A stretch of 32,000 nt of DNA, from contig CP006913.1 in the NCBI GenBank assembly GCA_000503875.1, positions 1,080,001 to 1,112,000 on the forward strand, written 5' to 3'. This document shows positions 1 to 32,000 of this stretch, one piece after another. The position numbers and the translations under genes were made by a program. This stretch comes from Candidatus Saccharimonadota bacterium (GTDB lineage Bacteria; Patescibacteriota; Gracilibacteria; Absconditabacterales; Absconditicoccaceae). Each line of letters opens with the position of its first letter. Positions within the stretch are counted from its first letter, which is position 1. The notes beneath the pieces were generated by a model that saw nothing but the letters and a program-made list of their open reading frames with translations, made no database searches and was not told the origin of the DNA.

Positions 1-70
1 CCCTATCGGAGTCGAACCGATCACCTCCTGCGTGCAAAGCAGGCGCTCTAGCCAAATGAGCTAAGGGCCC
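1..70 (-). tRNA. tRNA-Ala(UGC), 3' end cut by window edge
   Basis: Revcomp GGGCCCTTAGCTCATTTGGCTAGAGCGCCTGCTTTGCACGCAGGAGGTGATCGGTTCGACTCCGATAGGG folds as a cloverleaf. Anticodon loop is TTTGCAC (TGC) and T-loop is TTCGACT. The last ~4 acceptor nt lie off-window. Confidence 0.9.
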
Positions 71-128
71 ATGTAATGGGCAACGTTTTTACTTAGATAT
101 CTTTTCTAGAGGTGAATATCTAAACACC

Positions 129-202
129 TAATCAAGCGCTCCTTGTCCTCTTTAGAGGATAGCCAAATGAGCTAAGGGCCCATGTAATGGGCAACGTTTT
201 TA
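129..202 (-). repeat. Partial duplicate of the tRNA-Ala leader plus tRNA nt 1-22, fused to a conserved 38-nt module
   Basis: 160-202 is an exact 43-nt copy of 49-91 (tRNA nt 22..1 plus a 21-nt leader). 129-166 (TAATCAAGCGCTCCTTGTCCTCTTTAGAGGATAGCCAA) is identical to 11198-11235 beside tRNA-Gly(GCC). Confidence 0.85.
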
Positions 203-206
203 AATT

Positions 207-289
207 TGGGGAGAGTAGGATTTGAACCTACGTAGACGTGAGTCGTCAGATTTACAGTCTGATGCAATTGACCGCTCTGCCATCTCCCC
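207..289 (-). tRNA. tRNA-Tyr(GUA), long variable arm, CCA not encoded
   Basis: Revcomp GGGGAGATGGCAGAGCGGTCAATTGCATCAGACTGTAAATCTGACGACTCACGTCTACGTAGGTTCAAATCCTACTCTCCCCA. Anticodon stem is TCAGA/TCTGA, loop CTGTAAA, T-arm GTAGG-TTCAAAT-CCTAC. Confidence 0.9.
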
Positions 290-296
290 ATATATT

Positions 297-533
297 TTAT
301 ATAGAAGGAACCGTTTCCGTAACCGCTTGAGATATAGGAAGCACACCAAAGAGAATAAGAAAGCCTACAATAATAATCAAAAAACCAAAAATCACATAGC
401 CATTTCTTGTCGAACTCATATGGCGTTCAAACCATTCAATTCTTCAAAACAAATCAGTAACTGCCTGAGAAAAATACATCAATACACCTCCCAATCCAGC
501 AACAAATAACCCAACAAAGATTTGTTTTAGCAT
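297..533 (-). CDS. Small membrane protein (78 aa), one in-frame UGA
   Basis: ATG at 533, TAA at 297-299. Translation MLKQIFVGLFVAGLGGVLMYFSQAVTDLFGRIEWFERHMSSTRNGYVIFGFLIIIVGFLILFGVLPISQ... shows two hydrophobic helices. It is missed by the standard-code track. Confidence 0.45.
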
Positions 534-582
534 TTCTTCATAAGGAATAATAAAGAGCTTAGCATCAAATTAACAGTTTCGT

Positions 583-656
583 AGCGGATAACGGGACTCG
601 AACCCGTACGAACAGAGCTGAAGTCTGCTATGCTACACCAATTACATCATATCCGC
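583..656 (-). tRNA. tRNA-Gly(UCA), the UGA decoder
   Basis: Revcomp GCGGATATGATGTAATTGGTGTAGCATAGCAGACTTCAGCTCTGTTCGTACGGGTTCGAGTCCCGTTATCCGCT. Acceptor is GCGGATA/TATCCGC, anticodon stem GCAGA/TCTGT, loop CTTCAGC (anticodon TCA), T-arm ACGGG-TTCGAGT-CCCGT. G1:C72, C2:G71, G3:C70 and discriminator U73 are Gly identity elements. Confidence 0.9.
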
Positions 657-889
657 GTATTAGGATACTACAAAAAAAACACGCTGAGTCCAATATATAG
701 GAAAAAAAAACCTAAAATCAAGTAATTTTTTATAAAAAATGGTTGTTTTAAAAAGCAGTTTAGAAGCAGATATAGACAAAAAAACCACCAAAAAGACAAA
801 AAACATTTAAAAAAGGGAGGAAAAAAGTGATTTGAAAAAGGCTTTTTTTTAGTTATATATAAGAAATTTTTTAAATCAACCTTAAAAGC

Positions 890-1831
890 ATGTTTTTTAA
901 CAGCAGAAAACTTCAAATTATTTTTACAAATATTCTAGGAATAGGGCTTGGATACTTCATTTATCAACAAAGTTCTTTCTCACAGGAACAAATGTTAGTA
1001 TATATATGTCTACAAACCATAGGAATAAATCTTCTTTTTTTTCAACAAAAAATATTTAAAATTATAAGTTTACCTTTTATGGTTAGCCTCTGAGTCTTTC
1101 TTCTTTTGGGGTTTTTGCCCTTATACAAAAACAGTCTCAATGAATCGACATTTTATCTTAGTCAACAAATTGACTATATCTTCCTAGGAAATCCCCAAAA
1201 TATTGAAATAAAAGAAACCTGAGGGTTTGGAGAACAAAAAATCATTCCAACACAAAACAATCAAAAACTTTTTTTTATAGAAAGTCCTTCAAGAACAATT
1301 GTTTTCGACGAAAAAATCGAATCTCCACAAGAAAAAAATAAATTAGTAATCAAATTTCCCGATAACACAATATATATAATGTATCCTTGATCCAAAGTTG
1401 TTTTAGAAAAGAAAAACGAAATCTACGCTCTTAGTAAAGAATATGGGAAAAGTGAATTTTATCAACCAACCAACAATACACAAGTACAAATAATAAATAG
1501 CAACACTCAAGAACAGAAAAATAAATCTGATTTTAATGTATGATATATGATCGATAATTATGAAAAACGTAAAACACAATATATTATTGATCAAGCAGGA
1601 GGAAGTATAATTATGCAACCAATTTATCAACGTTTTTCTAAAAAAATATTGGATATTGCTTACAAAGTATGGCCAGATATTTATTCAAAAAATCTCAGAA
1701 ATTATGAAGAATACAGTCAATTTTTTGGACGAAAAAACACAATAACAGAGTATCAAACAACAGCCAATTGGCGACAAATTATTCTCCAACAAATTGGAAA
1801 ATGACGTCAAGAAACACGTATTTTATACTAA
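890..1831 (+). CDS. Hypothetical membrane-anchored protein (313 aa)
   Basis: ORFs 890..1093 and 1547..1804 are in the same frame. I checked every codon between them: only TGA interrupts (1091, 1220, 1388, 1541, 1802) and the first TAA is at 1829. The N-terminus is hydrophobic. The start codon is uncertain. Confidence 0.5.
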
Positions 1832-1839
1832 GAATAACC

Positions 1840-2262
1840 ATGAAAATTATTTCTTTAATGAGAGAAGAAAAGATAATCAAGGAGGATCTTGTTTTTCATT
1901 ATATAAAAAGTACTGGTCCTTGAGGACAAAACGTCAACAAGAGAAATACCAAGGTACAATTGTTTTTTAATTTCCAACAAAGCAAAAATCTCTCTGACCA
2001 AGAAAAAGTAATGTTACAAGAACTTTATAATGATGATACTATTATAATAATTTCTCATGAAGAAAGATCTCAAAAACAGAACAAAGAATCTGCTATCCAA
2101 AAATTGTTTAATGAAATAAATACAAATTTAATTCCTAGAAAAGAAAGATTAGCAACAAAATTTCCTCGTTCTCAAAAAACAAAAAGATATGTAGACAAAA
2201 CTAGACAATGACAGAAAAAAAAGATAAGAAACAGTAAAATATGCCTTGATAACGAAGAGTAA
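1840..2262 (+). CDS. arfB: ArfB/YaeJ-type peptidyl-tRNA hydrolase (class I release-factor domain, 140 aa)
   Basis: ...HYIKSTGP-[TGA]-GQNVNKRNTKVQL... gives the GGQ motif only if TGA 1921-1923 is Gly. SHEERSQKQNKESA and the basic C-terminal tail (KFPRSQKTKRYVDKTRQGQKKKIRNSK) are typical of 140-aa ArfB. Confidence 0.85.
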
Positions 2263-2316
2263 GTCAGTAGAATATATAGCCGCTAAATATAAATTTTTAT
2301 CTATTGTTTTGTATAT

Positions 2317-4218
2317 ATGTTACAAAAATATAAAAATCATTTCGCAGAAATTATGAGACAAAAAACCAATTTATCGTTTGATGAGGTTTTTGCTCTTATG
2401 GAGACTCCACCAGAAAATATTTGAGGAGATTTTGCATTTCCTTGTTTTCAATTTTCAAAAACACTTAAAAAAGCACCAAACACCGTTGCCCAAGAATTTG
2501 TAAAAGATTTAAATTCCAAATTTTTTACCAAATTTGAAGCTGTTGGTCCTTATGTAAATGCATATATTAACCCAGAACTATTTATCACTGATGTTTTTTT
2601 AACTCAAGATCCAACACCAGCTGATCGAGAAAACCAAGACACCAAAGTTCTTATAGAATATATGAGCGCGAACCCAAACAAACCACTACATATCGGACAA
2701 GCTAGGAATATTTGTATAGGTGATAGTATTAGAAAAGTATTTCATTATTTATGATATCAAACTCATGCATCAAATTATGGAGATGATAGTTGAGTAAATG
2801 TAGGATATAATATTGTGGGTCATCTTCATTATGGATTACCTATAGAAACAGATAAGAAATTCGATCATTATTGTGGAGAAATTTATACTCAAATGAGAGA
2901 AAAAGACGAAGATCCTCAGTTCAAAAAACTGTTGTCAGAAACTTTAAGAAAGATTGAAGACGGAAAAGATCCTGATGTTTATAGAATTCATCAAGAATAT
3001 ACCAAAAGATGTGCTTTGGAACAAATCAAAACATGTCGAAGAATGAACGCGTCTTTTGATATGATTAACTGGGAAACAGATATTCTTCATATGAAATTTT
3101 TTGCCGAAGCAATAGAACTTCTCAAAGAAAAATGATATGTAAAATACGTCGATGAAGGTGAAGCTACAGGTTGTCGAATTATAGATCTTTCAACATTACC
3201 AGAATATGAAAAGGAAGAAAAAAAATATCAAATTCTTATTAAATCTGATTGAGTAGCAACATACACAGCGAAAGATATTGCTTTTGCATTGTGGAAATTA
3301 GGCTATCTTACAAAAGATTTTTTGTATAAATCATTTACTCATGAAGCAAATGGAAACATTATTTATACAACAACTGGCGAGGCCACAGGAGAAATCAAAG
3401 AAAAATTCTGAAACTATAATATTGCGGTGACTGTTATCGACAATAGACAACTTCATCCACAAGAAGTAGTTAAATCATCTCTCAAGCTACTTGGATATCT
3501 AAATAAAAATAAAGAGTATACACCATTGGGATACGGTGTTGTATATCTTACACCAAAAACATTACTTAGTTTTTGATACCAACTTACCGAAGAAGAAAAA
3601 TTAGAAAAAAGACTTCCTTTCGCGAGTAGAAAAGGATGGACAGTTACTATAGATGAAATGTTGCATATGATCCACGAAAAAGCATATCGAGAAACCAAAG
3701 AACGTAATCCAGAAAAAGATGCAGAACGATTGGATGATGTTTCAGAAAAGATAGCAATCGGATCGTTAAGATTTTTCTTGATAAAAAGCGATATTTCAAA
3801 AGATATTGTATTTGATGTAGATGAAGCATTAGATATGCAATGAGAAAGCTGAGCATATATTCTTTATACATGAGCCAGAATACAAAGTTTAATAGACAAT
3901 AATCCAGAACCCATCCAAAATCTCTCTCCAGAAGAAATAGCAAAATTACTCACAGAACCTGAAGAATTTGCTCTTATCAAAAAAATAGCAGAACGAAACG
4001 AAATAATTTTGACAACTCAACAACAATTGGCGCCACATATTATTTGTAGATATTTGTTGGATATCTCTAAATTGGTAAATAGTTATTATGCAAATATCAA
4101 GATTCTCAAAAGCGAAGATCCCCTCAAGTCTTCAAGAATTTCTCTCTTACAAAAAACACTAGAAAGAATGAAAACAGCCATGGAACTTATAGGTATGAGC
4201 TTCCTAGAAAGAATGTAA
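2317..4218 (+). CDS. argS: Arginine--tRNA ligase (633 aa)
   Basis: Track ORFs 2815.., 3658.. and 4009.. share the frame of ATG 2317. I counted 10 in-frame TGAs. HIGH-type motif ANPNKPLHIGQARN, SD-[TGA]-VATYTAKDIA, and C-terminal ...MSFLERM-TAA. Confidence 0.95.
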
Positions 4219-4348
4219 TTTTTCAACTAAATTAATGAGCAATAAAAAGAACAAATAAAAGGAAATATCTAAAACTTCTATTGTTTTAAAAATCAGAAAT
4301 ACTCAATCAAGGTCGATAGCACAGCGAAAAAAAATCTAAATCAAAAAA

Positions 4349-4477
4349 GTGAGCGTTTACATTTTTAGGTGAAGAAAACACATGGAGTCGAATTTGTTTG
4401 TGTTTTCTACCGTTAAGAAAATGTAACAGCTCACGAGGGGTTTTTGGTTACTTTTTGACCCGGCAGCAAAAAGTAAC
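4349..4477. other. GC-enriched structured intergenic element (long nested hairpin plus an 11-bp hairpin)
   Basis: GTGAGC-G-TTTACATTTT ... AAAATGTAA-CA-GCTCAC encloses GAAAACACA...TGTGTTTTC (4349-4434). GTTACTTTTTG-acccggcag-CAAAAAGTAAC follows (4447-4477). It lies between the convergent argS and 4540..5121 genes. Confidence 0.3.
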
Positions 4478-4539
4478 ATTAAAAGTATCTCAGCGGGGCG
4501 AAAAAAATAAAAAAAACTTCAAATATTTTCTATAAAAAA

Positions 4540-5121
4540 TTATATATCAGTCTTAATACTCATCTTAATTTCCGAGGTAATCAACACCGTCGCCAACCCA
4601 TGTAACAAAATCCAAACAGGAGTAAGAACAATAAATTGAATAATATAATAATTACTCGTAAAACCACGAGCCAAAGTCTCTAATGATGCTGGATTTAAAC
4701 TATTCATTCATAAAATAACAATTTCCAAAGTAAGGATAAAACTAATAACCGTCAATGGCACCAAAAACAATGAAAATGTTTTTTGTAAAATTTCATCATT
4801 AGGCATTGTTATACGAATTTTAGATTTTTGATACATCAAAAATAATAAGATAAGATAGAGAATCAAAACGATGCTTGTCTTTCCTCACGTTATAAATGTA
4901 GCTATATCATTATAAGAAAACGTCAGAATTTTTAATGTTGGTGTTGTTATAAGAAATTGTATAAGAATATCCAACGACTGATTTGCTGCCAAACACAAAG
5001 TAGCCAAAATATAGTTTCCCAAAAGAACTTTAATCATTTTTTCATTACCAATAACGAAGGCCAAAATTACCAAGATTGCTATCAATAAAAAGAAAATATA
5101 CGAAACTACTGTATCTGTCAT
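4540..5121 (-). CDS. Hypothetical polytopic membrane protein (193 aa)
   Basis: ORF 4885..5121 continues through TGA codons at 4885 and 4708. I checked codon by codon down to TAA at 4540-4542. The protein is hydrophobic throughout. Confidence 0.6.
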
Positions 5122-5212
5122 AGCAAGCTACAAAGGGTAAAACTATTGCAAGTCAGCAACCAATCACTACTATACTATTGTGATTTTTATTTTCAAACAG
5201 AAAATAGAAGAG

Positions 5213-5902
5213 ATGAAAAACAACAAAAAATGATTTACCATGATGGAAATTATGGTTATTGTCGTATTAATTGGACTTTGACTTATTACCGTAATTGAAG
5301 CGCTCAAAAATAGCAATACCTATCTTCAAAAAACAAGACAAAAAATTATTGCTATCAATCTTGCAAGAGAAGGTATGGAACAAATGATAAATATCAGAAA
5401 TACTAATCGACAAAAACGAGCGGGAGAAAAAGAAGAAACTCGACTTAAATTAAATCCATCAATTGACGAAAGTTCAGATTGATTACAAAACGATTTATGG
5501 TTTGGTTCAGGAAATTATATAATTCTGACTACTACTATGGACAATCAACAATATTTTTACGCAAGTGGTGTTAATCAACCGTTGATTATAGATAATGGAA
5601 TAGGAAATACTGGGAATTTGAAATATTCACTTTGTGAAACAGGATGAAAGCGATCAGGTTGTCCCGGACAAATTCCTCAAAGTACAGAAGGATATTTTTT
5701 TAGAAAAATTGAAGGAAAATGACTTTTTAAGAAAGAATCTTCAACCACTGGCGGAGAACCAATAAACTGCCCTACTGGTGAAGATACCAACTGTTCCACC
5801 TCCTCCGCCAAAGAATTCCGTTTCTGCTCAATTGTAGAATACATAGGAAATGGGGTGGGAAAAGTTGAGCTTTGTAGTGTACTTACCAATTTTGAGAAAT
5901 AA
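5213..5902 (+). CDS. Type IV pilin / pseudopilin-like protein with a prepilin N-terminal methylation motif (229 aa)
   Basis: MKNNKK-[TGA]-FTMMEIMVIVVLIGL-[TGA]-LITVIEAL gives the canonical G|FTxxE cleavage/methylation site with E at +5, provided TGA 5231-5233 is Gly. Cys pairs sit in the C-terminal half. TAA at 5900. Confidence 0.8.
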
Positions 5903-5913
5903 ATTTTACTTAT

Positions 5914-5950
5914 AAAAAAAGCCTCCGGATAAACCGAAGGCTTTTTAAAA
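5914..5950. terminator. Bidirectional intrinsic terminator between convergent genes
   Basis: AAAAAGCCTCCGG-ataaa-CCGAAGGCTTTTT, flanked by A-runs and T-runs. Confidence 0.6.
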
Positions 5951-5956
5951 AAAGGA

Positions 5957-7285
5957 TTATTGTTTGATAAACTTAGCAGTTACAGAACCGCGATTTTCAT
6001 CAAAAACTTTAATTACATACGTACCCGATCTATATGACGAAACATCAAGTCGATATTCAAAAGCATCAATCTTTTCTGTTGAAACAATTCTTCCAGAAAG
6101 ATCAAATACTTGTAAATGAGAGGCTTTTGCCTTTCCAAAGCTAAGATAAATATAATCTATCGCAGGATTTGGATAAAGGTTAATTTCCTGGTCTTTGATG
6201 TTATCTTCAATACCGGTTATTACAAGATAATTTACCCTAACAGTTTTTGAAGCTGTGCTTATTCCACAAAACGAATTCATGGTTAAAGTAACAGTAAAGT
6301 ATCCATAATACGGATTGTAATTATATGTCGGCGACATCTCATTGGATGTACCACCTCCAGTAACATAGTTGTTACCAAAATGCCAATTATAAGAATATGC
6401 AGTTTTATAATCTGGAATAAAGTTGATATTTGAACCAAATATTGGTCCATATGGACCTTGTCCAGTATCTTGCACATAATTAAAGTTAGCTACTATTGGG
6501 ACAACCCAAATAGAGTCTGTTACATAACATGTTTTATCAGAATAAACCATACCTGCTGTAAGTAAATATTGAGTAGGCGAACTAACTACAACAGAATAAT
6601 TTGAATTGTTTGATAAAACATTAAGAGGATCAGATACATAACTCCAAGCATAGTTATTTGCAAAACCTAAAGCTTGAAGAGAAACACTGTTTCCAAAACA
6701 ATTGAAAGCTGTGTCTTTTACAGAAACATTCGGTCCTGAATAAACGTTAGTTGTTGCGTCAGCAACTTCAGTTCCCGAGGTATAAGTAACTGTAAATGAA
6801 CCTGATGTTGTTGCAATAAACATTCTATTTGCAACATTGTCTCCAGAGAAAGAACCAGTTCCTGGATCAGGAATATAAAGATCCAATAATAAGGTATCTC
6901 CGATACATAAGGATGGTAAAGGGTTTTGAATCCACAAAGATGCTTGAACAATAACTTGATCGGTTGTTGAACAACCATAAATATTTGTTACTGTACACAT
7001 ATATGTTCCCAAAGAAGGAAGCTGTGGTTGCATCAATGGAGAGGTAAAACCATTTGGTCCTTCCCAATAATAAGTATACGTCTGCCCAGGTCCAGGGTCA
7101 TCAGTAGTGATGACCGGCTGGACAAAAGCTTGACCCGAAGATAAATACAAAACCGCAACAACATTTACATCCGGTGAGGATGAAAAACTTTTGGGCGAAG
7201 ACGTATATACCTTCGATAATGGTTGACTTAAACCCAGTAATGGGAAGAAAGCCAAACACATTAGAAGTAATTTGTTTGCTTTCAT
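5957..7285 (-). CDS. Secreted Ig-like repeat protein with a T9SS type A (Por) C-terminal sorting domain (442 aa)
   Basis: Uninterrupted standard-code ORF with no UGA. Probable start is MKANKLLLMCLAFFPLLGLSQP (signal peptide). The C-terminus INLYPNPAIDYIYLSF...LQVFDLSGRIV...LDVSSYRSGTYVIKVFDENRGSVTAKFIKQ fits the Por_Secre_tail consensus (lYPNP..., GxY..., k..k). Confidence 0.85.
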   Translation of the reverse strand: MKANKLLLMCLAFFPLLGLSQPLSKVYTSSPKSFSSSPDVNVVAVLYLSSGQAFVQPVITTDDPGPGQTYTYYWEGPNGFTSPLMQPQLPSLGTYMCTVTNIYGCSTTDQVIVQASLWIQNPLPSLCIGDTLLLDLYIPDPGTGSFSGDNVANRMFIATTSGSFTVTYTSGTEVADATTNVYSGPNVSVKDTAFNCFGNSVSLQALGFANNYAWSYVSDPLNVLSNNSNYSVVVSSPTQYLLTAGMVYSDKTCYVTDSIWVVPIVANFNYVQDTGQGPYGPIFGSNINFIPDYKTAYSYNWHFGNNYVTGGGTSNEMSPTYNYNPYYGYFTVTLTMNSFCGISTASKTVRVNYLVITGIEDNIKDQEINLYPNPAIDYIYLSFGKAKASHLQVFDLSGRIVSTEKIDAFEYRLDVSSYRSGTYVIKVFDENRGSVTAKFIKQ

Positions 7286-7298
7286 AATTTCCTTTTTA

Positions 7299-8582
7299 TT
7301 AGGGTTCATAACAACCATTGCTGTCAATAACAATATAACCAGTTGTAAAACCAGTTATTTGTGTTCCTGAAGCGGGAGGAGTAGCTAATCTTACATCAAA
7401 TTGAGCAGTTCCACCAGAAGATGTTACTGTAACATTTGGTTGATTGTTTGGCGCAACCAAAACATAAGGATGAGTAGATTGAACTAAACTAACCGTATAA
7501 TTTGGAGTACCTCCAACAACAGTTATTGTATAAGTAATAATATCACTACCACAAATAGTTAATGGCATATTGTCTACAATACTAGTAATTGTTGGATATC
7601 CATGAACGGTAAACACAAGAGTATTAGAAGTAGACCAACAAGCACCTTGCTGTGATCTTACAACAATATTATGTGTTCCAACTGTTAATCCAGCGGTTGT
7701 AAACGTAGTTGCTGTTTCACCAGGAACCACAACACCATTATCAGACCATTCATATAAAGTAGCGCCTGTTGTTGTTGCTGTAAAGATAACCGAAGTTCCA
7801 AAACAAGCAGCATCACCAGTAGCATTACTAGTAAGAACGGTTGGGTTAGTACCAATAGCCGAAACAGTGATTCCATTAATTGTAGTATCACAACCAGCAG
7901 TATTAGTAACAACAACATGATAAGTTCCTGTTGATGATAAACCACCTTGAGTAGCGTTTGTTCCTAGTGGATTATTAAGTAAATCATACCACTGAACAGA
8001 AGCAAAAACTCCATTAACGGTAGCGGTTGCATCAGCAGATCCACAATTTTCAGGTGTTGTTGTTATAGTTACGTTTGGTAAAGCATGAACAGTAAACACA
8101 AGAGTATTAGAAGTAGACCAACAAGCACCTTGCTGTGATCTTACAACAATATTATGTGTTCCAACTGTTAATCCAGCGGTTGTAAACGTACTTCCTGTTT
8201 CACTAGGAACCACAACACCATCATCAGACCATTCATATAAAGTAGCGCCTGTTGTTGTTGCTGTAAAGATAACCGAAGTTCCAAAACAAGCAGCATCACC
8301 AGTAGCATTACTAGTAAGAACGGTTGGGTTAGTACCAATAGCCGAAACGGTGATTCCATTAATTGTAGTATCACAACCAGCAGTATTGGTAACAACAACA
8401 TGATAAGTTCCTGTTGATGATAAACTACCTTGAGTAGCGTTTGTTCCTAGTGGGTTATTAAGTAAATCATACCACTGAACAGAAGCAAAAACTCCATTAA
8501 CGGTAGCGGTTGCATCAGCAGATCCACAATTTTCAGGTGTTGTTGTTATAGTTTGGTGAACCCACAATAGTTTTGGGATCAC
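7299..8582 (-). CDS. Secreted Cys-containing Ig-like repeat protein; the body is out of frame with its own signal-peptide ORF
   Basis: 427-aa ORF with no UGA, containing two ~161-aa near-identical repeats (TITTTPENCGSADATATVNG...LVFTVH). A signal peptide MKRFLLLLGMVFTCTIVLGQ starts at 8658 in another frame. The C-terminal ~95 aa are paralogous to the 8687..9592 product. Confidence 0.7.
   Translation of the reverse strand: MIPKLLWVHQTITTTPENCGSADATATVNGVFASVQWYDLLNNPLGTNATQGSLSSTGTYHVVVTNTAGCDTTINGITVSAIGTNPTVLTSNATGDAACFGTSVIFTATTTGATLYEWSDDGVVVPSETGSTFTTAGLTVGTHNIVVRSQQGACWSTSNTLVFTVHALPNVTITTTPENCGSADATATVNGVFASVQWYDLLNNPLGTNATQGGLSSTGTYHVVVTNTAGCDTTINGITVSAIGTNPTVLTSNATGDAACFGTSVIFTATTTGATLYEWSDNGVVVPGETATTFTTAGLTVGTHNIVVRSQQGACWSTSNTLVFTVHGYPTITSIVDNMPLTICGSDIITYTITVVGGTPNYTVSLVQSTHPYVLVAPNNQPNVTVTSSGGTAQFDVRLATPPASGTQITGFTTGYIVIDSNGCYEP
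7587..8552. repeat. Tandem duplication, 2 x 483 nt, near-identical
   Basis: The run ...ggtaaacacaagagtattagaagtagaccaacaagcaccttgctgtgatcttacaacaatattatgtgttccaactgttaatccagcggttgtaaacgta occurs at ~7609 and again at ~8092. The protein repeats differ at only a few residues. Confidence 0.85.
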
Positions 8583-8686
8583 TAGTTTTTGGTGTCGGTT
8601 GTCCTAAAACTATAGTACAAGTAAACACCATTCCGAGCAATAAAAGAAATCTTTTCATTGTTTTATTTTTTTAGTTTATTAATTTT

Positions 8687-9592
8687 TTAGTAACCATAAC
8701 AACCATTGTCATCAACAACAATATAACTAGTTGTAAAACCAGTTACTGTCTGTCCAGGTGCTGGAGGATTTGCCAATCTTACATCAAATTGAGCAGTTCC
8801 ACCAGAGGTTGTTACATTTACACTTGATTGATTGTTTGGACTAACCAAAACATATGGACGAGACGATCCAATTAAACTAACAGTATAATCTGGAGTACCT
8901 CCAGTTACTGTTATAGTATAAGTAATAATCTCTGTCCCACAAAAACTTAATGGTTTGTTGTCCGAAATAGTAAATGTTGGTTGTTGATATACCTCCAAAA
9001 CAATAACTTCGGCGGTATAATCAATTGCACCCAAACAACTTGGGTTTTTAATCATAGCTCTAAATCTTTTAGTAACAGTCGAGCTATTTACCTGTAAAGT
9101 TAGAGAGTGGTTTATCGCTGAATAGTTTGGGTTTGCTGTTAAATTAACCCAGGAACCGGTCCATTCTTGCCACTGATAATCAAAATTTTCATTATAATCA
9201 GCTGCGAGAAAATTTCTTGTTGTATTTGGACAATCTCGAACATTTTGTTGAGTTAAAAGTCCAGAAGCAACACCAGGATTTGGAAATAATTTAACCCATT
9301 TTGTAGCAACAACTGTTGCCCCATTCATAAAATAAACAAATACATCAATCTCTGTAGAAAAAGTTAAAGTAGCTTGATTTCCTACAGCAGTAATACCTAT
9401 CGGATTTGATGTCCAAGAGGTAGAGGTAGCACCACCCAAAGATGCGGTTATAGTAACAACAGTTCCGGGTCTTACATTAATTACGTTGTTTGTACCATCT
9501 TTTGAATATTGGTCTGATGATACAGTAAGTGTTTGACCAAACATTGTTGTTGTTATAAAAACAAACAACAAAAAAACAATTTTTGTTTTCAT
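8687..9592 (-). CDS. Secreted protein (301 aa) sharing a C-terminal domain with the 7299..8582 product
   Basis: Signal peptide MKTKIVFLLFVFITTTMFGQ. No UGA. C-terminus ...ITYTITVTGGTPDYTVSLIGSSRPYVLVSPNNQ...TAQFDVRLANPPAPGQTVTGFTTSYIVVDDNGCYGY parallels the neighbouring gene. Confidence 0.8.
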   Translation of the reverse strand: MKTKIVFLLFVFITTTMFGQTLTVSSDQYSKDGTNNVINVRPGTVVTITASLGGATSTSWTSNPIGITAVGNQATLTFSTEIDVFVYFMNGATVVATKWVKLFPNPGVASGLLTQQNVRDCPNTTRNFLAADYNENFDYQWQEWTGSWVNLTANPNYSAINHSLTLQVNSSTVTKRFRAMIKNPSCLGAIDYTAEVIVLEVYQQPTFTISDNKPLSFCGTEIITYTITVTGGTPDYTVSLIGSSRPYVLVSPNNQSSVNVTTSGGTAQFDVRLANPPAPGQTVTGFTTSYIVVDDNGCYGY

Positions 9593-9782
9593 ATTTTTAA
9601 GTTTATTGGTTTTGCTTGTTAATTAACTCCTTCGTTATGAAAATAGGCTTTTTTACAACAAATTATAACTTCCTCATTTTCATACTGCTGTTATAACAAT
9701 TTAAATACAAAAGTCAAGACAATATACAAAAAAGAACATAAAAATAAATGACATAAATAGCCAGATTTTTTTTATATATATA

Positions 9783-9816
9783 AAAAAAATCCCCCTTACT
9801 AAGAAGAGGGATTTTT
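9783..9816 (-). terminator. Intrinsic terminator of the 9819..10958 gene
   Basis: The minus strand reads AAATCCCTCTT-cttagt-AAGGGGGATTT followed by a T8 run. Confidence 0.6.
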
Positions 9817-9818
9817 AA

Positions 9819-10958
9819 TTATTTTTGAAATTTTGCGAATTCTTTAAAATATGTTTCTAAATATGTTCTAGCCAATGGTAAATATTCTTTTTGTTTCATA
9901 TCAAGTACTAAATATAATATTCCCAAGAAATCATTATATAATTTTGTAAGTGCTCCTATTTCTTTATAAACAAGAATTTTACTATCACTTGTCAGATTTT
10001 CAAAATTTTCTATCATATAACTTGGATCTGTCACTTTCAAAAGTTTTTTATTGATTGCTGTATATAAACTTCTATTTAAACTTAATATTGTTTTTTTTAT
10101 TAAGGCTTGTCTATATTTTGGTACAAAAATTCTAATTTTTATTCATTGAGGAGTGTATTCATAAACAACGCTTTTTTCTTCTTTAATAATTTCTAATATT
10201 GCATCAACACCCGTTCCCAAAGAAACATTACATGTTTTTCCAAGACTTCATCCCGCACAATAATATCCTGTCTTGAGGGTATAAATACCGTTTGTACAAG
10301 TAAGATATATATCAGAACACATAGAACTTGATCCTCAACCTCATCATCCTCCTACTGTTCATCAAGTAATATTTACAGTAAATGAAGGTATATTTAAAGG
10401 TGTACTAACATTTCCCGCTAAATCTTGTCAAATAATAGAACAATTATTATAAACTCAATTAATTAAATTAGAAAAGGTAATTGTGTTGTTTCAAGTATTA
10501 GCGTTTATAGAACAAGTTCAACAAGATCATAAACAAGATATTGTTACTGGTCCTTCACTAGAACTAAATCAAAATGTAGCTGTTCTATTTAAAACAGAAA
10601 CACCTAAACTAGATAAAATAGGATTTGTTATATCACTAGACACTATAGTACAACTTTCTCATTTGTTTTTAAATACAGTTTCACAATAACATCAATCAGG
10701 ATCTCAACAAAGTTCTCAATTTAAAATATTAGTCGTATTTAAATCCATTGCTGGATCGCCTGGAGTACATGTACCTCAATTACTTAAATTAGGTACTGTT
10801 GTTAAACCACAAAGACATCCTCAACCAGTTTCACATAATTCTCAAGTATTACAAATTAATCCACCTGCTAAACTACAAGCTCCATATACAACTACACCAA
10901 AAAAATATCCAGCTCCTGCTAAAATAACTAATAATAACAATTTTGACACGTTTTTCAT
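9819..10958 (-). CDS. Secreted Cys- and Gly-rich hypothetical protein (379 aa), very UGA-rich
   Basis: ATG at 10958 (MKNVSKLLLLVILAGAGYFFG...). I checked every codon down to ORF 9819..10040: there is no in-frame TAA/TAG and more than 25 in-frame TGAs. One run reads TGGTVGGGGGGGSSS (10323-10367). Confidence 0.75.
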
Positions 10959-11078
10959 AATATATTTAGTAAATAGATAAACAATGTTTTTCTTTTTTTA
11001 TCTTTTTACTATAAAATGTCAAGTCTTTTTTCTGTCTTTTTTATTTAAAGAAAAAAAGCTATTTAAAGCTTTTAAAAA

Positions 11079-11155
11079 TGGAGCAAGCAACGGGATTTGA
11101 ACCCGCAACCTCTTCCTTGGCAAGGAAGCGCTCTAGCCAATTGAGCTATGCCTGC
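11079..11155 (-). tRNA. tRNA-Gly(GCC), CCA encoded
   Basis: Revcomp GCAGGCATAGCTCAATTGGCTAGAGCGCTTCCTTGCCAAGGAAGAGGTTGCGGGTTCAAATCCCGTTGCTTGCTCCA. Anticodon stem is CTTCC/GGAAG, loop TTGCCAA, discriminator U. Confidence 0.9.
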
Positions 11156-11197
11156 GTTTTTATAGTAAGTATCTGTTAGAGAAAACATCTGAATATA

Positions 11198-11259
11198 TAA
11201 TCAAGCGCTCCTTGTCCTCTTTAGAGGATAGCCAATTGAGCTATGCCTGCGTTTTTATA
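11198..11259 (-). repeat. Partial duplicate of the tRNA-Gly(GCC) leader plus tRNA nt 1-22, fused to the same 38-nt module as at 129-166
   Basis: 11229-11259 is an exact 31-nt copy of 11134-11164. 11198-11235 is identical to 129-166. Confidence 0.85.
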
Positions 11260-11665
11260 CTTCTATAATTTCTAATTTACTTTCTTCTTTTTCTTTTTTT
11301 GCTTTTGCACTAACAAAAAAATTAGTCCAAGCTAAAACAACTAGAAAAGATCATAATATTTTAACTAAATCACTAATATAAACATAAGATTCAATATTAT
11401 TTATCAAAACACTATCTCATATTAAAACCAAAGCTATTCATAGAACAAACAAACTAACTTTATTAATTTTCATATATATAGGATGTATTGCAAACAAAAC
11501 AAATAAATAAATTCCAACTATAGCTAAAATACTATAATACAATGTATTAAATTCCAAAAATCATTCACTAACAATAATTTTTGAAGAAAAAAATAAATAA
11601 GCTATATATCATATAAATCATCATGAAATAATTCATATAGAAATTCTTTTTAATAAATCTTTCAT
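11255..11665 (-). CDS. Hypothetical membrane protein (136 aa)
   Basis: ATG at 11665, TAA at 11255-11257. All codons checked; 9 in-frame TGAs. MKDLLKRISIGIISGGFIGYIAYLFF... has about 4 hydrophobic helices and a KAKKEKEESK tail. Confidence 0.55.
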
Positions 11666-12032
11666 TTTTTACAATAAAAAAATAAAGCTCTCTATACATA
11701 GGAATTTATTAGTTATTTTCAAGTCTTTATATTTAATTTTTTACTAAATATTTTTTAAACAAAAGCTTTTATATTAATATAATATTATATAAGTAATAAA
11801 AATTAAAAATAATAATAAGACAAAATTATTAACAAAATGTTTATTTAGATACAAACAAATACTAACCTACACAAAACAATATATTTCAAAAAAAATAAAA
11901 TGTAGAAATGTAGAAAAAATAAACAATATTTTAAAAATAATATATAATTATGGTAAAAATAAAAACACAGTCTTAAACCGTGTTTTATATATAAAATATA
12001 GATCTAAACCCACAAAACAAATTGTTGAATTT

Positions 12033-12410
12033 TTATTGAAAAAGATTTACAACCAATCTTATAACAGAATATGATAAAATTGATATTAAAATACCTATTA
12101 AAGCTCACATAAGAAGCTTATTTGTTTTTTTCATTTTTTCAGCATCACCACTAGCAGTAATTAATTGAATACCACCAAAAACTAAAACTCACATACAAAC
12201 AGCACCAAGACCAAACCATAAGTATTGGTTAATCATTTGAATAGTATCAAAAAAAGTTCCTTCATCTCCAGAAATTTGTTCAGGTCCCACAACAGCGATA
12301 TCTTCATTTCCTTGAGTACGAGGAAGTTCAACAGTAATAGCAAAAGATTGTTGAAAAGAAAAACTGAGTACAATTAATCCAAACAATCCAAATATAGCTT
12401 TTTTAAACAT
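12033..12410 (-). CDS. VirB2/TrbC-like (T4SS-type) pilin family protein (125 aa)
   Basis: Signal peptide MFKKAIFGLFGLIVLSFSFQQSFA. C-terminus ...INQYLWFGLGAVCMGVLVFGGIQLITASGDAEKMKKTNKLLMGALIGILISILSYSVIRLVVNLFQ has the two-helix layout and the GD..K...K motif of the T4SS_pilin family common in CPR genomes. Frame checked; 2 UGA. Confidence 0.65.
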
Positions 12411-12432
12411 AATTATTATTTAAAGATAAATA

Positions 12433-13206
12433 TTATTCAACAGTAGCTTGTTGTCTAGTAGTAGAATTACCATCAGATGTTCTTGGTGTAGTAGTATTTG
12501 TATTTGTTGAAGAAGTAGTGCTTGTTGAAAAAGAACCACCGGATGTTCTTGGTGTAGAAGAGGTACTGGTTGTTACAATACTTTCATCAGCTTCAGGCAT
12601 ATCATCAGGATTTAAACTACTTAAAGTTATAGAACTAATAAGATTTATTAGAGCAACACTAGACAAAGCCAATAAAATACCGCCAACGACATATATAATA
12701 TTGTCTTTAGCATCTTTTACATCACCTCATTTTGCAGATTCAATTACCCACAAAATACCATTATACAAAATCATAGTAATTGACAATACTATAGTCATTC
12801 TAAGCAAAAACTTTGTAATTCTTACTATCAAAGGAGCTTGTTTTTCAGAATCAAAAGCGGAAATATCCATATCTCCTCCCAAAATATCCTGACAAAAACT
12901 CTTACTGTTTCATTGATATCAACTTTCATCTATTTGTTTTTCAATATCATCACTAGTAACAAGTTGTCAATTTACAAAACAACCATCTCAAAAATTTTCA
13001 TTAAATCATAATTGAGTAGATTCTTTAAAAACTTCGTTACCTACTGCATTTTTTGTACTTCATAGATCAATAACTTTTTCGTATCCTTTGGCTGGCTGGA
13101 ACATAACATCCATAATATCTCTAACAGCAAAAGTACTACTCAAAGACACAAGTAATCCTAGACCCAAAAACAATCCAACAATTTTTTTCTTACCATACAT
13201 ATACAT
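12433..13206 (-). CDS. Larger VirB2/TrbC-like pilin family protein with a Ser/Thr-rich tail (257 aa)
   Basis: Signal peptide MYMYGKKKIVGLFLGLGLLVSLSSTFA. ...ITMILYNGILWVIESAKGGDVKDAKDNIIYVVGGILLALSSVALINLI is followed by TSTSSTPRTSGGSFSTSTTSSTNTNTTTPRTS. All codons checked; 8 UGA. Confidence 0.6.
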
Positions 13207-13219
13207 TATATATTGTTAA

Positions 13220-13630
13220 TTATAAATTATTCAATAGATCGTCGGCTTCTTGGTCTTCTTTTTCTTCATGAGCAGCCTCTTTTTGTTGTATTTGAACTAT
13301 TTTATTTTGATAAGCATTTTCATCAAATTTATCAACATATTTATTAATAACTTCATCTTTTTTCTGTTCATATTTTTTTTCAATTTCTTCTAATTTTTGT
13401 CTTTCTCTTATCAAAATATCACGTAGTTTATCCACTTGATCCTGACTCATCAATGGCAAAAGATCAAACCAAGACTGTTTTTCTTGTTGTGTATCCAATG
13501 ATTTTGAATTCAAAACCAAAATAATAATATCTGACATTGTTTCCAAAAATGTATCAGAAATACTATAGTTTTTAGCTACATCCCACAATTCTTGAGGTAG
13601 TTTTTTTTGAATAAGTTCTATATTAACCAT
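13220..13630 (-). CDS. Hypothetical acidic coiled-coil protein (136 aa)
   Basis: Intact ORF. KLRDILIRERQKLEEIEKKYEQKKDEV... suggests a coiled coil. It sits in an operon position between pilT and the pilin-like genes. Confidence 0.65.
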   Translation of the reverse strand: MVNIELIQKKLPQELWDVAKNYSISDTFLETMSDIIILVLNSKSLDTQQEKQSWFDLLPLMSQDQVDKLRDILIRERQKLEEIEKKYEQKKDEVINKYVDKFDENAYQNKIVQIQQKEAAHEEKEDQEADDLLNNL

Positions 13631-13656
13631 AATTTTATAATAAAAGGTAAATATTT

Positions 13657-13848
13657 TTATTGTTCCAATTCTTTTAATCTGTTTTCAAATTCATTATCGG
13701 CCTTTTTTTCTTCTTGTTCATGATAGATATCGTTTCTGGCCTTGATTATAGGTACTTTTTTCATTATTTTTTTCATTTTTTCAATTTCTTTTTTGGTAAG
13801 CGGTCTTGGATTTCAACCACCACCATATCTAAACATAGCATCAGTCAT
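13657..13848 (-). CDS. Small hypothetical protein (63 aa)
   Basis: MTDAMFRYGGG-[TGA]-NPRPLTKKEIEKMKKIMKKVPIIKARNDIYHEQEEKKADNEFENRLKELEQ-TAA. It is tightly spaced within the operon. Confidence 0.35.
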
Positions 13849-13878
13849 TGTTTTCTACTCTAAAAACTAAAGAGATGT

Positions 13879-14934
13879 TCATTTCATCAACCAATCAACC
13901 TCTTTTGGATCTATAATTTGTTTATCAATAAGTCTTTGTGTATATTTTTTGAGGTTAATCATACCAATTAATGAAGAAGTTTCTATAATATTATCAAGTT
14001 GTTCAATTTCTTTCTTTTTAATATTATTTCTTACAGAGGTTGTATTAAGCATTAATTCATAGATACCTACCCTACTTCCCATTTTGCTTTTTACTAACAT
14101 TTGTGATTGCACTCCAATCAACGAAGCTGCCAATCTATCACAAACGCTTTCTTGGATTTCTGGAGGAAAGAAAGAAATAAGTCTATTTACAGTATTTGCG
14201 GCTGAATTTGTGTGTAATGTACTAAATACTAAGTGACCCGTTTCCGCAAGACTCAACGCTGATTCAGCTGTCTCTCTATCACGAATCTCTCCTACAAAAA
14301 TAATATCTGGATCTTCACGTAAAGAAGCCCTCAATGCGTTTGGAAAAGACCACGTATCATGACCTATTTCTCTTTGAGAAATAATACATTTTTTGGGAGA
14401 AAACACGAATTCAATAGGGTCTTCGATAGTAATCATATTTTCAGCTCTTGTTTGATTAATTTCTTCAAGCATTGCTACCAAAGAAGTTGATTTACCAGAA
14501 CCTGTAGGCCCAGTAACCAGATACAATCCTTTCTTTTGATTTAAAACATTTTTTCTAATGCTGTCGGCTATATCAGTAAACATAAGTTCTTCAACTTTTT
14601 TAGCGGTTCCATTAATTTTTCTCATTACAACGCCCAATCTTCCTGTTTTAAAGAAAGCGTTTACTCTATAAGGGATTCCTGTTTTGGATATATAAGCAAA
14701 ATCGGCTTCTTTATCTCATAGAAATTTATCAAATCTTTGTGGATTTCCTGCAAGAAGTTGTCTAAGAATAAGTTCCATGCTTTCATTGCTTAGCTTTCCA
14801 GCTTTTTCTTCTCTAATTACCTCTCCATTTAATCTATAAGCAATACTTTCTCCACCAGAAAGATGAAGATCAGAAATATTTACATTTTTTTCAATAAGAG
14901 AGAGAATTTGCTCTATATCAAAGCTTGCTGCCAT
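13879..14934 (-). CDS. pilT: Type IV pilus retraction ATPase PilT (351 aa)
   Basis: ORFs 13879..14637 and 14716..15006 are in frame and joined through TGA 14716-14718. MAASFDIEQ...DLHLSGGE..., Walker A GPTGSGKST, ITIEDPIEF, LREDPDIIFVGEIRDRETA, ETGHLVFSTLHT. Confidence 0.9.
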
Positions 14935-15083
14935 GGTATACAATACAAAATAAAAACGATTCAATCTAAGTATACCCAGAAAACAAAAAAAAAGCAAATT
15001 TTTCACAACTTTTTTCTCTTGATGTTAAACACAATTATTGTATAATGCAACGCGCTTAAAATTTATTATTTTTTTGGTGCAAA

Positions 15084-16595
15084 ATGAGAAACAAATTTAT
15101 TCACAAAAGAATTTGAGATATACCAAAGTACAATACGTACGGAGATATGGTAAAATGATGATCAAAAAAGAAAAGTCTGATTAATATTTTTGTAACAATC
15201 CTTTGTATTCTTTGCATAGGATATTTTGGTAAATTTGTTATTCAAGCTGGTCAATCTATTGCTCATACTATAGGACAGTCAACAGTAAATATTGTCAGTA
15301 AAAGATTGGGAAAAGATATGATAGCAGATGAATATGGAAATATAAATGTCATGATTATTGGTTACGGTGGAGCAAATCATGCAGGTTGATACTTGGCAGA
15401 TTCTATTATGGTTGCTTCCTGGAACAAAAAATTAGGAGCGGTAACTATGATATCTGTTCCTAGAGATTTTTATGTAACAAACAAAGAAACAAGAGTTTTT
15501 GGAAGGATAAACGAAGTTTTTTCTAGAGGAGTAGGAAGAAAACATGAATTTGATACAGGAGCAAAAGCTATGATAGGCCAATTAGAAGAAGTGATTGGCG
15601 TTAAAATTCCTTATTATGCACTCATTGATTTTGAAGGATTTAAAAAAGTAATTGATACATTGGGTTGAATAGAAATAGATGTCCCTAAAGTTATTCATGA
15701 TACCACATATCCTACAGAAAATATGGGATATATGACTTTACACGTAAACACAGGTGTTCAGTTATTTAGTGGAGAAAGAGCCTTAATGTATGCAAGGTCT
15801 AGACATTCAACATCTGATTTTGATAGATCTCTAAGACAACAACAAATTATGAAAGCAATAGTTACCAAGTTTATGCAACAAGGACTTAAACCAACAAAAA
15901 TTAAACAATTATACGCAGACTATACGGCCATGGTAAAAACAAACATTTCCTTAGACGAAATGATTGGTTTAGCACAATATGTTGATAATTTAAAAAACAT
16001 ATTTTCATTCTGATTAACGACTGATTGTAGCAATGTAGCACATAGGTATTCATATCCATGATGTTTTTTGTATGCCCCAGATTCGGTTAATTTTTGATGA
16101 GCATCGGTTATATTGCCAGTGTGATCAGATAAAGCCAACCCATCAAATTATCAATATATCAATAACTTTGCCTTTTACGTAATGCACAACCAAGAATATC
16201 TTATAGAAAACCCTCAAATTACTATTTGGAATTGAATAGACAAACAATACGCCCAACAGCAAAAAGTAAAAACTGATGGCCATGCGAATCAGGTTGCCGT
16301 AAAACTCAAAAAATACGCATTTAATATACCTGTTACCAAAAACGCACCTAGCCCATATTTACAGACAGAACTTTATATTTTGGGGACAGGAAATTATGAC
16401 AACACCATAAATATGTTAAAATCTTTGGTAGCTATAGACAATGTTGTTCCTTTTAGCGAAAGATCCCCAGAAGAACCATTTATTTGACCAGAAGAAATTT
16501 ATCAAGAACAACTAAGTTGAACAGAACTTTTGCTTATTTTGGGAAATAAATATGTAGATAGAGCAAAATGAAAAAGATTTGATTATTACAAATAA
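15084..16595 (+). CDS. LytR-CpsA-Psr (LCP) family cell-envelope phosphotransferase (503 aa)
   Basis: N-terminal TM segment. ...GG-[TGA]-YLADSIMVASWNKKLGAVTMISVPRDFYV...INEVF...YYALIDFEGFKKVIDTLG-[TGA]-IEIDVP...LFSGERALMYARSRH. ORFs 15393.. and 15723.. are in frame. TAA at 16593. Confidence 0.85.
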
Positions 16596-16631
16596 ATAAT
16601 AATAACCTAATTTTATAAGCTAATAAAAATT

Positions 16632-17360
16632 ATGCTTCCAAAAGAAGTATTAGAGCAAAAAGAATCTATAAAAGGTTTTCTAAAAAATCTATGAATTCCT
16701 GTAGAAAAAATTAAAGACGAAACACTGTTTTTTCAAACATTTGTTCACAAATCATTTGCTGCAGATTACAAACAAATGTTGCTTCACAACGAAAGATTAG
16801 AATTTTTGGGTGATGGTATTCTTTCTGCAGTAACCAACAAACTTTTGTTTATTAATTATCCAGAATACTCGGAAGCAGACCTTACTTTATACAAAATAGC
16901 CTTGGTCAGAGAGGAAACCCTTGCAGAAGTAGCAAAAGAGATAGACTTGGACAAATATATCTTTGTCAGTAAATGAGAAGAAAAAATGCAAGGAAGAAAG
17001 AAAAATGCCATTTTATCAGATTGTTTAGAATCATTATTGTGATTTCTGTATGTAGAACTTGGAAATGAAGTAGTTGAAGCATTTATTACCAAATATATTT
17101 TTAGTAAAATTTGAACTATTAGTAAAGATCCTGTCAAAAGCTACAAAACTATGATCCAAGAATATGTCCAAAAAGAATATAAAGAACTTCCTATATACAA
17201 AGATAATGAATATAGTGTCGACGAAAAAGGAAACCCTATAACTTACCAATCAGAAATATATGTTTGAGACAAAAAAGTAGCTGAAGGACTTGGTTCCAAC
17301 AAAAAGAAAGCACAGGAAGACGCTGCCAAAAAATACTATTGAACAATAAAGAAAGAATAG
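16632..17360 (+). CDS. rnc: Ribonuclease III (242 aa)
   Basis: Signature HNERLEFLGDGIL. ...NAILSDCLESLL-[TGA]-FLYVE..., and a C-terminal dsRBD-like KKKAQEDAAKKYY. TAG at 17358. Confidence 0.9.
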
Positions 17361-17489
17361 ATTTTATTTCTTGTTATGGCAAGATAGTACAAGAGTTAAG
17401 GTCTAAGTACTAAGAACTAGGCTATTCTCTCTTGAAAACATATACCAAATCTATAAAAGATACTGACGTTTTATTTTTTATGTTTACAA

Positions 17490-18455
17490 ATGATTAAGAA
17501 ATTTTCTATTATCAAAAGAGCCTATATCCGATTAACAGTTGGGTGATTACTTCTTATAGGTGCATGGACATTGTTTTTTATGAACATAAGACTTTCAGAA
17601 GAATTTACTGGTGGGGTAAAAATAACTATAGCCGCTACGGTTGATGAACAAAAACTAAACGATTCTTTAACAAAATATCTTATAGACCAAAAATATCCAA
17701 ATAGCAACGTTCTCGTACAAATAAATGACGAAGAAACAGATATTTCTATTAGAACTAGAGTAGAAAATGACGAAAAGGTAAACGAACTATCAAAAGAACT
17801 AAAAACATTTCTTCTCGAAGGAGAATATATCACCTCTCAAGACCAAGTAATAGCACAAACAATAACGGGTCCTAGCGTAGGAGATTATATGAAAACATCA
17901 GCAAGAAATGCTTTACTTGTTGGATTGGCATTGATGGCTATTTACATGCTTTTCTCTTTTGCGGCCATTAGAAAATCAGTATCTCCAAGTATATTGGCTA
18001 TCGTTACTATCGTTACTATGATTTTCGATGTATCTATTCCTGCTGGAGCATTTGGATTCTTAATGATGATCGATCATTCTATAGCTATAGATTCAGTATT
18101 TATTATAGCGATTTTGGCCAATATGTGATATAGTATCAACGATACCATTATTGTTTTCGATAGAATTAGAGAAAATATTCAAAACAAGAACGAAAAGAAT
18201 ATTGTCTATGGAAAATTGTTTGATGATAGTGTCCGACAAACTATGAGAAGATCTTTTGGAACAGTATTTTCAACCTTTCTAGTAATTGTTTGTATGTATA
18301 TTTTTGGAACTGGTGCAGTAAAAGATTTTGCCTTCACTATTGGAATAGGAGTTATTGCTGGATCATATTCATCAATCTTTATATCAGCTCCATTGGCATA
18401 TATTATGATGGGAAAATATAAAAAAGAAAGAAAAGCAATGTCAGAAATCAACTAA
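17490..18455 (+). CDS. secF: Protein-export membrane protein SecF (321 aa)
   Basis: ORFs 17571.. and 18216.. are in frame and joined by TGA 18126-18128, giving ANM-G-YSINDTIIVFDRIRENI, the SecD/SecF GYSxNDTIVxFDRxREN motif. Six TM segments. Confidence 0.85.
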
Positions 18456-18476
18456 TATCTCTTTATATATTCTAGA

Positions 18477-18505
18477 AAAGACACTCAAAAGGTGTCTTTT
18501 TCTTG
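18477..18505 (+). terminator. Intrinsic terminator after secF
   Basis: AAAGACAC-tcaaaag-GTGTCTTT followed by a T-run. Confidence 0.7.
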
Positions 18506-18562
18506 TTTTAAAAAAGAAAAATAGTATAACGGCATAAATTTATTTCAATATTTTTAAGATAT

Positions 18563-18964
18563 ATGAACGAATACTGGTATACACTATTTTTAACAATTAG
18601 TTTACTATGATTAATTGGTGTATATATATTACCAAAGAAATACATTTTTCTCCAAGAATCCTGGGGTCTATCTCAAATATTTTTATGGCTGTCCTTACGG
18701 ATGGGTGATTTCTATCTAAATATTTGAGCATTCCCTATAAAAGCATTTATATATCCAAATTGTGGTGCGTGTTGATCAGACTTTCCTAATGAATGAAGCT
18801 TATCTTTATTCATTATTAACTGGTTTTTTCGAATACTAATAACTACATTTATATTCTATTTTCTTCCCAGAAGTTCAAAAAAGAAAAGAGGTATATGGTT
18901 AAATAGTATAGCTATAGTTTGTATGTTTCTTTGATTTCTTTATTTATTAATAAGATTTGATTAA
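18563..18964 (+). CDS. Hypothetical membrane protein (133 aa)
   Basis: MNEYWYTLFLTISLL-G-LIGVYILPKK... has 5 in-frame TGAs and is hydrophobic. TAA at 18962. Confidence 0.5.
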
Positions 18965-18968
18965 TAGC

Positions 18969-19679
18969 ATGATCTATTCGAATCAAAACTACACACTTCT
19001 TCGAAAACCCAATGGAATTGCGTCTACTTTTGGTGGACAGCAATCAATTTTGGATTACTTTGAGGATTCACAACAATTACAAACGATATTAAACAATTCT
19101 GATTTTGATCAATATCAGTCCTATTGCTATCTCGATGGGTATACAAAACAAAATGCAGATACCTTTCTTCATAACCAAACAACACAGTTTACCAAAGAAC
19201 AAGAATATGGTTTATTAAATAGATTAGATAATGACACTGGCGGATTCCTTTATTTTGCCAAAAACATCGAAAGTTACCAGTTCTACAAGGAACAGCAACA
19301 CAAATGAACAATACAAAAAATGTATCTTGCAGAAGTTCACGGCAATCCATTTTTTACATCAAAAGAGAAAATTCTAACTATAGAAACCCCTATTATGCAT
19401 CATCGTTCTGATGACCAAAAAATGATAGTTGTTACTGATGAAAAAGATAAAATTCAATGAAGATGAGAACCTCATCATGTTTCCACCACGATAGAACTTA
19501 TTTCTTATAATCAAGAAAGGAACACATCACTACTTCATGTATTAATACACAAAGGAATCCGCCACCAGATTAGAATACATTGTAAAAGTATATGAGCCCC
19601 GATTGTCGGAGATAAACTATATGGTCCAAAGACACCAATTTCAGACACCCTCCATCTCCGATCAATCGGAATGAAATAA
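18969..19679 (+). CDS. RluA-family pseudouridine synthase (236 aa)
   Basis: GLLNRLDNDTGGFLYFAK (HRLD-type catalytic Asp motif), KGIRHQIRIHCKSI-G-APIVGDKLYG. 4 in-frame TGAs. TAA at 19677. Confidence 0.8.
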
Positions 19680-19687
19680 TTATTACT

Positions 19688-19716
19688 AATGAGAGATCTA
19701 TTCTCTCATTTTTTTA
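19688..19716 (+). terminator. Intrinsic terminator
   Basis: AATGAGAGA-tcta-TTCTCTCATT followed by T7. Confidence 0.7.
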
Positions 19717-19718
19717 AT

Positions 19719-20064
19719 ATATAAATTCACTAGTTCTATGAAACAATGAATTATATGTTTTTTTATATAGTGAAAAACAATAAATAAGGAAATACCTATT
19801 TCTGTGAAAGAGTGAAATGTGGGGATAAAGCGACTGGTTTTTTTAATGGCCGGAAGTTTTTTTATAAAATTCACTAATTCTATGAAACAATGAAATAGTT
19901 TTTTCCTTGTGTTTTTGGTATATTGCCTATGTTAATAAAAAATAATTTACTATATAAGTGAAATAGTGAAATTATTTTAATAGAAATATAAAAGATAAAA
20001 AGCCCTTGAAATTTTATATTTAAAAGATTATATTCACTATATAAGTGAAATAGTGAAGTTATTT
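19719..20064. promoter_or_regulatory. Non-coding repeat array carrying the TTCACTAT/ATAGTGAA motif, upstream of the HTH gene
   Basis: Pair A: 19719-19750 and 19863-19894 (TATAAA(A)TTCACTA[G/A]TTCTATGAAACAATGAA). Pair B: 19947-19977 and 20033-20064 (TT[A/C]ACTATATAAGTGAAATAGTGAA[A/G]TTATTT, an internal inverted repeat TTCACTAT-n9-ATAGTGAA). An extra ATAGTGAA lies at 19767-19774 and GTGAAA at 19804-19818. All six frames are closed. Confidence 0.6.
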
Positions 20065-20079
20065 ATTTTTTTTAGTACC

Positions 20080-20388
20080 ATGATTCATCCAGGACGACAT
20101 CTATCAAACAAACTCAAAGAATATTGACGAACGCAAAAACAATTTGCGGATCTTTTGGGAAAAAAAGTAAGTGAAGTAAATGAACTTATAAATGGCAAAA
20201 GAAATATAACTATCCAACGAGATATTCTTCTTGCTCTTGTTTTTGATCAAGCAGAAGGAAATCGACTCGCTATGCAAAACGAATATGATTATAGCATCGT
20301 AAAAATGAAGCTCGACAAGAAAAAACTTGATGATATCAAAAAAAGGAAAAATCAACTTAACAAACACCATGTATTTTCTACCTTTTAA
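20080..20388 (+). CDS. HigA/VapI-like XRE-family HTH protein (102 aa)
   Basis: MIHPGRHLSNKLKEY-G-RTQKQFADLLGKKVSEVNELINGKRNITIQRDILLALVF matches the HigA antidote pattern (iHPGe.L.e....g.sq..lA..lgv....i.eii.GKr.it). No toxin ORF lies next to it. Confidence 0.75.
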
Positions 20389-20402
20389 TTGTTACAAACA
20401 AA

Positions 20403-21539
20403 ATGAAACAAAAACCTTTAAAAATTGTTATGGCATGAGGGTGAACAGGCGGACATGTTTTTCCTATTAAAAGTCTTTTGGAATATCTTGCTCAACACAA
20501 AACATTTTCTTCAAACATCAATCATATTTATCGATTTGGCAATAAAAACGCCTTAGAATATACGGTTTTTCAATGATTAAAAAATGCACATAATTGAAAG
20601 AAAAAATGATATGAACTAGATTTTATTTCTATCTATTCATGAAAATATCGTAGAGAAACCCTTCTTAAATCTAGAATAAAAAACGTTAGAGATCTTTTTC
20701 TTTTTGCGATAGGAGTTGTTCAATCTCTTTTCTGGTTAATTTACTACAAAATTGATGTAATTTTTTGTAAGGGTGGTTATATTGCGCTTCCTGTTGTAGC
20801 GGCAGCACGATTATTACGTAAAAAAATTATTGTTCACGAATCAGACACCCATTCGTGATTAGTCAATAAAATAGCATCAAAATTTGCTTGGACAACCTTT
20901 ACATGATTCGATAACGTCCTTCCAAAAGCAAAAACAGTTGGACAAATTATTTCAGAAGAAGTTATAATAGACCAAAAGGAGGCCAAGATGTTTCTCAAAC
21001 AATATCCAGAACTAGATGTTCAAAAGCCATGGATTTTAGTTGTTTGAGGTTCTCAAGGATCTCAAAGACTTTATCAAGCAATTATCAAAGCATTAGAATC
21101 AGATAAAAGCCTTCAAAATGATATACAATTTCTAGTTGTTTTAGGTCTTCTAAATAAAGATCTTAGACCTCAATTTGAAAGATTTCCAAATGTGGTTTGT
21201 TTTGATTTTGTGACCCAAAAAGAGATGGGAATGCTTTGTTATCACTCTGATATCGCTATCACTCGCGCAGGCACAACGTCATTAGCAGAACAAAAGCTCT
21301 ACGATATGAAGCTCTTTATTGTTCCTATTGCTTGGACTCACGACCAATATGACAACGCAAATCGATATCAAAAACACTATAATGATATTCTTATAGACCA
21401 AAAAGATGATACCTTTCTCAACAAGCTTATTATGGAAATAAAAAGACATAAAAATTTCAAAAAAATTCTGACTTCTCAAGATAGGCTAGCTACAATTTCA
21501 AAGGCCAAAGAAGAAATTTGGGAACATATTATTGATTAA
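20403..21539 (+). CDS. murG: UDP-N-acetylglucosamine--N-acetylmuramyl-(pentapeptide) pyrophosphoryl-undecaprenol GlcNAc transferase MurG (378 aa)
   Basis: KIVMA-[TGA]-G-[TGA]-TGGHVFP gives GGTGGH. VHESDTHS-G-LVNK. ILVV-[TGA]-GSQGSQ gives GGSQG. ITRAGTTSLAEQ. HDQYDNA. Confidence 0.9.
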
Positions 21540-21540
21540 A

Positions 21541-21566
21541 AAAAGAGCCGGAAGGCTCTTTTTATT
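21541..21566. terminator. Bidirectional intrinsic terminator
   Basis: AAAAGAGCC-ggaa-GGCTCTTTTT, between convergent murG and the LRR gene. Confidence 0.7.
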
Positions 21567-21584
21567 TTGGGTTATATATATTAA

Positions 21585-24500
21585 TTAAAACCCATTCATA
21601 GTCAAAGTAAGAGTACCACTATAACTACCTGGAGCCTGATTAGCAGGTACGTTTACTAATAATCAAACATTATCAGCACTTACCCTACAAATCTTGTTAC
21701 TATCAGGAATCTTTTCAAATATTTCATAAGGCGCACTATAGAATTGTGTAGCTGTTCCATTATCTCCTGTACAAGCTGAGTCACCTTCAACAACAACAGG
21801 ATTATGAGAGATAAGAAGATTACTACCAGAAATAACATTTGATTTTTCATTAATTAGATCAGTTGTCTGAATAGTTAATGTCCACCCTCAATTAATACCT
21901 CTATAATCTTGACAATACCAAGTAGAAGGGAAGGTTCCAGTAAAGGTATAAGGGACACCAATTTTCACCTCTTGAGCATCCATAGTGAGTGATGTTCAGT
22001 AGATACATTCGGTAACTCATCAGGTTATTGTTAGGGTAATATTTCAATTAGTTCAATTTCCAGAAGATCAATCGGTATATTCAATAGTATCAGAAGTAGA
22101 AATATCAGCAATAAAATCGCTATCTAAATCGAACTCAGCATAAACAGTTTTAGTTCAAGTACCGGCAGAAAGAGTTCGAGATTTGGTATCAGAAATAGAT
22201 TCCCAAGCTGATCGGTTAGAATTATCATTAGAAAATCTCATATACGCTATAGCACCAGAGATATTTAAAGTTACATTTTGAGAATTAGTAGAAGCATCAT
22301 CATTATTGATAACAAAAGAGCCAGTTCCTTCTCCGATTGCGAAATATGTAGCGTGATCTGTAGTAAACTCAACATAAGGAATTCAAGCAATATCTATGAC
22401 TGTAGAGGTTCAGTGGAAAGACCAGTTAGAAGATAAATTTTGAGAATAGAATATATCTACAACATCATCAATATTTTTACCTAAAGCAGGCATTCTCACA
22501 GTAACAGACTTACTAAAATCAATTCTCTTGGTAGCATCACCAAATTTAGTGAGAGCAACAACATTATCAACCAATTTAGTACTACCCGTACTCAAAAGAA
22601 CAGGAGCTTGTAAGATACCAGTAAATCATTGTCCATTAGTAGTAAGTAATGTTCAGCTATCATACTGAACTTCTACATTATTTAGATAATAATCTTGAGT
22701 ATAATTAGAAGTTGGCGATTGCATAATAATATCAACTAATATTTCATTAGTAATTCCAGGGGTAAAACTAATAGCATATGTTCAAGTATAATAATTACCA
22801 GATAAAGAATAAAGAGCAAGAGTTATTTTGCCGTCCATTACTTCCTTAGTTAATTCGGTAATAAAATCGATTTGATTAGTAGAGTTTATAACACTACAAT
22901 AGTTATTATTTGTTTCAGTTGATCAATTTGGATACGCTATTATTCCTGGATTATCTGTGCAAATAGAAGATAAAGATAAGTCCCATAAGTTTAATAAATT
23001 ATCAAAAACATTACTTGTTATAGATGATATAAAATTTTTATTTAAAGAAAGCCCATTTAAATTATCAAGTTCATAAAAATTTCAAACATCAATAGAAAGT
23101 AATTGATTATTATCTAAATAAAGATACATTAAAGAAGGAAGTCATGAAAACCCACTAACTTCAATAGAATTTATTTGATTGTAACTTAAATATAATTCGT
23201 TGAGAGAAGAGAGCCCATTAAAGTCTCCAGATTCAATAGAATTTATTTGATTTGTACTTAAATCAAGGAAAATTAAAGAAGAGAGCCCATTAAAGTCTCC
23301 AGATTCAATAGAATTTATTTGATTTGAATTTAAATCAAGATAGGTTAAAGAAGAAAGCAAATTAAAGCTATTAGATCCAATGGAACTTATTTCATTTCAA
23401 TATAAATAAAGATCTGTTAAATTAGTAAGTCCAACAAAATCTCAAATATCAATAGAATTTATTTGATTATTACCTAAATCAAGATAGGTTAAAGAAGAAA
23501 GCAAATTAAAGCTATTAGATTCAATAAAACTTATTTCATTTCAATATAAATAAAGATCTGTTAAAGAAGAAAGATCAGCAAAATCTCAAAGATCAATAGA
23601 ATCTATTTGATTGTTATTTAGATCAAGATAAGTTAAAAAGGAAAGTCAAATAAAACTTCCAGATTCGATAGAACTTATGGCATTTCAATCTAAGCTAAGT
23701 TGGGTTAAATTATTAAGACCAGCAAAATCTCAAACATCAATAGAACTTATTTGATTATATACCACATTTTCTGGACCAATATCTCTAGGTAATTTAAAGT
23801 TTCATAAATAAAGGTCAGTTAAATTATCAAGTCAATAAAAACTTCCAGATTCAATAGAATTTATTTGATTGTATCATAAATTAAGATAAGTCAAAGAGGA
23901 CAGTTCTGAAAACCCATAAGCTTCGATAGAGCTTATTTTATTAATATTTAAGTTAAGCTGAGTTAAATTATCAAGTCCAATAAAATCTCAAACATCAATA
24001 GAAGTTATTTGATTATAATTTAAATAAAGGTTTTTTAATAAAAATAATCAACTAAAACTTCACCTTTCAATTGATGAAATTTGATTTTGTGTTAGGCTGA
24101 GATAATCTAAATTAGTAAGTCCAATAAAATCTCAAACATCAATTCATGTAATTAGATTATTATCCAATAAAAGACCTGTTAAATTAGTGGCTCATAAAAA
24201 CCCTCAACTTTCAATAGAAGTAATCTGATTTTGAGATATTTCAAGTCTAATTAAAGAAGAAAGACCATTAAATGTTCCGGCTTTAATTGTAGTTAGTTTA
24301 TTTTGATCTAAATCAATAATATTTAAATTAGAAAGCCCTAAAAAACTTCAACTTTCTATTGATGTAAGATTTCCACCATCCATATAAAGTCATATCAAAT
24401 TATCAAGTCCAACAAAATCACCAACATCAATTCAAGTTAATGGATTATTTCTTATAGCAAGATATTGTAAATTACTATGATTTATAAAAGAATCAGAAGC

Positions 24501-24656
24501 TATACTAGTAATATTTCTTCAAAATAAATCACAAGAAGTTGCTCATGTCTCACAATTGAAAGTACTGATAACATTACCACTATTTAATTCTTCAGCCCGT
24601 GTAAAAGAAGCAAATATCCCCAAAATAAACAGAGCTGCGATTAGTATTTTTTTCAT
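21585..24656 (-). CDS. Large surface protein (1023 aa): signal peptide, about 20 leucine-rich repeats, middle domains, C-terminal WxL-like module
   Basis: The length is exactly 1024 codons. ORFs 22410.. and 23142.. are in frame. MKKILIAALFILGIFASF. 24-aa LRR units read L..L..L.L..NQI.SIE.GDF.GL, with many of the Gly residues encoded by TGA. The C-terminus ...WYCQDYRGIN-G-GWTLTIQ...LLVNVPANQAPGSYSGTLTLTMNGF resembles the Gram-positive WxL cell-wall-binding domain. Confidence 0.8.
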
Positions 24657-24821
24657 TTTTTATAGTAAAAAATAAATTCATTTAATTATATTCAAAAACC
24701 TCTTTTTTGTCAAAAAATAGAGGAGTTTTTATCTAGTAAAACCTTTGTCCTACTTTTGTCAGTTTTTTTCTTTTTTGGGAATTTTACAATTCGGGGGATT
24801 TATCCTGTAAATCTCAAAAAG

Positions 24822-25673
24822 ATGAAAAAAACAACAGCGATCAATGTCCAATGAGTGGTTATTGGCATAGTAGAAACTAATAAAGAAAGTTATATTAGTT
24901 TGACTGATATAGCTAAGTATAAAAATTTTTTTCAGCCAGCAGATGTTATTAAAAACTGGCTCAGGTCAAAAAGTACAATAGATTTTTTATGATTATGGGA
25001 GTTTATAAATAACCCAAATTTTAAAGGGGTCGAATTCGACCAGTTTAAAAATGAAGCAGGTAATAATTATTTTGTTTTATCTCCTCAAAAATGGATAGAA
25101 AAAACACAAGCAAAATGATTAATAACAAAATCATGAAGATATTGATGATGAACATTTGCTCATAAAGACATTGCTATAGAATTTGCTAGTTGGATTTCGG
25201 TAGAGTTTAGGCTTTACCTTATCAAAGAATTCCAAAGACTCAAAGAACAAGAGACCAAATCATTAGACCGAGACGTCAAGAGATTTCTCACTAAGATGAA
25301 CTATAGAATCCACACAGACGCCATCAAAGATAATCTTATTCCCAAAGAACTTTCTCAGGATGAGATAAACCATATTTACGCTGATGAGGCAGATGTACTA
25401 AATAAGGCGCTATTTGGACAAACAGCAAAACAACGAAAAGATCAGAATCTGCATAAAAAATGCGACAGTCCTGTAAAGGGAAATATGAGAGACTATGCAA
25501 ATATAGAACAATTAATAATCTTAGCAAACTTAGAAAGTATCAATGCAGAGTTTATAAAAATGTGACTAGAGCAACCCAAACGTCTTCAAATATTAAACCA
25601 AACAGCAATTAGTCAAATGAAATCATTGATCCAAAACCAGAATTTAGAAAATATAAATAGGCCAAATTCTTAA
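24822..25673 (+). CDS. KilA-N domain-containing DNA-binding protein (283 aa)
   Basis: ...ESYISLTDIAKYKN...VIKNWLRSKSTIDFL-G-LWEFINNPNFKGVEFDQFKNEAG...KS-G-RY-G-G-G-TFAHKDIAIEFASWISVEFRLYLIKEFQRLK...MNYRIHTDAIKDNLIP...ADVLNKALFGQTAKQ. This is a close match to the widespread KilA-N family pattern. Confidence 0.85.
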
Positions 25674-25697
25674 TTTTTTATATCCTAAAACTTTCTT

Positions 25698-28600
25698 ATG
25701 ACAAAACGTCTTCTAATTATCTTTTTCATTACATTGGCTTATTTTCTTATCATTATTCCCGTACAATCTCAGCAACAGGATACAGGAGAACAACAAAATA
25801 TTTATGAAAACAATTCTTGATCAGGAACAACCTGAGAAAACACATGAGAAATTATACAAGAAATTCCAACCAACGATACTGGCCAAAATATTCAAATTGA
25901 AGAAAATATTTCAGGATCGAACAATGTGACAGAAGTCACAGAAAATCTTTCTGGAAATAATTTTACTAATGATACTACCTGACAAAACACCCAAATAAAT
26001 CAAGCTCCACAGTTAATTATCTCTGAAATCTATTATGACGGAACAGAAGAATGGATAGAAATTACAAATCTCGGATCATATTTTTCTGGAGAGGTGGAAA
26101 TGAGGACACCACAGTCCAATTTTTTTACGCTTTCTCTCCAGCCTAATCAGTCGATTATTCTCACAAAATCCTCTCAATTATATAGTCGAATATCTCCTTT
26201 GGTTATCCAAAAAGCCCTCCCATTATCGTTTAGTTTCACAGATACCAAGGCTATTTTTACTACATTATCTCGAAGCGGGCAGACTATAGATACCTTCCAA
26301 GCAGAGACAGGTTTGGTTACGAAATACAACGATAAGAAAACATCTCTTATCAAACAATACAACAATCAAATCTGGTTTATAACTGGATCAACTTCTGCTA
26401 TCAATGTTCTTTCTCCTTATATCGCTAGTCCTGGAATTTGGGAAAGTTGAGATGCTTTTCAAACGAATAACTGAGATTCTTTTGGAACAGGGACGCTTTG
26501 AATATCTTGAACCCTTCAAACATGAGGCATTTCAAATACGGGAATATGTTGAGCGCTTCAATCATGATGATTTTTGAATACGGGGATCCTTTCGTTTTCT
26601 GGAACAGGAGATAGTTGATGCTCAAGTTGATCAGATCTGGGGGGAGGGGGAATGACTGGACATGTCCAATTCCCGATAGCTTCCTCCCCCCAGCCTGGCA
26701 TCCTCTCAATCACAGAAATCTACCAGAGTACCTGATTTTTCTCGGATTTTATAGAGATCCAGGCGCTTCAAGATTTTAGTGGCAAGATCTTTTTTTCAGG
26801 ATCCTTGCTAAAGACTAGTTTTAACCTAGATTTTTCTGGAAAGAATCAAGATAGAACGATAATTGTCTACTCTGATAACTGATGGTTATCAGGCCAAAAA
26901 AAGATAAAAGAAGTCAGTTTAGACCTAAACACTTCTTGATGTCTCCAGGCACTTGGACAAAGTGGACAAGTTTTCGACAGCATTCAGGTTTTGGCAAGTT
27001 CTTGAAATAAGTCAAACTATAACTGAGATTTCTCTAATTGAGACATCGACATCTTTTCCAAAATCGACGATTTTTCACCCTGATTTGATGAACAGTTTCT
27101 TGTCTATTTTTCTGCTATTTATACTTATACTACCTGACAAATCATTCAAAACACCTGATTTTCTGACCAAATAAACTCCGGAGGGCTGTCCACGGGAACA
27201 ACTCAAAATTGACAAGATTTGTCCTGAACAAGCACTACAGGAATCACCATAAAACCAAAAGACCTTCAAATCACAGCCCTCACTCACAAAACCCCAGAAT
27301 CCATCACCATCAAATCAAATATAACTTTCAACATAGATCTTTCCAAAAAAGACCGATATCTTCTAACAAAGGAAACACCTACCAGCGATCGAAAAATCAC
27401 CAAGAAATATCTTACAGGGATTCTTGGTTCAGGTCAATTTACGACTATTTTCAAAACCCGATGATTTTTGGATGCAGGAAGTTGCGTAGGTCTTTTTTAT
27501 CAAACAGGCCAATTAGATGAGTGGTGCTATGGTTCAGCTTTACCGAAGCCAGAAGAAGAACCGGTATTAGAAGATGATATACCCAATATCCAGATTATCT
27601 GAGTTCTTCCAAATCCCGTCGGCAAAGACGACAAAGAAGAACTCCATCTCCTTCGAACTCCATCAACAACCTGATCAGTTGTTATGAGAGAGAACGAAAG
27701 AATCGAAAATTTAATTTTTCCCCCCGAATCCCTCTATATCAAAATCAACACCACCAAAAAATACCTCACAGCTTCTCTTCTTGCAAATCAAATAACAATT
27801 CTGACGGGTTCGCTTGGTTTAGTCAACAAAGCTGCATGTATCGAACTTCGATATACAACCAATCTTCTCGATACTTTTTGTTACCCAGATCCTTTAGAAT
27901 GAGAATTTATCCCGAGGGGAGGGCGTCCAGATATCCCAGAATATTTCCCTTCCATCAAGATTCTCGGCGCCCTCCCCAACCCTCAAGGTAAGGACGACAC
28001 TGAATTCATCTCTCTCCTTCGAACCCCTTCAACAAGCTGATCAGTTACGGAAGGCTCTGCCTTTAGCGGATTTGTGAGCGGCAACGAATCAATCCAAAAT
28101 TTTCTTCTTCCCCCCAAAACTCTCTACCTCCTCAACAACAAAACGAAGACCTATTTTAGCGGTTCTCTTCAAGCCAATACAGGGACAATATTCAAAAGTT
28201 CTCTGGGTCTTCTCAACAGTGCGCATTGCACAGAACTTCGATATGCCACGACTCAACTCGACCGCTTTTGTTATCCCAATCCAAAAGAAGATGAGTATTT
28301 TGGTACGTGAAATATACTTTTACAAACATTACAAAAATCTGATTTTTCTCTTCTCCAAAAGGTTTGATTTATCGTCACAGGATCACAAATTTGCGTTAGA
28401 TATTATGACCAGATGCTCACCTGTCGCCAGCTGCCGGCCGCCAAAACCTCCATCAAGTTAAAAAACGAAAACAAGCTTTACAAGACCTATGTCGGCCTCA
28501 TCCAAAATTATCTTATCAAAAATTGGTCTACCCTCTATTTTAATACTCCAATAACGGATTACTTTACTGTCCTCAAAAATGCTAAAGCTCAAGTAAAAGA

Positions 28601-28757
28601 TTTTTCATCAACAATCAATATCAGCGGTCAACGATTTGATGTCTACGATATTTCTGGTCAAATTGAATTGACAACTGCCACACAATGACTATCTTGAAAG
28701 CAATCCCAAGATCAAAAATCTTGGTTACAAAAGTTTTTAATATGGTTAGGTATATAA
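25698..28757 (+). CDS. Secreted multi-repeat lamin-tail-domain (LTD)-like protein (about 1019 aa if single-frame); frame integrity is doubtful at 26450-27240
   Basis: Signal peptide MTKRLLIIFFITLAYFLIIIPVQS. I checked all frame-0 codons from 26400 to 27684: no TAA/TAG before 28755. ORFs 26094.., 27684.., 28074.. and 28413.. are in frame. LTD-like motifs: IISEIYYDGTEEWIEITN, SITEIYQ..DFIEIQ, II-G-VLPNPVGKDDKEELHLL, ILGALPNPQGKDDTEFISLL. Confidence 0.55.
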
Positions 28758-28765
28758 TTAGACTT

Positions 28766-29704
28766 ATGAAACAAGCATATGTAAGAGGGTATTATGGATA
28801 CAAAAACTTTGGAGATGAATTGCTTTTTTTTGGAGTAATTGATTGGATTTTTTCTCATTATCCAGAAATTCAAGAGCTTGTTATAGAGGTAAACAACAAA
28901 ACCTGGATGGAATATCGAGTCAAAAAAAACTACCAGGAATACACTTCCAAAGAACAATATCATAAGATTTCTTTTGTGGAAATTAAACAACATCGTTGGA
29001 AATATCTTACCCATATTATTAGTTTGTTGGGCTTTGGAAAATATAGATCGTATTTCAAATTCTTTGGTTGATGAGAGGTTCTTAGCGATGAAAGAGATTT
29101 TCCTCATGATGGACGAAACATTCCTCTTCTTTTTGGAACAACAGTGAGAAAATGAAAATTTATGCTTCTTGGAGGAATAGGAACACCCAGAAAAACAAGA
29201 ACAAAATTGCTTTATGATATATTACTTCCCAAAGCAGAATGAATTATAACAAGAGAAGAAACTTCGTATAAAACAGCGTTAAAACGAAATAAACACACAG
29301 CTTCCTATCAAGATTTTAGTCAAAATATTATAGAAAATACAGCTTGTAAAAAACAAGATACTTCTCCATCATACGTGCTTATAAACTGCAATTTAAAATC
29401 TCGAAATCCTGACACAAAAGAATCTATTGTTGAATTTTGCAAGACTCATGCTCAACACAAAAAAATCTTTTTTCCTTGTGATATGAACGATGATATTTAT
29501 TGCTTTGCGGATCTTCAACAAGACATTCCTGATTTAGAAATGTATGATCGAACCAAGCATTCATTACAAGATTCTCTTTGTCTTTTTAAAGGTTCAACGG
29601 CAGCAATTTGAGCAAGACTTCATTTTCTTTTACCGCTCAAATTGTACAAAAAAGATTTTACAGCAATTAAATACGCAGAAAAAATATATAAGATGATTGA
29701 TTAG
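28766..29704 (+). CDS. Polysaccharide pyruvyl transferase family protein (CsaB-like, 312 aa)
   Basis: MKQAYVRGYYGYKNFGDELLFFGVI... (GyyG..N.GDe motif). FKFFG-[TGA]-[TGA]-EVLSDE gives GGGevlsD. ORF 29375.. is in frame. The TAG at 29702 overlaps the stop of the convergent gene. Confidence 0.7.
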
Positions 29705-30078
29705 AATCCATTCATAGTCAACGTAAGCGTACCACTATAATTACCTGGAGCCTGATTAGCAGGGACATTTACTAATAATCAAACATTATCAGCGCTTACT
29801 TTACAAATTTTATTACTTCCTGAAGCTTTTGCAAAGAGTACATAAGGTGCATTATAAAATTGTGTAGCTGTTCCATTATCTCCTGTACAAGATGAATCAC
29901 CTTCAACGACAACAGGATCATGAGAGATTAAGAGATTGCTACCAGAGATAACATTTGATTTTTCATTAGTTAAATCAGTTGTTTGGATAGTTAATGTCCA
30001 TTCTGAAGTAATACCTCTATAATCTTGACAATACCAAGCAGAAGGAAAGGATTCCAGTAAAGGTATATGGAATACCAA
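29701..30078 (-). pseudogene. Detached C-terminal WxL-like module of the delta-60-repeat protein, +1 out of frame with the body
   Basis: ...FPSAWYCQDYRGITSEWTLTIQ...LLVNVPANQAPGNYSGTLTLTMNGF-TAA is paralogous to 21585-22000. Compared with the paralogue there is one extra base at 30051 (ggattcc versus ggttcc). Confidence 0.65.
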
Positions 30079-32000
30079 TTTTCACTTCTTGAGCATCCAT
30101 AGTAAGAGAGGTTCAGTAGACACATTCAGTAACTCATCACGTGATGGTGAGAGAAATATTTCCTTGAGTTCAATTTCAAGAAGTTCAATTTCAAGAAGTT
30201 CAATCTGTATATAGGATAGAATCAGAAGTAGTATAAATATCTCAGTTGGCAATAAATTGTGCAGAAATAGTTTTTTCACTGTATCACTCGGATAATACCC
30301 AAGATTTAGTAGTAGAAATAGGTTCCCAATCAGACCAAATAATACCGTTATTAGAAAATCTCATTCCTGTGGCAGTAGGAGCAGCTATAGTAAGATTTAC
30401 AGATTGAGAAAGCGTAGAAGCTTCATCGTTATTTATGACAAAAGATCAAGTAGATCAAGCGATAGCAAAATAGGTAAAATGATTTGTGGTAAAAGAAACA
30501 TAAGATTGTCCATCAATTTCAGAAACAATACCACCTTTTTCAAATATCCAATCTACACCATTTTGAGATGAGTAGATAGAGACAGGGTCTCAGATAGAAG
30601 AAGTAGGAGCAGGAATACCTAGAGTAGCAGCTCAGTTGGTTAGTGTAAGAGATTCAGAAGGACTACCGACAGATATAGCTGAAAGGATTGGTTTGTTGTC
30701 TACATTAGAAACTGAGTAAGTAGTAGGGGGATAAATAATTCAATTATAATTTGAACTATCAGATTTTTTGAATTGGAGATTTTGAGGCAATGAAAGCCTT
30801 AATGTATTTTCAGAAATAATATGTAAATTTGTGAGTATTTTTCAGCTAGTTTCTTTAAGAGATATTTTTGAATTTCCAAAAAAAACATCGCCAAAAGTTT
30901 CAACATTTTGATATTCATATCATTTGTTATTAAATTCATCTTTTATATTCAATAAATCACTCGAATTTGGGATATAAACAGGAATATTTCATATCAATGA
31001 TACTATATAATTTGCTGTTTCTTCGTTGTAGGAAGTAAAATATCATCAAACAAAAATTCCTCCATCATTTTCTATCACTATTTTATCGACCTCATTATCA
31101 AATCCATCTCAAATATCAAATGAGTTGTCTCTAGATCAATCAGCATTTAATCTGATAATATTGTTTGCAAGCTGTCCATTATAAGAAGTAAATCGTCCAC
31201 CAACCAAGATTTTTCTATCATCTTGAATTGCAGTTGTCATTATATAAGCAGATCAAATTCAATCATCGAACCCACTTCAAATACCAAATGAAGAATCTAT
31301 AGATCAATCAGTATTTAATCTAACAAGTCAGTTTGCAGGCTGTCAATTATAAGAAGAAAATTGCCCAGCAACCAAAATTTTCCCATCATTTTGGATAGTT
31401 GTTGCATATATGTAAGCGGATCAGTTTCAGTCATTAAAACCATCTCAAATATCAAATGAGTTGTCTCTAGATCAATCGATATTTAATCTAATAAATCAGT
31501 TTGCAGGCTGTCAATTATAAGAAGAAAATTGTCCACCAACAATAATTTTTCCATCATTTTGGATGGTTGTTGTATATATGTAAGCGGATCAGTTTCAGTC
31601 ATTAAAACCACTTCAAATATCAAAAGAAGCATCTCTAGTTCAATCAGCATTTAATCTAACAAGTCAGCTTACAAGATCTCCATTGTAAGAAGTAAATCAT
31701 CCTCCAACCAAGATTTTCCCATCATTTTGAATTGCTGTTGTATATGCGTAAGCAGATCAATTTCAATCATCAAACCCATCTCAAATATCAAATGAGCTGT
31801 CTTTAGTTCAATCAGTATTTAATCTAACAAGTCAGTTTGCAGGTTGTCCATTATAAGAATAAAATTGTCCACCAACCAAGATTTTTCCATCATTCTGGAC
31901 AGTCGTTGTATATACGTAAACAGATCAATTTCAATCATTAAAACCACTTCCTATATCAAAAACAGAATCTATAGACCCATTAGTGTTCAATCTAACAAGT
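30017..32000 (-). CDS. Delta-60-repeat (beta-propeller) surface protein; 5' end is off-window and the body frame ends prematurely at TAG 30017-30019
   Basis: 180-nt / 60-aa repeats: ...GGQFSSYNGQPAN-G-(F/L)(I/V)RLN.DGS.D.SF.IG.GF..G..SAY.Y...IQNDGKI(I/L)VGG... Then ...MRFSNNGIIWSDWEPISTTKSW...ILYTDGTSGNGTSGNGTQGNISLTITGGVTECVYGTSLTMDAQEVKIGIPYTFTG, colinear with the LRR protein. Confidence 0.7.

Follow-up and report, generated by a model that had tools for sequence, protein, structure and literature searches.

Two tRNA loci in the genome of an Absconditabacteria (SR1) bacterium each have two versions of the tRNA 5' part, one in the intact gene and one in a truncated copy directly upstream whose D loop holds a small G+C-rich hairpin. 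What such a unit is, how it arises and whether it acts as RNA or as DNA are the questions raised by the 32,000-nt stretch analysed here (contig CP006913.1 of assembly GCA_000503875.1, positions 1,080,001 to 1,112,000; hereafter the window). An initial annotation of this stretch had offered three candidates: a mobile element with a long target duplication, a decoy or processing leader, and an att-like scar. These remain the right field. The unit, hereafter called the cassette, is best explained as a structured 5' leader that is restricted to Absconditabacteria and stems from the tRNA gene behind it.

Results

The Ala locus of the window is read on the minus strand. Three bases (ATT) after tRNA-Tyr(GUA) (290..206) begins a leader, TAAAAACGTTGCCCATTACAT (202..182), followed by a pseudo 5' copy of tRNA-Ala nt 1-22, GGGCCCTTAGCTCATTTGGCTA (181..160), which comprises the D loop and the 5' strands of both the acceptor stem and the D stem. 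Within this pseudo D loop lies the hairpin TCCTC-TAAA-GAGGA (159..146) with its 3' flank CAAG (145..142), whose general form is YAAR. The next element, GAGCGC (141..136), copies tRNA nt 22-27, that is, the 3' strand of the D stem and two further bases; it is succeeded by the 7-mer TTGATTA (135..129) and by a variable, AT-rich linker of 37 nt (128..92). The leader then appears a second time (91..71), directly 5' of the intact tRNA-Ala(UGC), of which nt 1-70 (70..1) lie in the window (Rfam tRNA match of 53 bits), the remaining 3' end falling outside it; the complete gene occupies L010 17249-17325 on the source contig. Leader copy 1 reproduces 71-91 exactly and the pseudo 5' copy reproduces 49-70, which gives a maximal exact repeat of 43 nt (49-91 = 160-202). 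The leader can pair with tRNA-Ala nt 1-4 as GCCCAT-TAC-ATGGGC. The linker is poorly conserved apart from a stem, AGGTG..CACCT, that covaries (AGGTAAA/TTTACCT in L002); an 8-bp linker hairpin noted earlier (TTAGATAT/ATATCTAA) is indeed present in the sequence and is not conserved by relatives.

The Gly locus (11259..11079, minus strand) has the same layout, with a leader copy of 9 nt, TATAAAAAC. Leader copy 1 (11251-11259) and the pseudo 5' copy of nt 1-22 (11229-11250) together form an exact copy of 11134-11164. The hairpin TCCTC-TAAA-GAGGA (11215-11228), CAAG (11211-11214), GAGCGC (11205-11210) and TTGATTA (11198-11204) are identical to 129-159, and the linker (11156..11197), which includes leader copy 2 at 11156-11164, is weakly similar to the Ala linker (z ~3). 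The intact tRNA-Gly(GCC) (11079..11155) was called by ARAGORN and matches the Rfam tRNA family at 70 bits. The period of this locus, 95 nt, equals a 77-nt tRNA plus an 18-nt hairpin unit. The maximal exact match between the Ala and Gly cassettes spans 38 nt (129-166 = 11198-11235), and its 31-nt core had 0 matches in 100 shuffles. The two hairpin cores (n=2 in the window, one per tRNA locus) are ~11 kb apart; tRNA-Tyr and tRNA-Gly(UCA), the latter labelled 'SeC' by ARAGORN, have no cassette. On these points the initial annotation was accurate: its 43-nt copy is exact to the base, its 38-nt identity and the equivalent placement at tRNA-Gly(GCC) hold, its anatomy (a 5' partial tRNA copy, an 18-nt D-loop insertion made of hairpin and CAAG, then the next six tRNA bases) was right, and it had correctly excepted tRNA-Tyr and tRNA-Gly(UCA).

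In total, 11 cassettes were found in at least six Absconditabacteria (SR1) assemblies. Among the 117 tRNA instances in the fetched loci the carriers are only tRNA-Ala(UGC), tRNA-Gly(GCC) and tRNA-Arg(UCG), and every cassette lies upstream of its intact cognate tRNA in the same sense. An assembly artefact had been named as an alternative; independent assemblies from ENA, NCBI and JGI show this architecture, so the cassette is not one. It had also been proposed that a module unique to the two loci would be a chance duplication; the module is conserved in relatives, and in those examined its matches always abut the 5' part of a tRNA gene. What recurs, instead of the fixed 38-nt module first described, is a copy of tRNA nt 1-27/28 together with a hairpin unit that varies in sequence and position. 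Duplication of the leader is likewise not a general feature, being absent from L027-Gly, L003-Ala and all three Arg cassettes.

The shared order is tRNA nt 1-21/22, a G+C hairpin (YCC..GGR), YAAR, tRNA nt 22-27, a linker of 2-70 nt and the intact tRNA. The hairpin unit, YCC(N2-3)-loop(3-4 nt)-(N2-3)GGR followed by CAAG, CAAA or TAAA, has six sequence variants and is inserted in the D arm after nt 10, 17 or 21. Duplicated lengths range from 21 to 43 nt, and 45-70 nt separate the repeats, or 2 nt in a short form of 49 nt upstream of tRNA-Arg(UCG), in which the hairpin is at nt 10/15. This tRNA has two structurally independent cassettes, a long and a short form. The six-base block after the hairpin is that of the cognate tRNA in 11/11 cassettes (CATGAC for Arg). 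Of the tRNA, nt 1-27/28 alone are retained by the Ala and Gly cassettes, whereas the Arg cassettes keep a further block, ACCGCAGTCGGGA, equal to tRNA nt ~39-51, which points to a whole tandem tRNA copy as the source and not to a simple insertion. The 95-nt period at Gly and the presence of other decayed or remodelled tandem tRNA copies in these genomes speak for the same origin. The 7-mer TTGATTA is the same in both window cassettes and L027-Gly, with variants TTGTTTA or TTGCTTA (L002, L003, L009) and TTGATTT (L021-Arg); TTGATTnnATATTCAG is common to the window Gly cassette and L021-Arg. Linkers of different tRNA species have marginal similarity only (z ~3-4). The base of the hairpin stem tends to agree within a genome, being TCC/GGA for the two L009 cassettes and CCC/GGG for the two from GCA_028693445.1. 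Orphan modules were absent from ~295 kb of related sequence, and every TAAA-loop G+C hairpin in ~400 kb lay in a tRNA-derived context, oriented in the tRNA sense.

The cassette matches no described RNA family or mobile element. Rfam searches at E<=10 with both window loci and the short form gave only tRNA matches, with all others far below gathering scores, and the literature on D-loop integration, tRNA-linked MITEs and truncated tRNA leaders in CPR bacteria yielded no description of it. Several smaller identities were also considered. A bulge-helix-bulge intron or split tRNA is contradicted by hairpin flanks of 9 nt and 4 nt, in place of 3-nt bulges around a 4-bp helix, and by an interrupted copy that has neither T arm nor 3' acceptor strand. 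Short open reading frames beginning with TTG or ATG after the hairpin are unconserved between orthologous cassettes, which speaks against leader peptides. TTGATT looks like the -35 box found in the tRNA-Gly(UCA) promoter, but no -10 box stands at a workable spacing for an internal linker promoter. The likeness to boxB/boxA antitermination signals comes from the tRNA-derived block and is lost in the Arg cassettes.

The hairpin next to a tRNA segment can also be viewed from the other strand, as an antisense guide-RNA-like unit (a Cas12-type crRNA, a solitary CRISPR repeat or a TIGR unit) in which a repeat-like hairpin joined to a tRNA 5' complement would steer a nuclease or repressor to the tRNA gene. 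Antisense YUUR-UCCNN-loop-NNGGA with the tRNA complement immediately adjoining resembles the 3' end of a Cas12a repeat, and the hairpin variant CCCCGC-TAAA-GCGGG-ATAAA resembles a type I-E repeat, a likeness useful as a lead only. For Cas12a-like or type I-E-like repeats on either strand, and for a CRISPR array or solitary repeat, the window offers two hairpin cores and no spacer array, cas gene or tas gene; no CRISPR direct repeat was matched in the Rfam searches above, the short form would leave a target match of 10 nt, and the TAAA-loop hairpins keep consistently to the tRNA sense. In CPR bacteria, tigRNA units can carry a hairpin between two spacers, according to a preprint (bioRxiv 10.64898/2026.09.09.750476). 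Set against TIGR-Tas arrays as described there, the cassettes are single units, their two tRNA-derived blocks have the same sense and adjoin in the target, unlike dual spacers, and the window proteins scanned include no Nop-domain protein. A guide unit is therefore scarcely credible.

Direct repeats of a tRNA segment around foreign DNA also recall attL and attR. In that case an integrase would have inserted a phage or island into the D loop; the incoming DNA would have given the gene a new 5' end and would later have lost its interior. The whole D arm is present in both copies, as it would be in attL and attR, and D-arm dyad symmetry would suit a core site; that supposed core is interrupted by the hairpin. 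The repeat covers nt 1-22 and 22-27, hence the 5' part of the gene, and Williams (2002) is reported to have described tRNA att sites as duplicating the 3' part. Merely 2-70 nt lie between the repeats, with a similar size at independent loci. No integrase or recombinase was found among the called genes and Pfam matches of the window and its flanks, a full-length occupant was seen in none of the relatives examined, and a scan of 2.9 million viral contigs for the Ala/Gly and Arg modules gave no match. Elements at dusA that rebuild the 5' end of the gene they enter provide a precedent (PMC4482086). The att-like scar of the initial annotation is poorly supported by this evidence, and we judge it very improbable.

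Comparison with relatives revealed clean empty orthologous sites, which the initial annotation had suggested looking for, at four loci: Tyr-Ala (L012-20, L022, L028-32), Gly (L023-26), Arg(UCG) (L003, L033) and Arg-Ala (L021). The distribution of cassettes is patchy, and they are therefore dispensable. The Tyr-Ala site is filled in two clades, and the nearest sampled relatives of each are empty. In L002, the leader of the second copy is that of the other tRNA-Ala locus in the same MAG (L003) and does not match the Tyr-Ala leader of related genomes; one cassette copy has clearly moved between two tRNA-Ala paralogs by homologous recombination.

Such presence/absence polymorphism is what a non-autonomous mobile DNA element targeting the D-arm region would produce. 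An enzyme encoded elsewhere (an HUH-type nuclease, a recombinase or another) would read the hairpin and YAAR in single-stranded DNA, and insertion would duplicate or carry the 5' part of the tRNA and leave the gene intact. The two independent forms at tRNA-Arg(UCG), the two filled clades at Tyr-Ala, a hairpin motif common to unrelated tRNAs, the agreement of stem bases within genomes, and a conserved 5' end beside a variable 3' part are all consistent with this proposal. Other observations are hard to reconcile with it: the window contains no transposase, integrase, reverse transcriptase or Cas gene, copies were found neither outside tRNA leaders (~295-400 kb) nor in the viral contigs scanned, and the sole documented transfer is the ordinary homologous recombination described above. 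The inserted segment does not end in inverted repeats and the duplication of 21-43 nt varies, unlike a fixed target-site duplication, features that also remove the cassette from the MITEs. Simple insertion moreover fails to explain the 6-nt tRNA block inside the 'element', at the boundary of hairpin and linker. As for REP or IS200-IS605 hairpin elements, a YAAR-flanked hairpin is present, but in the same ~295-400 kb it is confined to tRNA 5' copies, and a duplication accompanies it each time. CAAG is the target of IS91; no other feature of IS91 or of Helitron-like ends fits. A mobile element of this kind is unlikely.

The pattern of conservation within orthologous cassettes bears on whether they are functionless. 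Between the window Gly cassette and L027-Gly the 5' module is identical at 51/53 positions, whereas the linker is identical at 24/51 (~47%); argS of the two genomes has ~81% nucleotide identity. The two differences in the module form one compensatory pair, U-A in the window and C-G in L027 (CCCTC-TAAA-GAGGG), and the Arg hairpins TCCAGC-GTT-GCTGGA and CCCTGC-GTT-GCAGGA likewise differ by a compensatory pair (A-U to U-A). Only two such events were observed. RNAalifold predicts that the D stem, a pairing of CAAG with UUUG of the D loop, and the hairpin form one extended arm, and in the short Arg form the acceptor strand is predicted to fold against AAUUCC, located 3' of the hairpin. Minimum free energy folds of the whole precursors were not significantly stabler than those of shuffled sequences (z ~-1.7 and -0.6). 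The block after the hairpin, equal to the tRNA in every cassette, counts for selection on the fold; at 6 nt this D-stem partner is too short and too isolated to be kept up by gene conversion alone. These comparisons suggest that selection acts on the RNA or single-strand fold of the cassette. Intrastrand template switching can maintain palindromes without selection.

These data weigh on the proposal that the cassettes are neutral by-products, namely partial or whole tandem tRNA duplications decaying as pseudogenes, with 5' identity owed to gene conversion and hairpins that are functionless chance palindromic insertions. The same clusters do contain further decayed tandem tRNA copies (L030/31 8949-9022; on the source contig, the Arg(UCU)-Glu spacer), and the dispensability of the cassettes and the internal tRNA block kept at Arg point the same way. 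Against neutral decay stand the strongly non-uniform divergence of module and linker, the isolated six-base block that is perfect throughout, the compensatory stem changes, and the confinement of TAAA-loop G+C hairpins to tRNA-derived contexts in the tRNA sense. Local duplication and decay are also insufficient to account for the hairpin motif (YCC..GGR, YAAR, often a TAAA loop) shared by independent cassettes, which hints that a module was copied from one tRNA gene to another, unrelated one, or that the cassettes have a trans-acting partner in common. Neutral decay is thus quite improbable.

Discussion

We favour the reading of the cassette as a structured pre-tRNA leader that arose by tandem tRNA duplication, that recombination spreads and deletes, and whose RNA fold selection holds, with a probability of roughly 45%. 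A tRNA gene would have been duplicated in tandem and the upstream copy cut down to nt 1-27/28, that is, the 5' strand of the acceptor stem and the whole D arm. The pseudo D loop would then have been enlarged by the G+C-clamped hairpin unit and YAAR, with the variable AT-rich linker of 2-70 nt connecting the reduced copy to the intact tRNA. The cassette sits between the promoter or preceding tRNA and the real gene, and for this reason it would be transcribed as a pre-tRNA leader, to be freed by cleavage at the tRNA 5' end (RNase P). At the Arg locus the sole sigma-70-like site precedes the pseudo copy, and in the empty allele this promoter lies directly next to the tRNA. Once transcribed, the pseudo D stem, the pairing of YAAR with the D loop, and the inserted hairpin may stack into one long hairpin, which would lock the decoy 5' half so that it does not compete with the genuine one, and which could also provide a defined binding or processing signal. 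Spread by homologous recombination through the shared 5' sequence is documented in the one case between paralogs and may extend to tRNA genes with similar D arms, and the cleanness of the empty sites suggests that loss occurs by precise recombination between the two direct copies. The cell might benefit through control of processing or through a decoy effect on a factor binding to the 5' domain of the tRNA; alternatively, the cassette may merely be kept harmless. The patchy distribution and dispensability count against a leader, as does the variable hairpin position (after nt 10, 17 or 21), since a precise RNA function would not predict it. The hairpin motif shared by independent cassettes, the small number of compensatory events, the upkeep of palindromes by template switching and the unremarkable stability of the whole-precursor folds also weigh against this reading.

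A bolder proposal, possible if on the doubtful side, is that the cassette represents a new class of tRNA-linked element: a mimic of the tRNA 5' domain whose G+C hairpin of the UAAA type would be recognised by a lineage-specific trans-acting factor. It could then be an RNA device, acting as a decoy against nucleases or toxins that target tRNA or as a switch for pre-tRNA 5' processing, or else an enzyme-less mobile element that homes via tRNA nt 1-27. If the cassette works as RNA, no earlier natural case would exist of a pre-tRNA leader mimicking the 5' domain of its own tRNA, and it would offer a handle on the control of tRNA maturation in bacteria that are episymbiotic, genome-reduced and users of genetic code 25. 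A mobile cassette, by contrast, would have found a harmless route into an essential tRNA gene from the 5' side and would define the hairpin signal for an enzyme partner. Either way, such partial copies can mislead tRNA gene callers, att-based island prediction and the assembly of tRNA clusters in CPR genomes.

Each of several known systems shares part of this architecture. The tRNA att-site duplications of phages, ICEs and genomic islands also present a tRNA segment twice as a direct repeat, with the gene intact and the partial copy beside foreign sequence; they involve the 3' part (from the anticodon or T loop to the 3' end), kilobases and an integrase, whereas the cassette involves 27-28 nt of the 5' part, repeats 2-70 nt apart and no recombinase, and a conserved D-loop hairpin in the partial copy is a feature of the cassette. 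Tandem tRNA pseudogenes are likewise upstream of and in tandem with their parent, and the internal block of the Arg cassettes and the decayed copies in the same clusters strengthen that likeness. In the cassette, however, nt 1-27 are perfect and the rest is unrecognisable, and the insertion is structured, shows compensatory change and carries a motif that recurs in different tRNA species. With REP/BIME sequences, the IS200/IS605-derived PATEs and MITEs the cassette has in common that it is small, non-coding and polymorphic between relatives, with a G+C hairpin and a conserved flanking tetranucleotide. It differs from them in having no terminal inverted repeats or fixed short target duplication, and in being found only in tRNA 5' copies and not dispersed intergenically. 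The non-canonical introns and the split or permuted tRNA genes of archaea also feature a short (~18-24 nt), structured insertion in the D-loop region; the cassette has a bacterial host, no bulge-helix-bulge can be drawn for it, its copy is without T arm and 3' acceptor strand, and a complete uninterrupted gene follows. For the thrS operator and the partners of T-boxes, the natural cases regulate mRNAs and not tRNA genes, and the cassette has no known ligand or partner; the RNase P leader switch that does act on a tRNA is synthetic (PMC7897497). What these systems and the cassette share is the principle that a leader which imitates tRNA, or gates the 5' region of a pre-tRNA, could control processing.

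Organization of the cassettes in the window

With 31% G+C the window is AT-rich, and its genetic code is code 25: ORF coverage was three times greater with TGA read as sense, and a tRNA with anticodon UCA was found. Under this code UGA specifies Gly; the tRNA (583-656, minus strand) was labelled tRNA-SeC by ARAGORN, and the window's genes had been translated in the protein database with TGA as Trp, giving a 5% apparent mismatch. The tRNA genes around the two cassettes, which are partial 5' tRNA copies with a hairpin in the D arm upstream of the intact cognate gene, are all on the minus strand. At the Ala locus, tRNA-Tyr (290..206) and then ATT precede a 21-nt leader (202..182), GGGCCCTTAGCTCATTTGGCTA corresponding to tRNA-Ala nt 1-22 (181..160), the hairpin TCCTC-TAAA-GAGGA (159..146), CAAG (145..142), the next six tRNA bases GAGCGC (141..136), TTGATTA (135..129), a 37-nt linker (128..92), a second, identical copy of the leader (91..71), and the intact tRNA-Ala, cut by the window start (70..1). 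The tRNA-Gly(GCC) locus is laid out in the same way, its leader copy being 9 nt long. The maximal exact repeat at the Ala locus is 43 nt (49-91 and 160-202), and a maximal exact match of 38 nt joins the two loci (129-166 and 11198-11235), so that the initial annotation had described both correctly to the base. The 31-nt core occurred in none of 100 shuffles.

On the antisense strand (67-81 and 178-192, plus strand), the Ala leader and tRNA nt 1-4 make up GCCCATGTAATGGGC, a hairpin resembling a terminator, with AACGTTTTTA after it; read in the sense direction, the leader pairs with the first part of the acceptor strand. The Tyr-Ala spacers of a relative that lacks the cassette there (L016) contain a similar CCCAT..ATGGG pairing. 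Upstream of tRNA-Gly (11251-11300), the window is missing about 40 nt (TAGATGGGTTAGAC...TTATTTAA) that in relatives (L023, L027) sit between the upstream gene and tRNA-Gly and look promoter-like; TATAAAAAC precedes both tRNA-Gly 5' copies in their place. Genes for secreted or surface proteins (Por_Secre_tail, Ig-like, a 379-aa protein; 5957-10997) occupy the interval from the tRNA-Gly(GCC) 3' end to argS. This block and tRNA-Gly are missing from the syntenic region of L016-L020, the behaviour of a variable island at the tRNA 3' side with no integrase visible. Elsewhere, 72-nt (24-aa) tandem repeats of leucine-rich-repeat type occur in a 1023-aa surface protein (22970-24470), two large surface proteins have a C-terminal domain in common (21580-22240 and 29696-30364, ~86% nucleotide identity), and a partial ORF at the window end has 168-nt repeats (31097-32000). 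Interspersed with housekeeping genes are a KilA-N domain protein (24669-25673, plus strand) and a small HTH_3 protein (19999-20388, plus strand), two types with frequent phage associations; the window showed no further phage genes.

Cassettes in related genomes

The initial annotation had called for the module to be sought in related genomes, and this yielded further cassettes, each upstream of an intact cognate tRNA. In a scan of species-representative genomes, ELA609, another Absconditabacteria MAG, had two copies of the module: one at the Gly(UCA)-Tyr-Ala cluster orthologous to that of the window (L002) and one upstream of a second tRNA-Ala, itself downstream of tRNA-Arg(UCG) (L003), where an extra hairpin unit (CCCTCC-TAC-GGAGGA TAAA) lies four bases upstream of the first. 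The Arg-Ala locus was recovered again in a metagenome scan (L009), and here tRNA-Arg(UCG) has its own cassette of the same plan and different sequence (GAGGGATTGGTGTAGTGGTAA / TCCAGC-GTT-GCTGGA CAAG / CATGAC / 58 nt / tRNA-Arg). Contigs fetched using neighbouring proteins as anchors (L20, the 379-aa protein beside tRNA-Gly, and the protein upstream of tRNA-Arg) contributed an Arg cassette with CCCTGC-GTT-GCAGGA CAAA (L021) and a Gly cassette with CCCTC-TAAA-GAGGG CAAG (L027). They also included, in L034, a 49-nt short form upstream of tRNA-Arg(UCG) (GAGGGATTGG / CCCCGC-TAAA-GCGGGA TAAA TTCC / GTGGTAACATGAC / AA / tRNA).

All share a copy of tRNA nt 1-27/28 with a YCC(N2-3)-loop-(N2-3)GGR + YAAR hairpin unit at some point within its D arm, and have the linker as an optional part. 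Of the 117 tRNA gene instances that the fetched loci contain, those with cassettes were confined to Ala(UGC), Gly(GCC) and Arg(UCG). No orphan hairpin units were found in ~295 kb of related sequence, and TAAA-loop G+C hairpins in ~400 kb occurred only in tRNA-derived contexts, always in the tRNA sense. The same architecture was present in five independent assemblies, which makes an assembly artefact the least credible of the explanations weighed here.

Filled and empty orthologous sites

Comparison with relatives, likewise proposed at the outset, revealed clean, ordinary tRNA genes at orthologous sites without a cassette: Tyr-Ala (L012-L020, L022, L028-L032), Gly (L023-L026), Arg(UCG) (L003, L033) and Ala after Arg (L021). 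L033 probably comes from the window's own organism, since one protein it carries is also encoded on the window's 191-kb source contig. The closest sampled relative of the window (L012, 82% argS nucleotide identity) is empty at Tyr-Ala, and L002, the other genome filled there (75%), seems to belong with empty genomes (L016), judging from its tRNA-Tyr variant and Tyr-Ala leader only; the site would therefore have been filled twice or emptied repeatedly. The L002 leader before the real tRNA-Ala is identical to that at the same MAG's other tRNA-Ala locus and differs from the Tyr-Ala leader of relatives. This shows homologous recombination between the tRNA-Ala paralogs, which copied the cassette, its leader and the tRNA 5' part. 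Recombination between the two direct copies, with precise loss of the cassette, would give exactly the empty sites observed.

In L021 (1254-1830) and L020 (8210-9092), contigs that encode the same L20 protein, the sequence upstream of tRNA-Ala differs (Arg(UCG)-Ala-Arg(UCU)-Glu versus Gly(UCA)-Tyr-Ala-Arg(UCU)-Glu). The cause is either a rearrangement involving both tRNA-Ala paralogs or chimeric assembly at the repeated gene.

Origin, constraint and folding

Long Arg cassettes keep ACCGCAGTCGGGA, corresponding to tRNA nt ~39-51, the Gly cassette period of 95 nt equals the tRNA (77 nt) plus the hairpin unit (18 nt), and the same clusters hold other remodelled or decayed tandem tRNA copies. On these grounds each cassette probably began as a tandem tRNA gene copy. 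The leader is duplicated in the window Ala and Gly cassettes and in L009 Ala, and not in L027, L003 or any Arg cassette; its duplication is either a remnant of the tandem duplication or a later conversion tract. One of the other remodelled copies in these clusters follows tRNA-Arg(UCU) in L030/L031 (8949-9022; GCA_049287325.1, GCA_049295995.1): a tRNA-like gene, 'tRNA-???' in ARAGORN, that combines acceptor stem, D and T arms with a perfect hairpin in the style of the cassettes (TACCGC-TAAA-GCGGTA) in place of the anticodon arm. In the source contig's spacer between tRNA-Arg(UCU) and tRNA-Glu (L010, ~17410-17528), an apparent decayed remnant with T-arm-like TTCGATTC was recognized by eye.

That independent cassettes have hairpin units of one motif, and that window-Gly and L021-Arg have TTGATTnnATATTCAG in common after the tRNA block (linker similarity z ~4), is not accounted for by local duplication. 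Both observations keep alive a non-autonomous mobile element targeting the D arm, which we nevertheless regard as unlikely. No integrase, transposase, reverse transcriptase, Cas or Nop-domain protein is encoded in the window and its flanks, where the proteins are ordinary housekeeping and surface types (ArgRS, RF-1-domain protein, PilT, LytR, RNase III, SecF, pseudouridine synthase, MurG, LRR, Por_Secre_tail, KilA-N), and the module was not found in viral contigs. An att scar is judged very improbable, and a guide-RNA-like unit slightly more so.

The window and L027 Gly cassettes are identical at 51/53 positions over the copy, hairpin, CAAG, GAGCGC and TTGATTA, both differences forming one compensatory U-A to C-G pair, whereas their linkers match at 24/51; argS in these genomes is ~81% identical. 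The two long Arg cassettes show a compensatory A-U to U-A exchange between their hairpins, and one more change breaks the closing pair. In 11/11 cassettes the six bases after the hairpin are those of the cognate tRNA (GAGCGC or CATGAC), with 18-24 foreign bases between them and the 5' copy and unrelated sequence on the other side. Gene conversion can account for identity of the 21-22-nt block but hardly for the isolated 6-mer, which selection for pairing with the D stem 5' strand can explain. RNAalifold joined the D stem, a UUUG/CAAG pairing and the hairpin in one long arm; in the predicted fold of the short form, unlike the long form, the acceptor strand pairs with AAUUCC after the hairpin. 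The compensatory pairs, the conserved module and 6-mer, and the predicted arms favour a selected fold in RNA (or single-stranded DNA); the independent compensatory events are few. Neutral decay of the copies seems distinctly improbable.

A tentative model and comparison with known elements

Our leading reading, held at a probability of roughly 0.45, is that the cassette acts as a structured 5' leader. At the Arg locus, filled (L009) and empty (L003) alleles have the same upstream promoter-like sequence, up to tRNA +1. Because this sole promoter-like site lies upstream of the cassette, the cassette may be transcribed as part of the tRNA leader. It would fold into an extended D-arm hairpin, which might prevent competition of the extra acceptor/D-arm strand with its genuine counterpart or present a defined signal; RNase P would remove it from the precursor, and repeat-mediated deletion would account for its loss.

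Short ORFs and an internal promoter in the cassette were considered and found unsupported. Rfam gave no match besides tRNA, and such cassettes have no description there or in the searchable literature. They lack the defining features of a MITE, a REP/PATE element, a CRISPR or TIGR unit, a BHB intron and an integrase att duplication. The cassette is restricted to a narrow lineage, dispensable and of putative function; it is also real, recurrent, odd and directly testable. Its best place is among partial duplications or pseudogenes of tRNA genes, as an unusual variant with structured-leader features; demonstration of a partner factor or of an RNA function would make it a new kind of element.

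Follow-up and report, generated by a model that had tools for sequence, protein, structure and literature searches.

The gene at positions 583 to 656 on the minus strand is almost certainly the tRNA-Gly(UCA) of an Absconditabacteria genome, that of candidate division SR1 bacterium RAAC1_SR1_1, in which UGA is read as glycine and CGA, probably together with CGG, behaves like a tryptophan codon. The window, i.e., the whole stretch of 32,000 nucleotides analyzed here, was assigned to this bacterium through its MurG and arginyl-tRNA synthetase (ArgRS) proteins, whose best matches are P148_SR1C00001G... proteins of RAAC1_SR1_1 that are identical at every non-X position. These identities sharpen the placement given in the initial annotation, which had stopped at the Absconditabacteria/Gracilibacteria clade, to Absconditabacteria (SR1). 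The window also matches contig DPJE01000001.1 (190 kb) of the UBA metagenome-assembled genome (MAG) GCA_003543185.1, which is a later automated re-assembly, and an ENA assembly built from the same sediment run (SRR944699, PRJNA167727), and part of it recurs in a Logan contig from a separate run, SRR6485897.

The closed genome of RAAC1_SR1_1 (1,177,760 bp; GC, 0.31) was published by Kantor et al. (2013, mBio; PMC3812714), who found extremely short open reading frames (ORFs) under code 11 and a tRNA-UCA nearly identical to those of other SR1 genomes and regarded glycine as the most likely meaning of UGA. Since that report concerns the same genome, the main finding is a rediscovery, and both UGA as glycine and the tRNA(UCA) of RAAC1_SR1_1 are already known. 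Nothing essential separates the present case from the SR1 tRNA-Gly(UCA) system, with which it shares the organism, the near-identity of the tRNA-UCA, the argument from conserved positions, and the fragmentation under code 11. [quoted passage not shown]

Three complete tRNA genes were predicted in the window by ARAGORN, and another is truncated by its edge:

1..70, minus strand: tRNA-Ala(UGC), 5' part, truncated by the window edge (partial Rfam tRNA match; full gene in the matching contig L004)
206..290, minus strand: tRNA-Tyr(GUA), the next gene of the conserved UCA-Tyr-Ala(UGC)-Arg(UCU)-Glu(CUC) cluster (ARAGORN, Rfam)
583..656, minus strand: tRNA(UCA) of the Absconditabacteria type ("type A") (ARAGORN, Rfam tRNA match, family comparison)
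11079..11155, minus strand: canonical tRNA-Gly(GCC) with G1:C72, C2:G71, A3:U70, G4:U69, and U73 (ARAGORN, Rfam)

The tRNA(UCA) gene (GCGGAUAUGAUGUAAUUGGUGUAGCAUAGCAGACUUCAGCUCUGUUCGUACGGGUUCGAGUCCCGUUAUCCGCU) is 74 nt long with the anticodon tca in the ARAGORN prediction, and the general tRNA model of Rfam (RF00005) covers it over its full length (60.8 bits; E, 5e-11). The clean 74-nt cloverleaf with a UCA anticodon seen by the initial annotation was thus borne out, as was its position, to which the minus strand, not given earlier, can now be added. The sequence and its Rfam alignment give an acceptor stem of 7 bp with G1:C72, C2:G71, G3:C70, and G4:C69, a T stem of 5 bp, a variable loop of 4 nt, and the discriminator U73, which agrees with the first three pairs and the discriminator named before. 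The anticodon loop is CUUCAGC, in which G37 is unusual beside A36, and CCA is not encoded. Criteria for tRNA-Gly(UCA) of Absconditabacteria and Gracilibacteria were set out by Shulgina and Eddy (2021, after Giege 1998; PMC8629427), and those for tRNA-Trp are G73 and A/G1:U72 (PMC8629427). Since U73 and G1:C72 are present, the initial annotation was right that the gene does not follow a tRNA-Trp pattern. In the identity of E. coli tRNA-Gly, C36 is the anticodon determinant, and this determinant is necessarily lost in tRNA(UCA), which has A36 instead. The tRNA has the acceptor and discriminator features by which glycine acceptors are called, and the phrase "bacterial GlyRS identity set" is overstated. 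In the organism's own tRNA-Gly(GCC), pairs 3:70 and 4:69 are A:U and G:U, which indicates that pair 3:70 is not strictly kept among its canonical glycine tRNAs. GlyRS would recognize tRNA(UCA) by its acceptor stem and by U73, in spite of A36, and charge it with glycine; the charged tRNA would pair with UGA and make it an ordinary glycine codon.

Species-representative genomes were scanned with the pattern GCGG...YTTCA...GGTTCRANNCC......CCGC, in which the discriminator was left free. About 45% of the raw matches were false positives (tRNA-Glu(UUC), tRNA-Val(CAC), and tRNA-Leu), because YTTCA can fall one base off the anticodon, and they were removed afterwards with ARAGORN, leaving at least 67 tRNA(tca) genes. 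Type A comprises at least 28 genes of 74 nt with no encoded CCA, the loop CUUCAGC (G37), and a canonical D arm; type B, with at least 34 genes, is 79 nt long, encodes CCA, and differs further in its loop, CUUCAAC (A37), and its atypical D arm. The tRNA(UCA) of the window belongs to type A, and identical copies occur in at least 8 other species-representative genomes. Because GCGG and CCGC were fixed by the search pattern, the invariance of pairs 1 to 4 in the family is no evidence; U73, which the scan left unconstrained, is present in all 62 type A and type B genes listed. Among the matches listed, none of the 21 stem pairs is broken in the 14 distinct type A sequences, three pairs show compensatory double changes, and the anticodon loop is invariant. 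Type A was found, again among the matches listed, in all MAGs labelled Absconditabacteria or SR1 and type B in 22 of 22 MAGs labelled Gracilibacteria, and MAGs labelled "Peribacteria" included both types. Type A genes are followed by a conserved tRNA cluster, Tyr-Ala(UGC)-Arg(UCU)-Glu(CUC)-(Leu), and type B genes are neighbored by Gly(GCC) and Arg(GCG).

The Gracilibacteria (BD1-5/GN02) are the other code 25 lineage (Hanke 2014; PMC4032931). Their tRNA(UCA) resembles that of the window in its UCA anticodon, GCGG...CCGC acceptor stem, U73, and the reassignment that it serves, whereas it is a separate gene that differs in length, encoded CCA, D arm, A37, and neighbors. Use of code 25 by Gracilibacteria is also said to have been noted by Rinke in 2013. 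On these comparisons, the tRNA(UCA) genes of the two recoded lineages are plainly distinct, as are the genomic contexts in which they lie.

Stop-to-stop ORFs of at least 100 amino acids cover 15 kb under table 11; reading through TGA raises this cover to 44 kb, and freeing TAG instead changes it little. Translated with TGA as sense, the ORFs yield full-length proteins that match Pfam families well, an HTH protein among them. The genes that carry the argument are as follows:

1840..2262, plus strand: ArfB-like peptidyl-tRNA hydrolase with an RF-1 domain (Pfam); the first G of its GGQ is TGA 1921-1923
2317..4218, plus strand: ArgRS, 10 TGA and 6 CGA (Pfam, PDB alignments, 120 relatives)
5213..5902, plus strand: type IV prepilin-like protein, in which the -1 Gly of the leader (KK-X-FTMMEI) is TGA (sequence, codon check)
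13867..14934, minus strand: PilT-type ATPase, 2 TGA (Pfam T2SSE, 4e-48)
15084..16595, plus strand: LytR-CpsA-Psr (LCP) family protein, 14 TGA (Pfam, PDB)
16632..17360, plus strand: RNase III, 6 TGA (Pfam, PDB)
17490..18455, plus strand: SecF, 2 TGA and 2 CGA (Pfam)
18957..19679, plus strand: RluA-family pseudouridine synthase, 4 TGA (Pfam)
20403..21539, plus strand: MurG, 9 TGA and 3 CGA (Pfam, structures, relatives)
21585..24656, minus strand: LRR surface protein, 39 TGA (Pfam, repeats; paralogue at 30017-31990)
24822..25673, plus strand: KilA-N domain protein, 8 TGA and 2 CGA (Pfam, phage homologues)
30017..31990, minus strand: DUF5122 beta-propeller repeat protein, 47 TGA (Pfam, repeats)

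The six sites at which TGA had been placed on invariant glycines are all TGA (1921-1923, 20436-38, 20442-44, 21045-47, 5231-33, and 25143-51, the last being three consecutive TGAs). At 5231-33, the assignment to the -1 glycine follows from G-1/F+1, which we take to be the prepilin leader cleavage motif; the protein itself had no Pfam match. The initial statement that every long conserved gene is chopped by TGA holds with reservations: PilT and SecF have only 2 TGAs each, and four ORFs, namely, the three genes at 5957-9592 and one ORF of 136 aa, have none. Outside this TGA-free block, 238 of 8326 codons are TGA (28.6 per 1000), compared with 23.8 per 1000 for GGA and 6.6 for TGG. TGA makes up 37% of the Gly codons there, and it is the commonest glycine codon in the window; counting TGA as Gly raises the Gly content from 4.8% to 7.6%. 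All read-through ORFs terminate at TAA or TAG, as described earlier, which is true by construction and is corroborated by ArgRS, whose end (...ERM) coincides exactly with the ends of solved homologues. UAA and UAG would then be the only stops, and RF2 would be absent from this bacterium; a single ArfB-like protein is the only RF-1 domain protein in the window and its flanks. The warning that a standard-code annotation of this DNA is wrong proved justified, because the gene calls are fragmented in DPJE01000001.1 and full length in the ENA contig.

The meaning of TGA was derived by masking it as X and aligning each protein with standard-code homologues. In total, 23 outgroup columns with TGA were confidently aligned, and they contain G in 18 cases, A in 2, G/A in 2, H/Y in 1, and W in none. 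In MurG, compared with three solved structures, X14, X152, and X215 correspond to G in 3/3, and X12 and X168 correspond to A in 3/3. In ArgRS, X146, X159, X312, and X509 are opposite G in all three solved structures, X365 is opposite G, X512 is opposite A/G/A, and X519 ("YTXAR") faces a conserved H/H/Y and is the single real exception. Against Drosha RNase III domains, X115 of RNase III is G and X136 is G/A; the TGA in "TLGXIEIDVP" of the LCP protein is G in 3/3 aligned entries, two of which are the same protein; and the TGA of ArfB is the first G of GGQ in 3/3 solved ArfB/YaeJ chains. A PDB search found no relative of the KilA-N protein, and two standard-code phage homologues (approximately 60% identity) were used instead, in both of which 7 of the 8 TGAs correspond to G, the eighth being a one-residue insertion. 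Several TGAs fall in variable regions and are uninformative in alignment, and four of the 23 columns are opposite Ala or mixed Ala/Gly; the match of TGA to glycine columns is strong, if not perfect.

Repeats within the window and the public relatives point the same way. In the 17 units of 24 residues of the LRR protein, repeat column 13 contains 7 X and 5 G and repeat column 17 contains 4 X and 8 G, and in the propeller protein TGA and G share columns over five repeats. A G that relatives show opposite TGA was left out of the case for glycine because many of these entries are table 25 translations, which would make the argument circular; only outgroups, repeats, and table 4-style G/W alternation were used. 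Among the 120 closest relatives retrieved for each gene, W occurs in at least 3 conserved Gly-type columns in 99 ArgRS and 108 MurG sequences (about 83% and 90%). These sequences were evidently translated with table 4, and therefore their G comes from GGN only. In them G and W alternate in the same columns, whether the codon in the window is TGA or GGN, and columns with TGG in the window never show G in relatives. The alternation within columns indicates that TGA and GGN are synonymous. Taken with the outgroup columns and the repeats, it supports the reading of UGA as a glycine sense codon put forward in the initial annotation, and the alignment of re-translated ArgRS and MurG that had been proposed as a check places TGA mostly opposite G and never opposite W.

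A reading of UGA as tryptophan, as in table 4, through a Mycoplasma-like tRNA-Trp(UCA), would restore the ORFs equally well, since it also treats TGA as sense, and most database relatives are translated in this style, with one labelled "gcode 4". Table 4 is used by Mycoplasmatales, Entomoplasmatales, and several insect endosymbionts. The likeness to such codes lies in a stop codon turned to sense in a low-GC, reduced genome with ORFs restored on read-through; the difference is that the new meaning here is glycine, by way of a dedicated extra tRNA with a glycine-type acceptor, and there it is read by a tRNA-Trp with an altered anticodon. This reading is highly improbable for the window: none of the 23 outgroup TGA columns has W, Trp would reach an implausible 3.5% of residues, no true Trp column shows alternation with G, and the tRNA has U73 and G1:C72 in place of the G73 and A/G1:U72 of tRNA-Trp (PMC8629427). 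ARAGORN labels the gene "SeC", which would suit a selenocysteine tRNA with the TGAs as Sec codons, but it gives this label to every tRNA whose anticodon is tca. The architecture of bacterial tRNA-Sec is 8/5, with a long variable arm and G73. The present gene has 74 nt, acceptor and T stems of 7 and 5 bp, a 4-nt variable loop, and U73, and the general tRNA model beats tRNA-Sec at 583-656, because Rfam keeps only the best overlapping match within a clan. In addition, 238 in-frame TGAs in about 8300 codons are far beyond any selenoproteome, and they stand on Gly columns rather than on Cys/Sec columns, which leaves the selenocysteine reading a negligible chance.

The recoding might also be only apparent, produced by a chimera, pseudogenes, or sequencing errors, with the tRNA as an incidental suppressor, and the 3.6-kb TGA-less block of higher GC at 5957-9592 did look foreign or misjoined at first. 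However, the manually closed genome and two further assemblies of the same sediment data agree; part of the region recurs in the independent run SRR6485897; the block is syntenic in other species from other samples; and the TGAs keep to the reading frame, coincide with conserved Gly columns, and are common to relatives. An artifact of this kind is hardly credible.

The glycine meaning of UGA is not the whole of the code. For Absconditabacteria, Codetta predicted UGA as glycine plus CGA and CGG as tryptophan (Shulgina and Eddy 2021; PMC8629427). The window resembles this extended code in that CGA (44 codons, 5.3 per 1000) is nearly as frequent as TGG (55), falls in Trp or aromatic columns, and is accompanied by AGA (147) as the main Arg codon; the prediction covers both codons, whereas the window speaks, computationally, to CGA only, since outside the block CGG occurs only 3 times, never in a conserved column. 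CGA codon 44 of MurG corresponds to W in 3/3 structures (E. coli, A. baumannii, and P. aeruginosa), and codon 136 is opposite R,W,R. The two CGA sites of the KilA-N protein are opposite W,W and F,W in the two phage homologues. In the solved ArgRS structures, codon 560 corresponds to F,F,F, codon 241 to Y,H,Y, and codon 287 to F,L. In addition, two CGAs in the C-terminal domain of the LRR protein align with TGG of the paralogue at 30017-31990, as read from the sequences. Non-aromatic residues also stand opposite CGA, namely, Q/G at propeller codon 266 and E/A/R at ArgRS codon 458.

The relatives were again informative. In 120 ArgRS relatives, the TGG columns that are invariant W in outgroups contain 193 W and 167 R and nothing else, and the CGA columns show the same two residues: R77/W43 only at column 241, R82/W37 plus one Y at column 287, and R74/W31 plus 15 others (Q, V, L, and T) at column 471. 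No W was found in the 18 AGA/AGG/CGT columns of ArgRS, and MurG relatives show the same R/W pattern. If the code were exactly NCBI table 25, CGA would be arginine and these columns would reflect real Arg/Trp substitutions, in keeping with the NCBI translation of RAAC1_SR1_1, which gives R at CGA sites, and with the CGA columns opposite E/A/R/Q in some outgroups. This is quite unlikely, because 30 to 36% W at CGA columns 241, 287, and 471 stands against none in the 18 columns of the other Arg codons, because 46% of the entries in TGG columns where outgroups have invariant Trp are "R", because W stands at both CGA sites of KilA-N in the phage homologues and at codon 44 in the three MurG structures, and because TGG alone would leave Trp at 0.66%. 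CGA therefore very probably, on the evidence of these alignments, serves as a Trp codon, and CGG may do so too. A tRNA(UCG) or tRNA(CCG) with Trp identity (G73, no A20), which would be expected to read these codons, was absent from the window, its flanks, and 28 type A loci. The label "translation table 25" consequently stands for UGA as glycine and falls short of the whole code, in which CGA sits where outgroups have Trp or another aromatic residue and interchanges with TGG in relatives. Because CGA behaves as Trp, a table 25 translation puts Arg for Trp at about 5 codons per 1000.

The TGA-free block has features of its own and contains three genes of putative surface proteins:

5957..9592, minus strand: TGA-free three-gene block, 0 TGA versus 98 GGN (codon counts, Pfam, synteny)
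5957-7333, minus strand: 458-aa protein with a T9SS-type Por_Secre_tail domain (Pfam)
7299-8582, minus strand: 427-aa Ig_7 repeat protein (Pfam)
8687-9592, minus strand: 301-aa protein

Elsewhere in the window 37% of Gly codons are TGA, whereas none of the 98 in the block is, and the GC content of the block is 0.35 to 0.38. The T9SS sorting domain is mostly carried by members of the Fibrobacterota-Chlorobiota-Bacteroidota group. The closed genome of RAAC1_SR1_1 has the block as G1009 to G1011, judging by its protein names and locus tags. On a 142-kb contig from a different sample, the block lies in the same place (PilT ... block ... prepilin/ArgRS ... L20) at 44% identity, and it is present at the same position in a third lineage. 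The blocks of these two other lineages have TGA/GGN counts of 0/127 and 0/71, with 30 to 60% TGA in adjacent genes, so that the three lineages combined have 0 TGA versus 296 GGN. Further strains agree on the absence of TGA, and the content of the block varies among them. The other codon usage of the block is native-like, at a distance of 0.122 (null median, 0.095; 95th percentile, 0.158), with a mild preference for U-ending codons. Fully conserved Trp columns in the block are TGG in every species and never CGA, and the few CGR codons that it contains stand opposite Q, H, A, N, and one AGG; they are thus Arg-like, contrary to what the rest of the genome shows. A search of 5.8 billion proteins gave only 8 full-length homologues, and the two with usable flanks (P0251 and P0252) adjoin TGA-rich SR1-type genes.

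A chimeric assembly was ruled out as the origin of the block by its presence in the curated closed genome, and a recent horizontal import was ruled out by the synteny shared across lineages and the native-like codon usage. Code 11-compatible phages of these lineages are known (PMC10746230). No viral relatives of the block proteins were found, and a phage origin is unsupported; a literature search turned up no description of such a chromosomal island. The bacterium is presumably episymbiotic, and the block could be a conserved "standard-code island" kept readable in the standard code for exchange with, or expression in, standard-code cells (host or prey), an idea that we consider unlikely. Instead, the surface proteins may be so highly expressed that translational selection acts strongly against both reassigned codons, or the cassette may have been replaced recurrently from unsampled standard-code donors. 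The genes for ribosomal protein L20 and IF3 use TGA in one relative (L126), which weakens the explanation by high expression and makes it doubtful; the slight bias of the block toward U-ending codons still leaves it some room.

Since the recoding was already known, the value of these results is practical. The matching public record GCA_003543185.1 is labelled "Patescibacteria group bacterium" and has fragmented gene calls, and in public protein databases table 4 mistranslation puts W at Gly positions in most relatives of the two genes compared. Apparent errors of table 25 (approximately 0.5% of residues) include invariant tryptophans of MurG and ArgRS. The CGA pattern gives independent support to the 2021 computational prediction (PMC8629427). 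The distinct type A and type B tRNA genes bear on whether the reassignment of UGA arose once or twice. If selection maintains the TGA-free block, it would offer a new handle on the genetic interaction of recoded bacteria with their standard-code neighbors.

The claim of the initial annotation that a TGA falls within the GGQ motif of ArfB was borne out at codon level, as the codons TGA-GGA-CAA encode the catalytic GGQ of the ArfB-like ribosome-rescue factor (window 1840-2262). For its own GGQ, this member of the release factor family relies on a former stop codon being read through. Elsewhere in the window, a frameshift near 30.0-30.3 kb appears to have broken one gene into two overlapping ORFs:

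Window 29701-30279 and 30017-31990, minus strand: overlapping ORF pair, with 30017-31990 encoding a DUF5122 propeller

The propeller ORF stops exactly where its paralogue, an LRR protein (21585-24656), runs on into a C-terminal domain shared by both, and this domain (WYCQDYRG...TLTMNGF) lies in ORF 29701-30279. A pseudogene, a programmed shift, and a sequencing error are all possible explanations for the split.

Among relatives of the window's ArgRS (2317-4218) and MurG (20403-21539) in the public protein collection, tryptophan occupies conserved glycine columns in 99 of 120 ArgRS and 108 of 120 MurG sequences, which indicates that table 4 was used for their translation. Essentially all of these entries also carry R at sites where the lineage probably writes Trp as CGR. 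Such errors pass into the profiles and trees that are made from these entries.

One part of the window behaves like a standard-code island inside the recoded genome:

Window 5957-9592, minus strand: surface-protein block of three TGA-free genes, with Por_Secre_tail, Ig_7 repeats, and signal peptides
L126 5213-9320, L127 33-2615, and L129-L131: orthologous blocks in the DNA of relatives

Summed over three lineages, the block contains 0 in-frame TGA codons versus 296 GGN codons, and the genes adjoining it encode 30-60% of their Gly as TGA. Within the block, TGG is the only Trp codon, and the few CGR codons are Arg-like in appearance. The syntenic position is kept and the remaining codon usage is native; close strains differ in the block's gene content.

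The organism's own glycine tRNA bears on the acceptor identity elements:

Window 11079-11155, minus strand: canonical tRNA-Gly(GCC), with A3:U70 and G4:U69

Because this tRNA has A3:U70 and lacks G3:C70, the third acceptor pair is not fixed as a glycine identity element in this lineage. A3:U70 is common to some tRNA-Gly(GCC) genes of Gracilibacteria. Lone tRNA(UCA) genes whose acceptor is Gly-like (GCGG/CCGC) were also found outside MAGs labeled SR1 or Gracilibacteria:

L022 4985-5055, L054 1799-1871, L082 269-341, L069 4566-4638, and L041 6118-6195: isolated tRNA(UCA) genes

The MAGs are labeled Akkermansia, Archangium, Gemmatimonadales, and Woesearchaeota, plus one gammaproteobacterial MAG, whose tRNA has G73. 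Two of the isolated genes share the loop CCUUCAAAG, a single base different from a tRNA-Gly(UCC) loop. Possible explanations for these genes are UGA-suppressor derivatives, contamination, and mobile-element tRNAs.

The tRNA(UCA) genes of Absconditabacteria and Gracilibacteria are clearly distinct from each other:

Type A, Absconditabacteria (L007, L016, L039, and others): 74 nt, without CCA, G37
Type B, Gracilibacteria (L008, L009, L012, and others): 79 nt, CCA encoded, A37, atypical D arm

Type A sits within a UCA-Tyr-Ala-Arg-Glu cluster, whereas type B neighbors tRNA-Gly(GCC)/Arg(GCG). A modified A37 is usual in tRNAs decoding codons that start with U. In all 28 SR1-type genes, including that of the window (583-656), position 37 of the anticodon loop, 3' of A36, is G, which may have a role in reading-frame maintenance or in discrimination against UGG. 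The existence of two tRNA(UCA) types raises the question of whether the reassignment of UGA to Gly arose once or twice.

Follow-up and report, generated by a model that had tools for sequence, protein, structure and literature searches.

In Streptomyces, the bldA tRNA-Leu(UAA) and TTA codons define a codon-gated regulon, and in phages with recoded stop codons the early genes reportedly avoid the recoded codon. Phages that are free of TGA, and therefore compatible with code 11, have been predicted to infect Gracilibacteria and Absconditabacteria, and the prophages of these bacteria are UGA-rich (Liu et al. 2023, mBio, PMC10746230). We found no published description of the UGA-free operon analyzed here.

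The operon lies in RAAC1_SR1_1 (candidate division SR1 bacterium), a closed genome that uses code 25 (UGA = glycine) and is the source of the window, the whole stretch of 32,000 nucleotides that we analyzed. It consists of three neighboring minus-strand ORFs in the order I3-I2-I1. I3 (P148_SR1C00001G1011, 8687..9592) ends in TAA and encodes a secreted 301-aa protein that combines a signal peptide with three Ig-like beta-sandwich domains. The protein matched nothing in Pfam or NCBIfam and its homologues are confined to SR1-type contigs; its AlphaFold model (pLDDT 76.6) is all-beta, with tandem Ig/FN3 adhesion molecules as PDB matches. I2 (7299..8658, minus strand), annotated as a 'PKD protein', encodes a secreted Ig_7 (CHU_C-associated) repeat protein (Ig_7 match of 36.6 bits) that is 454 aa long when intact and whose C-terminal end (~100 aa) is a homologue of that of I3 (37% of the query aligned at 65% identity). 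Within I2, a tandem duplication of 2 x 483 bp with 98% identity (7601..8553, minus strand) is single-copy in L002 (GCA_003543185.1), another assembly of this population. I1 (5957..7285, minus strand; GenBank start at 7318) is 100% identical to P148_SR1C00001G1009, encoded on a contig of 1,177,760 bp. Its secreted product of 442 aa comprises a signal peptide, roughly four Ig-like/PKD-like domains and a C-terminal sorting domain, and the stop is again TAA. All three ORFs are the same under tables 11 and 25 and contain no in-frame TGA, so that they are readable in both codes; in one orthologous locus (L003), table-11 gene callers kept the three genes whole but broke up the flanks. A tRNA(UCA) gene lies at 583-656 and a tRNA-Gly(GCC) gene 1.5 kb from the block, with a native UGA-rich gene in between. 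No integrase or transposase ORF adjoins the block in the ORF list of the window.

None of the 98 glycine codons of the operon (33 in I1, 43 in I2 and 22 in I3) is TGA, as had been predicted. Against the background of the window, in which 213 of 575 glycine codons (0.37) are TGA, the chance of finding none is P = 2e-7, 2e-9 and 4e-5 for the three genes, and ~2e-20 jointly (0.63^98). Every sizeable flanking gene carries TGA, including argS (10 in 634 codons, the count originally given), the pilin gene (5) and the gene for an LRR protein (39). The Cys-rich gene at 9819-10958 has 20 TGA in 380 codons rather than the more than 25 first reported. The block had also been judged more GC-rich than its flanks, which is correct overall (0.35-0.38 vs 0.19-0.33 outside) but not at the third codon position (0.14-0.22 vs ~0.2). 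The excess stems from the amino-acid composition of the proteins, which have much Thr, Val, Gly, Ala and Pro and little Lys, Ile and Glu. A native gene at 25698-28757 is GC-richer still (0.38), yet has 34 TGA.

The gene order pilT ... 137-aa ORF ... Cys-rich 380-aa ORF, I3, I2, I1, pilin, 194-aa ORF, argS is common to eight other genomes with code 25 (L003, L004, L006/L007, L011, L012, L013, L014, L050), each of which has the block at this site, so that at least nine related genomes carry it. Across eight of the genomes with the block, UGA accounts for 0 of 596 glycine codons in the block (per-gene P from 4e-5 down to 4e-16) vs 48% of 1,532 in the flanks, where it is the commonest glycine codon; the genomes form one clade (argS 73-90% identical), and the 596 codons therefore cannot be counted as independent. 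A comparison of invariant glycine columns meets this non-independence. The 13 such columns of I1 hold 2.62 distinct codons per column with TGA in 0 of 91, and the 29 columns of argS hold 2.76 with TGA in 88 of 203. GGA, GGT, GGG and GGC interchange as fast in I1 as in argS. Out of frame, TGA reaches 16.9 and 45.4 per 1000 in the block vs 19.9 and 33.4 in the flanks, and the other synonymous usage of the block is near flank values, with mild deviations in CGN and NNG codons. The absence of UGA is thus due neither to youth, nor to base composition, nor to an artefact. Because synonymous sites turn over as in the neighboring genes and yet no UGA appears, we conclude that purifying selection acts against UGA in these genes specifically. 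In-frame UGA in close SR1 homologues had been named as a finding that would speak against the original prediction; the homologues are there and all lack UGA, and the phenomenon is therefore stranger than simple horizontal transfer.

Four further code-25 genomes (L008, L047, L048 and L049) have a second UGA-free family, combining FG-GAP with Por_Secre_tail, at a different conserved locus, with no UGA in 42, 42, 36 and 43 glycine codons, respectively. Its members are 35-79% identical within code-25 MAGs and the next homologue outside is 27% identical. An 867-aa protein of L008 with a sorting domain likewise has UGA in 0 of 80. Among 188 ORFs from 12 code-25 loci, strong UGA-free outliers were limited to these genes, a pair of Band_7 genes and a single small ORF; one codon thus delimits a gene set in this sample. 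The comparison as a whole drew on ~200 kb from ~13 genomes. In total, the UGA-free genes comprise 25 ORFs with 0 UGA in ~840 glycine codons. Adhesion proteins with VCBS repeats have been detected in the metaproteome of groundwater Gracilibacteria (PMC11452946).

We favor the view, with a probability of roughly 0.6, that the block is an ancient Bacteroidota-type adhesin operon that purifying selection keeps decodable without tRNA-Gly(UCA). As UGA is excluded here without exception but used freely in ribosomal-protein genes, we infer that UGA would be near-lethal to the function of these mRNAs, which would imply that they are translated in a setting that does not read UGA as glycine. Such a setting would most likely be the SR1 cell itself at times when decoding by tRNA-Gly(UCA) is unavailable or shut down, for example in a host-free or attacking stage in which fast-evolving adhesins would still be made. 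The adhesins probably serve contact with the host or prey. The genes would then form a codon-gated escape set, by a logic comparable to that of bldA and TTA in Streptomyces. Codon gating alone does not account for the fact that the genes are all of Bacteroidota type, that the sorting domain is kept, and that the leaders are A-rich.

Ordinary translational selection could also remove UGA, if the products were as abundant as S-layer proteins and slow or error-prone UGA codons were purged from the most highly expressed genes. The strong -35 element and long conserved leader of the operon resemble those of S-layer genes, its T-ending Ala, Thr and Val codons shift in the same way as those of ribosomal-protein genes, and the latter show a mild deficit of UGA (46% vs 63%). 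This deficit is small compared with the total absence in the 25 ORFs, and the usage of Arg, Glu and Gln codons moves away from the ribosomal-protein preference, AGA making up 39% in the block vs 90% in ribosomal-protein genes and CGN 45% vs 5%, with GAG and CAG enriched in the block as well. Moreover, other secreted surface proteins encoded in the window have 20-39 UGA each. The absence of UGA is not an effect of expression, since ribosomal-protein genes use UGA for 46% of their glycines, and we regard selection for abundance as an unlikely explanation.

Recombination between lineages does take place at the block. The phylogeny is mosaic, with I1 of L012 grouping with L003 and I3 of L012 with the window, and SR1 bacteria have competence and type IV pilus genes. 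Alleles might therefore be re-imported or converted again and again from an unsampled standard-code population and reside too briefly to acquire UGA, a source-sink flow that would also suit the A-rich leaders and the residual 'foreign' flavor of the codon usage (more CGN, GAG and CAG). Nonetheless, the recombination partners that are visible are other SR1 lineages, and the Cys-rich neighbor recombines in the same way but is full of UGA. Both the I1-I3 families and the FG-GAP family are monophyletic within code-25 contigs, with the nearest outsiders reaching no more than 27-36% identity, and only along part of their length, and synonymous differences at conserved residues (0.38-0.67 in the block vs 0.26-0.54 in the flanks) match those of the flanks. 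Such a flow seems to us rather improbable.

The T9SS type A C-terminal sorting domain of I1 that had been recognized by eye (residues 370-442; 5960..6178, minus strand) was borne out by profile searches, PF18962 scoring 48 bits against a cut-off of 27 and TIGR04183 49.4 bits against one of 23. PF18962 is precomputed in 13 of the 13 listed members of the I1 family, and the LYPNPA...KFIKQ pattern is kept in 12 of 12 aligned members. The mean pairwise identity of the domain (0.44) is inside the range of the other domains of I1. The AlphaFold model of I1 (pLDDT 80.8) is all-beta, and its best PDB matches are fragments of the T9SS-secreted Aureispira GhpA (E down to 2e-16). The signal peptide of I1, identified by inspection as MKANKLLLMCLAFFPLLGLSQ, is retained across the aligned sequences, in which the Gln that follows the hydrophobic core never varies; Gln at +1 is also found in UGA-rich native secreted proteins and is therefore not diagnostic. 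RAAC1 lacks LPS genes, lpxC and kdsA not having been found (Kantor et al. 2013, PMC3812714), and our literature search gave nothing that links a T9SS with Gracilibacteria or Absconditabacteria. The producing organism thus probably has neither a T9SS nor an LPS-bearing outer membrane, and we therefore file I1 as a carrier of the domain and not as a working T9SS substrate.

The upstream region of I3 contains a promoter-like element, TTGACT-N16-TATAAC (9690..9717, minus strand), an exact match that occurs once in the window and is kept as TTGACT-N16-TATAA[C/A] in all five orthologous intergenic regions. The Bacteroidota-type motif TAnnTTTG is absent from four of these five. Judged from its match to the consensus, the element would be a promoter of the common bacterial type; a general promoter scan missed it because its candidate -10 lacks the usual final T. 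The conserved 5' leader that follows (9593..9689, minus strand, ~97 nt) is on average 78% identical across five aligned loci and matches no Rfam family. It has an inverted repeat made up of GTATGAAAATG (9675-9685) and CCTATTTTCATAAC (~9633-9648), followed by A-rich sequence ahead of the ATG, and RNAalifold gave weak support for a fold (-0.4 kcal/mol). The leaders of the UGA-free genes are A-rich and SD-less, whereas native leaders are T-rich. A single idea would cover the missing UGA, the TAA stops, such leaders and a sorting domain without LPS, namely that the genes are meant to be read by a standard-code cell, with DNA or mRNA passing into a T9SS-bearing host that would translate it, export the proteins by Sec and display them by its T9SS. 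Against this speak the conserved upstream element, which is sigma-70-like and not of Bacteroidota type, the lack of an evident nucleic-acid export system in the window, the hosts of cultured relatives, which are Proteobacteria without T9SS (PMC8080830, PMC13059738), and the lack of a precedent among bacterial epibionts. We consider translation in the host very improbable.

The original prediction had explained the block by recent transfer from a standard-code Bacteroidota donor, with genes not yet ameliorated and possibly decaying. Its Bacteroidota part stands at the level of domains: the block proteins carry Por_Secre_tail and Ig_7 (CHU_C-associated) domains, the best structural matches are to Aureispira GhpA, and the building blocks of the operon are of Bacteroidota type. 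Relatives outside code 25 are limited to short, remote matches in MAGs of Saprospiraceae, Cytophagaceae, Chitinophagales and Flavobacteriales, and no Bacteroidota homologue beyond these was found among 5.8 billion protein clusters and 185,579 species genomes. What fails is the recency. The lack of UGA, the TAA stops and the somewhat raised GC would all be expected of a newcomer, but eight other genomes carry the block at this site with I1 only 38-66% identical (argS, 77-89%), and its third-position GC and synonymous divergence equal those of the flanks. Neither patchy presence, nor host-unlike synonymous sites, nor adjacent mobility genes were seen. As to decay, all orthologues keep the ORFs, the signal peptides and the sorting domain, and the sole lesion is a 5-bp deletion at 8553/8554 in this assembly, which leaves the signal peptide of I2 on a stub apart from a body of 427 aa and is absent from two other assemblies of the same population. 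Of the three signal peptides that had been claimed, those of I1 and I3 are plain, and that of I2 (MKRFLLLLGMVFTCTIVLGQ, from the ATG at 8658) is cut off from its body. The block is an old resident that has stayed at one chromosomal site since it entered an ancestor of the Absconditabacteria (SR1) clade, and a recent, decaying import is hardly tenable. The other suggestion, a double-junction assembly chimera of Bacteroidota DNA in an SR1 scaffold, had the abrupt change of UGA usage at both borders in its favor but can practically be dismissed, as both junctions recur in two independent assemblies of the same population (19.6 kb, 99.9% identical), the gene order recurs in contigs of at least eight other metagenomic samples, and conservation extends to the intergenic region upstream of I3, including the terminator of the native Cys-rich gene.

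Read as an ancient adhesin operon kept decodable without tRNA-Gly(UCA), the block may be compared with four known systems. With T9SS type A cargo of Bacteroidota, such as Aureispira GhpA, the proteins share a Sec signal peptide, chains of Ig-like/PKD-like domains, Por_Secre_tail above curated cut-offs and the motif W.GPNGF...G.Y.C..TN..GC. Unlike such cargo, they are short (300-450 aa), have diversified only inside SR1-type genomes, and are encoded in a code-25 Patescibacteria genome that has no LPS genes and presumably neither an outer membrane nor a T9SS. With the phages of Liu et al. they share the lack of in-frame TGA, the use of other stops and readability in both codes; those are whole genomes assigned to hosts by CRISPR spacers, whereas I1-I3 are chromosomal, syntenic and vertically inherited among UGA-rich neighbors. 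No phage genes lie near the block, and in a scan of viral contigs the similarity did not go beyond the sorting domain. As in codon-gated regulons, a single codon makes two classes of genes, and the codon-free class would be translatable regardless of the special tRNA. The differences from bldA are that the codon is the majority glycine codon, that the class lacking it is tiny and foreign by descent, and that regulation of tRNA-Gly(UCA) is hypothetical. Finally, like ordinary ameliorating islands, the block consists of foreign-type genes with an atypical codon signature between native genes; unlike them, it has no mobility genes, is found in all relatives examined and already has a native third position, with one codon left unameliorated despite saturating synonymous change.

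The island consists of three minus-strand open reading frames, I1 (5957-7285/7333), I2 (7299-8582/8603) and I3 (8687-9592). As originally noticed, the block lacks UGA: in-frame TGA accounts for 0 of its 98 glycine codons, against 213 of 575 in the window background, where each flank gene was started at its first ATG. Reading TGA as sense gave long ORFs across the whole window, with TGA in every substantial native gene. I1 is 100% identical to P148_SR1C00001G1009, a hypothetical protein encoded on a 1,177,760-bp contig of candidate division SR1 bacterium RAAC1_SR1_1, I3 is G1011, and I2 is annotated as 'PKD protein'. The T9SS type A sorting domain recognized by eye at the end of I1 was recovered by both profiles (PF18962, 48 bits; TIGR04183, 49.4 bits), I2 contains Ig_7 (CHU_C-associated) domains, and profile comparison of I3 with known families matched no family. 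As far as the literature and general knowledge go, SR1 bacteria presumably have no T9SS. Signal peptides had been noted on all three proteins; that of I2 lies in another frame in this assembly, and, apart from the TGA count of the Cys-rich gene, the remaining details hold. The genome paper of RAAC1 (Kantor et al. 2013, PMC3812714) demonstrated that UGA encodes glycine and reported that lipid A/LPS genes are absent; it does not mention I1 to I3.

The island is indeed more GC-rich than its flanks (GC 0.35-0.38). Its third-position GC (0.14-0.22) is flank-like, indicating that the raised GC reflects amino-acid composition. Moreover, a native gene (25698-28757) with a GC of 0.38 carries 34 TGA codons, and therefore GC does not explain the missing UGA.

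Contigs of eight other samples (L003, L004, L006/L007, L011, L012, L013, L014 and L050) carry I1 homologues of 38-66% identity in an unchanged gene order, although some of these contigs break off within the block and cover it only partly. This finding contradicts the recent acquisition that had been proposed. The shared order is pilT, small genes, tRNA-Gly(GCC), a gene for a Cys-rich 380-aa protein, I3, I2, I1, pilin, a 194-aa gene and argS, and the flanks require code 25 in all syntenic contigs. Among the syntenic genomes, identity is 73-90% for argS, 58-86% for pilin, 30-68% for I1 and 21-67% for I3; I1 to I3 evolve much faster than their neighbors. They also form a recombination mosaic, in which I1 of L012 clusters with L003 and I3 of L012 with the window. 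The region between the Cys-rich gene and I3, including the terminator of the native Cys-rich gene, is 78% conserved. For I1 and I3, searches recovered full-length relatives solely in code-25 contigs of the syntenic type, and outside such contigs there were only short, remote matches (Saprospiraceae, Cytophagaceae, Chitinophagales and Flavobacteriales). The nine operon-carrying genomes represent one clade, and the whole survey covered about 200 kb from about 13 genomes.

Two of the syntenic contigs, L011 (CAZUIS010000040.1) and L012 (CAYRHE010000008.1), are labeled in GenBank as 'uncultured Candidatus Peribacteria bacterium' (phylum Peregrinibacteriota). Because both are syntenic with RAAC1 SR1, and their flank genes are full of sense TGA, all needing UGA as glycine, this label is probably wrong. 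The island is located between two glycine tRNA genes, tRNA-Gly(GCC) (11079-11155, minus strand) about 1.5 kb upstream and tRNA(UCA) (583-656, minus strand), the UGA decoder, labeled 'SeC' by ARAGORN, about 5.3 kb downstream. The same arrangement was seen in L003, L006, L012 and L013, and may be a coincidence of synteny. The Cys- and Gly-rich, membrane-anchored 380-aa protein that adjoins the island (9819-10958, minus strand) is fast-evolving too (50-78% identity), and its gene has a recombination pattern like that of I3, yet it is among the UGA-richest genes, with 20-33 UGA across the window copy and its orthologues. It is a useful internal control. Its count in the window is 20 TGA rather than the more than 25 first estimated.

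When the island genes of eight genomes were pooled, TGA was found at none of 596 glycine codons (7,335 codons in total), whereas it made up 48% of 1,532 glycine codons in the pooled flank genes. In L004, for example, 26 of the 32 glycine codons of argS are TGA, compared with 0 of 35 in the I1 orthologue. The decisive test for UGA exclusion was a comparison of invariant glycine columns. At 13 such columns in seven I1 orthologues, GGA, GGT, GGG and GGC interchange, with 2.62 distinct codons per column, but TGA never occurs (0/91); 29 invariant glycine columns of argS from the same genomes have 2.76 distinct codons per column, and TGA occupies 88 of 203 positions. At conserved residues with several codons, the codons differ between genome pairs at 38-67% of positions in the island versus 26-54% in the flanks. 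Synonymous change in the island thus matches that of its neighbors. Mutations from GGA to TGA must have occurred on many occasions, only to be eliminated.

The exclusion is confined to the coding frame: in the other two frames, TGA is as frequent in the island (16.9 and 45.4 per 1000) as in native genes (19.9 and 33.4). Causes that ignore the frame, such as an RNase or restriction site, were ruled out on the same ground. A strand or mutational asymmetry was ruled out by the UGA-rich Cys-rich gene adjoining on the same strand. Strong translational selection, the first of the rival explanations, finds a parallel in ribosomal-protein genes, where TGA for glycine is lower than in other native genes; however, it still stands at 46% versus 63%, which is a weak bias and no exclusion. 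An expression-level effect of the ordinary sort does not fit, and this rival is considered improbable. The codon preference of the island also differs from that of ribosomal-protein genes (AGA 39% versus 90%, CGN 45% versus 5%), and Glu and Gln codons move away as well. The other secreted surface proteins of the window contain 20-39 TGA. Taken together, we consider the block, with a probability of about 0.85, an old resident that has been kept vertically and purged of UGA by purifying selection.

The exclusion extends to other genes. L008, an Absconditicoccaceae MAG reached through a hit that resembles I1 in the sorting domain only, encodes two Por_Secre_tail proteins of 867 and 473 aa with TGA at 0 of 80 and 0 of 42 glycine codons, while TGA constitutes 33-100% of glycine codons in the neighbors of both, ribosomal-protein genes included. 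The 473-aa protein, which combines FG-GAP with the sorting domain, defines a second family with 35-79% identity in code-25 MAGs, the next homologue outside being 27% identical. Its locus is conserved (near S12/S7/L19/L25/L28, a CAP-domain gene and dnaJ), and its members in L047, L048 and L049 have no TGA in 42, 36 and 43 glycine codons. In a screen of 188 ORFs of at least 120 codons from 12 code-25 loci, the strong UGA-depleted outliers were the island and sorting-domain genes, joined only by a pair of neighboring Band_7 genes in L049 and a single small ORF. Three further hits resembling I1 in the sorting domain only (P0020, P0026 and P0029) were rejected, as they lie on ordinary standard-code Bacteroidota-type contigs. 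In a scan of viral contigs, resemblance was limited to the sorting domain, and a scan of metagenome contigs for the sorting-domain pattern gave only remote matches among the matches listed.

A second, also improbable rival holds that the genes are re-imported again and again from unsampled standard-code donors, in a source-sink fashion. As a separate observation, the slot adjoining rpsL (S12) holds differing UGA-free genes by genome: the Band_7/SPFH pair in L049 (19657-20505 and 20508-21386; UGA at 0 of 9 and 0 of 20 glycine codons, third-position GC 0.30-0.33) and the 867-aa sorting-domain gene in L008 (1599-4199), the slot in L047 being occupied by uvrC. The slot appears to be an insertion hotspot for foreign DNA written in the standard code.

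The sequence TTGACT-N16-TATAA(C/A) is conserved upstream of I3, as is the leader of about 97 nt that comes after it. This leader contains an inverted repeat, GTATGAAAATG ... CCTATTTTCATAAC (9633-9648 and 9675-9685, minus strand), which could be an operator or an mRNA-stabilizing hairpin. Native SR1 genes have elements of the type TTGACA-N17-TATAAT, and the Bacteroidota motif TAnnTTTG was absent upstream of I3 in four of five loci. The simplest reading is therefore that the I3 element, although its -10 hexamer lacks the final T, would serve as a promoter for the SR1 polymerase. RNAalifold gave no convincing consensus structure for the I3 leader, only weak folding; in an Rfam search of 5000-12000 only tRNA reached the gathering score, other matches scoring far below theirs; and the leader motif GTATGAAAATG was found nowhere else in the window, including near tRNA(UCA).

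No Shine-Dalgarno motifs were found in native or island genes. In the window, L003-L014 and L008, the 25 nt before the start codon average 55% A and 26% T for island and sorting-domain genes (n=19), compared with 37% A and 48% T for native genes (n=71; Mann-Whitney P=2e-8, the samples not being independent). Native leaders, including those of operon-internal ribosomal-protein genes, share a recurrent TTTTATTT-like element. The A-rich leaders are a second persistent 'foreign' trait of the UGA-free genes, and the contrast with the T-rich native leaders, which have no Shine-Dalgarno motif, suggests that translation initiation in the SR1 lineage may rely on an unusual signal.

AlphaFold models I1 (pLDDT 80.8) and I3 (pLDDT 76.6) as all-beta chains of Ig-like sandwiches, I1 with about four domains plus the sorting domain and I3 with three. 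In the PDB, I1 best matches GhpA fragments (E down to 2e-16), which belong to the grappling-hook protein of Aureispira, a predator in the Saprospiraceae, and then eukaryotic Ig-type adhesion molecules; the matches of I3 are adhesion molecules with tandem Ig/FN3 domains. Conservation of the sorting domain is on a par with that of the other domains (mean pairwise identity 0.44). Fast evolution and a recombination mosaic are typical of exposed contact proteins, and we infer that I1 to I3 are putative surface adhesins for host or prey contact. Among groundwater Gracilibacteria, VCBS-repeat adhesion proteins have been detected by metaproteomics (PMC11452946). Gln at +1 ('Q-rule' signal peptide) is invariant in the island families but was rejected as a Bacteroidota marker, as native secreted proteins rich in UGA have it too, among them the product of gene 25698-28757 and the CAP-domain proteins of L008, L047 and L049. 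A near-identical C-terminal module (...TLTITGGVTEC.YGTSLTMDAQEVKIG.PYTFTG...WYCQDYRGI...TLTMNGF) of about 230 aa is shared by two very large surface proteins with many UGA codons (29701-31999 and 21585-24656, both minus strand); in one of the two genes, a frameshift near 30100 breaks the module into two ORFs.

An exclusion this absolute points to a hard constraint, in which a single UGA would abolish function where the mRNAs are read; that this holds together with long residence and purifying selection we regard as reasonably probable. Selection on one codon in specific genes in turn calls for a setting where UGA does not mean glycine, either conditional decoding within the cell or translation elsewhere. 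We rank first, tentatively, translation within SR1 at times when decoding of UGA by tRNA-Gly(UCA) is unavailable. UGA-free adhesins would thereby escape a global block on UGA decoding, and foreign genes might have been co-opted because they alone had no UGA.

Translation elsewhere would mean that nucleic acid is passed to a standard-code, T9SS-bearing host or prey, which makes, exports and displays the parasite's proteins. Such host-cell decoding would cover the universal code, the A-rich leaders and the sorting domain together, and would make a bacterial counterpart to Agrobacterium T-DNA or Tir/intimin; however, the upstream element is sigma-70-like, the hosts of cultured relatives are proteobacterial (PMC8080830, PMC13059738) and there is no precedent, making it very improbable.

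Recent horizontal transfer ranks below host-cell decoding, and the double-junction assembly chimera is last, because two further assemblies from this population, GCA_003543185.1 and a 191-kb MEGAHIT contig in ENA, match 19.6 kb over both junctions at 99.9% identity or more. Differences from the window are confined to I2. Both assemblies have five additional bases (AATGT) at window 8553/8554, which give a 454-aa I2 with the signal peptide MKRFLLLLGMVFTCTIVLGQ; the 5-bp deletion in the window parts the signal peptide from the protein body. A 483-bp tandem repeat (7601-8553) is present in two copies in the window and L001 and in one in L002 (GCA_003543185.1). The I2 differences reflect either strain variation or a mistake, in curation or assembly, where a repeat ends.

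With purifying selection against UGA as the main reading, a few chromosomal genes have been kept code-neutral over the whole span that lineage comparison covers, while their neighbors swapped GGN and UGA freely, and selection would police one reassigned codon gene by gene. This gives a handle on whether an altered code serves regulation or host interaction in uncultured parasites, and on the role of T9SS sorting domains in cells without an outer membrane. It is also a dated natural experiment in the amelioration of foreign genes, or its failure, across a genetic-code boundary. In practice, table-11 gene callers recover exactly the UGA-free genes intact, which can mislead binning and taxonomic assignment.

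In SR1 and Gracilibacteria, UGA recoding is commonly treated as genome-wide and all-or-none, and is seen as a barrier to gene exchange. Full-text literature searches on Absconditabacteria and Gracilibacteria returned no report of T9SS sorting domains or UGA-free chromosomal genes. TGA-free, code-11-compatible phages are predicted to infect Gracilibacteria and Absconditabacteria, whose prophages and chromosomes are UGA-rich (Liu et al. 2023, PMC10746230), and these phages are the nearest published phenomenon to the island.
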